From NCBI GenBank assembly GCA_965637545.1, contig OZ281500.1, forward strand, positions 16,616,001 to 16,680,000: a stretch of 64,000 nucleotides of DNA, read 5' to 3'. Shown here piece by piece: positions 1 to 64,000 of this stretch (positions within the stretch are counted from its first letter, which is position 1; every line of letters starts with the position of its first letter). Below the pieces are notes generated by a model. That model saw only the letters and a list, made by a program, of their open reading frames with translations. It ran no database searches and was not told where the DNA came from. Source of the stretch: Phallusia mammillata (lineage: Eukaryota). The translations under genes and the position numbers were made by a program.

Positions 1-981
1 AACGTGAAAGATAAATCTGTGTTGTGCAGTGGTATGGGCCATACATACGAAAACCACACATGACACAAACATAAACGCCAGATATGACAGGTAGATCGCC
101 AAATGCTCTGCCGTTTAACATATTTAACCGATACAGTTGGGGTTGTATAGGATGTCGAAACGTCGATTGTATATAATAAAACTGCTAGCAATACTCGGTT
201 ATACATTATGTCTGGCAGTAACAGTTTATTAATATGGGGTTGTCATTAATAATTATTAATTATAGATTATAATCATTATCAGCACAAATAACCCGACCGT
301 TTATTATGCTATCTTTGAAATTTGTCACAGATGTGTTTGCAGTGTATGAGCATAACTCGCAGCAGTTTTTTTGGTTTCAGTCGAGCGTGATCGTTTTGTG
401 CTGAAAAATGAGGTTATCGCATGGTTTCTGATACGGTTTAAGAAAGTTCAAAAACGTGGGGCTTAGTGATGCAAAACCTTCTGGCCAATCAGCTACAAAC
501 CTCTAATTTTTTAAACAACGAATGACGATGTCAATTGTGACGTTGTCCAATCACATCGTGTTCTATTTGAGAAATCAAAATGTCGCAATGCTACGAGACA
601 ATCATTTGCGGTTGTTGTACTCTGTAGAGGACGCTTATAACACAGCAACTGCTAGCTAGAATTCGAAGAACTGTTCGTAAGGAAGTATTTGGCAAAAGAA
701 TGCACAGTGAGTGGTCTTGGTGACAACAGCTTTACTCCAGTAAGTGTATGTTTATTATTCATAAAGTAAATATAACACATTAGGCAATTTGCAAGTAAAG
801 ACAGGTGAGAATTAGTGTTTAGATTCAGTTTAAGCCAAAACCGATACGTGGCAACAAAAAGTCTGATTCACATTATGAAAGTCAATTATTGTTATGGTAA
901 GTTTAATATAAGCAAGCCAGAATCTCCTACTTCTTATTTTTCCTGTACAATTGTAATCTAACTCTTTGTCTGTATCTGTAG

Positions 982-1097
982 GTAAGATGAAAGGAAGCAA
1001 ATTATCCAGCAGTGTTATAAAGTGAATTGGAAGATGCTGTTTATTGGGTGTTTCCTGAGCTGTTTATTTTGTACGTCGAACTTTTATTTGTCAAAGT
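982..1097 (+). other. Candidate exon encoding a signal-peptide-like start (ATG 1034, MLFIGCFLSCLFCTSNFYLSK)
   Basis: Acceptor CTGTATCTGTAG at 981, phase-1 donor GTGAGT at 1098, upstream donor GTAAGT at 740. I found no matching downstream exon. Confidence 0.25.
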
Positions 1098-4000
1098 GTG
1101 AGTACTGTCGTTATGCGCTAAAAATATATTGCAAAGAGACCATATTTGATGTATTGTGTTTGCTGGAGAGGTCAGTGGGATAAAAACGCAGTAAATTATA
1201 GCTGATCATAGTTAAAATGGTGAAAATTGTCAGATAACCGAAAAAGGCCCAAAGAAAAAACGGAGAAAAGCTGGCAAAGGCCCGCAGATGAACCATACAA
1301 AAATTCTTATCTATGATTGATCTGTGGTCCGGCGTCAAGTTTCATGGCAAGTTAGGTAGATATAGGTTCCTGATATCATTGGCTCAGTATCAACTTTTCA
1401 TCCTACTTTTTCCCCGGGTTTCCATTTCGGGGGAAAAGTCATGGATGGCGGGAGATAATTTTTCTGACTGGGTTATGATCGGAAATATATAACGCAGGTT
1501 CAATACTAATTAAAATATAACTCCAAATAAATTGTACGTGAAAATCAATATGGCAATCTGTTACACGCTGTCATGTTCTAACACGCATGGCAGCACAGCA
1601 CATAGCACCCCAAAACATGTTTGTTTGTGATGTGGGATTCAATGGATTCAATCAAACTTATTAGTCACCTAAATTGCGTTTTCGGTTCCTTGTTAAAATT
1701 GGTGGAAAAATTAGACAATGAACGAAGATGTCGAACTTGTCAAATTGCTAAACCAATCACTAGAAAATTGGGGGGATTATTCTGGTCAGAACACAGCACC
1801 TGCCGGGCCAACTAGTCTTTGCACCCGGCAGATGTGGGCTTTGTGATCTGTAAAAGACTGCTGCCAACTATAAACTCACAGGGTTTATTTTTAGTTATAC
1901 TTACAACAGACCCTAAATCGTTTCAGGCAGATGTTAACAAAAACAATAACCGTATTCATAGAATTTTTTGCATAATTAACAAGTACGTAACAGAAATAAA
2001 ACCCCTTTCAATAACTTACGTCGGACCGAAGATTGTAAAGTATGTCGAACATTTTGCACTTTGATGTTTCGTACTGCCGTCGTCTTAAAAACAAGCACTT
2101 CGTCTTAAATACAAGCAACACGTAAATCAAGAAAAAGTAATACAACAAACATTGTAAGTACGATACGCAACAATATTATTAGCTTTAAGAAACGTTACTG
2201 GGTTTTTAAACCAATAGCATTAATACAAAGCAAATCTGAAAGTAAGATTTTCGGGTCGGGTTAAGGTTCGAGCCGGGTTTGGGTAGGGTTCGGGGTTGAA
2301 CTTAGATAAAACTGACTTGATGCGGGCCAGACTATACACAAGCAGGGCCATTTTACCCCGCAATTTTGGCCAACTATTGGGCTGGTTTTCGGGTTCTAGA
2401 CGCAATTTTATGCCTGCTTTTAAAGCCAAATGGGTAAAAAGCACTGTCCTACAACGCATTTCTTGAAATAAACCGCCTTTGTTTCCGTTTTTGATCAGTC
2501 CCGACATTTCGGCCTTAACAGCTAGCGGCACGCAACCGCTAAAAACGATTATGCATAGTAAATTGAGTTAAATAGTATTATTTAAATCAAAACCAAGCAA
2601 TTTATAAAAGTGAATTCAACCAATGATTGTTAAAAAAATGTATACTACTCTTTTTAAAAAGCGGTATGCATACACACATGTTTGGGTTCAAAAGAAACTT
2701 GAGTAAGACTGAGTGAAACAAGTTTGATTGATTTCGATTCCAATTCCCCACCACACCCAAACCCATGTCTGAATCAAATTTGGTCACCTAGTTTACAAAA
2801 TGGTCCCTTTCTTGCCGTTCTTTCGACCCCGCCGAGTTCACGGAGTGAAAAGAGTGACGCAATTGAATGTCACAAACAGTTAAGTCGCGAAATGAATTAT
2901 TTATTACTGATAAAGCTTGATGTATTCATTTGAGGTCTTCAACTAACGATGCCCGGCTAGTGATTGGCGGTTTAAGAGCAAATTCATAACACATCTACTT
3001 GTTCCTATAGGTGGACATATTTCCGAAAAAGCTAAAAGTTACGGCATTGTTTAAATTATGTTTGTGTCCTAGCAGATTTAAATGCACACCCAAATAGCAA
3101 CAAAACCCATACAAAGTTTAATGATATCATAATGATCCAACACAAGTTGGCGATACTACTGGTAATTTTAAATGATGTTATCGTAGACAAACTTCCTATG
3201 ACGGACACGTTGGCTTAAACACCGAACCAAAAACGATTTACCTTCTACCGTGGTTCTAGCTTTTCGTCGTACAACACGTCAGGAAGTGCTTTTAATATGA
3301 CAGAAGAGTCTTTCAACAATGATCAACAGTAAAACTGCCCTTAAAACAGCTTAATGCATTGCAACGAAACTGAAGCGGTTTTGTCAGTTCTCCCTGGTTA
3401 ACAGACAGCCATGAGCCCCTGTAATTGCTGTCTAAATAAACAAAAATCAAAAAGTGGAAGACAAAATTTCGATGCAAGAAGATACGATAGGGATTACAGA
3501 TAGGCAAATTTTGCAAGTTGATAATCTTATGGTTAAAAGTGCAGTGATTGAAACACTTAATATTATATACTCGGGGACATTTTAAAAGTTTAAGGCAGCC
3601 TTGCACCGCCCATTGTGTTAAGGCCACGTCGGCAGTTTGCTGCATGCATTTTAGCTTAAAATGGAAAAAAAATATGGGTTTTATCTACCAAACTGCATCA
3701 AAATTAAAGTAATTAATGGGTGTTTATGCCTATATCTAAGTCTAAGTTAACGCCAAGTGAACAACTTTGCGCTTCGTAAAGACAAATAGGGAAAAGTCGT
3801 GGTAGACATTTCACTATATTCCACTCCAAAATAGATTTCTTCAAAAACTATTTCTGGGTTTCTTTGACCGTAACAGCAAGCCTAAGGTTATTGCGCACAC
3901 AACAAAATTTTCGCACGAAATGCCTTTGTAGAAAACTGGATCCCAAAATTTTCGCTTTGCGTGAGATGCGGTGGAGACATTTTTCCTAAAATATAAGGCG

Positions 4001-6074
4001 TCCATAGTTCATTAGGTATAACTACTGCTGGACCATGCACATTCGGAACACGAAAACAATCTACCTTTACGCCTAAGTTCAAAATTTGTGCGTGACTAAC
4101 GTAGAGATACGAAGAATGCAACTGGCGTGTTGATACAGGTGTTACGTTGTTTAGCCTTTTTCCGTACTGCACACGAAAAAATATGTCTGTTTAATACAAA
4201 ATTGACTTGTTCATTTTGACAGCTTTCCAGTAACGAAGCTGGTAATAGTCTGAATATGCACAACATACGCACTGCTTACGCAAGCTTTGGACAGTCGCAG
4301 CTGTTACCTTCGTTAAAACATTTGACGCCATATGGCTGACACTGACTCCAGGTACAGCAAATTAGCGAGATGTTTTGTGACAAATAGACGTTACGAATTG
4401 AACATGTTTTTATTGTATTGCTCTGTTTTTCATGTCTTGTCTGCTCTGACAACAAGCTAGGGATAAATGGTCATTTAATTGACCTTCGTCAAATACAGCT
4501 ACTGGCAATGTCCAAATTACACTAAAATACGGCTCGCTTACCTGCATTAAATGTGCAAACGTACTAGTAACCAAAATTTCATTTCCTAATTGAATCGATA
4601 AATTTAATGCAATGCGATCGCGTTATTTATTGGTATTCAATAATTAATACAAAGTTAATAATCAATGTGTATTAAGCCGCATAAATCTGAAGCAGAAAGA
4701 TTTTCTACTCAATGCAAACAATATTGTATAGTATTCACTTTATAGCTAAAATCAGGTCTATTAAACTGAGCGAAGCAACCTTAAAATAAGTGCCCAATCC
4801 GTTAGGGATAACCTATTTCTAATGGTAAAAAGACGACACGTTATCGTCAAAGGTGACCAACCAGCCCACTTTTTTGACAAACATTTCGCGCAAACAGTTA
4901 AAATCGACTAGTTTGCAAAAAGTTATTCTTCTGTTAGTTTCAATGAACAATTACCACAAATCAAAACATTTCTGTCTGTTAGCCACAACGTTGCCGTAAG
5001 TTTAATCTGGCGAAAGATTCAACCCGGTTTGAAATGGCCTACATTTATAATCAAGCAAGATATGCAAAAAATAATGAAAGCGTTTTTTTACTGTCCTCAC
5101 AAGACAATTTTCTTTGCAGTTAAAAGAGGACATGTCCTTCAAAAATAGATAGTATGACAGGCCAACATTCGTACAATGAAATCAACTATTTACCAGACTC
5201 CACAGCCTCCGTTTAAACGCGAAACTACCTGGCTTTTAACATTTCAATAGGCAGACCCTAAACAGAATCAACAAAAATTCACTAGTGGTAAAAGCGACGG
5301 CAAATACGACTGGCCTTGTTTAAGCTTTTGACTGTTACAGTAGCGATATTCACTATATTAGTTGGTTATCAAGTGACTGCGGCGACTAGAAAAAGGGACA
5401 TTGGTCTGCTGTGAACAGCCACGACACCTTTTGCGTTTGGCGGGAAATCGATAACGGTTTATCGGCGGAAAGTGGGTCCTCGTTCCAACCGCACAAACAA
5501 TTACGGCGTTAATACCTGCGCTCAAAGCTAGAAATGCTATTTCCAAAATAAGAACAACGCAAAACAAATTAGACCAGTCACAATAAATATATTTAAAACC
5601 CAACGACTAATACATGCTGCTTTATATTCCGGCGATAACTGAGTTTTTTTGCAATGCTTGTTTCTGATGCGTGCTCTTTCTGCAAAGAAACGCAGTAAAT
5701 GTTGTCAAACACTCCAGCAACAGCCCTTAAAAGGTGTGATGGCTCCTCAACGGTTGATATGCATTTGTAACTAGATACTAGGATTTATCGTCGCAACGAG
5801 TTTAGGTCTGAGATTTTTGGAGTGCAAACATGATACGCGGCAACGTTATGGACGAGCTTAGATCCTTCAAACTATGTCAATTTACGAGGCACACTCGTTG
5901 GTTAACAACCGCACACTGTGAACTATGCTTTGGGCAATAAAGATAGGGGTACGGTCAATAAATTTCACGATTTCGGCGGTTTGTTGTCAAGTTACACAAC
6001 AGCCAACCAAGCAAAAATATATAAGCTATTGCTGTCAGGCATAATATCAAGTTTGTAGAGATCTTCTGGCAAAT

Positions 6075-6125
6075 GTAATTTTATTCCGACGTTTCGACGT
6101 CCTATTATACAGGTCGTTTTGGGGG
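6075..6125 (-). mobile_element. Degenerate Penelope-type hammerhead/pLTR relic
   Basis: Minus strand reads CGACCT-GTATAAT-AGGACG-TCGAAACGTCGG-AATAAAA; the CTGANGA box is decayed. Confidence 0.3.
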
Positions 6126-6433
6126 CTTAACACATTGAAAGTATGCGGTATTAAGTCAAACCCTAAAACTTTCTGTTCAGCTGTTGTTAACATTCCAGAA
6201 GGACATTATTGCATTATCGCGTTAAATTTCGAACTGGTCACAAATCGAAGTTTTCCAATAACTCTCAACAAGTTATATAGCCAATATTATTTTCGTTATA
6301 CCATAGCAACGAAGGCAAGTATTTTAAAAACTGTTACGCGTCAGTAAAGCGACCACTCTTTAACAATTTGCAAACAAATTTGCATTTAGCATTTATCGTT
6401 TCTTTATCAGCTAATAAAGGTAACATAACTATG

Positions 6434-6607
6434 CAGAGTTGTTTAAGCGGGCCCGAAATTGAGTCTCGTATGCAACTGTAAAAAACCGAAACCTGGACCG
6501 AAAAAAACGAACCTCGAATTATACCCGAATTTACAAACCCAATGTTAAAATTAAGCAAAATGTGGTCCGGACACGACCCATAAAGCCTAGCCCGACTTAT
6601 GACTTTG
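6434..6607. mobile_element. Possible decayed MITE with CCCGA-type subterminal repeats
   Basis: Weak terminal inverted similarity and repeated ACCCGA/ACCGAA motifs; similar motifs occur in reverse near 2250-2330. No TSD. Confidence 0.3.
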
Positions 6608-6797
6608 CAACAAACTACAACTTAGTGACAGAAACGCGGTAACCTATCTAAGTTTTGGTCGGCAACAGTGTATCACTTCTGGCACTACAGGCTTCCATAT
6701 GTAAGTACAGCACAGCAACCGTTGCCAAGAAATTGTGTGTCAGAATTTGTAGCAAACTAAAACCCCAAAGTTTTGTACTCGGAAGATTCTGTTAAAC

Positions 6798-6992
6798 CAG
6801 GGGTGCACAACCTGCGGTCGCAGAGACGAGTTTGTGCGACCGTAAACATGTTTATTGAAATATATGCGGCTGTGACGGAAATAAGACCACATTTCCAACT
6901 ATTTTGATTCTCAAGCTGCTCTAAACAGATTTTGAGGGTGAAATAAGGATCTGCAATGCGGCTGTAGTGGCGAAAAGGTTGTGCACACCCTG
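6798..6992. mobile_element. hAT-type MITE, 195 bp
   Basis: TIRs CAGGGGTGCACAACCT / AGGTTGTGCACACCCTG; 8-bp TSD TGTTAAAC / AGTTAAAC (7 of 8 match). Confidence 0.8.
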
Positions 6993-7049
6993 AGTTAAAC
7001 GAACAGAAATACATGACGTGTTTGTCATGAGCTACTACAACCTCGACTG

Positions 7050-7092
7050 AATCAGTGACCAAGCGATAAAAATCAGTGACCAAGCGATAAAA
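7050..7092. repeat. 21-bp direct tandem duplication
   Basis: AATCAGTGACCAAGCGATAAA twice. Confidence 0.9.
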
Positions 7093-8759
7093 TTTCTTTT
7101 ATAAAGGTTTAAAAAAATCAGTTTTTGTTTGATGCAAAACAACTGTGTCACATTATTTCATAAATCGTCTAATAATAGCAAAAAACCTTTCGAGAACGTT
7201 GCATAACGGATTTTGACAGAATGCAAACATATCAACACATTTTGATAAAAACATAACGACATGCATTTAATTTAAACATTGAAAGTCACACCGGTTCGTG
7301 ACAAGGTGTCTGGCAACGACGCCAGGAGGTGTGAGATAAAATTTATATTTAGACTATTTTCCCCTGGGAAAAGGTTCAATGAAAAGGTTGCTGCCAATTT
7401 ATTTTGACATTTAACAAGACTGGAGACTCAGTGGTTGATCAAAGGTGTGAAATGGAATTAAAAAAGACTAACATGATTTTCCGAATGTCTGCTATGAAAG
7501 AGGGATTTCCAATCCTTTCATTGGTGTTTTTGTCATTTATTGGATGGCAACTGTAACGGGTGGCTTTTATGTCATTCCTAAATAAGTGTTTTGTTTTAAA
7601 AATGTACTTTATCTTTACCAGGGTTTACTGCTGAGTTTCTTTACTTTATTTCATTCACTTCACCATTGTTTTAGCGCATTTGCAACCTCTAGCTTTTGCC
7701 GCCGTGTCCTGTTTTTACGTGCAGTGTTTTTACAATGAGTTACTATGTTTGTTACGTCAAAGTACGTGTAAACAATATAGGATACTCAAACAAATCGATA
7801 ACTATTTGGACCAGAAAACACTGGTATTGTGTTGTGTAAAACTGTTTCATAACTAAACTTCCAAGTCATACCACTATTCTGATCAAGTAAAGTTCGCTTA
7901 CGATAATTAAGTCATCAAAAAGGTATTTCCTCTGACCTAGCTGCAAACTATGCATTGATTTTGTCACACTTCATTAATTCTGAACAATGAACTACGGACA
8001 CACGACAAACACACAAAGAATTTAACACAATGCCTTCTCTTGACTTTTGTAAAAGTTGAGTGACACTCCAAACATATACATCCCAAACCGGAAAAATAAT
8101 TACGAAAAATAAGCCAGCACCCGCAAAAAATTACTACTTTAACCCCGTAACTAGAAAGTAATAGTAGCCAAACACATACACTTTGGCAATAATTAAGAGT
8201 CTCAGTTTTTGTGATCTATCTCCGTAGCACTTAAGTAAACTTTGGCCGGCCGATAAAAGTTCGTCCTGATTTACGATAGTTAATCTACATCAAACAACAG
8301 GTAGATCCACTCTCTGTCGTACTGGTTAATTTTAAGGTAATAGCGATTGGGAGAGGTTGTTTACCAAGTACATTTGTTTGGTCGCTTTCTCGCTGAAAGT
8401 GGACAGGCCATTTATCTTTTTAATACTGACCTACGGATTACTGACACTATCCAGTGACTGTTTCAATATTGTTGGTTTTTTCTGCAGATCAACTGATAAG
8501 AATTTGTCACCCTGTGTAGTCATGGCAAATTGCGTTAAACATTAACATGGTGGTTCCAATATTTTTTGACTGAACGTTTTAAGTAAACTTGCGCTAACAA
8601 CAAAAGTTACAAATATGCCACAAAAGGGGATGTAAGATTTCTTGCCTCTAGCGGCGCAAACTGTTATGTACGGTTGCCAGGAAGATCGTCCTGGCATTGC
8701 TATTGTCGCAACAATGACTTTGTGACGTAAAATCCATTGTGGTGCAATTACCTCGTGCG

Positions 8760-9609
8760 AGACCGCATGGTTATTAGTTATTAGTGTCTGTGATGTGCTG
8801 AACGCATGAAAGTGAGTTGTGATAGCTAAGTAACGACATTCTGATTGTATTTGAAACAGAAATTTTACTGCAAATGTGCAAAAGTTGTACCTAAGTAAAT
8901 TGGACCTGTGAACTTTGCGCTGAGCATTGGAATATTGTGACCCGATTAATTTACTGTGGGCAAGATTCGGCGTACATCGATCTGTGCGAGGAAGTGACTT
9001 GGTTGCATTGCTGTACGCCGGTATGTTTTAATGTAATGGCCTGTATCTTGGTGTGTTTTTATATGTTTTACTCATTTCGCCTTACGATATTTACAGTGTG
9101 AAAACCGTAATCTGTGATTTCCAACTGGGATGTCTAATGCCTGGACCGATCAAAGTTTGGTACGTTATTTGTTTCTCTCCTGTAAATGCGTTTGTCGTTG
9201 TTCCTCGTTCTGACTTTTACTAGTGTTGTTATATTTGCAGAAAACCGCGTTTATTGCGCGCGTCATTCATCTTGGTCGAAATAAAATTCTGTTGCTCGCA
9301 CTGGTAGCTTGTCCAGGCGCTGCACTGAAGGTGCGACGCTACAGGGGAGGAGGAATATTTATTGTACCTTTTGTGTTTTTCTTTTATCAAACAGCGCGGA
9401 AACAATCAGTCAGTGGTTCTTACTCATCTTTAGGTCACATTATACGGACTAATGCAGGACACTTTGTTTTTGAAATGGCCAATAATTTGCAGCCATGTCT
9501 AACTCTAAGAAACCACAAAAAAACTGATAGCTGCCTTCACTTCGGGCTGGGCCAAGTACATTGTTGGCCAAACTACAAGCCAACAGGTAAAAACAAACTC
9601 TGCGTGTGA
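8760..9609 (+). other. Candidate short spliced transcript (lncRNA, 5'UTR exons or small ORF)
   Basis: Consecutive GT-AG introns 8812-8859, 9021-9096 and 9160-9240 downstream of a CpG-rich segment with X-box-like GTTGCCAGGAAG; no recognisable protein. Confidence 0.25.
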
Positions 9610-10411
9610 AATGACATTAAAAATGTGATCTGACTTTTCTGGAATACAAATAACAGTTTCTAACACGTAAAACTTACGACTTCTTTATAAAGTGTCTAAA
9701 AATTTCTTTTCCAATAATGCAGAATATAAACACAACACGAAACTTAGCTTTAATAACAGATTTAAAAACGACAATTTTCGTTTCCCCAAAGGTTCAACAA
9801 AAGTCTGCCAATCTCGTAAAGTAGTGCTTGGTTAAAAATTCTTGCGTCTGTCTGAATTATGCCGCTGTGTTGTTGCAACTTATCCCTGATGAATAGGCTG
9901 GACAAACATTGGCTTGAGGTACAATTACGCCACACACCGCGGAAAAACACAACAATATCGAAAAAGCACGGGCATGAATGAAGGTCAATTCCATGTACCT
10001 GTTTAGTTTCAGCCATTTTATTCTGACTCAATAAAGTCTCCTACAGTTGTAAACCAACCTTTTACAATTTATATACTTGTACTGCCTGCTAAAATTAATT
10101 ACTAAACAAATTGCCAACTTTTAGTTACAATTGCAACTTTCATTGGATAATAAAATTAATATAAAATACCGTTTTTAATCCTAAATTTTTAACCAAATGT
10201 GCAACGTTTATTCTAAACTGTATCAATACATACAGTAGATGTCAATCTGTTTGTAGTCTACACATTTGAATTTTTTTTATTTGACGTGTATATGTTTGCA
10301 AAACACTGAAATCCGAATCTTAATATAAAATAAAAACAACAAAATAAGAAATCGTTGCTAAAACCAAAGTTTATACGAAAGGCAATTTTGCAATTTGTAC
10401 ACTTAGATGTT

Positions 10412-10459
10412 TTTTGTTCTTAGCAAACCTACACAATTTTGTTCTTAGCAAACCTACAC
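10412..10459. repeat. 25-bp-period direct tandem duplication
   Basis: TTTTGTTCTTAGCAAACCTACAC twice. Confidence 0.9.
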
Positions 10460-12257
10460 TATACACTTACTGCTGAACGAAAAGCCCAATTGTCTTAAGA
10501 AAGAGTAATCAGAACAAAACAAACACACAAGAAACTATTATGACCACCAACGTAGCACGCAGTTGACTCTTTAATTGCTACCCAAGGACGTTACTGGACA
10601 TCAGTGCAGTTGCGTGCTTTAGCGAAGACTGCATATGTGAATACCATGCGGCGAATATGAACACACTGCACTAAGCACAACGTACAAACCGACGAAGGGT
10701 GCCGGCCTTATTGTGTATTATACTGACGTCAAATTCCAGCAAGCAAAGTTGTTAATATCGCTCAGTTATCAATTGTGTTAGATATTGCTTGCTGGAATGT
10801 CAGATATTTCTAAATGAAGCGTTGCTTTACCATTTTGATTTTGGAAACAATTATTTTTAAAACGTTTTAAATGTTATTAAGGCAACGCTTTCTAGAAAGC
10901 AAATATTATACGCAATGCACATTGTTGATGCAAGACCTGTTTCATTCCGAAAATACAGTGCTTTACTTTAAAAATAGGTTGTCATGGAAACGAATGCCCA
11001 CCCATGAATTGAATTCTATCATTGAATGTATTTTATATTTGAAACGGAAAAATCGGATTAGCCGTTTCGCCGTTAATGGGTTAAACAAGATTTTAAATTC
11101 AATACAAATTAGCTATTTTCAGCCAGTTAAAGCTATTAAATGCTAAAAGCTGGTCACATTAGCATCAATAAAATTTCCTAAATTTTCTACAGTTGTAATA
11201 CACGTTTTTTAAATGCCTTACAATACTATATATAGCTAGTTTAAACTATTTAGCGCTTAGTCATGGTAGGCTCGCTAAGCTAACATAACACACCTACCTG
11301 CTGTAACCTAGTAGCCTTTAGCCTGTGGCTCATCAGATTTCTCGAGTTAATTTTTTAATATTATCATTACAAAACCAATGCAATAAACACAAATGCCGAA
11401 AAACTATAATACGACACAACTCACCGACAAATAAATTAATTTCTCGACTCAATTTTTTGATACAAAAAGTAAGTCGATTACATCGATAAACTAACACTCG
11501 CATTTTAAATGGAAATGCTTGCTTAATGTTTAGTATCCTTTTCTTTACGTGTTTTATTATTTTTTGCATATGTAACACCCCCGTTAGGCTCATTTATACG
11601 CGAAATACCGAAAATACACTATCACAATCTCAACCCTTCGAAAACGAAATATCGACGTTGTAAGGGTTGAAATCATATTTTGTTCCTTAAAGATAACGTA
11701 GTATTTAAAGCTAGCTGGTGATTTTTTGAAGGTCAACTATATGGTAATGACCTTACTACAAGTTTCATACATATATAAATTTTTTAAGACTTGTTAAGAT
11801 TTTTATTGTGTACAATGATATCTATCGTTCAATAGAACTTTTTGAACATTATCAGGCTGAAATAAATTTTTAAAACCATGTATTTTTTATTTATATATAT
11901 TGTCTGACTTGGTCAGCTCGTCACAGGCTGCTGGTAATTCTGTTTATAGCTGTAAAAATAATAGCAAAGCGACCCAGCAAAATATTTCACACAGCTTATT
12001 TAAGTTGATTATTATCAATAGATTTTTTAATTTGCTGATATTCACATAAATTTGAAAACATTGATCGTGTGGACGGGCTGCTAGCTCGGGGTAACTGCCA
12101 CTTTTGGTATTGGTCTTTTGACATTGGGAGAAGACTGCTCGGCAAGGGAAGATGCCTTCATTTGAAAGCGGTGACGAGCTTTGCGTGGAGCACTGCAATA
12201 AATTCATGAACATTATTGATTGCTTATTCACTGGAGTGCATTAGCTATGACAGGCAA

Positions 12258-15200
12258 TTACCCTGCTGGCTTGTCTGTGCCTTGGTCCGTTGCTGCGCCA
12301 ACGCCATCGGGGGTTTCCCTACCTTGGTCACGGTCTATTGGTGGCAAGCGAAACGTGTCGCGACGCTGGTAACCGGCTCTTCTGTGCACAGGGCATGGAC
12401 TCGGCTGTGTTTCGGCAAGAGGGTAACCCAGGGCAGAGAGCTTGGCTTGCAATCGGGTGTCATTTACCAATTTAGTGGGATTTTCTCGTCGTTTCTGTTT
12501 CTTCGGTAGTCGGACAGGTTTTCGACCCAAAATGTCGCGCATCATCTGTAATACGTTGGTATGGTTTGTAAATATCAATATTCAACAAATCATTTGATCA
12601 CCACAGCGTGATTTAACAGGTGTTTTTGTTGCTGAAACGAAGTTTTTATTTAACGCATTTTGTGTTTGATTTTGTTTACGTGGACAACGATGTTAAACGT
12701 ATATACACCCTGTGATAGTGCAGCGCAAACATGGGCCTTCTTAACACAGCTGCGAACCTATACGTCGCAATCATGGTAAAACAAAAGAAACAGGAAAGGA
12801 CCAATGCTAAAACAACAGCTTGCAACAGCTGTAAAAATGGAAATTGAACGAAAAACGTGGCCCAGATAAGATTTTCACTTTAAAAACTCTTTAGACTTCG
12901 AGAAAAAAATTACATCGAAATGACGTTCCTTGTAAGTGGTAAACAATACCGAATGTTAATCGTATTATGACTGCCAACTATAAGCTACGCAACCATTGCA
13001 GGCAAACAATAGAAAACATCATTTACAGTTGCATTGCTCTACTCTTTTTGTGTTGACAATTTGTCGTTCAGCAACACGGTTGTCATTGTCACGATAACTG
13101 TATTTACCTTTTTCTTGTAATTTTTCCATCGGAGATTTGTCATCCATCTCTCAAACGAATCTTCCTCGGATAATAACCGCATGTTGGCAGTAAAGAGCAT
13201 CTCTCGCACCGACATAGTCTTTGTTGCATCCGTCACGGCACCAGCTTATTTCACAATTTTAGATGCCACATTTTACAGTTAAAGCAATGTACAAACACAT
13301 CATAAAAACACTCGACTTACAACATCTACGTTTTTGTGTTCGCAAACAAAGCAAATTTATTCAAATACTTACAGGTCCTTTCAAGTGCTACAATGGCATG
13401 TCTGGGTATTATGAGACACTCCACTTTGCTAGTTGTAACAACGTAAGTCGAGGTCAGATCCTCGCCAATGCCGAAATAGTCGCTACGTTCAAGGTGACCT
13501 GCGTTTAAGTGACTGTATTTTTCGCAAATGTAGACAAAAGTACTATTTGTACTTTGTCGGCACAAAATCATGATGCGCAATTCAAAGTGTATGACTGCAG
13601 CGAGGGTATATAATGCTACTCACTATGGCCCTCAGTGTATCAGTTCATTAGGACTCAAAAATTACTCTTTTAGAAACCAAATTTAACATTTCTGTCAAAT
13701 TTGGAACAAACATTTCTGTCAAATATATACTTGGTATGTTAAGATGAACATAAATTAATAATTGGGTTCAACCCTAAAGCGTTTATGCAGACCAGCAACC
13801 ACGGCACACTCATATGTGAATCATATTACGTCCGGCCCATTGAGGGCGTTATATCTAATCAGAAAGCATTCCCACATATATTTGGTCTATTTTAAGTCAC
13901 CCAGCCAATATGCCAATCAGAGTATGCCCTCGACCTGACGTACTATGATTTATAAATGAGTATGTTTGCATAAACGCTTCGGGGCTGAACCCAGTTATGA
14001 ATGTAAGTTATATTTATCTTTGCCAATATAGGTGTACGTATAATGTTTATGTTAGAATTATCAATTACACAAGTTAAAACATACAGTGAATAGTTTAGTT
14101 TACGTGAAAAATGCTCACCAATCACAAGTAGACGTTTGCTTAGCTGTTTGCTTCGGCTTTGAACCGACTTAAGAGCGTCACCTGGCGGAGGAAGCGACAA
14201 CATTGTTTGTCCTTTGCCGAGGTGAGACGTTGTTTCCATGATCGTTATTTTCTGCACGAAATTTACAAATTTAGGCTACTGATACTTGCTGTTACATAGA
14301 CACATAATTTACTCTGCAAACACTGATAAGTCGATATATACAAGTAAAGCAATAAACAATACCCATGCCATTCAAAAGGTATATTAAAACCACTTATGAA
14401 CGTCAAACTACATTTTTTTGACAAAAAAAAAACAGAAAACAGATTTAAGTCCCACCTTATTTTAAAAAACAAATTTACAATCGGAGGCATTTTATTCTAA
14501 ATGGGCGTTTCTCAACGCAATGTATTTATTTCTCCTTTCTTCATTTGATTGTATCTTGTCATTTCGATGAAATTAATTGTCTCACCCGCACAATCCTACA
14601 AGAACCCGACACAAGAAAGTGAAAATGTTCTGGTGTATGATTTGTGTCTCCCACAATTATTGTGTCCACTGGAAACTCAATGATCTTACAATTCACGTTG
14701 ATGTGTTTCAGATCAACTTCATTCCAATTTCTGCAAATAACTTACAAGTTCCCTGCATGCACCAAATAGCCGAAAATTTTCAATGATAAGCTTTACTAAA
14801 ATAACGTTTTAATACTAAACAAAATGCCGTTTTTTTCTATTTTTTTGGTGGGTTGAATAGCTTTTGATAAGTCGTACATTTTTTTTACTTACGAGAAAAA
14901 TGATAGAGATTTGAGAATGTTAAGTCGATCTTGCCATTCCTGTTCATAGCTTCGACGTAAAACCATGTCAAAATCGGGTTTGTCAACACGAAGAAACTGC
15001 GACGTGCCTAACAAATATTTATAAACCTGCAGACTGTTTGTTAACTGTTAGCAAGTGGAGAAGTTAATATTTTTAACCAGAAAAACGAAAAACAATTCCA
15101 AAATGTTTCAGGCATTTTGAAACAGAAGAATAGGTCACACAAACTTTTTGTTTCTACATTCCATTCATGGGTATACTAGGAACACTGTACATGGACTTAA

Positions 15201-17402
15201 AAAATAATTTAACTACGTAGTGTGCTTATGTATACACCACAAAGTTTAAAACAGATGTTTTAACAATCGCTGTTGGCATTATCTGCTGTGCATGAACCGG
15301 CAACTCAAGTTCTTTGCTTTTTGTCAAGATATTTAATACATACATCATTTCACACCGCGGTAAAACAAACGTTACCCTTGCAAACGATGGTAGCCGTCCT
15401 TTTGCAATCTTGAATCAGCGCAAGTTCACCAAACGACGATCCAGCAGGGACTTCCCCTACGACGTGACTCTTTTTCTCGCCGGTTCTCATATCGGTTTGA
15501 CTGACCTGAAAACAGTTTTGTTGTGGTCTTTAACATTAATCGTTGTAAAAAAAACGGACAAGCCCATTAGAAATTTAGAAATTACAGTTTGTTTACTTTA
15601 CACAAAACGTGGTCATTGGCATAGTATAACTTTGAAGTTTTGAAAGCTTAATCAAATGTTTCTATTATACACAAGGCTAACGACAACCTGGTAAAGGGAG
15701 CGTTTAATTAAACGAATTTTTGCCCATTTGTTACTCGAATTTTTTGTCACGTGGTTCTTGGAACACTTACTTAATCGTGTTATTGTTGGAAATAAACTTT
15801 TTAAAGATAACTATGCAATCTGATCATATTTCGATATTGATTTTAGGTGGGTTTTTTCAGCTTCTACTGTTTACATTTATTGAATACTAACCTGAACTAC
15901 GACACTTCCTGATACAATAAAGTACATAGAAAATCCAAAATGTCCTTCCTGTATGATCACCCGGCCATCCTCAAATGTTTCGAAGTGCATGACACGAGTC
16001 AGCTCCTTTCTTACCATGCTCGAATATTTGACGAAACACTGAAAACACTGGGTATGTCTTTTGTTTTTTCTATAAAAAACAGGTTCTGCTATTGTTTTTC
16101 CAACAATAACTGGCCCCAAAGTTTGAGAACAACTAGTCCAACGACTTACAAACAATTAAAAAAACGCTTTTTAAAGATTTTTAAAAGCTAAAAGATATAT
16201 ATATACAACTTTTGAACCATAACAACAGATGAAAAGTCACGAAATGTTTTTACCTTCATCTGTTGGACGACGGAATGAATAAGTTCAAGTTCGTCCTCAG
16301 TTCTTTCCCACGCATTTTTCATCAGAATAAACCTCGCGCGTTTTGATAATCCCGCATTTCCTGAACTTCCCGCTTTGAACGCGTTCACATTAAAATGAAG
16401 GGTGTCCTGGTCTTCGTACCTTTAAGCATACAATGACTTTGCGAAATTTCAGGCATGAGACTAACCACGAGCAGTAGTTTCTTCTGAACATACAGATTAC
16501 ATGTTTTTGTGACAAGTATCAAAAAAGCAAAATTTGTTTGAAAGGAAATACTGCTGAACATTCCAAATTACTATACAGCCGTCCAGCAACAAAGACCTAA
16601 TCATGTTGTCAAATACCTTGAAAATGTTCGTTATTTTCCTAATTCAGATGCACTTGGTTTACGAAACAATGAGTTACTTTCTTCTGGTTACTCTTTACCA
16701 TGTTTTGTTAAGATCTTCGGTGCTGTGTTCTTCCTTGACGTTTACCAGTGGTATTTGCCACCTTCTAGCTCTTATGATTGACCGCACTACGTTTTTGAAA
16801 CTCGGACGCTGATTTTGGTTTGTCCAACGAAGTAGGGGATTTCCTTGCTAAGACATATGGTTTTATAAATGTAAAAAAGTTTAGCATAATTCAAAGTTTT
16901 GAAATGGGAAACAACACCAACTTACAGGTTGTGGTTGTTCAATTTCCTCCTCATCGTCATTATTGTCCTTTGGTATATTACCGGCAGATGGCGCTGGAGT
17001 TCCACCTGTCAAATTAAGCAAATCAGTTTTGTGCATAAATCAAAACTTGGTACTGTGAACTAATCCAAAAACCTCAACTTTATGATTTGTTTTTGTTTAT
17101 ATTCAAAGATTAATTGCAAAAGTAAAATTTTGGTAAAAAATCTTTAATAAAACATTTACCCAGAGTTTGAATTGAGTAAAAATCTAAAAACCAAGTATAT
17201 TTTATTCCAACTGTCTTTTCCACTGACCAGCATTATGCAAATTTCTGTTGCCGAACACTAATTTTTCTTCCAAATCAGAATCCATTTTTGTCACGCCAGT
17301 AATATCTGGCAACACAAAGTCACAATGACCCAGTCTTGCCATGTGTCTTGGATCCTCATTTAGAATAAAATACTCTTCTTCATCTTCGTATTTAACCTTC
17401 AT
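12258..17402 (-). CDS. CNBD2: Cyclic nucleotide-binding domain protein, CNBD2-like, 12 coding exons, about 596 aa
   Basis: Exons (minus strand): 17402-17228, 17005-16926, 16847-16699, 16419-16254, 16038-15892, 15505-15376, 15007-14893, 14730-14586, 14251-14119, 13498-13373, 13244-13108, 12545-12258. All introns are GT-AG with matching phases; total 1791 nt, open. CNB-A: FEDGRVIIQEGHFGFSMYFIVSGSV...GSSFGELALIQDCKRTATIVC. CNB-B: FHFLVSGSCRIV...DYFGIGE. C-terminal WKNYKKK motif. The symbol is a family-level call; orthology is unverified. Confidence 0.85.
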
Positions 17403-17538
17403 TTTAACACAACCTATCACTTACTGTACGCAGCAATCTGATTGTCGCGTCACAGTTGGCTTTATGATCGAACAATGTAGACATTGTGACGACATTGAGC
17501 ATATAAAAGTTCACAAAAATTTACGATTTCCAAACGGA

Positions 17539-17550
17539 GCTGCTGGCAAC
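17539..17550. promoter_or_regulatory. Candidate X-box about 140 bp upstream of the CNBD2-like ATG
   Basis: GCTGCTGGCAAC, one mismatch from the X-box consensus, at a plausible promoter position. Confidence 0.3.
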
Positions 17551-18338
17551 AATGATACCACAAATTTTATTAGTCAATCCACCTTTATGTGTTGACAGCA
17601 ATTGTAGTCTCATGGCTGTGTACTGGTATGTGGATTATGGTTTTGGCTGCAATAGGTCTTGAGACAAATGTTGTTATTGTGCAACAATGGTGGGGTTACA
17701 AACACACGGCACTCCAGCAAAAGCAAATAAAAGTTCATCGCTTTTAGAATTGTCAGTCAAACATTTAGCCTATTACGGGGGTCGAATTTGAACTCAGTAG
17801 GAATATACAAACTTGTTCCTGGGTCCAATGATTTAACTTTGTTTACACACTGCAAGATATGCCACTAACAAACGTGAAAAAGTTAAATGTAAAAATCGTG
17901 GTTTTGCGACCTTTTTTATTACTACCCATGCCCAACACCAAATTTTGACAAACATGAATAGATTACTATCAAATAGTACATACAGGCATACGATATATTA
18001 TATGCCGTAACTTTGAGTCCACGATATAAAAATCTCAACAGTCACGTATCTACCATGTGTGACTTGTCATTTTTGTCTGTCGAAATCAGCAAAAACCGCA
18101 GAGGGTTATGGAAATAACATCAGATACGTAAATAATACCTCTTCTTGCTGGCGCCTATGCCACAAACGTGACTTGGTGCATTAAAATTTGAATTAGTCTC
18201 TACTTAAATTTTTTTGGAAAAGAAAATTGGAAAAGAAAAGGCCTACAGCTAAAAAAAAACTCTTTTTGGAAGCTTGTTCTTTCTTTTATCTTTTTTTTAC
18301 ATATTGTTACCATAATTTTAAATTTCAATTTTATTGTC

Positions 18339-21300
18339 TCAATAAAATGAATTATTGTAAGAAAACAGCTTTTCTTCGTACAAGTCTACATCATCGGGTT
18401 CCAAGCCGCTGTCACTCAAGCTGCCAATCAGCGAATCAGATGACTCCACGTCATCGGTGTCGCTCCACCTTCGTCCTGCACTAACCTCCGGTTGTGTATT
18501 TTTGCTTGAGTCTGCTTCAGGTTTCGATTTATGCTTATGACTGGATTTCTTTGACCTCCTGCATAATTCAAACAAACTACTCAACTGCAGCATAGCGAGT
18601 GGAGAATAAACTGCATAAAATCATGAATAGATACTTCAAAATAGTGCTGTAAACCTAGCAAAAAACGTAAATGACTACTATTCTGTTCATGCTCTAGCTA
18701 GGGCAATGCAATTTCAAACTTTGGTTTCTTTAGCAACGAAATGGGGAAAGCTACATATAAAACTCAAAGGTGAATATATATCACTAGAGGCTACGGGCTA
18801 CGCCTGAGTTGTTGCAAAACAAACTTGTGCTTTTTCTTCTTGTGTTTCTTTTTGTGATGTTGATGTTGATCACTTTCTTTTGTGTCAACATCGTCTTTCA
18901 GCAGTTGCTCTTCTTCATCATTGCTGTCAACATCTTTATTTTTGATCATTGACTTCTTTACTTCAACTTTTTTTACATTTTTTCTTCGTTTTCCCTTTTT
19001 TCGCATACACCTAAAAAAACGGGTTTAGCAAAACGTATTAATCACAAATATAAATTTAATTCATTTAAAATAAAAACTCAAGTAAGCATAAATGGCTTTA
19101 TACTTTCCTGTTTAATAAAGATCATTGTTCTGTACAGTTCATGATCATGATCTAAAAATCGCTCATTGTACTTTGCCCTATTTAATCAGAGCGTCAAAAA
19201 CAGATTTAGCCTTAACAATAGTTTTGTACAAAATCAAATAACATAACATAATACCAGCTACAGACACTACAAAATGTGATCAGGATTAATAGAAGACAAG
19301 CAACTGATCCAACAATGATTAAGATGGCCCCGGTTTCTGTTACACCCGCGGAGTCCCGGATGTACGTGATAATGCTATAAACTCCACCTGGGTTGAGAAT
19401 GTCTGTAAAAAAAAACTAGAATTTTAGAAACCAAAAACTACTAAATATAACTTCGTTGCAAGTAAACATATATGACCTGCACCGTTACGTACAAGTATTA
19501 GCAAGAAACTATGTTTAGAATTATTTAAAAATGCAATGTATATTCCTTGTTGCAAGCGATAAAATACTAAATGTTATTTGAACAAAGCTCGTAAATCCTG
19601 TATACTCAGGTGAGCTACTCCCATAGGCCGTTACAAAACTTTTCTAAATACCGATTGATCGGGTAAACTGTAAAGAGTACAGGTATTTATCTTAACCGTG
19701 AGACTGGAATTGGGCAAGAATTAAATGTAAGATTGGGGCCTTTATAAGTTGGGTTTATTTTTTAATGTAAAACCTTACCCATACCCTAATAGCCCTAACC
19801 GTCATGATTTGCTTTTAAATACTCAAAAATATTCACCTATCGGCATTTAGCAAACTTTATCTCTAGTGAGTTTATAAGTTAAAAGAAATATAGAATTTCC
19901 GTTATCACGAGGAAAAACACAATTAAAAATGTTTTGGTTTAAATTTACTTTTACAGTCACATCGCCACACATCGAAAAGCATCTCAAAATTGGGACCAAA
20001 TAGCAGGAGCCAGTTGTCCAATGCTTGACTCAACACAAAAAGCACTTACTACCATTGAGCACAGAAACCACGTGATTGATCAGCAACCAATGGGATAGGC
20101 CTTCCGATATAACGCATGAGTAAACACCAGACAGATCTCTGCTGCCCTGCGCAGTTGGTATGAGGAAAAGCCGACTTCTTATATACGTGGAAGTGTATTC
20201 GATACGGTGTCGAAAAAAGGGATGCCCCTTCAGCTAAACAATGAAAAAAACGTAAAAACTCAAATCAGTTTGCGAATTACGGGTAGGTGGCGCAAAGAGC
20301 ATTAACTAATATTTTTAAGCAAAGTTGTGTGAGTTAGCTGACGATTGGAGTTGGGGTGAGGTTTGATAATAGAAATGACATTAAAACTAACTTAGTTCTT
20401 AACCTTTAATTCAGTTCCTTATTCTTTACCCCTTCTGTCGGAATTTCGCTAACTTTTGTGGTTTAAGTCCCACGTTAATAGCACTAATTGCAATAAACGT
20501 GGTATAAAATGCATTTGTTCCTGCAGTAATATTCTATGGTTTCGTGTATTGTTTGGTGTAAAAATCCTAGCGATACTTTTTTAGAAACATTAAAACTAAA
20601 AAAAACTTTTTCCTAACCAGTAAAGAGAAAATCAAAACGCACGCTTCGATCTACAGTACACGAATGATCAACATTTCATTCCACATAAGTAATAGTTACA
20701 AAAATACATGTTCTTTGCTTTACTGTGCTACGTTTTTATACAAGTAAAAAACGTTACCTCTACGTCATCCTTGTACCACGTGATATTTGATGACTCCGTT
20801 ACGTCATAAGAGATCGGTACAAGGCAAAAAAGTTCACGAAACTCATCACGTTTAGCTGTACTTTTGTTCCCCAAAACATCTCTGTCGAAGCTGAAATCTC
20901 CTTCGCCCTTGTAGGTGGGTTTGAAGTACCAAGACTTCCACGTGACTGCATGGATACAAAATTTTGTTTTCAATTGTTGCACGAACCATTTTTACTTTTA
21001 CGCCTAAAATATGTAGGATTATGATGGTCCTTTGCCCGAAAATAATGGTTCCCTTGACTGAACATTCCTATCTGGCCCAAAGTTGAAAGATGTGTACGCA
21101 ACTGGTTGTTGTGGGGCATGAAACAGGCTCAAAAAATGTCAAAACGCACCATAAAATATGCGACCCGTAAGAACTTTCAGGTGACTAAAGTTTGAATCAC
21201 GACGTATAGTTTGGCAAAAAAACTAAAGCTAAAGAACAAGATTTAAATAGTACATTCATTTTTGTGTTTATGGTCTGTGATAACATAATAGCGCATATGA

Positions 21301-22631
21301 CACGAGGCATTAAACACGATTCAAATAAATAAAAAGTCCTAGGAAGACATCTAAACGATGATTTTTATTTGCTTATTGGACCCGAACAAAATAAAAGTTT
21401 TCATATTTTCTGGGGTTGGAAATTATAACCTGGATTGGTAAAGAATTTAGATGCTGGCATTCCCTTTAAGTTGAATGGAACCACGTGATCACCCAATTGC
21501 TCTACTTGATTCTGCTTTAAACTGAACACGTATCCATGGTAACCGTCAGCGTGGCGCTCTGTAGCGCCATCTTTCGCATGTTCAGCCCCTTCGAAGAGAT
21601 TCTAAACGGATGTGTGCTTTAGTAAATAGATAATTAGCAACATATTTTGGCTTTTTTCAGTGTTTTGAGTACTATTTACGTCTGTACGTTTTTCACGTAA
21701 AAAATATTGCCACAGCTAATTTAGAAAAGAATACAATACAAATTCGGTATTTTGTAAGATTGGCCAAATTACATGGTCTAAGTCTAATCGGTTCGACTTT
21801 AACTTGTGTAGTTCTCGTGGTTTATCAGACTTTGTACAGTTACCTTTTCCGCTCCACCGAGGAGAATAATAGGTTCAGGTTTATTTTCTTTTGTTATTAA
21901 ACCAAACTTTTCTTCCATTAGTTTGCCGTCGTTTGCCCGTAGCCTGACCGTGCCATCCCTGCCAGAATTATAATATGTTCAGTCTATGTAACAAATAATC
22001 CACAAAACTAGCGAATCGAGTTCCACATATATATATCTTATTTCATTAACAGGATGGTTTTATCCTACTGGCCGATTCAAAGAAAAAAGTACCCTGACGT
22101 TTTTCTAGCACACTAATACCACAAAAGTGTCACAAAAAGTTTGTTAAAAAGTTTCTTGATGACAATATGTTTCTAGCGTACATGCGTAAAATTCTGAAAA
22201 TAATATGTTAACAGTTATGTTTATAACTGTTAATTAGAAGTATAATCATCACCTGTATACCTTGGCTGATAAACATTGCTTACATCCAGTGGTCGGCAAC
22301 CGCCTGTCCGCGGTCCGGTGCCGGTTCGCGAGTAGTTCGTTACCGGACGGGTTGCCGACCCCTGACTAACATAATAATGCGGAAATACAGTACTAGTCAA
22401 GAAACTTCTCACTAACACAGGTGCTACCTTTCTCCTTTACATATCTAGTTTAGGTTTAGCCTTTAAATTTTAAAGTCCACCAAAAAACAAATACCTCAAG
22501 AGCTGTAGGAACAATCTGTTCCAACGACGCAATGTAACAGATGCGTCGCTGTAAATTGATTTCACCGTTCCCCCGGTGGTTAAAATGAATCGCAGCGTCG
22601 TTCCATTTTCGATGAGAAGTTTCATTTTCAT
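18339..22631 (-). pseudogene. 5'-truncated duplicate (copy 1) of the receptor gene, frame intact
   Basis: Exons 22631-22495, 21958-21844, 21601-21430, 20945-20758, 20233-20050, 19402-19255, 19010-18825, 18558-18339. The tail carries a 6-nt (QH) insertion relative to the other copies. Confidence 0.7.
22287..22364. mobile_element. 78-bp hAT-type mini-MITE (array copy 1)
   Basis: 15-bp TIRs CAGTGGTCGGCAACC / GGTTGCCGACCCCTG; TSD degenerate. Confidence 0.7.
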
Positions 22632-22990
22632 TTACATACAGGCATACGATATATTATATGCCGTAACTTTGAGTCCACGATATAAAAATCTCAACAGTCA
22701 CGTATCTACCATGTGTGACTTGTCATTTTTGTCTGTCGAAATCAGCAAAAACCGCAGAGGGTTATGGAAATAACATCAGATACGTAAATAATACCCCTTC
22801 TTGCTGGCGCCTATGCCACAAACGTGACTTGGTGCATTAAAATTTGAATTAGTCTCTACTTTCTAAAATTTAGAAAATTGGAAAAGAAAAGGCCTACAGC
22901 TAAAAAAAAAACTCTTTTTGGAAGCTTGTTCTTTCTTTTATCTTTTTTTTACATATTGTTACCATAATTTTAAATTTCAATTTTATTGTC

Positions 22991-25900
22991 TCAATAAAAT
23001 GAATTATTGTAAGAAAACAGCTTTTCTTCGTACAAGTCTACATCATCGGGTTCCAAGCCGCTGTCACTCAAGCTGCCAATCAGCGAATCAGATGACTCCA
23101 CGTCATCGGTGTCGCTCCACCTTCGTCCTGCACTAACCTCCGGTTGTGTATTTTTGCTTGAGTCTGCTTCAGGTTTCGATTTATGCTTATGACTGGATTT
23201 CTTTGACCTCCTGCATAATTCAAACAAACTACTCAACTGCAGCATAGCGAGTGGAGAATAAACTGCATAAAATCATGAATAGATACTTCAAAATAGTGCT
23301 GTAAACCTAGCAAAAAACGTAAATGACTACTATTCTGTTCATGCTCTAGCTAGGGCAATGCAATTTCAAACTTTGGTTTCTTTAGCAACGAAATGGGGAA
23401 AGCTACATATAAAACACAAAGGTGAATATATATCACTAGAGGCTACGGGCTACGCCTGAGTTGTTGCAAAACAAACTTGTGCTTTTTCTTCTTGTGTTTC
23501 TTTTTGTGATGTTGATCACTTTCTTTTGTGTCAACATCGTCTTTCAGCAGTTGCTCTTCTTCATCATTGCTGTCAACATCTTTATTTTTGATCATTGACT
23601 TCTTTACTTCAACTTTTTTTACATTTTTTCTTCGTTTTCCCTTTTTTCGCATACACCTAAAAAAAACGGGTTTAGCAAAACGTATTAATCACAAATATAA
23701 ATTTAATTCATTTAAAATAAAAACTCAAGTAAGCATAAATGGCTTTATACTTTCCTGTTTAATAAAGATCATTGTTCTGTACAGTTCATGATCATGATCT
23801 AAAAATCGCTCATTGTACTTTGCCCTATTTAATCAGAGCGTCAAAAACAGATTTAGCCTTAACAATAGTTTTGTACAAAATCAAATAACATAACATAATA
23901 CCAGCTACAGACACTACAAAATGTGATCAGGATTAATAGAAGACAAGCAACTGATCCAACAATGATTAAGATGGCCCCGGTTTCTGTTACACCCGCGGAG
24001 TCCCGGATGTACGTGATAATGCTATAAACTCCACCTGGGTTGAGAATGTCTGTAAAAAAAAACTAGAATTTTAGAAACCAAAAACTACTAAATATAACTT
24101 CGTTGCAAGTAAACATATATGACCTGCACCGTTACGTACAAGTATTAGCAAGAAACTATGTTTAGAATTATTTAAAAATGCAATGTATATTCCTTGTTGC
24201 AAGCGATAAAATACTAAATGTTATTTGAACAAAGCTCGTAAATCCTGTATACTCAGGTGAGCTACTCCCATAGGCCGTTACAAAACTTTTCTAAATACCG
24301 ATTGATCGGGTAAACTGTAAAGAGTACAGGTATTTATCTTAACCGTGAGACTGGAATTGGGCAAGAATTAAATGTAAGATTGGGGCCTTTATAAGTTGGG
24401 TTTATTTTTTAATGTAAAACCTTACCCATACCCTAATAGCCCTAACCGTCATGATTTGCTTTTAAATACTCAAAAATATTCACCTATCGGCATTTAGCAA
24501 ACTTTATCTCTAGTGAGTTTATAAGTTAAAAGAAATATAGAATTTCCGTTATCACGAGGAAAAACACAATTAAAAATGTTTTGGTTTAAATTTACTTTTA
24601 CAGTCACATCGCCACACATCGAAAAGCATCTCAAAATTGGGACCAAATAGCAGGAGCCAGTTGTCCAATGCTTGACTCAACACAAAAAGCACTTACTACC
24701 ATTGAGCACAGAAACCACGTGATTGATCAGCAACCAATGGGATAGGCCTTCCGATATAACGCATGAGTAAACACCAGACAGATCTCTGCTGCCCTGCGCA
24801 GTTGGTATGAGGAAAAGCCGACTTCTTATATACGTGGAAGTGTATTCGATACGGTGTCGAAAAAAGGGATGCCCCTTCAGCTAAACAATGAAAAAAACGT
24901 AAAAACTCAAATCAGTTTGCGAATTACGGGTAGGTGGCGCAAAGAGCATTAACTAATATTTTTAAGCAAAGTTGTGTGAGTTAGCTGACGATTGGAGTTG
25001 GGGTGAGGTTTGATAATAGAAATGACATTAAAACTAACTTAGTTCTTAACCTTTAATTCAGTTCCTTATTCTTTACCCCTTCTGTCGGAATTTCGCTAAC
25101 TTTTGTGGTTTAAGTCCCACGTTAATAGCACTAATTGCAATAAACGTGGTATAAAATGCATTTGTTCCTGCAGTAATATTCTATGGTTTCGTGTATTGTT
25201 TGGTGTAAAAATCCTAGCGATACTTTTTTAGAAACATTAAAACTAAAAAAAACTTTTTCCTAACCAGTAAAGAGAAAATCAAAACGCACGCTTCGATCTA
25301 CAGTACACGAATGATCAACATTTCATTCCACATAAGTAATAGTTACAAAAATACATGTTCTTTGCTTTACTGTGCTACGTTTTTATACAAGTAAAAAACG
25401 TTACCTCTACGTCATCCTTGTACCACGTGATATTTGATGACTCCGTTACGTCATAAGAGATCGGTACAAGGCAAAAAAGTTCACGAAACTCATCACGTTT
25501 AGCTGTACTTTTGTTCCCCAAAACATCTCTGTCGAAGCTGAAATCTCCTTCGCCCTTGTAGGTGGGTTTGAAGTACCAAGACTTCCACGTGACTGCATGG
25601 ATACAAAATTTTGTTTTCAATTGTTGCACGAACCATTTTTACTTTTACGCCTAAAATATGTAGGATTATGATGGTCCTTTGCCCGAAAATAATGGTTCCC
25701 TTGACTGAACATTCCTATCTGGCCCAAAGTTGAAAGATGTGTACGCAACTGGTTGTTGTGGGGCATGAAACAGGCTCAAAAAATGTCAAAACGCACCATA
25801 AAATATGCGACCCGTAAGAACTTTCAGGTGACTAAAGTTTGAATCACGACGTATAGTTTGGCAAAAAAACTAAAGCTAAAGAACAAGATTTAAATAGTAC

Positions 25901-27278
25901 ATTCATTTTTGTGTTTATGGTCTGTGATAACATAATAGCGCATATGACACGAGGCATTAAACACGATTCAAATAAATAAAAAGTCCTAGGAAGACATCTA
26001 AACGATGATTTTTATTTGCTTATTGGACCCGAACAAAATAAAAGTTTTCATATTTTCTGGGGTTGGAAATTATAACCTGGATTGGTAAAGAATTTAGATG
26101 CTGGCATTCCCTTTAAGTTGAATGGAACCACGTGATCACCCAATTGCTCTACTTGATTCTGCTTTAAACTGAACACGTATCCATGGTAACCGTCAGCGTG
26201 GCGCTCTGTAGCGCCATCTTTCGCATGTTCAGCCCCTTCGAAGAGATTCTAAACGGATGTGTGCTTTAGTAAATAGATAATTAGCAACATATTTTGGCTT
26301 TTTTCAGTGTTTTGAGTACTATTTACGTCTGTACGTTTTTCACGTAAAAAATATTGCCACAGCTAATTTAGAAAAGAATACAATACAAATTCGGTATTTT
26401 GTAAGATTGGCCAAATTACATGGTCTAAGTCTAATCGGTTCGACTTTAACTTGTGTAGTTCTCGTGGTTTATCAGACTTTGTACAGTTACCTTTTCCGCT
26501 CCACCGAGGAGAATAATAGGTTCAGGTTTATTTTCTTTTGTTATTAAACCAAACTTTTCTTCCATTAGTTTGCCGTCGTTTGCCCGTAGCCTGACCGTGC
26601 CATCCCTGCCAGAATTATAATATGTTCAGTCTATGTAACAAATAATCCACAAAACTAGCGAATCGAGTTCCACATATATATATCTTATTTCATTAACAGG
26701 ATGGTTTTATCCTACTGGCCGATTCAAAGAAAAAAGTACCCTGACGTTTTTCTAGCACACTAATACCACAAAAGTGTCACAAAAAGTTTGTTAAAAAGTT
26801 TCTTGATGACAATATGTTTCTAGCGTACATGCGTAAAATTCTGAAAATAATATGTTAACAGTTATGTTTATAACTGTTAATTAGAAGTATAATCATCACC
26901 TGTATACCTTGGTTGATAAACATTGCTTACATCCAGTGGTCGGCAACCGCCTGTCCGCGGTCCGGTGCCGGTTCGCGAGTAGTTCGTTACCGGACGGGTT
27001 GCCGACCCCTGACTAACATAATAATGCGGAAATACAGTACTAGTCAAGAAACTTCTCACTAACACAGGTGCTACCTTTCTCCTTTACATATCTAGTTTAG
27101 GTTTAGCCTTTAAATTTTAAAGTCCACCAAAAAACAAATACCTCAAGAGCTGTAGGAACAATCTGTTCCAACGACGCAATGTAACAGATGCGTCGCTGTA
27201 AATTGATTTCACCGTTCCCCCGGTGGTTAAAATGAATCGCAGCGTCGTTCCATTTTCGATGAGAAGTTTCATTTTCAT
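22991..27278 (-). pseudogene. 5'-truncated duplicate (copy 2) of the receptor gene, frame intact
   Basis: As copy 3, offset by -4647. Confidence 0.7.
26934..27011. mobile_element. 78-bp hAT-type mini-MITE (array copy 2)
   Basis: Same element as 22287-22364. Confidence 0.7.
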
Positions 27279-27637
27279 TTACATACAGGCATACGATATA
27301 TTATATGCCGTAACTTTGAGTCCACGATATAAAAATCTCAACAGTCACGTATCTACCATGTGTGACTTGTCATTTTTGTCTGTCGAAATCAGCAAAAACC
27401 GCAGAGGGTTATGGAAATAACATCAGATACGTAAATAATACCCCTTCTTGCTGGCGCCTATGCCACAAACGTGACTTGGTGCATTAAAATTTGAATTAGT
27501 CTCTACTTTCTAAAATTTAGAAAATTGGAAAAGAAAAGGCCTACAGCTAAAAAAAAAACTCTTTTTGGAAGCTTGTTCTTTCTTTTATCTTTTTTTTACA
27601 TATTGTTACCATAATTTTAAATTTCAATTTTATTGTC

Positions 27638-30600
27638 TCAATAAAATGAATTATTGTAAGAAAACAGCTTTTCTTCGTACAAGTCTACATCATCGGGTTC
27701 CAAGCCGCTGTCACTCAAGCTGCCAATCAGCGAATCAGATGACTCCACGTCATCGGTGTCGCTCCACCTTCGTCCTGCACTAACCTCCGGTTGTGTATTT
27801 TTGCTTGAGTCTGCTTCAGGTTTCGATTTATGCTTATGACTGGATTTCTTTGACCTCCTGCATAATTCAAACAAACTACTCAACTGCAGCATAGCGAGTG
27901 GAGAATAAACTGCATAAAATCATGAATAGATACTTCAAAATAGTGCTGTAAACCTAGCAAAAAACGTAAATGACTACTATTCTGTTCATGCTCTAGCTAG
28001 GGCAATGCAATTTCAAACTTTGGTTTCTTTAGCAACGAAATGGGGAAAGCTACATATAAAACACAAAGGTGAATATATATCACTAGAGGCTACGGGCTAC
28101 GCCTGAGTTGTTGCAAAACAAACTTGTGCTTTTTCTTCTTGTGTTTCTTTTTGTGATGTTGATCACTTTCTTTTGTGTCAACATCGTCTTTCAGCAGTTG
28201 CTCTTCTTCATCATTGCTGTCAACATCTTTATTTTTGATCATTGACTTCTTTACTTCAACTTTTTTTACATTTTTTCTTCGTTTTCCCTTTTTTCGCATA
28301 CACCTAAAAAAAACGGGTTTAGCAAAACGTATTAATCACAAATATAAATTTAATTCATTTAAAATAAAAACTCAAGTAAGCATAAATGGCTTTATACTTT
28401 CCTGTTTAATAAAGATCATTGTTCTGTACAGTTCATGATCATGATCTAAAAATCGCTCATTGTACTTTGCCCTATTTAATCAGAGCGTCAAAAACAGATT
28501 TAGCCTTAACAATAGTTTTGTACAAAATCAAATAACATAACATAATACCAGCTACAGACACTACAAAATGTGATCAGGATTAATAGAAGACAAGCAACTG
28601 ATCCAACAATGATTAAGATGGCCCCGGTTTCTGTTACACCCGCGGAGTCCCGGATGTACGTGATAATGCTATAAACTCCACCTGGGTTGAGAATGTCTGT
28701 AAAAAAAAACTAGAATTTTAGAAACCAAAAACTACTAAATATAACTTCGTTGCAAGTAAACATATATGACCTGCACCGTTACGTACAAGTATTAGCAAGA
28801 AACTATGTTTAGAATTATTTAAAAATGCAATGTATATTCCTTGTTGCAAGCGATAAAATACTAAATGTTATTTGAACAAAGCTCGTAAATCCTGTATACT
28901 CAGGTGAGCTACTCCCATAGGCCGTTACAAAACTTTTCTAAATACCGATTGATCGGGTAAACTGTAAAGAGTACAGGTATTTATCTTAACCGTGAGACTG
29001 GAATTGGGCAAGAATTAAATGTAAGATTGGGGCCTTTATAAGTTGGGTTTATTTTTTAATGTAAAACCTTACCCATACCCTAATAGCCCTAACCGTCATG
29101 ATTTGCTTTTAAATACTCAAAAATATTCACCTATCGGCATTTAGCAAACTTTATCTCTAGTGAGTTTATAAGTTAAAAGAAATATAGAATTTCCGTTATC
29201 ACGAGGAAAAACACAATTAAAAATGTTTTGGTTTAAATTTACTTTTACAGTCACATCGCCACACATCGAAAAGCATCTCAAAATTGGGACCAAATAGCAG
29301 GAGCCAGTTGTCCAATGCTTGACTCAACACAAAAAGCACTTACTACCATTGAGCACAGAAACCACGTGATTGATCAGCAACCAATGGGATAGGCCTTCCG
29401 ATATAACGCATGAGTAAACACCAGACAGATCTCTGCTGCCCTGCGCAGTTGGTATGAGGAAAAGCCGACTTCTTATATACGTGGAAGTGTATTCGATACG
29501 GTGTCGAAAAAAGGGATGCCCCTTCAGCTAAACAATGAAAAAAACGTAAAAACTCAAATCAGTTTGCGAATTACGGGTAGGTGGCGCAAAGAGCATTAAC
29601 TAATATTTTTAAGCAAAGTTGTGTGAGTTAGCTGACGATTGGAGTTGGGGTGAGGTTTGATAATAGAAATGACATTAAAACTAACTTAGTTCTTAACCTT
29701 TAATTCAGTTCCTTATTCTTTACCCCTTCTGTCGGAATTTCGCTAACTTTTGTGGTTTAAGTCCCACGTTAATAGCACTAATTGCAATAAACGTGGTATA
29801 AAATGCATTTGTTCCTGCAGTAATATTCTATGGTTTCGTGTATTGTTTGGTGTAAAAATCCTAGCGATACTTTTTTAGAAACATTAAAACTAAAAAAAAC
29901 TTTTTCCTAACCAGTAAAGAGAAAATCAAAACGCACGCTTCGATCTACAGTACACGAATGATCAACATTTCATTCCACATAAGTAATAGTTACAAAAATA
30001 CATGTTCTTTGCTTTACTGTGCTACGTTTTTATACAAGTAAAAAACGTTACCTCTACGTCATCCTTGTACCACGTGATATTTGATGACTCCGTTACGTCA
30101 TAAGAGATCGGTACAAGGCAAAAAAGTTCACGAAACTCATCACGTTTAGCTGTACTTTTGTTCCCCAAAACATCTCTGTCGAAGCTGAAATCTCCTTCGC
30201 CCTTGTAGGTGGGTTTGAAGTACCAAGACTTCCACGTGACTGCATGGATACAAAATTTTGTTTTCAATTGTTGCACGAACCATTTTTACTTTTACGCCTA
30301 AAATATGTAGGATTATGATGGTCCTTTGCCCGAAAATAATGGTTCCCTTGACTGAACATTCCTATCTGGCCCAAAGTTGAAAGATGTGTACGCAACTGGT
30401 TGTTGTGGGGCATGAAACAGGCTCAAAAAATGTCAAAACGCACCATAAAATATGCGACCCGTTAGAACTTTCAGGTGACTAAAGTTTGAATCACGACGTA
30501 TAGTTTGGCAAAAAAACTAAAGCTAAAGAACAAGATTTAAATAGTACATTCATTTTTGTGTTTATGGTCTGTGATAACATAATAGCGCATATGACACGAG

Positions 30601-31925
30601 GCATTAAACACGATTCAAATAAATAAAAAGTCCTAGGAAGACATCTAAACGATGATTTTTATTTGCTTATTGGACCCGAACAAAATAAAAGTTTTCATAT
30701 TTTCTGGGGTTGGAAATTATAACCTGGATTGGTAAAGAATTTAGATGCTGGCATTCCCTTTAAGTTGAATGGAACCACGTGATCACCCAATTGCTCTACT
30801 TGATTCTGCTTTAAACTGAACACGTATCCATGGTAACCGTCAGCGTGGCGCTCTGTAGCGCCATCTTTCGCATGTTCAGCCCCTTCGAAGAGATTCTAAA
30901 CGGATGTGTGCTTTAGTAAATAGATAATTAGCAACATATTTTGGCTTTTTTCAGTGTTTTGAGTACTATTTACGTCTGTACGTTTTTCACGTAAAAAATA
31001 TTGCCACAGCTAATTTAGAAAAGAATACAATACAAATTCGGTATTTTGTAAGATTGGCCAAATTACATGGTCTAAGTCTAATCGGTTCGACTTTAACTTG
31101 TGTAGTTCTCGTGGTTTATCAGACTTTGTACAGTTACCTTTTCCGCTCCACCGAGGAGAATAATAGGTTCAGGTTTATTTTCTTTTGTTATTAAACCAAA
31201 CTTTTCTTCCATTAGTTTGCCGTCGTTTGCCCGTAGCCTGACCGTGCCATCCCTGCCAGAATTATAATATGTTCAGTCTATGTAACAAATAATCCACAAA
31301 ACTAGCGAATCGAGTTCCACATATATATATCTTATTTCATTAACAGGATGGTTTTATCCTACTGGCCGATTCAAAGAAAAAAGTACCCTGACGTTTTTCT
31401 AGCACACTAATACCACAAAAGTGTCACAAAAAGTTTGTTAAAAAGTTTCTTGATGACAATATGTTTCTAGCGTACATGCGTAAAATTCTGAAAATAATAT
31501 GTTAACAGTTATGTTTATAACTGTTAATTAGAAGTATAATCATCACCTGTATACCTTGGCTGATAAACATTGCTTACATCCAGTGGTCGGCAACCGCCTG
31601 TCCGCGGTCCGGTGCCGGTTCGCGAGTAGTTCGTTACCGGACGGGTTGCCGACCCCTGACTAACATAATAATGCGGAAATACAGTACTAGTCAAGAAACT
31701 TCTCACTAACACAGGTGCTACCTTTCTCCTTTACATATCTAGTTTAGGTTTAGCCTTTAAATTTTAAAGTCCACCAAAAAACAAATACCTCAAGAGCTGT
31801 AGGAACAATCTGTTCCAACGACGCAATGTAACAGATGCGTCGCTGTAAATTGATTTCACCGTTCCCCCGGTGGTTAAAATGAATCGCAGCGTCGTTCCAT
31901 TTTCGATGAGAAGTTTCATTTTCAT
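27638..31925 (-). pseudogene. 5'-truncated duplicate (copy 3) of the receptor gene: half LamG - Ig - TM - tail, frame intact
   Basis: Same 8 terminal exons as the intact gene. The first exon is cut at its internal ATG and has lost its splice acceptor. I saw no stop or frameshift in the exons. Coding status unknown. Confidence 0.7.
31581..31658. mobile_element. 78-bp hAT-type mini-MITE (array copy 3)
   Basis: Same element as 22287-22364. Confidence 0.7.
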
Positions 31926-32275
31926 TTACATACAGGCATACGATATATTATATGCCGTAACTTTGAGTCCACGATATAAAAATCTCAACAGTCACGTATC
32001 TACCATGTGTGACTTGTCATTTTTGTCTGTCGAAATCAGCAAAAACCGCAGAGGGTTATGGAAATAACATCAGATACGTAAATAATACCCCTTCTTGCTG
32101 GCGCCTATGCCACAAACGTGACTTGGTGCATTAAAATTTGAATTAGTCTCTACTTTCTAAAATTTAGAAAATTGGAAAAGAAAAGGCCTACAGCTAAAAA
32201 AAAAACTCTTTTTGGAAGCTTGTTCTTTCTTTTATCTTTTTTTTACATATTGTTACCATAATTTTAAATTTCAAT

Positions 32276-32281
32276 TTTATT
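32276..32281 (-). terminator. AATAAA polyadenylation signal just after the receptor stop codon (repeated in each copy, e.g. 18330-18335)
   Basis: Minus strand reads TGA GAC AATAAA, followed by an AT-rich tract. Confidence 0.5.
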
Positions 32282-32284
32282 GTC

Positions 32285-35200
32285 TCAATAAAATGAATTA
32301 TTGTAAGAAAACAGCTTTTCTTCGTACAAGTCTACATCATCGGGTTCCAAGCCGCTGTCACTCAAGCTGCCAATCAGCGAATCAGATGACTCCACGTCAT
32401 CGGTGTCGCTCCACCTTCGTCCTGCACTAACCTCCGGTTGTGTATTTTTGCTTGAGTCTGCTTCAGGTTTCGATTTATGCTTATGACTGGATTTCTTTGA
32501 CCTCCTGCATAATTCAAACAAACTACTCAACTGCAGCATAGCGAGTGGAGAATAAACTGCATAAAATCATGAATAGATACTTCAAAATAGTGCTGTAAAC
32601 CTAGCAAAAAACGTAAATGACTACTATTCTGTTCATGCTCTAGCTAGGGCAATGCAATTTCAAACTTTGGTTTCTTTAGCAACGAAATGGGGAAAGCTAC
32701 ATATAAAACACAAAGGTGAATATATATCACTAGAGGCTACGGGCTACGCCTGAGTTGTTGCAAAACAAACTTGTGCTTTTTCTTCTTGTGTTTCTTTTTG
32801 TGATGTTGATCACTTTCTTTTGTGTCAACATCGTCTTTCAGCAGTTGCTCTTCTTCATCATTGCTGTCAACATCTTTATTTTTGATCATTGACTTCTTTA
32901 CTTCAACTTTTTTTACATTTTTTCTTCGTTTTCCCTTTTTTCGCATACACCTAAAAAAAACGGGTTTAGCAAAACGTATTAATCACAAATATAAATTTAA
33001 TTCATTTAAAATAAAAACTCAAGTAAGCATAAATGGCTTTATACTTTCCTGTTTAATAAAGATCATTGTTCTGTACAGTTCATGATCATGATCTAAAAAT
33101 CGCTCATTGTACTTTGCCCTATTTAATCAGAGCGTCAAAAACAGATTTAGCCTTAACAATAGTTTTGTACAAAATCAAATAACATAACATAATACCAGCT
33201 ACAGACACTACAAAATGTGATCAGGATTAATAGAAGACAAGCAACTGATCCAACAATGATTAAGATGGCCCCGGTTTCTGTTACACCCGCGGAGTCCCGG
33301 ATGTACGTGATAATGCTATAAACTCCACCTGGGTTGAGAATGTCTGTAAAAAAAAACTAGAATTTTAGAAACCAAAAACTACTAAATATAACTTCGTTGC
33401 AAGTAAACATATATGACCTGCACCGTTACGTACAAGTATTAGCAAGAAACTATGTTTAGAATTATTTAAAAATGCAATGTATATTCCTTGTTGCAAGCGA
33501 TAAAATACTAAATGTTATTTGAACAAAGCTCGTAAATCCTGTATACTCAGGTGAGCTACTCCCATAGGCCGTTACAAAACTTTTCTAAATACCGATTGAT
33601 CGGGTAAACTGTAAAGAGTACAGGTATTTATCTTAACCGTGAGACTGGAATTGGGCAAGAATTAAATGTAAGATTGGGGCCTTTATAAGTTGGGTTTATT
33701 TTTTAATGTAAAACCTTACCCATACCCTAATAGCCCTAACCGTCATGATTTGCTTTTAAATACTCAAAAATATTCACCTATCGGCATTTAGCAAACTTTA
33801 TCTCTAGTGAGTTTATAAGTTAAAAGAAATATAGAATTTCCGTTATCACGAGGAAAAACACAATTAAAAATGTTTTGGTTTAAATTTACTTTTACAGTCA
33901 CATCGCCACACATCGAAAAGCATCTCAAAATTGGGACCAAATAGCAGGAGCCAGTTGTCCAATGCTTGACTCAACACAAAAAGCACTTACTACCATTGAG
34001 CACAGAAACCACGTGATTGATCAGCAACCAATGGGATAGGCCTTCCGATATAACGCATGAGTAAACACCAGACAGATCTCTGCTGCCCTGCGCAGTTGGT
34101 ATGAGGAAAAGCCGACTTCTTATATACGTGGAAGTGTATTCGATACGGTGTCGAAAAAAGGGATGCCCCTTCAGCTAAACAATGAAAAAAACGTAAAAAC
34201 TCAAATCAGTTTGCGAATTACGGGTAGGTGGCGCAAAGAGCATTAACTAATATTTTTAAGCAAAGTTGTGTGAGTTAGCTGACGATTGGAGTTGGGGTGA
34301 GGTTTGATAATAGAAATGACATTAAAACTAACTTAGTTCTTAACCTTTAATTCAGTTCCTTATTCTTTACCCCTTCTGTCGGAATTTCGCTAACTTTTGT
34401 GGTTTAAGTCCCACGTTAATAGCACTAATTGCAATAAACGTGGTATAAAATGCATTTGTTCCTGCAGTAATATTCTATGGTTTCGTGTATTGTTTGGTGT
34501 AAAAATCCTAGCGATACTTTTTTAGAAACATTAAAACTAAAAAAAACTTTTTCCTAACCAGTAAAGAGAAAATCAAAACGCACGCTTCGATCTACAGTAC
34601 ACGAATGGTCAATATTTCATTCCACATAAGTAATAGTTACAAAAATACATGTTCTTTGCTTTACTGTGCTACGTTTTTATACAAGTAAAAAACGTTACCT
34701 CTACGTCATCCTTGTACCACGTGATATTTGGTGACTCCGTTACGTCATAAGAGATCGGTACAAGGCAAAAAAGTTCACGAAACTCATCACGTTTAGCTGT
34801 ACTTTTGTTCCCCAAAACATCTCTGTCGAAGCTGAAATCTCCTTCGCCCTTGTAGGTGGGTTTGAAGTACCAAGACTTCCACGTGACTGCATGGATACAA
34901 AATTTTGTTTTCAATTGTTGCAAGAACCATTTTTACTTTTACGCCTAAAATATGTAGGATTATGATGGTCCTTTGCCCGAAAATAATGGTTCCCTTGACT
35001 GAACATTCCTATCTGGCCCAAAGTGGAAAGATGTGTACGCAACTGGTTGTTGTGGGGCATGAAACAGGCTCAAAAAATGTCAAACACACCTCTTATAAAA
35101 TATGCGACCCGTAAGAACTTTCACGCGACTAAAGTTTGAATCACGACGTATAATTTGGCAAAAAAACTGAGCTAAAGAACAACATTTAAATAGTACATTC

Positions 35201-38200
35201 ATTTTTGTGTTTATGCTCTGTGATAACATAATAGCGCATAAGACACGAGGTATTAAATACGATTCAAATAAATTTCAAATAAAAGTTCTAGGAAGACATC
35301 TAAACGATGATTGTTATTTAGCGGAAATAAAGGAAGTTTATTTGCTTATTGGACCCGAACAAAATAAAAGTTTACATATTTCTGGGGTTGGGAATTATAA
35401 CCTGGATTGGTGAAGAATTTAGATGCTGGCATTCCCTTTAAGTTGAATGGAACCACGTGATCATCCAACTTCTCTACTTGATTCTGCTTTAAACTGAACA
35501 CGTATCCATGGTAACCGTCAGCGTGGCGCTCTGTAGCGCCATCTTTCGCATGTTCAGCCCCTTCGAAGAGATTCTAAACGGATGTGTGCTTTAGTAAATA
35601 GATAATTAGCAACATATTTTGGCTTTTTTCAGTGTTTTGAGTACTATTTACGTCTGTACGTTTTTCACGTAAAAAATATTGCCACAGCTAATTTAGAAAA
35701 GAATACAATACAAATTCGGTATTTTGTAAGATTGGCCAAATTACATGGTCTAAGACTAAGTCTAATCGGTTCGACTTTAACTTGTGTAGTTCTCGTGGTT
35801 TATCAGATTTTGTACAGTTACCTTTTCCGCTCCACCGAGGAGAATAATAGGTTCAGGTTTATTTTCTTTTGTTATTAAACCAAACTTTTCTTCCATTAGT
35901 TTGCCGTCGTTTGCCCGTAGCCTGACCGTGCCATCCCTGCCAGAATTATAATATGTTCAGTCTATGTAACAAATAATCCACAAAACTAGCGAATCGAGTT
36001 CCACATATATATATCTTATTTCATTAACAGGATGGTTTTATCCTACTGGCCGATTCAAAGAAAAAAGTACCCTGACGTTTTTCTAGCACACTAATACCAC
36101 AAAAGTGTCACAAAAAGTTTGTTAAAAAGTTTCTTGATGACAATATGTTTCTAGCGTACATGCGTAAAATTCTGAAAATAATATGTTAACAGTTATGTTT
36201 ATAACTGTTAATTAGAAGTATAATCATCACCTGTATACCTTGGCTGATAAACATTGCTTACATCCAGTGGTTGGCAACCGCCTGTCCGCGGTCCGGTGCC
36301 GGTTCGCGAGTAGTTCGTTACCGGACGGGTTGCCGACCCCTGACTAACATAATAATGCGGAAATACAGTACTAGTCAAGAAACTTCTCACCAACACAGGT
36401 GCTACCTTTCTCCTTTACATATCTAGTTTAGGTTTAGCCTTTAAATTTTAAAGTCCACCAAAAAACAAATACCTCAAGAGCTGTAGGAACAATCTGTTCC
36501 AACGACGCAATGTAACAGATGCGTCGCTGTAAATTGATTTCACCGTTCCCCCGGTGGTTAAAATGAATCGCAGCGTCGTTCCATTTTCGATGAGAAGTTT
36601 CATGTGTGATGCTAAGTTGTGCTCACCTGCACAAAACAAAAAATAACATTTGGAGAGCGTCAACTCGATTCAAATCGACCTAATTTCCTAGATATTTATG
36701 CATTTCGCACCACAGTAACTATCAGAAGGATTTAAATGGAGAAAAGGCATTGAAGTTTAAACAAGATACTGTGACTATTTTAATGTTTCATTAAATTGAT
36801 GTGTCATTATACCTCGAGCATGTTTAACAGATGCTAAATTCCTAATTGTATGACGTCAGTTGGAAACAAAGTGACATTGACCTCTGATAAAGAAGATAAT
36901 TCCATCTCCTACTGTTGGCTTGAAAATCATTTCAAGGGTAGCTACGTCACGACGATCGACGTCACTGGCTGACATGACGTCGCCGGGATCGTAGACCTCA
37001 CCAGGGTTGCTCCACCACACCATGGAAAGAGGAAATCGCATTCTAGATTGTAAAATAATAAAAAGTGTAAAATGTGCTTTAAAATAGTGATTTCAGGGAT
37101 TTCATGGAGTACTTTTTTAAAATGTAAACAACAACATTAATTTTGAAAATTAAAATAATAATAAATAATAAAAAAACTGTTTGTTTTTCAAGACCATCGC
37201 CAATTCAAAAAATAATGCATTTTTTGTACTGAATCCCAGGGGCGTATCCAGAAATTTTTAAAGGGGGGGGTCCAACAATGTTTTTGGGGGAAATCCCCAA
37301 TGACGTCACACGTCGTTCAAAACGACGCGTTATGCGGCAAAGCACTTTTTCCAAAATTGGCGGTTTCTCTACCCATCTAATTGACAGGAAGAACAGGTAA
37401 TTTTAGCAAAAGCTTTGTAGTTTTCTGATTTCGCCGCTGCTATCTAGCTTACTCAGCCAAACTGCAACTGCAAAATAAGCGTGACTGTCAGGTAATCAAA
37501 ATCGTTGCTTAAAAAAACAGGGTCCAATTTCTAAAGAACTAAATCTCTTGCTGAAGCGGTAATCCTACTGTTAAGTTGCGCAAAGTCACGAATGCACTAA
37601 AGGTGGTAACTGCAGAAGGCATAAATTGTGCCTGGCAAGTAACAAATTACCCTAATAACATAACTCGATTTACATCGATCTAATGTTTTTGACAAACTAT
37701 TACGTGTTTGGCGGATCAAAGCAACACAACATTACACGTTTTCAACACTTTTACATTGTTCAAATGCAAAAACAGTTTGATATGTTGCACTTAGTGCAGT
37801 TACCATTTAGCAAGAAACTGCTATCAGCGTCCTAGCCGGAACGTAACTTTCCGATTGTTAGCGCATAAACCTCCTTATTAAACCCTTGTTACGTCACAAT
37901 TGGCGATTAGATAACAAGCGAATACAAGAGATTGAAGGCTCACGTCTTTGAGATAACGACTCCCTGTTATCACGCAGTGGTAAACGGAACGATTTTGGCC
38001 TATTTAATTTACGCACAACTTTTTGAAAAGGGGGGGGGGGGGGGTCCGGACCCCCAAACCCCCCCCTTGGATACGCCACTGCTGAATCCCAACTCTTCAT
38101 GTGCATTATTGCCCCAAGGCCCACTTGGAAAATTAACTGCTTTGAAACTACACTTGATTTCAAAATTGATTTTTGCGGCAAATCATTAAAGTGTTGGTAT

Positions 38201-41200
38201 AAGGTTTACTGTAAAAATCTGGTACTGTTAAAAATGTCTCAACACCTTTGACGACCGTCGAAATAAGGAATAAACGCTTCATCGTGTCTTTGTTCTTGAG
38301 TAACTTTTAAATATTCCACTCCCTTACTTGCCATTGGATCGTTGAGTTGCGAATGTTTCGACAAACTGCGCTTCTTCAAGTTAAACTCTTGGAAGTTTAC
38401 TTGTAATTTTGATACGTAACCTGAACGAAAAAAGCGTTTTTCTCGAAGACAAAAGTCTTAAATCTTGATAGAATTACGTTTATTGGCTAGTAGCAATAGA
38501 CTGTTACAGTAAAAAATTACAGACCAATAAACAGATTTAATAAAAAAATCTGTTATCAATAAACAAAAATAGTTCAATTAACAGGCATGCAAATAATGTT
38601 TTGCGTTTAACGTAAGTATCATAGTATCAAATTGTATTACTGTCACACACTACGGTTTAAGTTTGACATTTGTTACAGGAACGTTCAGTTTCTTTATACG
38701 TGCTCCTACCTCTAAAACCGATATCCTGTTTTCGGACTTTCCCCAAACCGATACTTCCTTTGGGTCTTAACAAAATCGCTCTTGTAGTTTTGAGTAAGGA
38801 GTCAGCTTTGTAAGAACCCAACCAAGTTTTGGTGCTATCTACATAATCCAAAACATTCCCCCACAAGCTTGTGTTGGTGACGTTAGTGGTGGGGGCGGGA
38901 GTGGGGTCAGGGGTAGTTTTGGGGTCGGCCCGAAAAACTGCCGCCATGTTGACGTCATCGTTTACTCGGACATTCATGACGTCACTGACAATGGTGATGC
39001 GAAATGTGTTCCAACTGGCAAGCTGTAAATGACGTCATACTACAGTGAAAACGTAATATCACACCCTATCATGTATAAGCAACGTAATTTTTTTGGAGGT
39101 CAGTTTTGAGTAAAAAATGTTTGGTCACATGACGTCAGATTAGTGACGATAAGGTGTGATATCACATTTGCTACCTCACAACTTACGCGAACTTTGCCCA
39201 CTTGCATCGAAATTACATCTGAACCGTTGAGCGACGCCGTCACCATCACGTGACCGCTCTCGCCCAATGAGACGCGCACAAACTCGTGACTTGCTTTTCG
39301 TTCCGCTTTACTGCGCGTTTTTGAGTTGATTTTGACGTTTAAAGGTGGAGGAGTTGATCCTACAGCGTCATGAGGAACCCCCGTAAATGTAAGGATTGTG
39401 CCGATGAATGAGATTGGTTTAAAGCGGAGGAAGATTGAAAGGATGGAAGACGCCTCCTGGGGTCGAAAGAGGAGCACACTGTGTTCCAGAAGATGTGCGA
39501 TCACGCCTTGATAATTATCTGCGAAATATTAAAATAAACAAGCGTCACATTAAAAATACAGTCACATTACTCATTTTAATTATTCTTAGTTGTTTTGTAC
39601 AGTGGAATATTTTGCAAATATGTATGTCTAATTTCTTTACACAGTCTAAAACATCAGGCGTTTTGTGCCACAAACATCAGCAAAAAACACAACTTATACT
39701 ACTATCATAAAAACAGGAAATTATAACTTCACTAACTTCGACAAGGAAGGCCTTGACAAGCCGAAAATTCAGATGAAGGTCCAGGACACTTTTTCCCCAA
39801 ACCATCTGGTGATGGTCGTGTGCAATCTCTCAATCTTATTCTCATTCCACCTCCACATGTGCTTACCATACATCGTGACCACGGTTCCCATATGTCAGCC
39901 CAACCGCCATTTTCTTTAATAAAAATAAAACGGAATAAAAATCATTACACTTTGGTTTTTTAAACGTGTCAAAATAGGTATTTTTTCATTTACTTTTCAT
40001 TTCTATATAAACGCGCTTGTTTTCACTTGTGCATTACATTTTACACTGATGATGACAATAGTTTTGTCGAAACGTTTGTTTTAATAAAAATGAATACGTT
40101 TTACTCTACGTCGCTGGCAATTTGCTTTTTATTAAAGCTTTTCTAAAAGATTTTTAAAAAACTATATTTTTTTCAACTACCTTAACGTTGGAACGTTGTT
40201 ATTTTAAAACTAAAGCTTGGCTTAGGGCCGTACGCTAGGCCCACCCAAAATTACCATGTGACAAGGCATAAAAGACAAGCAGATCGTCATATCAGCAATT
40301 GTGGTCAAACTATCATGAACATGTTTTAAAAAATGGAATCAGTTCTAAAGCCTTACTGCTGTTTAGCAACAACGACTTATATATAAACCATCATACGACT
40401 GTTTCAAGAGATTTACCAATAGAAGATCCTTTGTACCTACTGTATATAAAGGTACCAGGACCAATTACTGCAAATTTTGCAAACCCCTTTAGGACTGCTT
40501 CCTTATACGTTTAAATTGCGTATTACACACAATGTATAAATATTATGAAGGATTCAAACACTTTAAAACATGTTTTTAGGGGGCAGACAAACAAAATTAT
40601 GAGGTCCCGAATGCAGACAACGCTCCAATGCACACCAAATTTTCAGTTCCAAATACACGTGTTTGTGACATCACAATGATCGTTCGAAGAAATATCTTCT
40701 ACAAAAATAGTCATACACCGTGTGTGGAATATAGCACGCGCGTTTAATCCCCGCAAATTTTTGTCTTTGATCCTAACAAGCGCTGTACAAGTGTATTAGA
40801 CCGCAGCTTACACCTTCAATTGTCAGATCAACTATAGTCGGATAACTACGTACGCGCTCATCCGACGTTTATTACGAAGAGGTGGTCTTTGTTGTGGTAG
40901 AAACGTACGCTTTAACATGGTCATACTAATGTGTATATTTTTAGAGCAACATCCATGTTGGTGCATTATGCGTTTTGATTACTCCAAATCAGGAGTCGGC
41001 AACTACTGGCACGCGTGCCATAAGGTTGGCACGCGAGGTGGTTTTTCATGGCACGCCAGTCGATTTGCGTGTTTATATTGAAGTAACAATTTAACCTGTT
41101 ACACTGTTTGTTTTCAGTTTTTTTTATCATGCATTGTCTTAAATTCAGCCTTACATGCACAAAACACTCTGCTTCCTCTTTATTATTGATATCTGCTGGC

Positions 41201-44200
41201 ACGAACCACTATTATCTAGAAAAGATGTTGGCACGCGAAGTCATTGGCACATGGAAATAACAGGTAAGTTGGCACGAGTCGCCTAAAAGGTTGACGACCG
41301 CTCCTCTAAGAGTCTAAATAATCAGTTTTTCGAGAAGAAAATGATATTAGTCAATGAGTTGCGATCAAATGTAAAACCTGTTTGTGGGCCTTTTTCTACA
41401 AAATTTATATAAATGATTCGGAGTGTGTGAAGTAAAAGAATAACCTCGGTACTACGTGACAATATTTAAAAAAAATTAAATTCATTTATATGTGTTTTTA
41501 AACAATTTTTTTGCTGTATAATGAAAACCTGACTTTGAATCTAAGCCTATACAACCCAATATAATTGATCTTACAATTAACAATAGAAATATATAAAATA
41601 AATATTTGTATCTGTCGCAAGGTGTCTCACGTGAGCATGGCGGAACATCCGTGCATCCTCTTTGTTGTTTTTCGGATCCAACACAATACGCAGCTGTGTG
41701 GAATGGCAAACAGTCACGAGTTCGTGTAACCCGACCTGCTTGTCCGCATGGTTCGTCACAGGCACTCCATGCTCCCCACTGCCCCCAAGTGTGTGGCTTT
41801 ATAAGCGGTTCCGCTGTAACACAACAGGATTATACAGTGTAAAAGCATATGAGCCAATAAATGATAAGCTGCAGACAGTGCCGTTTGATGGCTAAACTAG
41901 CCAATGCGGCCGATCTCTCGTCACCAGCTGCACTGATGAGACCTTATAGGTCGAAACAGTGTGCACTGTCTGCAGCTTAGGATTATACAGTTTATTACAA
42001 ATTGGACGGTTGGTTGTATGGTATATAATTTTCGCGTAGAAACCGAAAACAGTAAATTGTGCTCTCTGGTAATAATATAATGATTTACTCAGCAAAATAG
42101 CGCACAGAGACACAAAAAAATATCTATGCGTTAGAAAATCTAAGTCCATGTACAAAAACATGCACATAGTTTAAAATGACTCCATAAATGTGAATTACAG
42201 CTTCATGAATGACTCAGCATCTAATGAACGCAGTTTTCAAGCTAATATGCAAAAAGATTTGAGAGCAGTGCCACATATTTTAAATCAACGATGACTTCAA
42301 CTTTATACCAAACCTTTACTTAACTAGTAGCCCTGAAAGTTTTGAATTAGCGCCACACAACGAATAGATTTTTTTAACAATCAAGATCAAATTAAGATGG
42401 TTTCATGCACCACCACATTTTATCACCAAAAATGATTAATTCGCGGCACCCTTGGCAATCTCCCACTGCACACCATGGTGCAGCGGCAGAGTGGTTTGAA
42501 AGACTGGAGTAGTTGTGTAAGATACAAGTTACACATAACATCCACATATACGGGGATTACACGCAAATTAATGTTTCATAACCACATCATGAAGAAGATA
42601 ATTATCAGTTTCAGGCACTTGACAATAAGGAGAGACGACAGCATCCAGAAAATACATACAAGCTTAAAGGCACGTATCACAACCGCACACACGCATGGAT
42701 GTGGATGCTAACAGCTTTAATCAAGTGCAACCGGGCCATGTGGTTTTAGCCAAGTCTAAGGTCAAGTTCGTGTTGATTATGGATATATTCTACTATGGTG
42801 GTCTTTTATATATTGCCTCTATTAATGTTCTTGAAAGTAAGTTGTAGGTATTTCGTGAGATTTAAATTGACTTGGCGTGGATAGATCATCGTTTGCGATT
42901 TGGCAAGACGTATGTAGACCAATTTAAATACAAGAATATCAGAATTTTTTCTCACAGCACATAAAGTGATGTAATAAATATTCAAATTGTTAAGTCTTCT
43001 GTGAGCAGGTATTACAACAATGTTAACATAAAACGAACCAAATAATAAGCAATCAGGTAAGATTTTATGTCACCGATAAATAAAAATGTTTATTATCTCT
43101 AATAACAAAAACAATTGTAAAATATTTGTGTGTGGAAGTATTGGGCCCTAGTAAACGGCAATTGATTGACAGCTCAAGTTAAGTGGACCAGCTGTTGTAG
43201 GCAAGGTTTAAACCTACATTAGCACGTACCGAAGCATTCCATTTCGATCGTTCTGTTGCACTTGCGCACTTCAGAGAACTTTCCATCACACTGGCTTCCC
43301 CAGTACTTTGGCGGCCTGCATCCTCTCCACCGAACCTGCTCCCCGGCGCCGCATGTGGCGGAACAAGGTTGCCACTCAAGCCAGGGTAGCCATTCAGCCC
43401 TATCTAAAAGTGGCAATGATGTGACATTGTTTATCGTTCAAGTGGCGCCGTATTTTGGGTAATTATACCATTGCAACGGACGCTGTACTTTACGCAGTTG
43501 AGCAAACTCCAATAGACGCTCTAAAATGACAAAAAATCTTTGGATTAGTGGTGTTTAATAAGAGAGTTCCTGACAATGGAGTTGTAAAACGCAAAGACAG
43601 GGCACGGTCTTAAAGTGCCTTCGATGACAGTAACTATATGTTGGTGTATTGATGGATCTGTACTGTGACGTAAATTGGTGCTTTTTGAAAAGTTGTAAAT
43701 ACATGTTGTCATAACATGACGTATACACTTGTTTCTATAAGTTCCTCCATATAAACATACATTGTAAGAAGAAGACATACAACTAATTGCGGATAAGCCA
43801 CACGGATTTATGACACGACCAAATTGTTGAACTTGGAATTCCAAACATGGAAAATGTTCGTGCTTGTACAAGTATCGTCTGATATTTGCATTGTTGACTC
43901 ACGACTTTTGACTTTGCATAGGTCAAGTGGATAACGATGACGCAGCTGTGACGTAAAACACCACGGACATGGAAGTGTCGCGCGATTTGTCAATTTAAAG
44001 CTTTGCGTTTCTGCGTTACGAGGCTAATTAAAATACCAACCTCAATGTACAGTGATACATTAATTTATTTTGTCTTGGCACAATGAGCCGTGATTTTAAG
44101 AACACGTACCGTAAAATAGGGAATTCGGTAGAAAAGATTTAAAACAATCGTAACTTCAAAAATTCAATTAAGTGCGTGTGGTCAAACGCAAAATAGTCGT

Positions 44201-46747
44201 TGCCCAAATGATTTCAAAACACACCATATACCGTTAGCTTGGTAAGTTAGTTTTAAACACTTTTATATTCGGGTTTTTTCACAATCTCCGAATGATTGTA
44301 AAAATAATCCCGCCTATTTTGCCCGGCAAATTTTATAGAAATATTATCTAACTGAATGCTTTGCTTGTAGTTCAAAAATTTCATACGTTGTTAAGCACCA
44401 TGTGAATGGAGGTATTTGTTCGCACTAGAAACGAATGTTGATTTCCAAAACAAGCAGTTGAACCAGTCAAGTGGCTCCGCACGTGGGTTGCTTATGGTGA
44501 GTGTTTCATCTGTTGTGTGCAAACAGGTTTGCCGCCTCCACATGACATTTAAGGGGGGTGCACGATTCTATGGCTCCCTGCATCACTGAACATGCTTTTT
44601 GAGTAAATTAATGGAAAGGATTAAATTAAGGTCCCGTGAGGACAAACATAAATCTCATTGGATGAACTTAAACGTTTGCTGCTTCGTGCAATTTTCAAGA
44701 TTTTGACCAAAATAATAAAAAATGTATTTTCGTCTCCCACCCCTTGTTGAGTTCGCCAATAATAGATGAATCATTTTAAACTTCTGGCGTTTGTCAAATT
44801 TCGTGGAAAGCATGTACGTAATTTGACAGTTTTGTTTTTCTTCGTGTATTTGTGTTAACAGTCGGCTACTGTGAAATAATATAATTGTAAAGCGTTGAAT
44901 AAAATAAAAGTTAAAGTACAGCAGCAGTTATCTTTGACTATCGGTATATTGGTTTTGTGATATTTTTAAGGTTAACACAGGGTATACATTTCATGTGTAT
45001 CATTAGTTTGATCTTTTTTGGCTCTATTACAACTTCTATCATTATCAAAGGTAGTCCGCAAGCTTTTGCTCTTGACCCGACTTTACCGACCACCAAGCAC
45101 GTACAAACGTTAGCTTCATGTCACAACACAGCACTATTATCGTTGAAAATCCGGAAACCCTATAACGTTACGCCGGTACACAAAACTTAAGCGCATGGGT
45201 TAAGCGTGAGCGGCAGGTTTCAACAGCACCGATAAAAACAACTTCAAAAAAACCTTAAAATAAAGCAAACGCTACCGTGTTCGGTTCCCCGCACGCACAT
45301 GGGCATTGGAACAGAGCAATTTTGCAGGGATGGCGTGATCAGCGATCCATATACGCCACTCAGAATCAATTAGACACGTAACTATGGGTAACGGACAGGG
45401 TTCAGTGCGCTATCAGCAACTTGTCTTGCTAACGAGGCAAGTGAATGCCAAGGTGACGACCCTGGAACAATGCTAAAGCGTTCTGTTTCAAAACAAGGCT
45501 TTGCGATTGGCCACTATAACACTTACCCTGCGGTCGCGGGGTTACTCGAGGTCATCCCACCGCGATGCGATGGATTGACGGTTTAAATTCCTCAGCGTTT
45601 TGTTTTGTTTCGCAGAGGAAAAACGAGAATGTTTTTGCGTGAACTTTAACCTTTTCCTTGCGAGAAATGTTTTTGTGCATATGTCAGCAATATTGACTGT
45701 CATGTTATGTCACTGCGCAAGAATCACAATCAATCATATTTCTTGATGCATGTTAACGGAAAAGATCCTGAGAACGTTTGGGTTCATAAATGCGTGTGGC
45801 CTACTTTTTTAGCGGCTTAAACTGGCAACAGCAGCATTCGCTTCTACAACAGTAACGGGTGTCAATCGGCATTTTGACAACGGCATTAACGTACCGTTTC
45901 TTCTAGGTCTCCAATAATTGCATGAGCATCGTCGAATTTGCATTGGTGAGTGAAACACTGTCGCTCCAATTCCGGTGAAGAGGCCATATGAAACCGCTGG
46001 AGGGCGCGATCCGCACGTTGGTTCGTGGTCAGATCCTCCAGGTCAGCTGCAACGACTGCAACAGAAAAATTACATAGACATAAGTGGAAATAAAAGAGGC
46101 AAATATATATGCCCCATCACTTCATTTGGTGATAAAATAAATCGTTCAGCATCTGGACCTATAAGGCTAAAAATTTAGTCACTAACAGAACTGACACAGC
46201 GAGTTATTTACTCCATACGGATTAAGTTAAACAAACAACAATCTATCACAAACGGGTACTTTGGTAGAGCATATATATAACCTTACAGTTTAAGGTTCCC
46301 AAGCCAAACGAGCACTTTATTCCGCAGAGCACGTTTGAGGTAAAACTAAGAAAAAATTCTTCCGGTCGAAGCTTAAACTTGAGCCTATAACGAAGATAAA
46401 GCGCTGTGCAATTGTTTTACGTTTTGCGGCTGATTTGTGCAAACTTTCTGCCCCAGTCGAGAGTCAAATAACCGAGTTTTACCCAAACCGCACCAAGCAA
46501 GGTTATCCTGTCGAGCTTAGACAAATGAACCATAGAAAAATGTGCAAGAATGGTCTGGTGCTGGTGCTGGGTTTCAGTGTTCTCATTTCAACACAAATGC
46601 TAGGTTGCTTGCTTGCTATTTACCTTCATCAACAATGCTGCGTTTGGTAATTCGTCTTTCAAATGCCCGCCCACTTGCAGTCGAGAAAACGATGACGCAG
46701 CATAATCCAATAAGCTGAGTTATAGAGATGGATCGATGGTGATGCAT
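32285..46747 (-). CDS. Type I membrane protein: signal peptide - degenerate Gla - 3x TSP1 - 2x laminin G - Ig - TM - basic/acidic tail, 18 coding exons, about 1067 aa
   Basis: Exons (minus): 46747-46624 (MHHHRSISITQLIGLCCVIVFSTASG signal, RITKR), 46055-45895 (LERQCFTHQCKFDDAHAIIGDLEET), 43945-43903, 43403-43230 (WLPWLEWQPCSATCGAG), 41813-41631 (WGQWGAWSACDEPCG), 39913-39737 (WEPWSRCMVSTCGGGMRIRLRDC), 39518-39187, 39022-38710, 38420-38246, 37042-36882, 36626-36473, 35936-35822 (IILLGG), 35573-35402 (GYHGYVFSL), 34886-34699 (LFC...ITWYKD), 34174-33991 (DLSGVYSC), 33343-33196 (TM AILIIVGSVACLLLILITFC), 32950-32771, 32504-32285. All phases match; 3204 nt, open. Donors at 38245, 36881, 35401 and 32770 are GT but weak, so these boundaries are less certain. 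Confidence 0.85.
36265..36342. mobile_element. 78-bp hAT-type mini-MITE (array copy 4)
   Basis: Same element, with one extra TIR mismatch (GTTGGC instead of GTCGGC). Confidence 0.7.
37237..38081. mobile_element. Non-autonomous hAT-type DNA transposon, 845 bp, intronic
   Basis: 14-bp TIRs CAGGGGCGTATCCA / TGGATACGCCACTG (1 mismatch); perfect 8-bp TSD CTGAATCC at 37229-37236 and 38082-38089; subterminal poly-G/poly-C tracts. Confidence 0.9.
39990..40120 (+). mobile_element. Penelope-like element pLTR/3'-end relic
   Basis: TATATAAA, then the hammerhead core, then AATAAA, the usual layout of PLE pseudo-LTRs. No RT or GIY-YIG ORF nearby. Boundaries approximate. Confidence 0.45.
40037..40091 (+). 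ncRNA. Minimal type I hammerhead ribozyme motif (Penelope-like element type)
   Basis: CTGATGA 40046-40052; extra T; stem II GACAA / TTGTC around loop TAGTT; GAAA 40069-40072; palindromic stem III AAACGTTT; triplet GTT; stem I ACA/TGT plus CATTTT/AAAATG. Confidence 0.65.
40990..41304. mobile_element. Degenerate hAT-type MITE with TGGCACG subterminal repeats
   Basis: Left end CAGGAGTCGGCAAC, right end GTTGACGACCGCTC (degenerate TIR); several TGGCACG copies at both ends; TSD only 5 of 8. Confidence 0.55.
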
Positions 46748-49700
46748 CTGGGAAAATGCAGGTTCTTGTCTTTGTTTGGGCAAGAAAACAAGGGTATGTG
46801 GTTTACTTTCCTATAGCGGTCTAGGAACTAAGAAAACAGTTTTTCATAGATCCGTAAACAAAATGGCAAAAAATCCAATAAAACAGCAGAGGATGCTATT
46901 GGTCAATATTTAAACTACCTTCCCTGACCGACAAATCTATTCAAATTTGAGCAAAAATATAAAACAACAGTGGTTTTGTTTGCGGCTATAAGACGGCGTC
47001 TACTGCTTTAAAATGAACAATTTTGATTGGGTCTGGAATTTTGTGTATCATCGTATTTGTGTAGAACGGTTTTACTGTTATGATGCTGCGGAAGTGTTAT
47101 TTTCATTCTGTACAGAACGTTTAACATAAATAGGCAAGTAAAAATTGTTTTTATTAATTTTTTTACAGACAGTCGAACGCTTGTTTTAGGAACGGATACA
47201 AGTTTTGAAACATACAAATTTCACACTTACACAACAAGCATTTGTCAATGCAAACCAAATAAGGTCGCACAGAATAATCAACATCTGAAATACGTTAGGC
47301 TAAAGTATTGGTCAGGAGCCAGAACCACCCCTTAATAACAGTCACTCCAAAGCCATTGTCAGTCATCGCGTAACAACGAACTGTCACAATGACAATTGTC
47401 ATGTAGAATGTTTTTCTAACCAGAAATAGTTCAGGCACAGCTATACTTGGGTTCCGACACTTAGGGGTCTAATCCTGATAAAGGAGAATGAATTCGTTTA
47501 AATACAAACGTGTCGCTCAAAGGGGTCAATGTTGTTGCAGTTAGGAGATTGTGGCGCTTAGGGCAACGTATAAATATTGCTTTAGACGTCGCGGGGTTAT
47601 AGTTTGTGCGCCTTAGTAGCAAAATAAACAGGGTTGAAAAAATCTAGCGTGCGGCGATAACGTACTAATAAATCAAGATTAGTGAGAGAATTCATGAATA
47701 GGCTTGACAAGAAAACAGAGTCAATTGATATTTGTCCTAAATTCCGAGTCTTTTTTTGACATCGTGGTTAAGAATGGCCTCGGGAGATTAAATGCCTTCT
47801 GAATTACACCTTATTGGTGCAACGAGTGTTTATTTGGTGCGAGCGGCTTGTGGAAAGCTAGAGCGTTTTGACAACAACCAGATAAAATTAAGCTGACAAA
47901 TAGATTGGGTTTGGTTGTTTTGGTATTCCCATAAGACCACCTGCGTGTCTGTTAATTAATCATCGCTAAAACAGAAGGTTATTTCCCTGTCATTTTGGTT
48001 TTACAGTACACAAATACAACAAAAGATTTTTCGGAATGCTACCAAAACTACACTGGTTAAATTTAAAACGTTTATTTTGCAGAACTCGACTACAAGTTAT
48101 ACAAATCATTTAACAAAAGATTATGCATCAAAAGCATTCTTCGGGCTTAAAAGTTATACATAAAAAAATGTCCTGGTCAAAATTTCTTGCTAAACAGTGG
48201 AGTGAAACAAGCAATGGCTTACCCTGCTTTCTAGGTTTGTAAATCTGAACCTAGCAGTCACTTTATCATTGCTCTTATTATACAGCTAGTTAACTCTGTA
48301 ACTACAAACTTGTAAAGGTGTAAAGATAAGCAACCCGTAACCAGCACTTTTTACTTCTTATCTTTTCTAACAGCATTCAAATATTATCCCATGAGGTAAG
48401 TGAAAATCGCAAATTTGTTACATTAACGCTTTATAAATAAGTTTATTAGCACTGATTGTTGTTTTGCCCATCAATAATTTGTACATGAATGTGCAGCGTC
48501 AAATGTAAGTTACGTCACATTTAAGCACTTGCTCAAAATATGGCTACGTGCAGTTCCAGAAGGTAAGTTTACAAAAAAATGCACATGCACATTCCTAGTG
48601 AAGTAATTGCACGGAGAAGCCAAACCCTAATGCGTTTGTAATTTCAAAACTTCGTCTTGTTTGCCTTGAAAATGCCACCCAGTTATGTAATGGGGTCGTG
48701 CGAAACATTTCGACAACAGTTTCAAGTTCTGGCCGTTTTCGCAAACTTGCAACTAAAAGAACACAAAACTGCTTTTACCCTATCTCCCTGCGCCGGAGGT
48801 CCCGACTGCACTGTTGACAGAGGTTACGGTTAAATTAGCAAGCGGATTTGGTTCTCCAAAGTTAGTGAACTGTTGACTGCCTGACAGTGCGTCTAGCTGA
48901 CTGCCAAATAACTGCCCGCCACAAAAATATTTCACCACGTCATTTTGACTCCTCACTTGTACTCATGTACGACTGTTCGTTTCTTAACTTAAAATAGAAC
49001 AACACATCTCATATGCAGTTAGCCGCACTAACAGGTAGACCAGCAATTACTCTGTCTTTAGGCTAAGGCGCCCATTGTCATGTTGTATGTGTTTGTTTTG
49101 TAACAATTACAGATTGTCTTGTTTATTGTAAATATATATTTACATGTAGCTTGGTGCCCCATTTCATATTTCAATTTATGTAAACCTATATAGCATGATA
49201 TAACTGCTTAAGTATTTTTTGTAATTTTGTATTCAACTTGGTGTTTTTGACTTCTGGCTTTACTTGCGGAACCTAAAGTCGCACCAACAGTTCAATTATT
49301 TCAGGATTTTTATTAAAAGAGACGCAACAGCTAACCTAAAAAATGCGGAAACGTGAAAAAATACAATAAGAAATGTGCAGAACGCCTTAAATCAAACAAC
49401 ACACAACAAAAAATCAGAAAATTGACAAGCCACAAGGAACTTTGCACTGGTCGAGTGCCGGCTTTGTCGGTAATGTTTTCATGGAAAACGTCGTGCAGAG
49501 CAAAATATGTGCACAAGAAAATAAAGATTGTCAAACTAAAATCCGAACGTTTTGCATACCGGTGATTTTCTATGCAAGCTACTGGTGTCAAAGACATCTA
49601 TGAGTGTTTGTGTGTGGCAATCAGAATAGCTGCAAAAATTGGCAATTGCAAATCTACCGTGTAACATGCGAAAGACAAGTGTGATGTGATTTAATTTAAC

Positions 49701-49949
49701 TAACGATAGTGGATAAAAAATAAAAACCGATACTTCGCTGCATATGTTTTTTGTGGGCTGTTGTATACGTGGATTGAGGTATAAAACACAAAAGGCATCA
49801 ACGCCAAGGTGTCTCTAACATTGTATAGATAAACTATGAAAACTAAAACAAAATCTAAAACCGTCTTTGACCTCCATTAACCCTCTTCTCATGGAGTAAC
49901 GACACTCTGTAGCCCATTAGGAGTCACTATGACCTCATTGGATGACACA

Positions 49950-52900
49950 TCATCGCTTCTCGGTGACGTCAAACGATGACGTCACAATGGCTATTATAGC
50001 AAGGGTGAAGAGAAGCAAGATATTACAGTTTACTCTTGAACCACTTCCAGTATCGCCACGTAGTGGACTTTGTGATCCTGTTGGGATGCTGAGATCTGAT
50101 AGGTAAACTAGAAGGGAACCGCTCGTGGTACTTTCTTTGGTGCTAATTGTTGTTGTGGTGGTTGTTGTTTTTGTTTTTTTTGTAAGGACTGACGTCTGAG
50201 TTGTGACTGGAGTTGTAGTAGAAACCGTTTTCTTCTGGTTGTGAGTCTTGCCGACTTCAATTGTAAGATATGTCGCTGTTCCGGAGTCAGCAAGAGCCGC
50301 GAGCTTTTTTCCAAAATCTAAGCTGACCATCAGGGAGATAGTATGGGTTCCTGAACATAAAAACAAGGTCATGTTATTGCAACAGTGTAAATATTTTCTC
50401 AACACAGCGAAATTTTCGGCTTAAACATTAATATCACGACTACAAAGTGATATACACTAAAAATAGGCATAATCGCAAATCGGGTATAACGTATTTGTGA
50501 TTGTCGCAAATTGGCAGGATGGGCCTTCGCCAAATCGGGTTTATCGAAATTGTGCAGGCGACGACAAACTTAAATATTTCATCTCGTTATCTTGCCACAG
50601 TATTTCATTTCGACCGGCAGTGCACAATCTTTCTATTTTCGTCAAAACAAGACAATTGGGAGAGAATTGAGATCGACAAAAACAGATTGTTCTGCTGTAT
50701 TAAGTATTTTGTCACTATTTGATGACGCAATGCTGAATTCTTGTTTCCACACAGTCGTATTGTTTGTACTTGATATTTAATGCAGTTTTTGGTGTAAAAA
50801 TGTGCCGGTTTTTAGTTTAGGTCAGGTTGGCGAGAGGCATTGGTGGTTGTTTTGTCGCAGAGGAAGTAGCATGGGAAAGTTAGACACTTAAACTGTAACG
50901 CAATGACTTCAAATCAACCGTGACTTCCTGGCGACGCGCGAGCTTAAAACCGTCAGCGAAATAAACGAACATTCCATCCCGACATGTTGGCTTTCAGGTA
51001 CGGGTTGGGACCCAAAGTATCGCGTTGCTAAAAAATCAACAACAGAACACTACCATCGGTCGGATAGTTGTTTGCTTATTGTTGGTGCACGTTGGATTAA
51101 AACGAGAATATATTTTAATTTTGGCTCGGATCCTGGCTATGATTTCGGACCTCTTAAGGTTAGAGATAATTGTATAGCTCGCGCTGACACTATCGACCTT
51201 CAGATACGCAGAAGCTTTAGTTTCTTCACAGTATCAAGTTCCGAAGCATAATTACCACTTGCAGAACACGATTTTGGCGGTTTAGTGTAGGTTAGACGCT
51301 TGACACAGGAATGTTGCATAAACCAGCACCTCTGTTTTTTGTTCAAATCACGATCAAAGAGCTTAAGTATTTTCACATTAAAGCCTACAAATTTCTCCAT
51401 ACGCCCAACCCGTCAAATAGCGAAATTAGATGCAGAGATTGAGGACATTTTGATCGACGTAATGGTTTGTTTGTGTAGCGATGCGATTGCATGGCATCCA
51501 TTATAACCAGCGCCCAATACGACTCAAGGCGTGCTCTGTGCGTGAAAAGTAATGCACTATCCTTGTAAACTGTCAATTTTGATAAGATCTCAGTCTACAA
51601 AGGGCATAGATGGACTTACAATCTTGGCGTAACTGTCATAGCCATGTAGCACGTGTTTATATGAAATGACATGCTAGCGGGAAATAAAGGCAAAGTTCAA
51701 AATTCCGTTCGGGATTAAACTTTTACCGCTTAGTTACCCGTTAAGATCGCTTTACCGCACAGGCCCTTGAAGATCTCACGAGGCTTAAAAAGGCCCCACT
51801 AAAAACGCGTTTATATGTTCCTTTTTAAGACCAATTAACTTCATGCTAGTTTTATAAAATATTTTAGGTCACAATGAGGGACAGAAACTTTTACAAATTA
51901 AAACCAACTCGCTAGGTTTTTAAACGGAATACGATTAAGAAGGGTCACAGGCTGAATTGGATACAAGGACGCGAGAACACACAGAAAACTGCATGTAGGT
52001 CTAAACAAGTTTGACATTTCCGCAGCGTATTGTTAACCAGACCAGGAATCAAAGTGCACGATTTTAAGCTGTACAAAACCTTCGAAAGCGCAGCAGGTAA
52101 TTGTAGCTTTGTCAGGTTTACGTAGTTTGAGCAGAGGACGCTTGCCATTCGAAATGATCCAGTAATTTCAGGCTTGGAGGGCTTACGAAGCGGTGCGCAT
52201 CAAAGCGGCACCTTGGCGCATCAATCATTGCAATGCAGAAGACCGTAAATAATCAGCTACAGTCGAGAACTTCAGCATGTAACTCCGTTAAAACTTTAAC
52301 AAAGGATTTAGGTTCGATGGGTTGGGCAAAGACATGCGTACATGGTTGGTCATCAGTCATACTTGGACAGGCGCCAATTATCATTTCATAGCAAAGCTCG
52401 TAATTTCACAACAGTCGACCTCGAAATGGCAAAGGTCAATGGTTTGGCATCCAGCGCGTTAGTGTTTACAGTTACTTCTTTGCTAATTTTGAAGCATTTT
52501 TACCGCTATTTTACTATACAGCAAGAGGTGATACATTGGTTGGGATTTGGAAAACAAACAGAAACCAATTTAGACGTGTCGAAGTCGATTGATAAATGAA
52601 GAAGAATGCTCACTTTCGTGGATCAAAATTCGTAACCGCATTTTTGTGTAAGCCGCGAAACGCAGATAAGGCGTAACCTAAGTGCAGGCAAATCAATTAC
52701 AAATTCAAGTCATTTTCAACAATGTCCCAGATTTGAAAGCTTACAGTGCCACAGTTTACACTGGAAAAATTCCTACTTCCCACTATGTGTTCCCCGTGAT
52801 AATCTTAACTTGGTCTACATCCCTTTTGCGCTTATGTGTCCTTTCCGTCCACTTATAGCGGCATCCGTCTTAAAAAGTCAACGCTTATCCGAATAAATCC

Positions 52901-55900
52901 ACAAGCATATGCCGCTTCGGCGTCCGTTTCCCGGTCACGTGACCAAAGTATCACGTGACCAAAGCGACTTTGTGACGCTCACTTTGTTGAGTGTACACAG
53001 CAACAAACGCGTTGAACAAACAAACGTGTTTCCATCAAACGGCAGCGCGCGCCCGGCGACAACTTTAATCCGCTACTTCGCTTTCCCTCTCAAACAAACA
53101 AGCAACCCCTCAAAAATCACTGTGACGTCACAATGAAAGGCGACACGTGCGCTGGATGTTTCGACTTTTAAGTGTTTTCGATTTTAGCTGAATGAAAACG
53201 AGGCGAGACGACCAGGCGGGAGAAGAGTGGTGGACAGCGACTCAAGTTGGTTGCCAAGTGTTGTCCCGTATTACCAATGGACGAAAACGATCTGGAATGT
53301 GATCCATAGTAAAAATTGCGCCCGAGTTTGATGGCAATCCTATATACGAAATATCGCTGAAAACATTTACCCTCCGGTGACAAAAATTATACTCATTATC
53401 CACAACAATAAATTCCACTTTTTCGTTCGTCATTGATATGTTTCCGTGTTTTTGTTTATAACGTTGCCACTTTCCTTTAACCGCTACGTCACCATGGATA
53501 AGAGATGAAATTTAAATGCGATGTTTCGCACATAGCAATTACTGAATGCCGAATTTTTATGTTAACCTTTTGCTTCATGCCAAAACAATACTGTTATAAT
53601 GCCCAAGTCGCTTCCTATTCGTAACTGATAATATTCAAGAAATGTGCCAAATTAAGACAGTAATTAACATCCGCCATTTTGAACGCCCATGGTAGAATAC
53701 TAAAATCGCAAAAATGTCGGTAGCGCTTTAAACATGATAAATTACCCCTTTTAAATTAACCAATAAACAACACATGCGAGCCCGCGTGACATTCATATAG
53801 CCCTCGCACTCTGCAAAGGTCACAACTGTGGTCATCCAATGAGGTCTCGCCCTCATGTCACGTGGCCCCAAATGCCTTTTGCATTGTGCCGTTATGATTG
53901 TTTCGTCATGATGGAACGCCTTTTATGACCGGCAATAAAACTTGCGCGCGACGCAATCGGTTGCCCGGGGTGATGTTGTGACGTAGGTGTCGAAAATGTA
54001 CCGCCTTTGTTCAAAATCTATTCTTAAAGGCGGTTTTTCAAGGGAAAAGACAACATGTATTCTGATTTTGTTTTGCTTGTTAGATTGCTAAGTTAATTCG
54101 GCTTTTGTATTAAAACTTCAAATTGAAAAAAACTTCGACCCAAAACAAAAACAGGCTTAAGCGCGTTTTGTTCCATTTGACCCCCGCGTTTCAGCAGGAC
54201 AGTACTTAACAGGACAAACGATACAGGTGTGAAAGCAAGCGCGATAATCATCTCACAAGACAACCAGCCTCCCGCAAGCTGAACAATGGATGCAATAAAG
54301 GCAGTTTGCACTCGCCAAAGCGGTCTCGCTGACCAATCGGGACCGGACAGTATTTTGTTTGAACTTTTGTCAACACCTGAAGCGGGTTTTGTTTGAAGTC
54401 GGGACATCTCAGATCCCACGAGCGTAGGTTACACTGGAAGGGATGACACCTGCCACAAATATGATTGACAAAGTGCCACTGCTTGTCAAGGGCGGTTGTG
54501 ACAGCTGTCACTTTTTGAAAGGCTGGCACTATTTTTGGAAACCGAAAGGAGTCTTACACATTGCCAATTTTTTTATTTGAAAAAAAAACGCAACTTTTGT
54601 TTCGAAGCCAAATGCTACTCAAATACAATTTTTTACAATTTCGGGTGAATTATTTGGCATTTTACTTATTGTCGATTTTTTAGCGTAAGCTGATCGGGGT
54701 CATGAACATATTTGAGGCGAATTATCATCGATGCTGTTTGGTGCGTCATACTCGAAACCCTACACCAGGATCGTCACGCTCGAATGCGTTGCACGAGAAC
54801 TCCGTGCATAGATTGATTAACAAGACATGTGTTGGAAAGCATCAAAACAAGCCCCAATACTTTATGCACTAAACTTGGCAAAATTTGTCAGAGGGCATAT
54901 TTACTCGCTCACTAATGTAACTTCAAAACCCAAACTACACAAAAATCGTTATGTTGCGAAATAATAGGCCAGCATAAGTTTGTTTTTGTTCAAATAATTT
55001 GTTATAAAAGAGCGTTAAAGAGGGGCGTTCGAACCTAACTACACTCGCACCATGAGAATAATCTCATAGTTTCAGTGGACCATATATATGTCCACAGTAA
55101 TTATACGCCCTATTTTCACACCGTCGCAAGACTTGCGAAATCAAATCTTTGTGTGTATAACGCCATTGACAGCAGAGTGATGTGAAGAAAAGACAAATAT
55201 GTGCTTACTGCCGTCGCGTTAAAACAAGGGGCGCTGGGCTATCTGTAATCAAACTGCTAATGACCGACGACACGAAACCGACACATTTACGTGACCCACA
55301 GAAGACAATGGGTGATTATGCGCGCACAGACGCCTCATCAGCATTACGTCATGTTTGCCATTGCCACCGAGCGCAGCAGAGCGTAACCGCGGAGTCTTTA
55401 CGCATGAATGATCTGCAAAATTTTCGGGTAATCAGCGATTCGACTTAAAACGTTCAAAGAAAGGTTGGCCTTGCCAATAATCTGCTCAGCTACTGTACAT
55501 AAAAGGCTAAGCGAAGTTTAAAAGATCAAAGGGGATAATTTTAAACACAAACAACTTCCATTGGCTTGCACGGCACCAACTGCTAAACAGAAAAGCCATT
55601 ACGCAAGAAATAGTTTTGTCATTTTTCGGCTGATAATGGATACAATATCACCTTGTCAATAGAAAGTCGCTTATTTTTACGTATTTCTATCCTCGAGTAT
55701 ACGACCGACAAAGTAAGCATGATTCATGTTATCAGGTGGCGAAACGGTCTTCATTACTAAACAACAGTTCTCAACGCCTTTTCACGTTCGCATCAGCAGT
55801 AATGAGAAGTTTCAGGCGAGCGACATTTTACACGCTGCCTTATAAATATTGGGTGGTCGCCGAATAATATGATATAAATCCGAATGACGTGTTTTCTGTT

Positions 55901-56823
55901 TTTAGCGAGTAGTTTAGTCTGCAAGGTAGCAAGGAACGGGCTCGGTTGTCTGGAAACAGGTTTTCTTTTTAGATTTTACCGGTTTAAGAAGAGTGACAGT
56001 TGCCAGGCAACTTTATACACGCCTGGGATATAAACACATCAAAACCGGTTGCGGAAATCAGTCTGTATTAACAAGGGATTTTTCAGCTCAGGGTTTACTT
56101 CTTTCACCGTATTGTGGAATGGCATAGTGAAACAATTTTAGCAATACTTTGCCAATCCCTATAGTCTTACATTTGGATCCGTTTTCGGTCCTAAACTATG
56201 CTATAGAAGTCCAAGAACAATAAAAAGAAAACAAATGTCTTACCGATAGTGTTCATGACTTGAATCTTTCCATCCTGGTCATCGTAGATCACCACTGCGC
56301 TTGCTTGGTATCTCTCTCCAAGCTTGATCTTGTTGAAGAAATAGCACCTGCCTCGCTTGATCAACGCAATCCACGGCTCGTCCCTGGGAATTTCCATTTC
56401 ATTTTTAATCGAATGTGCGCAGCCTAAATTCGACGACCTTCCGGGATCGGCGACATGGACCACTTTGCCTCGGACCATCTCAGTAGGCGAGTGAAACCCA
56501 AACTTTCCAGTGGTACGCAGTTTTATTTCGTCGGACGCATCAGGTGTCATATGTGCATGCAAGTGAGCGTCGGTCCATGCTGGGGGATTATTAGGATCTG
56601 GTACAGTTTCAGTGGCGACTGATGGTGATTTTCGCATAAGAGCATCAAGAAAAATCTTGTCATTCACTGGATCGCGCTGGTCTCGTCGCTTTCCGCCGCG
56701 TCCCCGGTGCCGCCTTTTGCGTTTGCGGGCTTCCGTGCATGAATTTTCGGCGCACACTACAAGGATGATCACGATCGACCAGCTGATGAAACGGACGATA
56801 TTGAGCAAATTCAAAGTAGTCAT
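49950..56823 (-). CDS. Goliath/GRAIL (RNF130/RNF149/RNF150-family) PA-domain protein lacking the RING; Thr-rich stalk and hydrophobic C-terminus; 2 exons, about 326 aa
   Basis: Exon 1 56823-56244: signal peptide, then PA motif GCAHS...PWIALIKRGRCYFFNKIKLGERYQASAVVIYD, ending at a phase-1 GTAAG donor. Exon 2 50350-49950 follows acceptor TTTTTATGTTCAG and completes the PA domain (GTHTISLMVSLDFGKKLAALADSGTATYLTIEVG), then a Thr-rich tract, GSGS, ILLLFTLAIIAIV and a stop. 981 nt, open. Confidence 0.85.
52933..53132. promoter_or_regulatory. E-box (CLEAR-like) pair plus palindromic CRE; candidate intronic enhancer or promoter
   Basis: GGTCACGTGACC 52933-52944; TCACGTGACCAAAG directly repeated at 52935 and 52951; TGTGACGTCACA 53121-53132; locally CpG-rich. 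Confidence 0.4.
55925..56011. promoter_or_regulatory. Cluster of RFX X-box motifs in intron 1 of the PA-domain gene
   Basis: GTTGCCAGGCAAC (55999-56011, perfect inverted half-sites), GTTGTCTGGAAAC (55945-55957) and a weaker GTAGCAAGGAAC near 55926. Confidence 0.5.
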
Positions 56824-59800
56824 TTTCACTGTTGCAGTTTTTTGATTAATTATAAAATTTAAAGTCTAAAAACAAAACAAATTTGACTTAAAACAGAAAT
56901 AAAGTAACCACAATAGCAACAAATTGACACTGGCATTTAATCTGTCATAATCTCACTCTTCAGAAAGTTTCTGCCAGAAACTGTCGCTAAGACTAAACTT
57001 CAGACATCTCATAAAACAGAACTACTAAACTCTTTATTTCTAAACCTGACAAAATACAAAACCCAGCTTGGGAGTTTTCTGTACAAAACGCGTCTCGCGA
57101 ATAACAACAGCACAGCGTATTTGACTGGACCGTAGACAAGCGAAGCAACTTCTTGACGTCTCGACCGTTTCAGCTTTTTTCTCATAGCGTCCAGCGTTTC
57201 GAGAAGGCCTTGTCTGATAACAGCGCCGAGGGACCAATTGCAGCGAAATGTTGTAAGTTGTAAGGTTGAATACAATGGACAACCCATGTCACGGATTAAA
57301 TGCGTATTTACAACGGATGGAGACTACAGTGTTTACAAAAAACGCTTAAAAGCGTCGTTTTTAACAAACATCAAATTTAAATTGAGAAAATACGTATTAT
57401 GACCAATCTTTGCCACCAATTATTTACCGCGATAGTACCGTTTACAAAAGTCTACTTTCTTAGGTTAAGATTTTACTGTTTCGTAAAAATATACAATAAC
57501 TGTACATGCAGATTGCAACACTAGTTATGACAAGTCACAAGCTGCTTGCGATTCTTATACGCCAGGGGAGTTCTACTTTTGTTATCAGTTTGAACGCAAT
57601 CTTGACCTCGTAGTTTGGTAGATAATTTTCGATCTAAATTTTTTTAGATTCCGGCGTGCCATTGTCCGCATAGTAATACTATAATATCAGCTGATAACTT
57701 GGTGTGATTAAAACCGATGCTTTTACAGTAATTTCCAGAGGCGCAAACATGTTTTTTTAAACTAATTATTTTATGCTACTACGTTTTTAGCTGTAAATTC
57801 TAATTTTCATTTTCAAATAATATTTTCCGCATGGTTTAAACTAGGCTAATAAGAACTTTTAGATTATGCCGCCATTAGGTGTTACTCAAATAGTCTAAAA
57901 CAATTTCCGCATTAACACCTTGACCAAGAGGATGAAACACACGTTTTAAGCTTCCTCCTGTCTCCAGCCGGGCCATCTTCCGCATTAACTCTTTTGACTC
58001 TTAGGTCCAACACCTATATCCCGCTGTTTTTTCGTGCAGCAGTTTGACGCAACAAAGGCATATTGTTTTAGCGAACATCCTGTCCCCGCGAACCTACCCA
58101 TGCGAGTCGGCAAATTGCGTTAAAACTGGCGTGCTTGCGCAGCTCAGGCGGACAGACAAATTCAATTATATCCTACCAAGTTCGATGGTGCGAAACGGTT
58201 GACTACCGTCTTTACATCAACGAGTGTTCAAATCGCTAAAATCAAGCAACAAACAACTAAAACACAAACTGCAATACATACTGATTCTGGTAATACTGAA
58301 TTATTATTTCCAGCACTTATTTTGATCAAATGAGGCGTCGTCAGAGGACACAATGTTCAACATTCATGCGTCGACTGTCAGAACAAATAAAATAAACTGA
58401 CCAGTAAGCTTCATTAGCAAAACATGTTTTATTTTCCTTAGTTGTGTTACCTAAACACGTCTGTTTTCCTGACAGGTCACGAATCTGTGAATGGTAAAGA
58501 CGACGGTTGGGGAGCAGTTATACTCCACAACTTTTTTCTTCCCCAGCCGTTATCTTCGCGACGTGTGACGTCGCGCGTTCGCCGTCCAATTAGCTTCAAC
58601 AATAACTTCACGAATCACGAAGCGAAAAAAATCCTAGGTCGCCGAGTTTTGTTTTCAAAACAGAGTCTCTAAAAACAACATCGGTTGCTTTTTGTCACAT
58701 TTATGCGCATTAGTCCTGTCACAGTTATTTGTTGATCTTTTTCTCAGATACATATGGCTAAAATGCCAAATTTTCCTTGTTTTCACCAAACCTATTTTTC
58801 AATAATTTCAGTCATGCCTAAAAAAAATTATTACTTTAGTTACAAAAACGCAAATTTGAAAAAATCCTGTATACGTACACATGTTGTTCTAAGTTGTTTT
58901 TGTACTTATCATAGCATATAAAATGAGATTTGATGTTTCATATTTCTCAGAGCCAAAGCCTTTCAAACAAGACTTTCCTTCCATCCTACGCATAACATTC
59001 CCATTGTTGACGAACTTCAGAGACCTTGCAAACACATCTAGGCACTTTTTGTGGTTGTTGAACAAATAAACAAACTTATCGTCGCAATTGAAACTGCGCA
59101 GTGCATCTTAAAACGAATTTTACGGGGTCAGAAGGTAAATGTCAGATCTGTAAATCTGTCCTTGGGCATTCTATTCCGAAATCGAGCCCAAACGAGGTCT
59201 GTGAAACAATTTGGCGGTCAGTGACCCTGGAGTAAAAAATGGAGACGTAGCGTTGGGTCAATACCTCGGGCACTAAAATTGTTTGCTCGTTAGTTTTACT
59301 TCAACTCCTGGTGAGCGGAAATGTCTGAATAAGCAAAGTTCATAGATTTGCAACTGTTAAATATCGTCGTATCTTAAACTATGTTTTTCATTGAACTATG
59401 TTAACATGCAACTTAGGGGCAGTCGGAAACATTCATGACAGTGTACTGAACCGCCCGCATACCTGGGTGGCCTTCTGTTAAGCTAAGTCTAGAGTAAACT
59501 TGCAAACCATATGTGGTGAAAGTAAAGGGTGCAAAATGACATAAGGGCATCAAGGGTTTGACCTTTCGACATTGGGCCACAAAGTTACAGCAAGCATCTG
59601 TCGTTGTTATCACGGACAAGTTTTGAGCGAGCACTAATTGGCTTAACTTCGTTCCGGTTTGCTTGTTACCACACGCAGTTGCTTGAATTTGGCAACAACT
59701 GTACGCATTAACCCCTTCTGAACGATAAGTTGGTGCATCCTGTTTAATGATATTCTTTACAAAAAGAAATATAACTCTCTAACGTCAAAAGCAAAGTAGC

Positions 59801-61442
59801 GATGTACATGAGATGCCGTGTTTAATCGATGCAAACAATGCCGCATACAGATTTTCATGCCCAATATAGTCTACAGTGTAAACTCTACACTCTACAGATA
59901 TACAAAGACATACATGAAGCGCTGTACCAACTACCAAGAAGAGCCGATCATCCACTTTAAGCATGGTAATAACGTTCAAGTAGAGACCGCTAATATTTTT
60001 TTAAACATTTGTAACATTTATAATTTCAGCTAAATAATTTTGCATTATAACATACTTGTTTGTAACGTATCAATGCACTTCGGATGTTTAGACACATTTT
60101 GACAACCAGTAACACAGTTTTGGGTATCGCACCGGTCGATTATCGTCGAGTTAATCGCGATAAACAACGCACCCTATCAGCGTTTATCACGTAGCGACGA
60201 TAATCGAAAATAATCGACATTTTGTTTGGATAAAGTCACGGAGGGGGGTGGCAAAGCAAATAACAAGCATCGAAAATGTTATTTTAGCACAATAATGTCT
60301 GTTTGTTACGACACTCTGGGTTTCACGGTGCCCAAAGATACCATGGAACGATTATTTGACATTTGCTGTTCCATTACACCTGAACGGTGGCGATCTGTTA
60401 TGGGTAAACAAAGGAAACTTGTCACCTTACATTGCACGCGGAGTCCTAATTGTTCCTGTCAAGTTTTAAAGTTAAGATCCTGATGTTTGTCACGAAGTGT
60501 TGGGGATTACATTACTCCATAGCAAAACTGACATGAAGGATTTCACGAAGCACCACTGAAACGCTCTTACTGCGTTTTGGTTTATTGGCGGTTTTGTAGC
60601 TGTGAGATTAATCAGGCTTATTTAGACCACTGCCTTTTTCCTCGAATACCTTACCTTAATTTAGTAAAATATACTCCGAATATATACTGCCTGAAATTCA
60701 ATAAATATGGAGTGCAGTGCAATGGCATGTTGACTGACGGAAGCTACAGTTAATAATTTGTTTGTTTGTTTTCTGTGAAAGATTAGTTTCTAAGTTTCCA
60801 AACAGGGAATTCAAATGCTTGCCACAAACAAGAAAAAAAAATCAGTGCTTTATCTTTAGCAGTGCATGCATGCACTATCAAATACGTTTAAGCGTGGTAA
60901 GTTGGTCATATGCTTACACAAAATTCTTTGCTTACCCCACCTTAGCAAAACAGGAAAAAAGCAACCTTATCGTTTCGAGAACACTGATTGGACGCACTGG
61001 TCTACTTTTTAAAATTGTTGTTTTAACTGGATGCTGTATGTAATATCCAGCAAACTATCCACGGTTTTCTACATATAACCACAAAGCTAGAAACCATTCA
61101 CAAAAGTCCACGTCTAGCGACTTGTTCAGGCTTGAACAATCTCTAATTGTGACATGACAATGCGTCAGTGTTATTTGTCGAACATTCCGTTATTCTCTGC
61201 CAGCTTTTCACCAAATTTAGTGTGAGTTCAAACTCATACGCCCTTGTTATTGTTTCCATTCAAATGACGCCCGTGCCAGTAGTCCTTCCTTTGTGACGTT
61301 TCAATCAACACTTCTTTCGTCAAAAAGACAACATATTTACCGAGTGTGTTTATTTGGATTTCCTTTCTGTTGTTGTTGGTTGAAAACATTCCAGTTTGTA
61401 CTTTTAATTAAGGATGGGACATATTTTTGATATGATCTAAAA

Positions 61443-61666
61443 CAGGGGTTCTTAACCTGGGGTGCTTGGATAAAGCACCCCCAAGGGGTGCGAGAACTGT
61501 TCCTAGGGGGTGCGGGGATGCTGAATCATTAAGATTGGTTAGGTCTATTCTATTTAAGCAATTACAGAAGGGGGAGCAAAAATTGGTTAGTGATTTGTAA
61601 GAGGGTGCGAAAATTGGTTGGTGACTTGAAAGGGGTGCAGCAAGGAAAAAAGGTTAAGAACCACTG
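61443..61666. mobile_element. hAT (Charlie-like) MITE, 224 bp
   Basis: 16-bp TIRs CAGGGGTTCTTAACCT / AGGTTAAGAACCACTG; perfect 8-bp TSD ATCTAAAA on both sides. Confidence 0.9.
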
Positions 61667-64000
61667 ATCTAAAACGATTTTTGACATCTAATAAACTTAT
61701 TTTAATAGTCCTTGTCTGATTTTAATGTTGTCTATGGTGTTGCCTACTTAGTTGATTGGCTCCAACTTATAAGTCAAAAAGCTGCCTAAATTCCTATGAA
61801 AAACGTTATGACGCGTTGTGTCATTTTCCTGTTTGAACGTAGCAAGCAAATTAAGTAATAATAGGAATTATATTGTTTAATTTCTTGGGATTGGAACGGT
61901 ACTGAAAAGAGTAATAACGAAAATCACCATTCCTTTCAGATAGTCTATCACTATCTAATAATCGAAACTAAATTGCGCGACCATAGTTGTGTTATCCATG
62001 CAGCAATAAGTTCGTGTAGCAGTGAGTGAAAGCCATGCCCAAATGCGGTAGTTCCATCTTTGGAATGAATTATCAACAGAAAACAAAGACTTAATGGTTG
62101 CTTGTACACCCATTGCTATGCGAACAAACCCAAAGGTTTCTATTCCCAGGCAAGAAGCACTTGGCATAATGTGACCACCCCCTGCACAGGCACGTTAACG
62201 ACTAAGCGACCTTGCAAGTCAAATAAAGAGACACTTCGGTTACGCAAACATCTCCTGAAAGGGACGATTTCACTTGAAAATTCAACCTTTCCCAACCTCA
62301 GTTTTAACTTGACACCTTGACGTCATAATACCAGGGGTCAAGGGTTGCTTGTTTGAATGGGTGAGACGATTGGGGGGCGCTGCTGTAAATGGGTTGGGTG
62401 ATGTTTTTATTGTCATACTAACACTAATGTGTTCGTGCGCACTATTTAAATGGGTTTGGGGTGACTCTTAGCTTTCGAAACTTTATGGGATTATGCGTTT
62501 TGTTGAGAGAGTGATAAATTTCAGTGGTTACTTGAAAAAGGCTGTTAAAAACTTTTTGTAACACAATGGGAGTCTGTATTAACGACAGATGTAAAGCTGT
62601 CAATTCGTTTTGATCAAATACAGGATTGACAAGAAAAAAACAAGTCTATGTATGTATAGTAGTAGGTTTGCCACTGTTCGACAAGCGTTAACTATGTTTA
62701 ATTTTAGACACAAACACGTGAACAATCGCTTCACGGGTCCAGTAATTGGACAAACATCCTTTTCTTCATCCGTGCACTTGTTAAGGTAGTCACTGGCTGA
62801 CAGACTATATCAATACAGCAGCTGAAACAAGTGCACGTATCCGACGAACATAACGTACATCCGGGGGCTATGGTAGACGTTTGTTTGCTTACTGCAACCG
62901 ACTTTCGCAGACAGACAGAAGGGCGCACGACAAGAAATCGGGTCACCTGGCTTTAATGACGTAAACAATGCTATCCTGCTTGTTTCGTCATAATGGCAGA
63001 TGACCTCACAATAAGATCAAATCATGCCATTACCGTTACTACCAGCTGAGACGATGCAGACAGACCCTTCACAATTTTTTTTACTTTTTTTTGTCTGTAG
63101 AGACAACTTAACGCATTGACCTTGTTTTGTTATCCAAGCAAATTGCACTACATCCGTATTTGCATAAAACGGTCGAAAATACTTTGACAAAACTAAATAG
63201 AATTTTGACGTATGTATGTTTTTATTTCTTTTATTACAGCATGAACTGTCACAATTGCTGCAGCTAAAAAGGATGCAAATTAACAGTAACCAAACATTGT
63301 TATTTTAAACGAAACTGGTATACTATTTCTGACCGGAAAAGCAATAATTGTCACTTGACCATCCGCATTATTAGCCGCTTGTCTCGTCATAATAATGACA
63401 ACGTAGCTCTTTCTGTAATCATTCATTTCCCTTGTTACAGATTACTACTGCAATGTGATACATTAATTCGACACAAATCACTTAATCTACTTTCTAACAT
63501 CCGGCGGGTAGTATTTGATTTGACCACAAAACTAAAATCGCTATACAGAAAACCGAAAGTTATCACTAAGCCAAAATCAAATCCAATATATTGTACACAT
63601 TAAAATTACAATGCACTTTCCGTTTCAAAACAGCGTTTGATAAATCGCAACAAGATAATGAAATTCCAATAAAGCAACAAAACATTTTATCTCGTTTTAA
63701 CGCGTTTAGCAACTTTTTGCAACGTGTCAGATTTAAAACCTTTGATTTCTATTTATGTCTTGAAGAGACACGTCCAGCTCTTTACAGGTCGCCAAAGGTG
63801 ACCTTGTCAAAATACAATCCACAATATTTTGTACAACAAAGCAGTTAAACTTGTCATGACGCGAACAATGCTTTTGGAAACGCATTGATCAACTGTTCAA
63901 ACTTCTGACATTGTCACCGTGTTTTATTAAAGAGCGCCACATTTTGATGAGGCTAAACTCGGCTAAGAAGTAAATGAAAAAACCCTTTTAGTATTCAGTT

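Follow-up and report, generated by a model that had tools for sequence, protein, structure and literature searches.

A candidate tunicate-restricted membrane receptor combining a degenerate Gla-like module with TSP1, LamG and Ig domains in Phallusia mammillata

Introduction

What kind of protein is encoded by a tunicate gene in which a Gla-like module, three TSP1 repeats, two LamG domains, an Ig domain and a transmembrane (TM) helix follow one another, and is that protein related to Gas6 and Protein S (PROS1), the secreted ligands of vertebrate TAM receptors? The gene lies in a 64,000-nucleotide stretch of Phallusia mammillata DNA, hereafter termed the window. As tunicates are thought to lack Gas6/Protein S, it bears on where the TAM-ligand architecture came from. 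A sequence-only reading of the locus had labelled it a Gas6/Protein S-type ligand module in which TSP1 repeats stand in place of the EGFs, tethered to the membrane by its own Ig domain and TM helix. The gene model, its transcripts, its orthologues and each of its domains are described below.

Results

Gene structure, expression and orthologues

The gene model was rebuilt with the Ciona orthologue (P0003) as guide, through tblastn, orthologue alignment and GT-AG choice. Queries for the family, structure and database searches were single exons or the Ciona and Clavelina orthologues. The gene runs on the minus strand from its ATG at 46747 to its stop codon at 32287-32285, in a window sequence free of N runs. 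The rebuilt model comprises 18 exons with GT-AG at all introns and a CDS of 3213 nt encoding 1070 amino acids, which reproduces, at the same coordinates, the 18 exons and approximately 1067 residues proposed earlier. The domain order is signal peptide, Gla-like module, three TSP1 repeats, two LamG domains, Ig domain, TM helix and a charged tail of 130 residues. This matches exactly the order that the sequence-only reading had placed on one gene and transcript, and it is borne out by RNA contigs and by conservation in other tunicates. The exons are as follows:

E1, 46624..46747, minus strand: start codon (first ATG after an in-frame stop), signal peptide, then a basic RRITKR stretch; junction placed by orthologue alignment and GT-AG, not from RNA reads
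E2, 45895..46055, minus strand: propeptide-like and Gla-like, 161 nt, phase 1 to 0, LER-x-C-x4-C
E3, 43469..43520, minus strand: 52-nt mini-exon with the aromatic YW stack and two Cys, closing the Gla-like module; located by tblastn with the Ciona orthologue
E4, 43230..43403, minus strand: TSP1 repeat 1 (WxxWxxW, CSATCG), symmetric phase 1-1; Pfam TSP_1 E 6.9e-11
E5, 41631..41813, minus strand: TSP1 repeat 2, phase 1-1; Pfam TSP_1 E 2e-05
E6, 39737..39913, minus strand: TSP1 repeat 3, phase 1-1; Pfam TSP_1 E 1.7e-11
E7 (39518-39187), E8 (39022-38710) and E9 (38420-38246), 38246..39518, minus strand: LamG1-like with a Pro/Thr-rich insert, plus linker; collinear with Ciona residues 274-556
E10 (37042-36882), E11 (36626-36473), E12 (35936-35822) and E13 (35573-35402), 35402..37042, minus strand: LamG2, from orthologue alignment; junctions in RNA
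E14 (34886-34699) and E15 (34174-33991), 33991..34886, minus strand: one Ig-like domain (C...W-Y-K...D-L-S-G-V-Y-S-C); junctions in RNA
E16, 33196..33343, minus strand: stalk and transmembrane helix, residues about 911-937; junctions in RNA
E17 (32950-32771) and E18 (32504-32285, including the stop), 32285..32950, minus strand: 130-residue cytoplasmic tail

The eight junctions from E10 to E18 are exact in spliced RNA contigs of four runs (X1-X4) from one study, and a loose contig end at 37044 carries the end of E9, providing a ninth junction (E9/E10). The same contigs settle the E17/E18 junction (32771|32504), which sequence alone had left ambiguous. Duplicated cassettes with an E14 lie downstream. 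In one contig of 3292 nt (run X2) the final 1523 nt correspond to E10 to E18 up to the stop, leaving 1769 nt upstream of E10 as compared with 1691 nt of E1-E9 coding sequence; thus, the contig fits the whole coding sequence. Within the 5' region (42285-46900), 0.10 of the words are present in runs X2 and X3, which is about the exon share. RNA therefore confirms the 18-exon model exactly from the end of E9 to E18, whereas the E1 to E9 junctions, which have no direct reads, are based on the length of the 3292-nt contig, these exon-sized word shares and orthologue collinearity. The gene is genuine and transcribed, and its 18 exons encode a single-pass membrane protein.

Full-length collinear orthologues were identified in Ciona intestinalis (LOC100180507, "uncharacterized"; 42% identity) and Clavelina lepadiformis (LOC143461756, a predicted 'uncharacterized protein'; 37% identity), while a JGI contig from a fourth species carries the first ten exons (Gla-like to LamG2a) in the same order. 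The Ciona and Clavelina proteins resemble the window protein in domain order, degenerate Gla module and tail motif, although the Lys-rich tail is longer in the window protein. As judged from these predicted proteins, the whole layout is conserved in at least three ascidian lineages. Relatives retrieved by an exhaustive HMMER search with E7 as query were solely of tunicate type, and the searches found the same layout in no vertebrate or other non-tunicate protein; matches elsewhere were partial and confined to TSP1, and include SCO-spondin, ADAMTS-like, hemicentin and thrombospondin. The earlier impression that this architecture is not recognisable from vertebrates thus holds. The literature searched contained no report on the gene, the architecture or the Ciona and Clavelina orthologues. 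On the proteins compared here, the family appears to be tunicate-restricted and so far undescribed.

The Gla-like module retains the scaffold and has lost the chemistry

A profile (A1) built from the three tunicate Gla-like sequences was searched against solved structures. All 45 matched chains are Gla domains, the best being factor IX (FIX; 2.3e-06), with PRRG2 also among the matches, and profile positions 30-60 align to FIX 13-43. Pfam Gla (PF00594) is the top match yet lies below the cut-off (14.9-16.3 bits versus 27). The exon structure is equally characteristic: E2 measures 161 nt, as compared with 161-164 nt in canonical Gla exons of the same genome, and the distance from its first Cys codon to its donor is exactly 63 nt, the value also found in the canonical Gla exons L002 and L004. 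The first Cys is preceded by 33 residues in the Gla-like exon and by 34 in the canonical exons of this genome; an omega-loop deletion, considered as a candidate, was dropped in view of this equal length. Also retained are the C-x4-C disulfide loop, the aromatic stack and the division into two exons by an intron that follows the core; LER.C....C and YW are invariant in the three species, and YW..L.CVK....C is conserved. Because the profile, among solved structures, matches Gla domains only and E2 resembles canonical Gla exons in its size and in where its intron lies, the N-terminal module is, on profile and exon structure, truly Gla-derived, as the sequence-only reading had supposed.

The residues on which Gla chemistry depends are largely missing. 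Canonically, nine to twelve conserved Glu undergo gamma-carboxylation and chelate calcium. Glu occupies 2 of 12 Gla positions in the window, 2/12 in Ciona and 2/12 in Clavelina, the sole common one being the Glu of the LER motif, as compared with 10/11 and 9/11 in the canonical paralogues L002 and L004 and 10/10 over the aligned part of factor IX. Canonical exons of the same genome display a propeptide of the form VF.D...A...L.R.KR/RR, keeping F-16/A-10/L-6 and a dibasic cleavage site. At the offsets F-16, A-10 and L-6 the window has V, E and T, respectively, and the carboxylase recognition residues are thus lost; the alignment of window, Ciona and Clavelina displays no conserved basic cleavage site. 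With two of 12 Glu left and the propeptide recognition residues lost, calcium- and Gla-dependent phosphatidylserine binding is judged unlikely, and bridging of phosphatidylserine via the Gla module is not supported. One or two of the leftover Glu could still be carboxylated.

TSP1 repeats and the LamG pair

The TSP1 exons of the window, E4, E5 and E6, score 42.6, 25.1 and 44.6 bits, respectively, against a Pfam PF00090 cut-off of 21.6, and have the WxxW and six-Cys pattern. These symmetric phase 1-1 exons are flanked by a Gla end and a LamG start that are both in phase 1, and being phase 1-1 would make a swap from EGF to TSP1 mechanically easy. Of the earlier statement that TSP1 repeats replace the EGFs of a Gas6-like protein, the exon phases permit the first part, while the implied kinship with Gas6 is not supported. 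Pfam revealed no EGF domain in either orthologue.

Among the Pfam laminin G domain families (PF02210 / PF00054), Laminin_G_2 recognises LamG2 in both Ciona (38.7 bits, 1.6e-09) and Clavelina (34.8 bits, 2.7e-08), in each case above the cut-off of 22.9, while LamG1 gives sub-threshold Laminin_G_1 and Laminin_G_2 matches only (15-21 bits in both orthologues). The LamG exons of the window are too split to score singly and were assigned via orthologue alignment. Searching the LamG pair against all solved chains by phmmer and by profile revealed no LamG match, Gas6 and SHBG included, and a search of 5.8 billion proteins with the LamG region, at E up to 10, retrieved just the two tunicate orthologues and no Gas6/PROS1. 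Among language-model neighbours the pair lies nearest to 'PROS protein (Fragment)' (0.95), but generic LamG (0.95) and neurexin-2 (0.94) are practically level with it, and SHBG ranks ninth among the ESM clusters (0.93). An AlphaFold2 model of the pair (Ciona residues 290-760, 11-row alignment) had a mean pLDDT of 35 and was unusable. The Gas6/Protein S-type label is therefore not supported by sequence matches, the tied embedding neighbour being its sole link, and kinship with Gas6/Protein S is unproven.

Ig domain, transmembrane helix and tail

The Ig profile (A3) matched 31 chains among solved structures, all 31 belonging to the Ig superfamily, with Robo1 as the best match (1.3e-04) and CD22, titin and PTPRD also at the top. 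The Pfam families Ig_2, Ig_3, I-set and C2-set reach only sub-threshold scores on this region; the core Cys...Trp...DxGxYxC is visible in the alignment. No TAM receptor chain (Axl, Tyro3 or Mer) occurs among the 31 matches up to E = 10. The Ig matches are thus generic, and a TAM-like character of the domain is not supported. A stalk of roughly 25 residues separates the Ig domain from the TM helix, which gives the highest hydropathy peak of the protein (3.03 at residues 915-933), the second highest being the signal peptide (residues 7-25). The basic run RKKGKRRK, on the positive-inside pattern, follows the TM helix, and the tail is Lys-rich, then acidic and Ser-rich, bearing the motif D[DE]VDLY[ED], which is common to the window, Ciona (P0129) and Clavelina (P0130).

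Discussion

The explanation that we favour, and regard as probable, is a tunicate-restricted mosaic type I membrane adhesion or signalling receptor carrying a relic Gla module. The ectodomain would extend over about 885 residues, comprising the relic Gla module, three TSP1 repeats, two divergent LamG domains and a membrane-proximal Ig domain, followed by the TM helix and the 130-residue tail. Its domain types suggest a plasma-membrane location and a role as cell-surface adhesion or recognition receptor, in which the TSP1 and LamG modules may bind extracellular ligands such as glycans, matrix or partners on cell surfaces. Instead of binding calcium and phospholipid, the relic Gla module would form a disulfide-stapled cap that is structural or binds protein, while the conserved tail tyrosine might be phosphorylated and so serve signalling or sorting. 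The gene probably originated when exon modules of phase 1 were shuffled onto a pair of Gla exons.

Partial likenesses to several families are consistent with such a mosaic. PRRG1-4 and the ascidian Gla-RTK / Ci-Gla1 also present an N-terminal Gla-type module on a single-pass membrane protein. In those proteins a canonical carboxylated Gla domain lies close to the membrane, with PY motifs or a kinase domain on the cytoplasmic side, whereas in the tunicate protein TSP1, LamG and Ig, about 800 residues in all, separate Gla from membrane, its Gla module is degenerate and its tail has no kinase. The Ciona Gla proteins Ci-Gla1-4 and Gla-RTK were reportedly described by Kulman et al. in PNAS in 2006. 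BAI1/ADGRB1, semaphorin-5 and other TSP1 receptors share membrane-anchored TSP1 repeats with WxxW and CSxTCG; the matches of BAI1/ADGRB1- and semaphorin-5-type families are TSP1-only and cover 17-26% of the query (17-20% for BAI/ADGRB). In BAI/ADGRB the repeats are followed by HormR, GAIN and 7TM. These families have no LamG or Gla module, and the tunicate protein, with its single TM helix, displays neither GAIN/7TM nor Sema domains; the likeness is confined to TSP1. Neurexins, Caspr and CSPG4 are likewise type I membrane proteins presenting LamG domains, neurexin-2 being an embedding neighbour (0.94), but the tunicate protein has no EGF spacers, only two LamG domains and no PDZ-binding end, it adds TSP1, Ig and relic Gla modules, and sequence kinship is not detectable.

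Descent of the protein from the Gas6/PROS1/SHBG lineage, with TSP1 for EGFs, an Ig-TM anchor of its own and a role as one-chain bridge or engulfment receptor for cells exposing phosphatidylserine, is unlikely. What it shares with Gas6/PROS1 is that one chain unites a Gla-type module at the N-terminus with a tandem LamG pair towards the C-terminus, phase-1 module exons lying between the two. The embedding neighbours PROS and SHBG, the ease of an EGF-to-TSP1 swap and a published analysis (PMC4221892) in which GAS6/PROS1 originate after urochordates had branched off also speak for such a descent. No canonical Gla exon lies near any LamG exon in the genome, so that no ordinary Gas6-like gene was seen; the exon-by-exon genome scan overlooked this gene's own LamG exons, however, and the absence of a Gas6-like gene is thus weak evidence. 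For engulfment, it counts that the TSP1 repeats of BAI1 bind phosphatidylserine. Against these points, the tunicate protein has three TSP1 repeats where Gas6/PROS1 (Gla, four EGFs, two LamG domains; secreted) have four EGFs, of which it displays none, and it adds an Ig domain, a TM helix and a cytoplasmic tail and would not be secreted. Nearly all its Gla positions are non-Glu, one being conserved, and with these positions, the recognition residues and the cleavage site lost, there is no way for the classic Ca/Gla lipid-binding surface to form. The LamG pair matches neither solved LamG chains nor Gas6/PROS1 in the protein database, its embedding neighbour scores practically level with generic LamG and neurexin-2, and the Ig domain has no TAM affinity. 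Engulfment, which would be pure inference, and a Gas6 fusion are thus possible but unsupported. Also unlikely is the related proposal of a tunicate descendant of a Gas6/PROS1/SHBG ancestor, either a membrane-tethered form preceding the secreted TAM ligands or a ligand-receptor fusion like the ascidian Gla-RTK, which would still recognise dying cells via TSP1 and LamG and not via Gla.

Less credible still is that the membrane form is a precursor, whose shed or processed ectodomain acts as a secreted matricellular TSP1/LamG protein, the tail being for trafficking only. TSP1 and LamG are typical of matrix proteins, as the partial matches listed above illustrate, in the window species a furin-like RRITKR follows the signal peptide and an R-A-D-R precedes the Gla-like core, and the Ig-TM stalk would be in keeping with shedding. 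These basic sites, however, are not conserved in Ciona or Clavelina, whereas three species keep the TM helix, the run of basic juxtamembrane residues and the C-terminal tyrosine motif, which argues that the cytoplasmic part matters. Finally, a merger in the model of adjacent Gla/TSP1 and LamG/Ig/TM genes, or of a decaying pseudogene, is extremely improbable, and RNA and orthologues together lead to the rejection of its two-gene form. The junctions from E1 to E9 have no direct reads and the 3' part of the gene lies inside a four-copy tandem repeat that could confuse models, but the open frame is unbroken across GT-AG introns, spliced contigs link E9 through E18, one of them being long enough for the full CDS, independent Ciona and Clavelina gene models display the same order end to end, and a fourth locus has the same exon order.

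The favoured mosaic receptor would thus carry a Gla domain without Gla chemistry, in which disulfide, aromatic stack and exon structure are kept while carboxylation targets and enzyme docking are lost. Canonical Gla genes persist, and are even expanded, in the same genome, and the protein offers a natural case for asking what role a Gla scaffold has without vitamin K chemistry. In the searches of this analysis it is the sole gene outside vertebrates joining a Gla-type module to a LamG pair, which makes it an obvious candidate for the origin of the TAM-ligand architecture; if it is merely a lineage-specific mosaic adhesion protein, its value is mainly descriptive. Conserved, expressed and bearing a tyrosine motif, it is also a tractable uncharacterised receptor: in Ciona, which has an orthologue, gene knock-out and in situ work are routine. 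Ciona isoforms X1 and X2 stop before the tyrosine motif, and the tail may thus be used by alternative isoforms.

Gene model and transcript support

The gene occupies the minus strand, where open-frame scans between 46747 and 32285 picked up peptides of TSP1 type together with a hydrophobic helix and a charged tail; the window contains no runs of N. When the largest exon (39103-39528) was used as query, an exhaustive HMMER search retrieved the 947-aa Ciona intestinalis protein P0003, named in a later search "uncharacterized protein LOC100180507 isoform X1". Exons were built using P0003 as guide in tblastn, followed by enumeration of frame-compatible GT/AG pairs. The resulting model comprises 18 exons (E1-E18) with GT-AG at every intron and a CDS of 3213 nt encoding 1070 aa, and it reproduces the exon number, approximate length (~1067 aa) and end coordinates proposed by a previous sequence-only reading.

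About a quarter of sampled words of 32285-42284 are present in four RNA runs (X1-X4) of one study, approximating the exon share, while in 42285-46900 a fraction of 0.10, again close to that of exons, occurs in X2 and X3. Contigs placed on 32230-38229 are spliced and agree exactly with the model at each of the eight E10-E18 junctions, among them the last (32771|32504), for which the sequence by itself had been ambiguous. A loose contig end at 37044 corresponds to the last ten codons of E9. Direct junction evidence covers 32230-38229 only, the E1 to E9 junctions being predicted. In one X2 contig of 3292 nt, positions 1770-3292 run from E10 through E18 and end with the stop codon; its other 1769 nt are what a modelled E1-E9 coding sequence of 1691 nt and a leader of ~78 nt would fill, and the contig thus has the length of a complete coding sequence. 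Within intron 9 (37230-38030), contigs map on both strands at depths of up to ~50, far above the exons, and show numerous variants and one joint (37368|37535). These contigs resemble transcripts of a dispersed repeat and appear not to belong to the gene.

Domain organisation

The order signal peptide, Gla-like module, three TSP1 repeats, two LamG domains, Ig, TM helix and tail, as previously read from the sequence, was recovered with one domain, LamG1, resting on sub-threshold matches. The three TSP1 repeats are Pfam matches obtained directly with window exons E4, E5 and E6. The LamG exons, taken singly, are too short to score in Pfam and align to the Ciona and Clavelina lepadiformis proteins with ~40% identity. 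In both orthologues Laminin_G_2 lies above the Pfam cut-off for LamG2 (1.6e-09 and 2.7e-08), whereas the sole matches of LamG1 are sub-threshold Laminin_G_1 and Laminin_G_2. The Ig region matches Ig families only in Pfam, all below cut-off; its profile retrieved 31 matches among solved structures, every one an Ig-superfamily chain (best Robo1, 1.3e-04), and its alignment displays an evident Cys...Trp...DxGxYxC core. Signal peptide and TM helix constitute the two highest hydropathy peaks, with a basic run following the latter.

The Gla-like module

Built from three species, a profile of the N-terminal region matched 45 chains among solved structures, all of them Gla domains (best E 2.3e-06), including those of factors IX, X and VII, protein C, PRRG2 and prothrombin. 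As the profile matches Gla domains only, the homology is real. The same genome contains, elsewhere, at least 12 canonical Gla exons, three of which read as textbook propeptide-plus-Gla sequences, and exons at two of these loci (L002 and L004) were used for comparison. E2 spans 161 nt, against 161-164 nt for canonical Gla exons, and its donor lies exactly 63 nt past the first Cys codon, a position identical in L002 and L004. Canonical exons present Glu at 9-10 of 11 Gla positions, whereas the window, Ciona and Clavelina proteins each retain 2 of 12, the only one common to all three being the Glu of the LER motif. The carboxylase recognition residues F-16, A-10 and L-6, like the dibasic cleavage site, are missing or unconserved. 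The C-x4-C loop and YW stack show no variation among the three species. From these sequence comparisons, we read the module as a probable relic, a Gla-derived scaffold that would no longer be a vitamin K substrate.

About 11 Gla-domain exons, eight above the Pfam cut-off, lie within 70 kb of contig C2 in assembly G000 (9690577-9757812; loci L002, L006-L008 and L010-L012), and more canonical exons are found on C8, C1, C5 and C2 near 30.3 Mb. These clustered and scattered exons indicate that canonical vitamin K-dependent-type genes were kept and expanded in this tunicate.

Conservation and novelty

Ciona and Clavelina lepadiformis each have a full-length collinear orthologue, at 42% and 37% identity respectively, whose annotation goes no further than "uncharacterized" or "Ig-like domain-containing". 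On a JGI sample contig from a further species, exon order is the same from Gla-like to LamG2a, and the Logan fragment P0001 displays 58% identity over the LamG1 exon. Non-orthologue matches in a search of 5.8 billion proteins were TSP1-only and partial, covering at most 26% of the query, and a protein search restricted to the LamG region returned the two orthologues and nothing else. Public databases hold the family as uncharacterized predictions only, and literature searches found no publications on it. The key paper on Ciona Gla proteins reportedly describes four proteins, none with this architecture. The window protein is thus a new arrangement of well-known modules, tunicate-restricted within the reach of the searches, and its decayed Gla domain is unusual.

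Two metagenome contigs of 43-52 kb, environmental or host-associated in origin, carry exons of the window gene (L013, 1-18555, JGI sample 3300001913; and L014). Since these carry exons of an animal gene, both samples contain tunicate DNA.

The motif D[DE]VDLY[ED] is common to the window protein (end of E18, 32288-32380), Ciona P0129 and Clavelina P0130, lying a few residues from the C-terminus in all three species; isoforms X1 and X2 of the Ciona protein end before it, which suggests alternative tails.

Relationship to Gas6 and Protein S

The sequence-only reading had described a Gas6/Protein S-type ligand module in the gene; descent from that lineage is unproven and, if proven, would raise the interest of the gene. 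In favour of this reading, a single chain combines a Gla-type module with a LamG pair. The TSP1 exons E4-E6 are symmetric (phase 1-1), the Gla part before them ending and the LamG part after them starting in phase 1, and a module swap would therefore be mechanically simple. A published dating that places the origin of GAS6/PROS1 after the urochordate split (PMC4221892) also counts for this reading. For the LamG pair, a PROS fragment is the nearest named ESM cluster (0.95; SHBG 0.93), but generic LamG (0.95) and neurexin-2 (0.94) score practically the same, and this neighbour constitutes a lead only. The genome contains no canonical Gla exon near a LamG exon, which is weak evidence because the scan also missed the window gene's own LamG exons. 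Against the assignment, HMMER matched the LamG pair to no LamG chain among solved structures, those of Gas6 and SHBG included, EGF domains are absent, and the Ig domain has no TAM likeness in profile searches of solved structures. Furthermore, Gas6 bridges phosphatidylserine through Gla chemistry, which the window protein has lost.

The window protein is most likely a type I cell-surface receptor, its topology, domains, conservation and expression having been observed. For the ligand class and signalling step we infer that TSP1 and LamG modules may offer surfaces able to bind glycans, the matrix or partners on other cells or the cell surface. An N-terminal cap would be formed by the relic Gla module, and the conserved acidic tyrosine motif of the tail may couple to signalling or sorting.

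A tandem array overlapping the 3' part of the gene

A tandem array of four 4.65-kb units occupies 17977-36603 (98-99% identity), the unit beginning at a breakpoint inside E11 (36603):

31927-36603, first copy (A), containing the 3' part of the window gene (minus strand)
27272-31919, tandem copy
22625-27272, tandem copy
17977-22625, tandem copy

Copies B to D contain intact, near-identical E12-E18 (Ig, TM, tail) and are devoid of signal, Gla-like and TSP1 exons. The array could reflect recent duplication or assembly over-expansion. Position 34731 (E14) is G in copy A and A in copies B, C and D; RNA contigs present A in X2, X3 and X4 and G in run X1. In the contigs of X2 and X3, the E13 segment is an exact match to copy A, from which copies B-D differ at four E13 positions. 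The mismatch at 34731 may derive from an allele, a chimeric contig or splicing of copy A E13 into a downstream cassette.

What the first reader, a model, noticed from the sequence alone, without database searches (positions are those of the whole stretch)
43903..46055. A Gla domain that has lost almost all its carboxylatable glutamates
Seen: DLTTNQRADRALQRFHMASSPELERQCFTHQCKFDDAHAIIGDLEET, then LRHRYPLDLC. Known consensus: propeptide F(-16), A(-10), L(-6), R(-4), then ANxxLEExxxGNLERECxEExCxxEEAREvFEDxxxT, with a phase-1 to phase-0 exon ending at Thr followed by a tiny phase 0-1 exon (YFYPKYL-C in PROS1/GAS6). Retained here: L/A/L/R spacing, LER, the C-x4-C loop, the terminal T, both intron phases and a 43-nt YP..LC exon. 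Lost: about 7 residues including the omega-loop EE; E16 is Q, E19/E20 are TH, E25/E26 are DD. Inference: a Ca2+/vitamin K-independent Gla fold, or a carboxylase-binding propeptide with almost no substrate.
Basis: partly seen in the sequence, partly recalled or inferred. Interest (0 to 1): 0.8.

Follow-up and report, generated by a model that had tools for sequence, protein, structure and literature searches.

The report
Sea-squirt Gla domain without its glutamates
A transcribed sea-squirt gene starts with a small module that is most likely a relative of the vitamin K-dependent 'Gla' domain of blood-clotting proteins, but in two species it has lost nearly all the glutamates that vitamin K chemistry acts on, so it probably folds and works without vitamin K or calcium.

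Summary
The main observation holds. Exon 45895-46055 (minus strand) is real, and spliced transcript contigs from four runs of one study use exactly these borders.

Transcripts use a 52-nt exon at 43469-43520 instead. It encodes a Y-W-x-x-L helix and a C-x6-C loop.

- **Sequence tests.** With the true exon joined, Pfam Gla is the only family hit, at E=0.009 (16.6 bits, below the 27-bit cut-off). Of 37 PDB hits, 36 are Gla-domain proteins, best E=0.001, in gapless register over Gla residues 10-42.
- **Retained.** L13, E14, the C17-x4-C22 loop, F24, A27, the Y40-W41 dipeptide, the phase 1/0/1 introns and the position behind the signal peptide.
- **Lost.** Only 1-2 of about 11 carboxylation positions are still Glu.
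- **Second species.** A second ascidian, found in host DNA within JGI metagenomes, has the same gene, the same exons and the same Glu-poor module. Non-synonymous change there is no higher than in the neighbouring TSP1 repeat.

Homology is likely (about 0.85). Independence from vitamin K and calcium is inferred, not shown. The fold could not be tested. The claimed 7-residue deletion and the retained propeptide remain open. I class it as a new variant of a known domain, of moderate interest.

The parts
46624..46827 (-). Exon 1: 5' UTR, ATG at 46747, signal peptide, then a short basic stretch ending ...RRITKR|SIVDE. The CDS part is 124 nt and ends in phase 1.
   Evidence: Transcript contigs cover 46624-46827 and join 46624 to 46055 in 4 runs. 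Sequence read. The candidate exon 1 of the second species ends ...ARSPR|SLVEP with the same phase.
45895..46055 (-). Exon 2 (161 nt, phase 1 to 0): a propeptide-like stretch plus the Gla-like core up to the Thr that aligns with Gla residue 37. It holds L13, E14, R15, the C17-x4-C22 loop, F24 and A27.
   Evidence: Spliced contigs use exactly these borders. PDB phmmer on this exon alone: all 12 hits at E<=10 are Gla domains. ESM-atlas: the top 3 clusters are PF00594. Orthologous exon: L002 10011-10183.
43469..43520 (-). Exon 3 (52 nt, phase 0 to 1): the true partner exon. It carries Y40-W41-x-x-L44 (the aromatic helix of Gla domains) followed by a short C-x6-C loop.
   Evidence: Joints 43520 to 45895 and 43403 to 43469 in all 4 runs. 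Sequence. Adding it improves the PDB E-value from 0.33 to 0.0011 and produces the Pfam Gla hit. The orthologous exon, L002 13260-13311, is also 52 nt, with YWSLLNCVK identical.
43903..43945 (-). It is a decoy inside intron 2 and is not part of the mRNA.
   Evidence: Zero depth and no joint in 4 runs. No match in the second species.
43230..43403 (-). Exon 4: thrombospondin type 1 repeat 1.
   Evidence: Pfam TSP_1 E=5e-11. Transcript contigs. 54% identical in the ortholog.
41631..41813 (-). Exon 5: thrombospondin type 1 repeat 2.
   Evidence: Pfam TSP_1 E=2e-5. Transcript contigs. 48% identical in the ortholog.
39735..39941 (-). Open stretch holding thrombospondin type 1 repeat 3. Exon borders were not confirmed by RNA here.
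   Evidence: Pfam TSP_1 E=1.7e-11. 55% identical in the ortholog.

Best explanation
This is the N-terminal module of a secreted or membrane protein of a sea squirt. The order is signal peptide, Gla-like module, short disulfide loop, three TSP1 repeats, then further conserved exons. The module descends from a vitamin K-dependent Gla domain. It keeps the part of that domain that does not need calcium to fold: the helix around L13-E14, the C17-C22 disulfide loop, the F24/A27 helix and the Y40-W41 aromatic helix. It has replaced almost every glutamate that would be gamma-carboxylated and would bind calcium. It therefore most likely acts as a small, disulfide-stabilised helical cap or interaction module. 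It would need neither vitamin K nor calcium and would not bind phospholipid the way clotting-factor Gla domains do. Shown here: transcription and splicing, the sequence similarity and its register, the intron positions and phases, the Glu substitutions, and conservation in a second species. Inferred: the fold, the absence of carboxylation, and the role.
For: Four runs give spliced contigs joining 46624|46055, 45895|43520, 43469|43403 and 43230|41813. Exon 2 alone against PDB: all 12 hits are Gla domains, E 0.3-0.8. A two-species profile gives best E=0.038, with 19 of 21 hits Gla proteins. The second species alone gives a top 5 that is all Gla. With the RNA-defined exon 3 added, Pfam PF00594 is the only family of 24736 hit, at E=0.0087. 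PDB best is E=0.0011 (factor X Gla), with 36 of 37 hits Gla proteins, as a single gapless stretch matching Gla residues 10-42. Exon 3 played no part in the original match, so its Y-W at exactly positions 40-41 is an out-of-sample success. PMC9669250 names the two Cys and the F/YW dipeptide as the most conserved non-Glu Gla positions, and gives 9-13 Glu as normal. ESM-atlas features put three PF00594 clusters on top (0.88, 185 of 256 shared). As a control, another exon of the same gene gets only scattered, unrelated hits. In the ortholog the exon sizes and phases are the same (52-nt exon 3) and the Gla positions are again non-Glu. pN is 0.25-0.28, against 0.30 in TSP1 repeat 1, with synonymous sites saturated.
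Against: The Pfam score is below the family's curated cut-off (16.6 against 27 bits), and exon 2 alone gives no Pfam hit. No similarity is detectable for Gla residues 1-11, the omega loop. The AlphaFold model of exon 2 alone is poor (pLDDT 55) and finds nothing in the PDB. The spliced peptide could not be folded. The second species' exon 2 gets no usable atlas hit. Only two species are available, so the direction of change (loss of Glu rather than never gained) is an argument from parsimony. Three Glu (12, 14, 36) are conserved and could still be carboxylated.
Confidence: 0.6

Rival explanations
1. It is a minimal but still vitamin K-dependent module. An uncleaved propeptide-like docking motif (hydrophobic residue, then A-x3-L) presents the conserved P-E-L-E pair, and perhaps E36, to the carboxylase. 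The domain would then carry 2-3 Gla residues as a small calcium site or a switch.
For: PMC12647623 names -16, -10 and -6 among the carboxylase contacts. By my count on the aligned sequences, the invariant L-E of PELE lies 11-12 residues after that Leu, the same spacing as Leu(-6) to Leu6-Glu7 in factor IX. E12, E14 and E36 are conserved in both species.
Against: HMMER's own alignment to the factor X propeptide-Gla peptide is gapless and places the motif differently. In that register positions -16, -10 and -6 are V, D and N. There is no basic cleavage site after the motif, and the RADR of the window is LAHQ in the other species. A conserved A-x3-L may simply mark an amphipathic helix. Whether this genome encodes a carboxylase was not checked.
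Confidence: 0.25
2. It is a chance or convergent resemblance: a small helical, disulfide-containing peptide unrelated to Gla domains.
For: All scores are below curated family thresholds. There is no structural confirmation. The exhaustive phmmer of exon 2 against 1.84 billion proteins found no Gla protein at E<=0.001.
Against: The hits are essentially exclusive to one family in two libraries and for two divergent species. The RNA-defined next exon supplies Y-W at the predicted spacing. Intron positions and phases match those I recall for vertebrate Gla genes. The N-terminal position and the chordate host fit.
Confidence: 0.1
3. It is a sister lineage of the Gla domain that never acquired the full set of carboxylated glutamates. 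The Glu-poor state would then be ancestral rather than a loss.
For: Only two sequences exist, and both are Glu-poor. Nothing here polarises the change.
Against: From memory (Kulman et al. 2006, not readable here), Ciona has canonical, carboxylated Gla proteins, so the full domain predates the tunicate-vertebrate split. The retained E14, D25 and the L-E-R-x-C context look like remnants of the canonical motif.
Confidence: 0.05

Closest known systems
Gla domains of vertebrate vitamin K-dependent clotting factors (factor X, VII, IX, protein C, prothrombin; Pfam PF00594)
   Same: Gapless match to Gla residues 10-42: L13, E14, R15, C17-x4-C22, F24, A27, hydrophobic 30/31, T37, Y40-W41. It lies N-terminal, directly behind a signal peptide and a basic stretch. 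The introns are phase 1 before the pro+Gla exon and phase 0 after residue 37, and a short aromatic-helix exon ends in phase 1 (the vertebrate gene structure is from memory).
   Different: Carboxylation positions 6, 7, 16, 19, 20, 25, 26, 29, 32 and 39 are H, M, Q, T, H, D, D, A, G and V here, against 9-13 Glu in true domains (PMC9669250). There is no detectable omega loop. It scores below the Pfam cut-off. It is followed by TSP1 repeats rather than EGF or kringle domains.
Metal-free factor IX Gla domain (PDB 1cfh)
   Same: 1cfh is the top or near-top PDB hit. From memory, without calcium only the part from about residue 12 to 47 (disulfide loop plus helices) is ordered. That is exactly the part conserved here, so it is a good model of how a Glu-less Gla module could still fold.
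   Different: Factor IX needs carboxylation and calcium to order residues 1-11 and bind membranes. Here that machinery is absent by sequence.
GAS6 / protein S
   Same: An N-terminal Gla-type module is followed at once by a disulfide-closed loop that starts about residue 46-47 (vertebrate sequence from memory).
   Different: The loop here is only C-x6-C. TSP1 repeats replace the EGF domains. The laminin-G pair proposed for the downstream exons got no support in any test here. The protein appears membrane-anchored, based on a predicted TM stretch around 33156-33356 seen in the open frames and not confirmed by RNA here.
Ciona Gla proteins Ci-Gla1 to Ci-Gla4 and Halocynthia Gla-RTK (Kulman et al. 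2006, from memory; paper not held)
   Same: They are tunicate proteins with N-terminal Gla modules fused to non-coagulation domains.
   Different: As I recall, those have a full set of Glu and at least one is carboxylated. None is described with TSP1 repeats. No Ciona sequence was retrieved here for a direct comparison.

Membership tests
Gla domain (Pfam PF00594) | Profile score at or above the curated gathering cut-off (27 bits) | tested here: not met
   16.6 bits, E=0.0087, the only Pfam family hit, profile positions 8-38 of 41. Exon 2 alone gives no hit.
Gla domain (Pfam PF00594) | C17-x4-C22 disulfide loop in the L-E-R-x-C context | tested here: met
   The window has LERQC-x4-C and the second species has LEQKC-x4-C, aligned in register to FX, FVII and FIX. 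The disulfide itself is inferred.
Gla domain (Pfam PF00594) | Aromatic F/Y-W dipeptide of the C-terminal helix, 19 residues after C22 | tested here: met
   Y-W in the RNA-defined exon 3 at exactly that spacing, identical in the second species. PMC9669250 calls it the most conserved non-Glu feature together with the two Cys.
Gla domain (Pfam PF00594) | Nine to thirteen Glu at the carboxylation positions | tested here: not met
   Only position 14 is Glu in both species, plus position 35 in the window alone. The other positions are H/H, M/A, Q/K, T/M, H/N, D/D, D/Q, A/R, G/G, V/A.
Gla domain (Pfam PF00594) | Propeptide with -16 Phe, -10 Ala, -6 Leu and an R-x-K/R-R cleavage site at -1 | tested here: inconclusive
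Two registers are possible. The gapless one gives RADR|A but V, D, N at -16, -10, -6, and the site is not conserved.
Gla domain (Pfam PF00594) | Gene structure: phase-1 intron before the pro+Gla exon, phase-0 intron after residue 37/38, and a short helix exon ending in phase 1 | tested here: met
   Junctions come from spliced contigs. The phases are the same in the second species. The vertebrate reference structure is from memory.
Gla domain (Pfam PF00594) | Gla-type three-dimensional fold | tested here: inconclusive
   AlphaFold on exon 2 alone gave pLDDT 55, and Foldseek found 0 PDB hits.
Gla domain (Pfam PF00594) | Gamma-carboxylation, calcium binding and phospholipid binding | not testable with these tools
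   This needs protein chemistry.
Thrombospondin type 1 repeat (PF00090) | Profile score above the cut-off (21.6 bits) | tested here: met
   43, 25.1 and 44.6 bits for the three repeats.
GAS6 / protein S family | Gla, then EGF repeats, then two laminin-G domains | tested here: not met
   There are no EGF domains. TSP1 repeats take their place. The downstream conserved exons give no laminin-G hit in Pfam, PDB or the atlas when tested one exon at a time. Single exons are a weak test.

The most novel reading that the evidence does not exclude
A naturally Glu-less Gla fold, kept under selection across ascidians. It would still dock the gamma-carboxylase through an uncleaved propeptide-like A-x3-L motif and would offer only the conserved E-L-E pair as substrate. 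That would make it a one-site, vitamin K-controlled switch on a TSP1-repeat receptor, and a living intermediate for how Gla domains are gained or lost.
Probability: 0.2. Interest if true: 0.75.

Novelty: new variant of a known kind. Interest (0 to 1): 0.5.

Why it matters
Gla domains are defined by their carboxylated glutamates and are thought to need calcium to take their working shape. A conserved, expressed relative that keeps the disulfide loop and aromatic helix but not the glutamates would have three consequences:

- It would show that the helical core can serve on its own.
- It would give a natural test case for what vitamin K chemistry adds to the fold.
- It would add a new domain combination (Gla-like plus TSP1 repeats) to the few Gla proteins known outside vertebrates.

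It is also a practical warning. Profile cut-offs tuned on Glu-rich domains miss such relatives.

Tried and rejected
- **Pfam on exon 2 alone.** No hit at E<=10.
- **Exhaustive phmmer of exon 2 against 1.84 billion representatives.** One true relative (P0002) and one spurious repeat protein (P0001), and no Gla protein at E<=0.001.
- **Word-index search with the two-species profile.** Only P0002.
- **Metagenome DNA pattern for YWSLLNCVK[YF].** Only further contigs of the same second species.
- **AlphaFold of exon 2 alone.** Low confidence, and Foldseek found nothing.
- **ESM-atlas on the second species' exon.** No usable hit.
- **Laminin-G reading of the downstream exons.** No support. One PDB 'hit' (E=6e-4) was a summed artefact on designed WD40 repeats.
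- **Kulman et al. 2006.** Not held in the library.
- **Literature search for Glu-less or degenerate Gla domains.** Nothing found.
- **Full exon model of the 3' half.** Abandoned because splice choices were ambiguous without more RNA data.
- **dN/dS.** Not computable because synonymous sites are saturated. Only pN and pS are given.

Full report
**What is in the sequence.** The gene lies on the minus strand. The stretch is bounded by an AG acceptor (exon starts at 46055) and a GT donor (exon ends at 45895).

**Transcripts.** Four runs of one study hold contigs of this organism that skip introns with GT..AG ends on the minus strand. One contig is 3292 nt long. They define these exons:
- exon 1: 46827-46624
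- exon 2: 46055-45895
- exon 3: 43520-43469
- exon 4: 43403-43230
- exon 5: 41813-41631

The 43-nt exon is not used. Depth there is zero in all four runs, and the contigs join 45895 directly to 43520. The real exon 3 is 52 nt, phase 0 to 1, and encodes SVYWSLLNCVKYSVRCN. The runs are labelled RNA only by guess, but spliced contigs can hardly come from genomic DNA. All four belong to one study, so they count as one source.

**N-terminus.** The ATG is at 46747. It is followed by a hydrophobic signal peptide and a basic stretch that ends RRITKR|SIVDE at the end of exon 1.

**Is it a Gla relative?** Evidence from exon 2 alone:
- Pfam gives no hit.
- Against all PDB sequences, every one of the 12 hits at E<=10 is a Gla domain (factors IX, VII, X), in one register, at E 0.3-0.8.
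- Language-model features place three PF00594 clusters on top, at 0.88 with 185 of 256 features shared.
- As a control, a 142-residue exon of the same gene gets three unrelated PDB hits and low, scattered atlas scores.

Evidence once the RNA-defined exon 3 is joined:
- Pfam Gla becomes the only family hit, at E=0.0087 and 16.6 bits. This is below the 27-bit cut-off and covers profile positions 8-38 of 41.
- The best PDB hit rises to E=0.0011 (factor X Gla, 22.4 bits).
- Of 37 PDB hits, 36 are Gla-domain proteins, each as a single gapless stretch covering Gla residues 10-42.

Its Y-W falling exactly on positions 40-41 therefore works as an independent test that was passed. PMC9669250 states that, apart from the glutamates, the two cysteines and the F/YW dipeptide are the most conserved Gla positions, and that true domains carry 9-13 glutamates.

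**A second species.**
- An exhaustive phmmer of exon 2 against 1.84 billion representative proteins found one true relative, P0002, which is an ORF fragment from host contigs in four JGI metagenomes.
- Earlier notes of this scan call the window's genome a sea squirt. I did not verify that.
- The contigs carry the whole gene in the same order: a 173-nt exon 2 (phase 1 to 0), a 52-nt exon 3 (TAYWSLLNCVKFGLFCD), three TSP1 repeats and at least eight further conserved exon cores.
- That species' exon 2 alone also draws only Gla domains as its top five PDB hits.
- A two-species profile improves the exon 2 E-value tenfold to 0.038, with 19 of 21 hits Gla proteins.
- Its atlas search, however, gave nothing usable.
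- A DNA-pattern scan of metagenomes for the conserved exon 3 motif found only the same species again.

**Conservation.** Between the two species, synonymous sites are saturated (pS about 0.9). The non-synonymous proportion is 0.25-0.28 in the Gla-like part, against 0.30 in TSP1 repeat 1. The module is therefore constrained at least as much as a bona fide folded domain. It is not decaying sequence.

**What is kept and what is lost.** Numbering follows factor VII/X. Values are given as window / second species.
- Kept: L13, E14, R15 (Q in the other species), C17, C22, F24, D25, A27, hydrophobic 30/31, G32, T37 at the exon border, Y40, W41, L44.
- Carboxylation positions: 6 H/H, 7 M/A, 14 E/E, 16 Q/K, 19 T/M, 20 H/N, 25 D/D, 26 D/Q, 29 A/R, 32 G/G, 35 E/D, 39 V/A.

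The internal calcium-binding array of a Gla domain cannot form. Residues 1-11 show no profile similarity, although L2, F5, H6, S9 and P11 are identical in the two species.

**The N-terminal register is open.**
- HMMER aligns the region to the factor X propeptide-Gla peptide without a gap. This puts RADR|A on RVTR|A. The exon is as long as I recall the vertebrate pro+Gla exons to be, about 160 nt.
- In that register the carboxylase contacts named in PMC12647623 (-17, -16, -10, -7, -6) are not conserved.
- The RADR site is LAHQ in the other species.
There is no basic cleavage site.
- In that same register, by my count, the invariant L-E of PELE sits at the distance from Leu(-6) that Leu6-Glu7 has in factor IX.
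- I cannot decide between the two registers with two sequences.
- A possible convertase site is conserved elsewhere, at the end of exon 1...KR|SIVDE against ...PR|SLVEP. That finding rests on a predicted exon 1 in the second species.

**Structure.** Exon 2 alone, together with its orthologue, gave a low-confidence all-helical model (pLDDT 55) that found nothing in the PDB. The fold is therefore untested.

**Context.** Three TSP1 repeats follow the module. The downstream conserved exons were read as laminin-G domains by another note of this scan. Tested one exon at a time, they gave no such hit in Pfam, PDB or the atlas. That is a weak test, so a GAS6/protein S-like architecture is not established. 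A hydrophobic stretch around 33156-33356 suggests a membrane anchor.

**Mechanism and rivals.**
- Best reading (0.6): a Gla-derived helical module that has given up the carboxylation and calcium machinery and serves as a structural or binding cap. This reading combines homology, which taken alone I put at about 0.85, with the untested inference that the module needs neither vitamin K nor calcium.
- Main rival (0.25): minimal carboxylation of the conserved E-L-E pair, directed by an uncleaved propeptide-like motif.
- Chance resemblance (0.1).
- A never-carboxylated sister lineage (0.05).

**Novelty.** I found no paper describing a Glu-less Gla domain. The key Ciona paper could not be read. I class this as a new variant of a known domain.

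Noticed in passing
window 22482-36627 (minus strand): The 3' part of the gene occurs in four tandem copies about 4.65 kb apart. Conserved exon cores lie at 36627, 31925, 27278 and 22631, and likewise at 35938, 31254, 26607 and 21960. All match the single-copy exons of the second species equally well.
   Followed up: partly
window 41877-41980: A roughly 100-bp stretch in intron 4 is covered by very many RNA-run contigs (summed depth about 800-1300, against 5-13 for the exons). These contigs run on into unrelated sequence at both ends, so it is probably a highly repeated, transcribed element.
   Followed up: no
window 46624-46670 and L002 9249-9378: The end of exon 1 keeps a basic site followed by S-[IL]-V-[DE] in both species (RRITKR|SIVDE against ARSPR|SLVEP). 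This is a possible convertase cleavage site about 22-26 residues upstream of the Gla-like core.
   Followed up: partly
window 56191-56829 (minus strand): A separate upstream gene whose first exon looks, to my eye, like a signal peptide plus a protease-associated (PA) domain region (ORF). No family test was run here.
   Followed up: no
window 43903-43945 (minus strand): A decoy exon with a good acceptor, a gtgagt donor and the right phases, which reads through in frame. It is neither transcribed nor conserved. It shows how a phase-compatible pseudo-exon can mislead a reader working by eye.
   Followed up: yes
alignment A3 (window 36460-36627 with L005 18528-18701): The profile search gave E=6e-4 to designed WD40 proteins, purely by summing eight matches of 2.7 bits each to identical repeats. 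It is a false positive worth remembering when reading whole-sequence E-values.
   Followed up: yes

What the first reader, a model, noticed from the sequence alone, without database searches (positions are those of the whole stretch)
49950..56823. RING-less, probably GPI-anchored member of the Goliath/GRAIL PA-domain family
Known: RNF128/130/149/150 and Drosophila Goliath are PA-TM-RING E3 ligases, with the PA end followed closely by the TM, the RING downstream, and (from memory) an intron at this PA position. Seen: after TYLTIEVGKTH the exon runs into a Thr-rich stalk (STTTPVTTQTS...KTTTTTTTIST), then GDTGSGS, a short spacer, ILLLFTLAIIAIV and a stop 10 codons later. I found no RING-H2 exon between 49950 and the next gene at 46747. 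Inference: a surface-displayed PA domain uncoupled from ubiquitination, acting as a decoy or sequestering receptor, analogous to how decoys could oppose RNF43/ZNRF3-type PA ligases.
Basis: partly seen in the sequence, partly recalled or inferred. Interest (0 to 1): 0.8.

Follow-up and report, generated by a model that had tools for sequence, protein, structure and literature searches.

The report
Sea-squirt Pen-1: known RING-less PA protein
This is the Phallusia mammillata copy of the ascidian gene Pen-1/Rnf149-r, a membrane-tethered relative of the Goliath/GRAIL ubiquitin ligases that has lost its ligase (RING) part; that loss was published for Ciona in 2023, so the only new point is its probable lipid (GPI) anchor.

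Summary
A two-exon minus-strand gene (56823-56244 and 50350-49950) encodes 326 aa: signal peptide, polybasic stretch, GRAIL-type PA domain, Thr-rich disordered stalk, and a 17-residue apolar tail six residues before the stop.

Spliced contigs from three studies join the two exons. They run through the stop into a ~650-nt 3'UTR that ends just after an AATAAA, and no splice leaves exon 2. No RING-H2 is found in any frame of the window.

The gene is not new.
- Its product is already deposited as Phallusia "RNF150 (PEN-1)".
- It is the orthologue of Ciona Rnf149-r/Pen-1 (KH.C2.994): same intron, same neighbouring gene, and the paper's guide RNAs map to the Ciona orthologue.
- Vitrinel et al. 2023 described Rnf149-r as a PA protein lacking the RING. 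They proposed it is a natural dominant-negative of Rnf150, and their CRISPR tests did not support that.

An intact PA-TM-RING paralogue lies ~640 kb away.

The anchor reading is new but untested. Phallusia, two Ciona species and Styela all have a small-residue motif, a spacer and a 14-18-residue apolar tail near the C-terminus. I put GPI at about 55-60%, against a minimal-tail transmembrane anchor.

Already known; low interest.

The parts
56244..56823 (-). Exon 1 (CDS, 580 nt, aa 1-193 plus 1 nt). It encodes the signal peptide (aa ~1-25, 56823-56749), a polybasic stretch (aa 33-48) and the first ~115 residues of the PA domain (from aa ~80, 56586 downward). The donor is ATC G|gtaaga.
   Evidence: the loose ends carry the reverse complement of its last 30 nt
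50351..56243 (-). Intron of 5.9 kb, phase 1, after V-M-N-T-I. The same place and phase occur in Ciona Rnf149-r, in both Styela PA repeats and in the Phallusia PA-TM-RING paralogue.
50235..50350 (-). Start of exon 2: the last strands of the PA domain (aa 194-232), ending IEVGKTHN. This aligns with IEVGKKHG of RNF128.
50049..50234 (-). Thr-rich stalk, predicted disordered (aa 233-294). It is largely a Phallusia-specific insertion relative to Ciona.
   Evidence: pLDDT ~30
50037..50048 (-). G-S-G-S (aa 295-298), a candidate GPI omega-site region. It is conserved as GSGS in both Ciona species.
49971..50021 (-). C-terminal apolar run of 17 aa (aa 304-320; mean Kyte-Doolittle 2.56). It is either a GPI-signal tail or a short membrane anchor.
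49950..49970 (-). Last six codons (DVTEKR) and the TGA stop.
49295..49949 (-). 3'UTR of ~650 nt. AATAAA lies at 49314-49309, and the contigs end at 49295-49351.
52571..53291 (-). Alternative exon inside the intron (acceptor ag at 53293-53292), joined to the end of exon 1 in one run only. It reads 16 codons and then a stop, giving a 209-aa product with an incomplete PA domain.

Best explanation
The locus is the Phallusia mammillata orthologue of ascidian Pen-1/Rnf149-r. This is an old, conserved, RING-less offshoot of the Goliath/GRAIL (RNF128/130/149/150) PA-TM-RING family.

Shown: It encodes an N-terminal signal-like segment, a GRAIL-type PA domain, a disordered Thr-rich stalk and a short C-terminal apolar segment. 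No RING exists in the locus or in the transcripts.

Inferred: the protein enters the secretory pathway. Its PA domain faces the lumen or the cell exterior, held on an O-glycosylated stalk. It is tethered by its C-terminus with at most 3-10 residues in the cytosol, most likely through a GPI anchor added at the conserved GSGS region (about 55-60%), otherwise as a minimal-tail type I anchor. With no cytosolic effector, it can act only by binding a partner through the PA domain (capturing, presenting or competing for it), not by ubiquitinating anything. That partner is unknown.

In Ciona the orthologue is needed for pharyngeal-muscle fate, and it does not act through Rnf150 (published).
For: Identity:
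- Exon 1 is 100% identical to P0001, 'RING finger protein 150 (PEN-1)' of Phallusia mammillata. The spliced CDS equals P0001 at 325 of 326 residues.

Transcripts:
- The X1 and X5 contigs run uninterrupted from 50351 down to 49295 or 49320. X9 covers the same span apart from a skipped repeat at 50138-50186.
- All three then run on into the end of exon 1. There are no joints out of exon 2, and depth is zero between 47670 and 49295.

Orthology with Ciona Rnf149-r:
- P0004 is the best Ciona hit.
- Both published sgRNAs for KH.C2.994 map in its first exon.
- The two-exon structure is the same.
- The LamG/TSP1 gene is the colinear downstream neighbour.

Family:
- The RNF128 PA domain is the best PDB match by sequence (E 1.4e-5) and by fold (E 4.5e-12, against 5.6e-8 for the next).
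- The nearest Atlas clusters are RNF130.
- The only PA paralogue found in the genome is a PA-TM-RING-H2 gene with the same intron place and phase.

No RING. Styela and both Ciona orthologues also have PA as their only Pfam domain.

Topology:
- The model has a confident PA domain at 80-232 (pLDDT mostly 87-95, with a dip to ~59-71 around aa 121-140), a disordered stalk at 236-301 and a terminal helix at 302-325.
- There is a conserved Cys pair in each PA domain, and 4-6 N-glycosylation sequons in the Ciona and Styela orthologues.
- The C-terminal apolar run is 14-18 aa in four species, against 26 aa for the paralogue's TM. Small-residue triplets lie 5-9 residues upstream.

Published function and RING-less status: PMC10219245.
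Against: - No GPI predictor or experiment was available. The Phallusia tail has four charged residues (DVTEKR) after the apolar run, which is unusual for GPI signals (my knowledge of GPI signals, not tested).
- The signal peptide was judged from hydrophobicity only.
- The strongly basic stretch just after the N-terminal hydrophobic segment could in principle affect orientation.
- Phallusia itself has no N-glycosylation sequon, so luminal exposure is inferred from the orthologues and from the mucin-like stalk.
- The runs are labelled 'RNA?' by guess, although contigs without the intron can only come from spliced RNA. Contigs can hide rare isoforms.
- No binding partner is known.
Confidence: 0.85

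Rival explanations
1. Same gene and same topology, but anchored as a type I transmembrane protein with a 3-10-residue cytosolic tail rather than by GPI. It might be kept in the ER or Golgi by its short membrane span.
For: The apolar run plus neighbours can make a 19-20-residue helix, and AF2 models a helix at 302-325. Charged residues (DVTEKR, NER, NKR) follow the run like a stop-transfer signal. The ancestral family is TM-anchored (paralogue).
Against: The strictly apolar run is only 14-18 aa, against 26 aa in the paralogue's TM. There is a Gln in its middle in both Ciona species. Styela has no basic residue after it (HFHSH). The GSGS motif 5-9 residues upstream is conserved while the rest of the stalk is not.
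Confidence: 0.4
2. One reading: the PA-only protein sequesters the substrate or ligand of the RING-bearing paralogue (Rnf150-like) and so opposes its ubiquitin-ligase action.
For: A PA-TM-RING paralogue with 39% identity over the matched PA stretch exists on the same chromosome. The architecture fits a competitor with no catalytic part.
Against: In Ciona, loss of Rnf150 gave no overt phenotype and did not rescue loss of Rnf149-r. The authors therefore ruled Rnf150 out as mediator (PMC10219245). The PA domains have diverged strongly, and the PEN-1 clade has its own invariant motifs such as WTEA, GKFGxHS and KCYFFNKIKL.
Confidence: 0.12
3. The gene is a decaying truncated duplicate (a pseudogene in the making), or the model misses downstream RING exons.
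For: An alternative acceptor in the intron gives a truncated product in one run. The family normally carries a RING.
Against: The open frame, the intron and the C-terminal signal are conserved across Phallusia, two Ciona species and Styela. Exon contig depth is 216-343 in one run. There is a loss-of-function phenotype in Ciona (PMC10219245). No RING is found in six frames, and contigs end after a poly(A) signal.
Confidence: 0.03

Closest known systems
Ciona Rnf149-r / Pen-1 (KH.C2.994; Vitrinel, Vogel and Christiaen 2023, PMC10219245; Pen-1 postplasmic RNA of Yamada et al. 2005, as cited there)
   Same: It is the orthologue. Over the 193 residues of exon 1 it is 40% identical, and 35% over the full length. 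Both genes have two exons with the intron at the same codon and phase, and the same downstream neighbour. Both have PA as their only Pfam domain, no RING, a GSGS motif and an apolar C-terminus.
   Different: Phallusia has a ~35-residue Thr-rich insertion in the stalk, no N-glycosylation sequon, and a longer charged tail after the apolar run. The paper does not discuss a signal peptide, membrane anchoring or topology.
Goliath/GRAIL family E3 ligases (RNF128, RNF130, RNF149, RNF150; Drosophila Goliath)
   Same: Signal peptide and a PA domain of the same subtype. RNF128 (3ICU) is the best match by sequence and fold, down to the IEVGK-H end motif. The PA intron is shared with the Phallusia PA-TM-RING paralogue.
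   Different: No RING-H2 and no cytosolic region. A 60-70-residue stalk lies between the PA domain and the membrane segment, and that segment is a 17-residue apolar tail rather than a ~25-residue TM. It cannot be an E3 ligase.
PRADC1 / PAP21 (secreted PA-domain-only protein; from my own knowledge, and listed as a separate Ciona gene KH.C4.37 in Table S3 of PMC10219245)
   Same: A PA domain with no catalytic or RING partner in a secretory-pathway protein.
   Different: It is a different PA lineage, since Ciona has its own PRADC1. To my knowledge PRADC1 is soluble and has no C-terminal anchor. The nearest relatives of the protein here are RNF128 and RNF130.
RNF43/ZNRF3 ectodomains (PA-like fold that binds R-spondin)
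   Same: A PA-fold ectodomain used for binding an extracellular ligand. They appear among the fold matches at E ~1e-6.
   Different: Much weaker matches than GRAIL (11-17% identity). They keep their RING. No known link to this gene.

Membership tests
Goliath/GRAIL PA-TM-RING E3 ligases | PA domain of the GRAIL subtype | tested here: met
   Pfam PA E 1.2e-6. 3icu RNF128 is the best PDB sequence hit at 1.4e-5 and the best fold hit at 4.5e-12. The top five Atlas structural rows are chordate PA+RING clusters, four of them named RNF130.
Goliath/GRAIL PA-TM-RING E3 ligases | Gene structure shared with bona fide members | tested here: met
   The phase-1 intron lies four codons after the conserved Met (VMNTI+1 nt). 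The PA-TM-RING paralogue at G000:C7:17.31 Mb has it at IMSHE+1 nt.
Goliath/GRAIL PA-TM-RING E3 ligases | Transmembrane helix soon after the PA domain, followed by a cytosolic region | tested here: not met
   About 70 residues of disordered stalk come first, then a 17-aa apolar run and six residues to the stop. The paralogue has a 26-aa TM followed by a basic cytosolic sequence.
Goliath/GRAIL PA-TM-RING E3 ligases | RING-H2 finger (catalytic) | tested here: not met
   No PF13639 hit in the window at E<=10. No RING core regex hit in six frames of 46000-57500. Transcripts end in exon 2.
Ascidian Pen-1 / Rnf149-r orthologue group | Closest similarity to Ciona KH.C2.994 | tested here: met
   P0004 and P0003 are the top Ciona hits. 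The published sgRNAs for KH.C2.994 map at L002 8291-8309 (0 mismatches) and 8122-8140 (1 mismatch), inside exon 1 of P0004's gene.
Ascidian Pen-1 / Rnf149-r orthologue group | Conserved exon structure and neighbourhood | tested here: met
   Ciona has two exons split at the same codon. The downstream same-strand LamG/TSP1 gene is colinear with window 46014-33204.
Ascidian Pen-1 / Rnf149-r orthologue group | Maternal mRNA localised to the posterior (postplasmic/PEM) | not testable with these tools
   Only the database name '(PEN-1)' for P0001 and the statement in PMC10219245 that cites Yamada et al. 2005.
GPI-anchored proteins | N-terminal signal peptide | tested here: inconclusive
   Apolar core at aa 9-23 (mean KD 2.59) followed by VCA|EN. 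No dedicated predictor was run.
GPI-anchored proteins | Small omega, omega+2 residues and a 5-10-residue spacer before the apolar tail | tested here: met
   GSG or SGS with a 5-6-residue spacer in Phallusia, 4-9 in Ciona, and 7-12 (GYS, SKG, GVS) in Styela. This is a rule-of-thumb scan only.
GPI-anchored proteins | Moderately apolar tail that reaches (nearly) the C-terminus, with no cytosolic domain | tested here: inconclusive
   The runs are 14-18 aa, followed by 3-6 residues. These residues are charged in Phallusia (DVTEKR) and Ciona (NER, NKR) and uncharged in Styela (HFHSH).
GPI-anchored proteins | Lipid anchor shown biochemically | not testable with these tools
   Needs PI-PLC release or Triton X-114 partitioning.
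PRADC1-type secreted PA-only proteins | Soluble, with no membrane anchor; own PA lineage | tested here: not met
   A C-terminal apolar anchor is present. The nearest relatives are RNF128 and RNF130. Ciona has a separate PRADC1 gene.

The most novel reading that the evidence does not exclude
Pen-1/Rnf149-r is a GPI-anchored, mucin-stalked cell-surface PA domain with no cytosolic part. On this reading the Ciona heart-versus-pharyngeal-muscle phenotype would come from capture or presentation of an extracellular ligand at the membrane. That would be a new signalling input acting in parallel to FGF/MAPK, not any ubiquitin- or Raf-related cytosolic action as the name and the 2023 paper's starting hypothesis suggest.
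Probability: 0.35. Interest if true: 0.5.

Novelty: already known. Interest (0 to 1): 0.2.

Why it matters
The gene matters in ascidian development. Its mRNA is a maternal posterior-localised RNA, and in Ciona its loss shifts pharyngeal-muscle precursors towards heart fate.

This check adds a topological argument. The protein has a signal-like N-terminus, a stalk and a GPI-like or minimal C-terminal anchor in four ascidians, so its PA domain should face outward or into the lumen, with nothing in the cytosol. That narrows the search for its partner to extracellular or luminal proteins. It also argues against the cytosolic (Raf/MAPK) mechanisms considered in the paper.

As a discovery of a RING-less Goliath relative it is not new.

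Tried and rejected
- My first splice join used 50349 as the first base of exon 2 and broke the frame. The right acceptor gives 50350.
- The word-based protein search found only ascidian relatives and no vertebrate RNFs, so I built no PA-domain phylogeny. Family placement rests on PDB, fold, Atlas and intron evidence instead.
- I did not run the exhaustive protein search, because the family was not left open. I therefore make no claim that the RING-less clade is confined to tunicates.
- A fifth orthologue fragment (P0006, JGI metagenome contig L008) has exon 1, but I found no exon 2 within 10 kb downstream. It adds nothing on the C-terminus.
I chose exon 2 with its flanks, and the junction is read from the loose ends.
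- I could not fix the exon that carries the PA end in the paralogue without transcripts. I therefore do not claim that the stalk arose by read-through of a former intron.
- Literature searches for a GPI-anchored PA protein of this family found nothing relevant.
- No complex prediction was run, because no partner is proposed.
Full report
**What is there.** The window is G000:C7:16616001-16680000 of a 240-Mb genome. On the minus strand an ATG at 56823 opens a 580-nt exon that ends ...ATC G|gtaaga at 56244. After a 5.9-kb intron, the acceptor ttcag| gives a second exon from 50350 to the TGA at 49952-49950. Joined, the two exons give 981 nt and 326 aa. My first attempt was off by one base at the acceptor.

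The product has these parts, in order:
- an apolar N-terminal segment followed by VCA|EN;
- a polybasic stretch, aa 33-48;
- a PA domain (Pfam PF02225, E 1.2e-6 on exon 1 alone);
- the motif IEVGKTHN;
- a Thr-rich stretch;
- GDTGSGS, a five-residue spacer, a 17-residue apolar run, and DVTEKR before the stop.

**It is a deposited, named gene.** The word search returned a 326-aa protein, P0001, 100% identical over exon 1. UniRef/nr name it 'E3 ubiquitin-protein ligase RING finger protein 150 (PEN-1)' of Phallusia mammillata. The spliced translation differs from it only at T255K, inside the Thr run. The organism is therefore the ascidian Phallusia mammillata.

**Transcript evidence.** I laid contigs of four runs from four studies on 47400-53399.
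- In X1 and X5, single contigs of 1656 and 1677 nt cover 49295/49320-50351 without a gap. They then run on with the reverse complement of the last bases of exon 1.
- X9 shows the same loose end.
- A contig that lacks the 5.9-kb intron can only come from spliced RNA, so the guessed 'RNA?' label is borne out.
- The contigs pass the stop and end at 49295-49351, just beyond an AATAAA at 49314.
- No joint leaves exon 2, including at the GTGACG near 49985. Nothing is laid between 47670 and 49295.

Exon 2 is therefore the terminal exon, with a ~650-nt 3'UTR. Contigs can miss rare isoforms, so this shows the main form only.

One run (X12) joins the end of exon 1 to an acceptor inside the intron, with ag at 53293-53292. 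That exon reads 16 codons and then a stop, giving a 209-aa product with an incomplete PA domain and no RING.

**No RING.**
- A six-frame search of the whole assembly with zf-RING_2 gave 112 matches at E<=10. None falls in the window. The nearest on this contig are about 440 kb and 600 kb away.
- A regular expression for the RING core found nothing in any frame of 46000-57500.

**Family.**
- The best PDB sequence match is the PA domain of RNF128/GRAIL (3icu, E 1.4e-5). The alignment runs from the strand before the Pfam-defined domain to IEVGKTHN against IEVGKKHG.
- An AlphaFold model built on an eight-row ascidian alignment is confident for residues 80-232 (pLDDT mostly 87-95, with a dip to ~59-71 around aa 121-140). 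It is disordered for 236-301 (~30) and has a helix at 302-325.
- Its best Foldseek match is again 3icu, at E 4.5e-12, against 5.6e-8 for the next match, an aminopeptidase.
- The nearest structural clusters in the ESM Atlas are chordate RNF130.
- Within the genome, the only other place matching the PA domain is at C7:17314499.
- There I read the exons of a gene with a signal peptide, a PA domain, a 26-residue TM and a split RING-H2. The RING hits lie at 17319223 and 17319774.
- Its PA intron lies after IMSHE plus one base. That is the same codon position and phase as VMNTI plus one base here.

The protein is therefore a derivative of the Goliath/GRAIL lineage. It fails two defining features of that family: the RING, and a TM followed by a cytosolic region. 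It should not be called an E3 ligase.

**Orthology and what is already published.** The closest proteins are from Ciona intestinalis (P0004, 314 aa), C. savignyi (P0005, 307 aa) and Styela clava (P0007, 482 aa, with two tandem PA domains). PA is the only Pfam domain in all of them.

A literature search for Pen-1 led to Vitrinel, Vogel and Christiaen 2023 (PMC10219245). According to that paper:
- Ciona Rnf149-r (KH.C2.994) 'also encodes the postplasmic RNA known as Pen-1';
[quoted passage not shown] - loss of Rnf150 neither gave a phenotype nor rescued loss of Rnf149-r;
- loss of Rnf149-r impairs pharyngeal-muscle specification in parallel to FGF/MAPK.

I tied P0004 to that gene directly.
- Both sgRNA sequences from the paper's Table S4 map inside exon 1 of P0004's gene in the Ciona chromosome, with 0 and 1 mismatch.
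- The Ciona gene has the same two exons split at the same codon. Each Styela PA repeat ends at the same intron.
- In Ciona the next gene on the same strand carries TSP1 and laminin-G domains. Its exons match window 46014-33204 colinearly.

Orthology is therefore well supported, and the RING-less state predates the split between Phallusia, Ciona and Styela.

**The anchor.** The 2023 paper does not mention a signal peptide, a transmembrane segment or GPI (zero occurrences). This part is new, but it is inference only.
- Across the four species the stalk is poorly conserved, and the Thr run is a Phallusia insertion.
- Each protein nevertheless ends with a cluster of small residues (GSGS in Phallusia and both Ciona species; GVS, SKG or GYS in Styela).
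- A spacer of about 5-9 residues follows, then an apolar run of 14-18 residues, then 3-6 final residues.
- The paralogue's true TM is 26 residues long and is followed by a basic cytosolic sequence.
- This pattern fits the usual description of a GPI attachment signal (my knowledge of omega-site rules, not a predictor).
- Against it, Phallusia has four charged residues after the apolar run, and both Ciona species end in NER or NKR. That could serve as a stop-transfer for a minimal-tail type I protein.

I put GPI at about 55-60%. Either way the protein has no cytosolic domain.

The following evidence favours a luminal or extracellular PA domain:
- each PA domain has a conserved cysteine pair;
- the Ciona and Styela orthologues carry 4-6 N-glycosylation sequons;
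- Phallusia has none, but it has a mucin-like stalk.

**How it most likely works.**
- Shown: the architecture, the expression and the absence of a RING.
- Inferred: a membrane-tethered PA domain, facing outward or into the lumen, that acts by binding a partner.
- Published for the orthologue: a developmental requirement, and independence from Rnf150.

A cytosolic action, such as on Raf as considered in the paper, is topologically unlikely.

**Verdict.** The finding is already known, both as a deposited Phallusia protein and as a published Ciona gene with the same 'RING-less' description. Interest is low. The modest new content is the conserved GPI-like C-terminus and its consequence for topology.

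Noticed in passing
window 52571-53293 (-): In one run (X12) the end of exon 1 is joined to an acceptor inside the intron (ag at 53293-53292). The frame then reads 16 codons and a stop, giving a 209-aa product without the last PA strands. X9 also holds a 5.8-kb contig of intron sequence at about a tenth of the exon depth (unspliced RNA or DNA carry-over).
   Followed up: partly
window 56680-56727 (-), aa 33-48: A polybasic stretch lies right after the signal-like segment, with a furin-type R-K-R-R site. E-A-R-[KR]-R-[KN]-R is conserved in Ciona, and Styela has a similar basic stretch. It could be a convertase site or a glycosaminoglycan-binding patch.
   Followed up: no
G000:C7:17313628-17319921 (+); loci L006, L007: An intact PA-TM-RING-H2 paralogue (Rnf150-like) lies ~640 kb from Pen-1 on the same chromosome. 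In Ciona both genes are also on one chromosome (KH.C2.994 and KH.C2.730). The exon that carries the end of its PA domain looks short, and I could not settle it without transcripts.
   Followed up: partly
L009 10001-11893 (Styela clava, P0007): The Styela orthologue has two tandem PA domains, ~49% identical to each other. Each ends at the family's conserved intron, so an internal duplication of the PA exon occurred there.
   Followed up: partly
window 19263-35944 (-): The last five exons of the Ciona LamG/TSP1 neighbour gene match four times in the window at a ~4.65-kb period: 19263-21966, 23910-26613, 28557-31260 and 33204-35944.
   Followed up: partly
window 50049-50234 (-): The Thr-rich stalk is about 35 residues longer than in Ciona and carries a T255K difference from the deposited cDNA-derived protein. 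Phallusia Pen-1 has no N-x-S/T sequon at all, whereas the Ciona and Styela orthologues have 4-6.
   Followed up: partly
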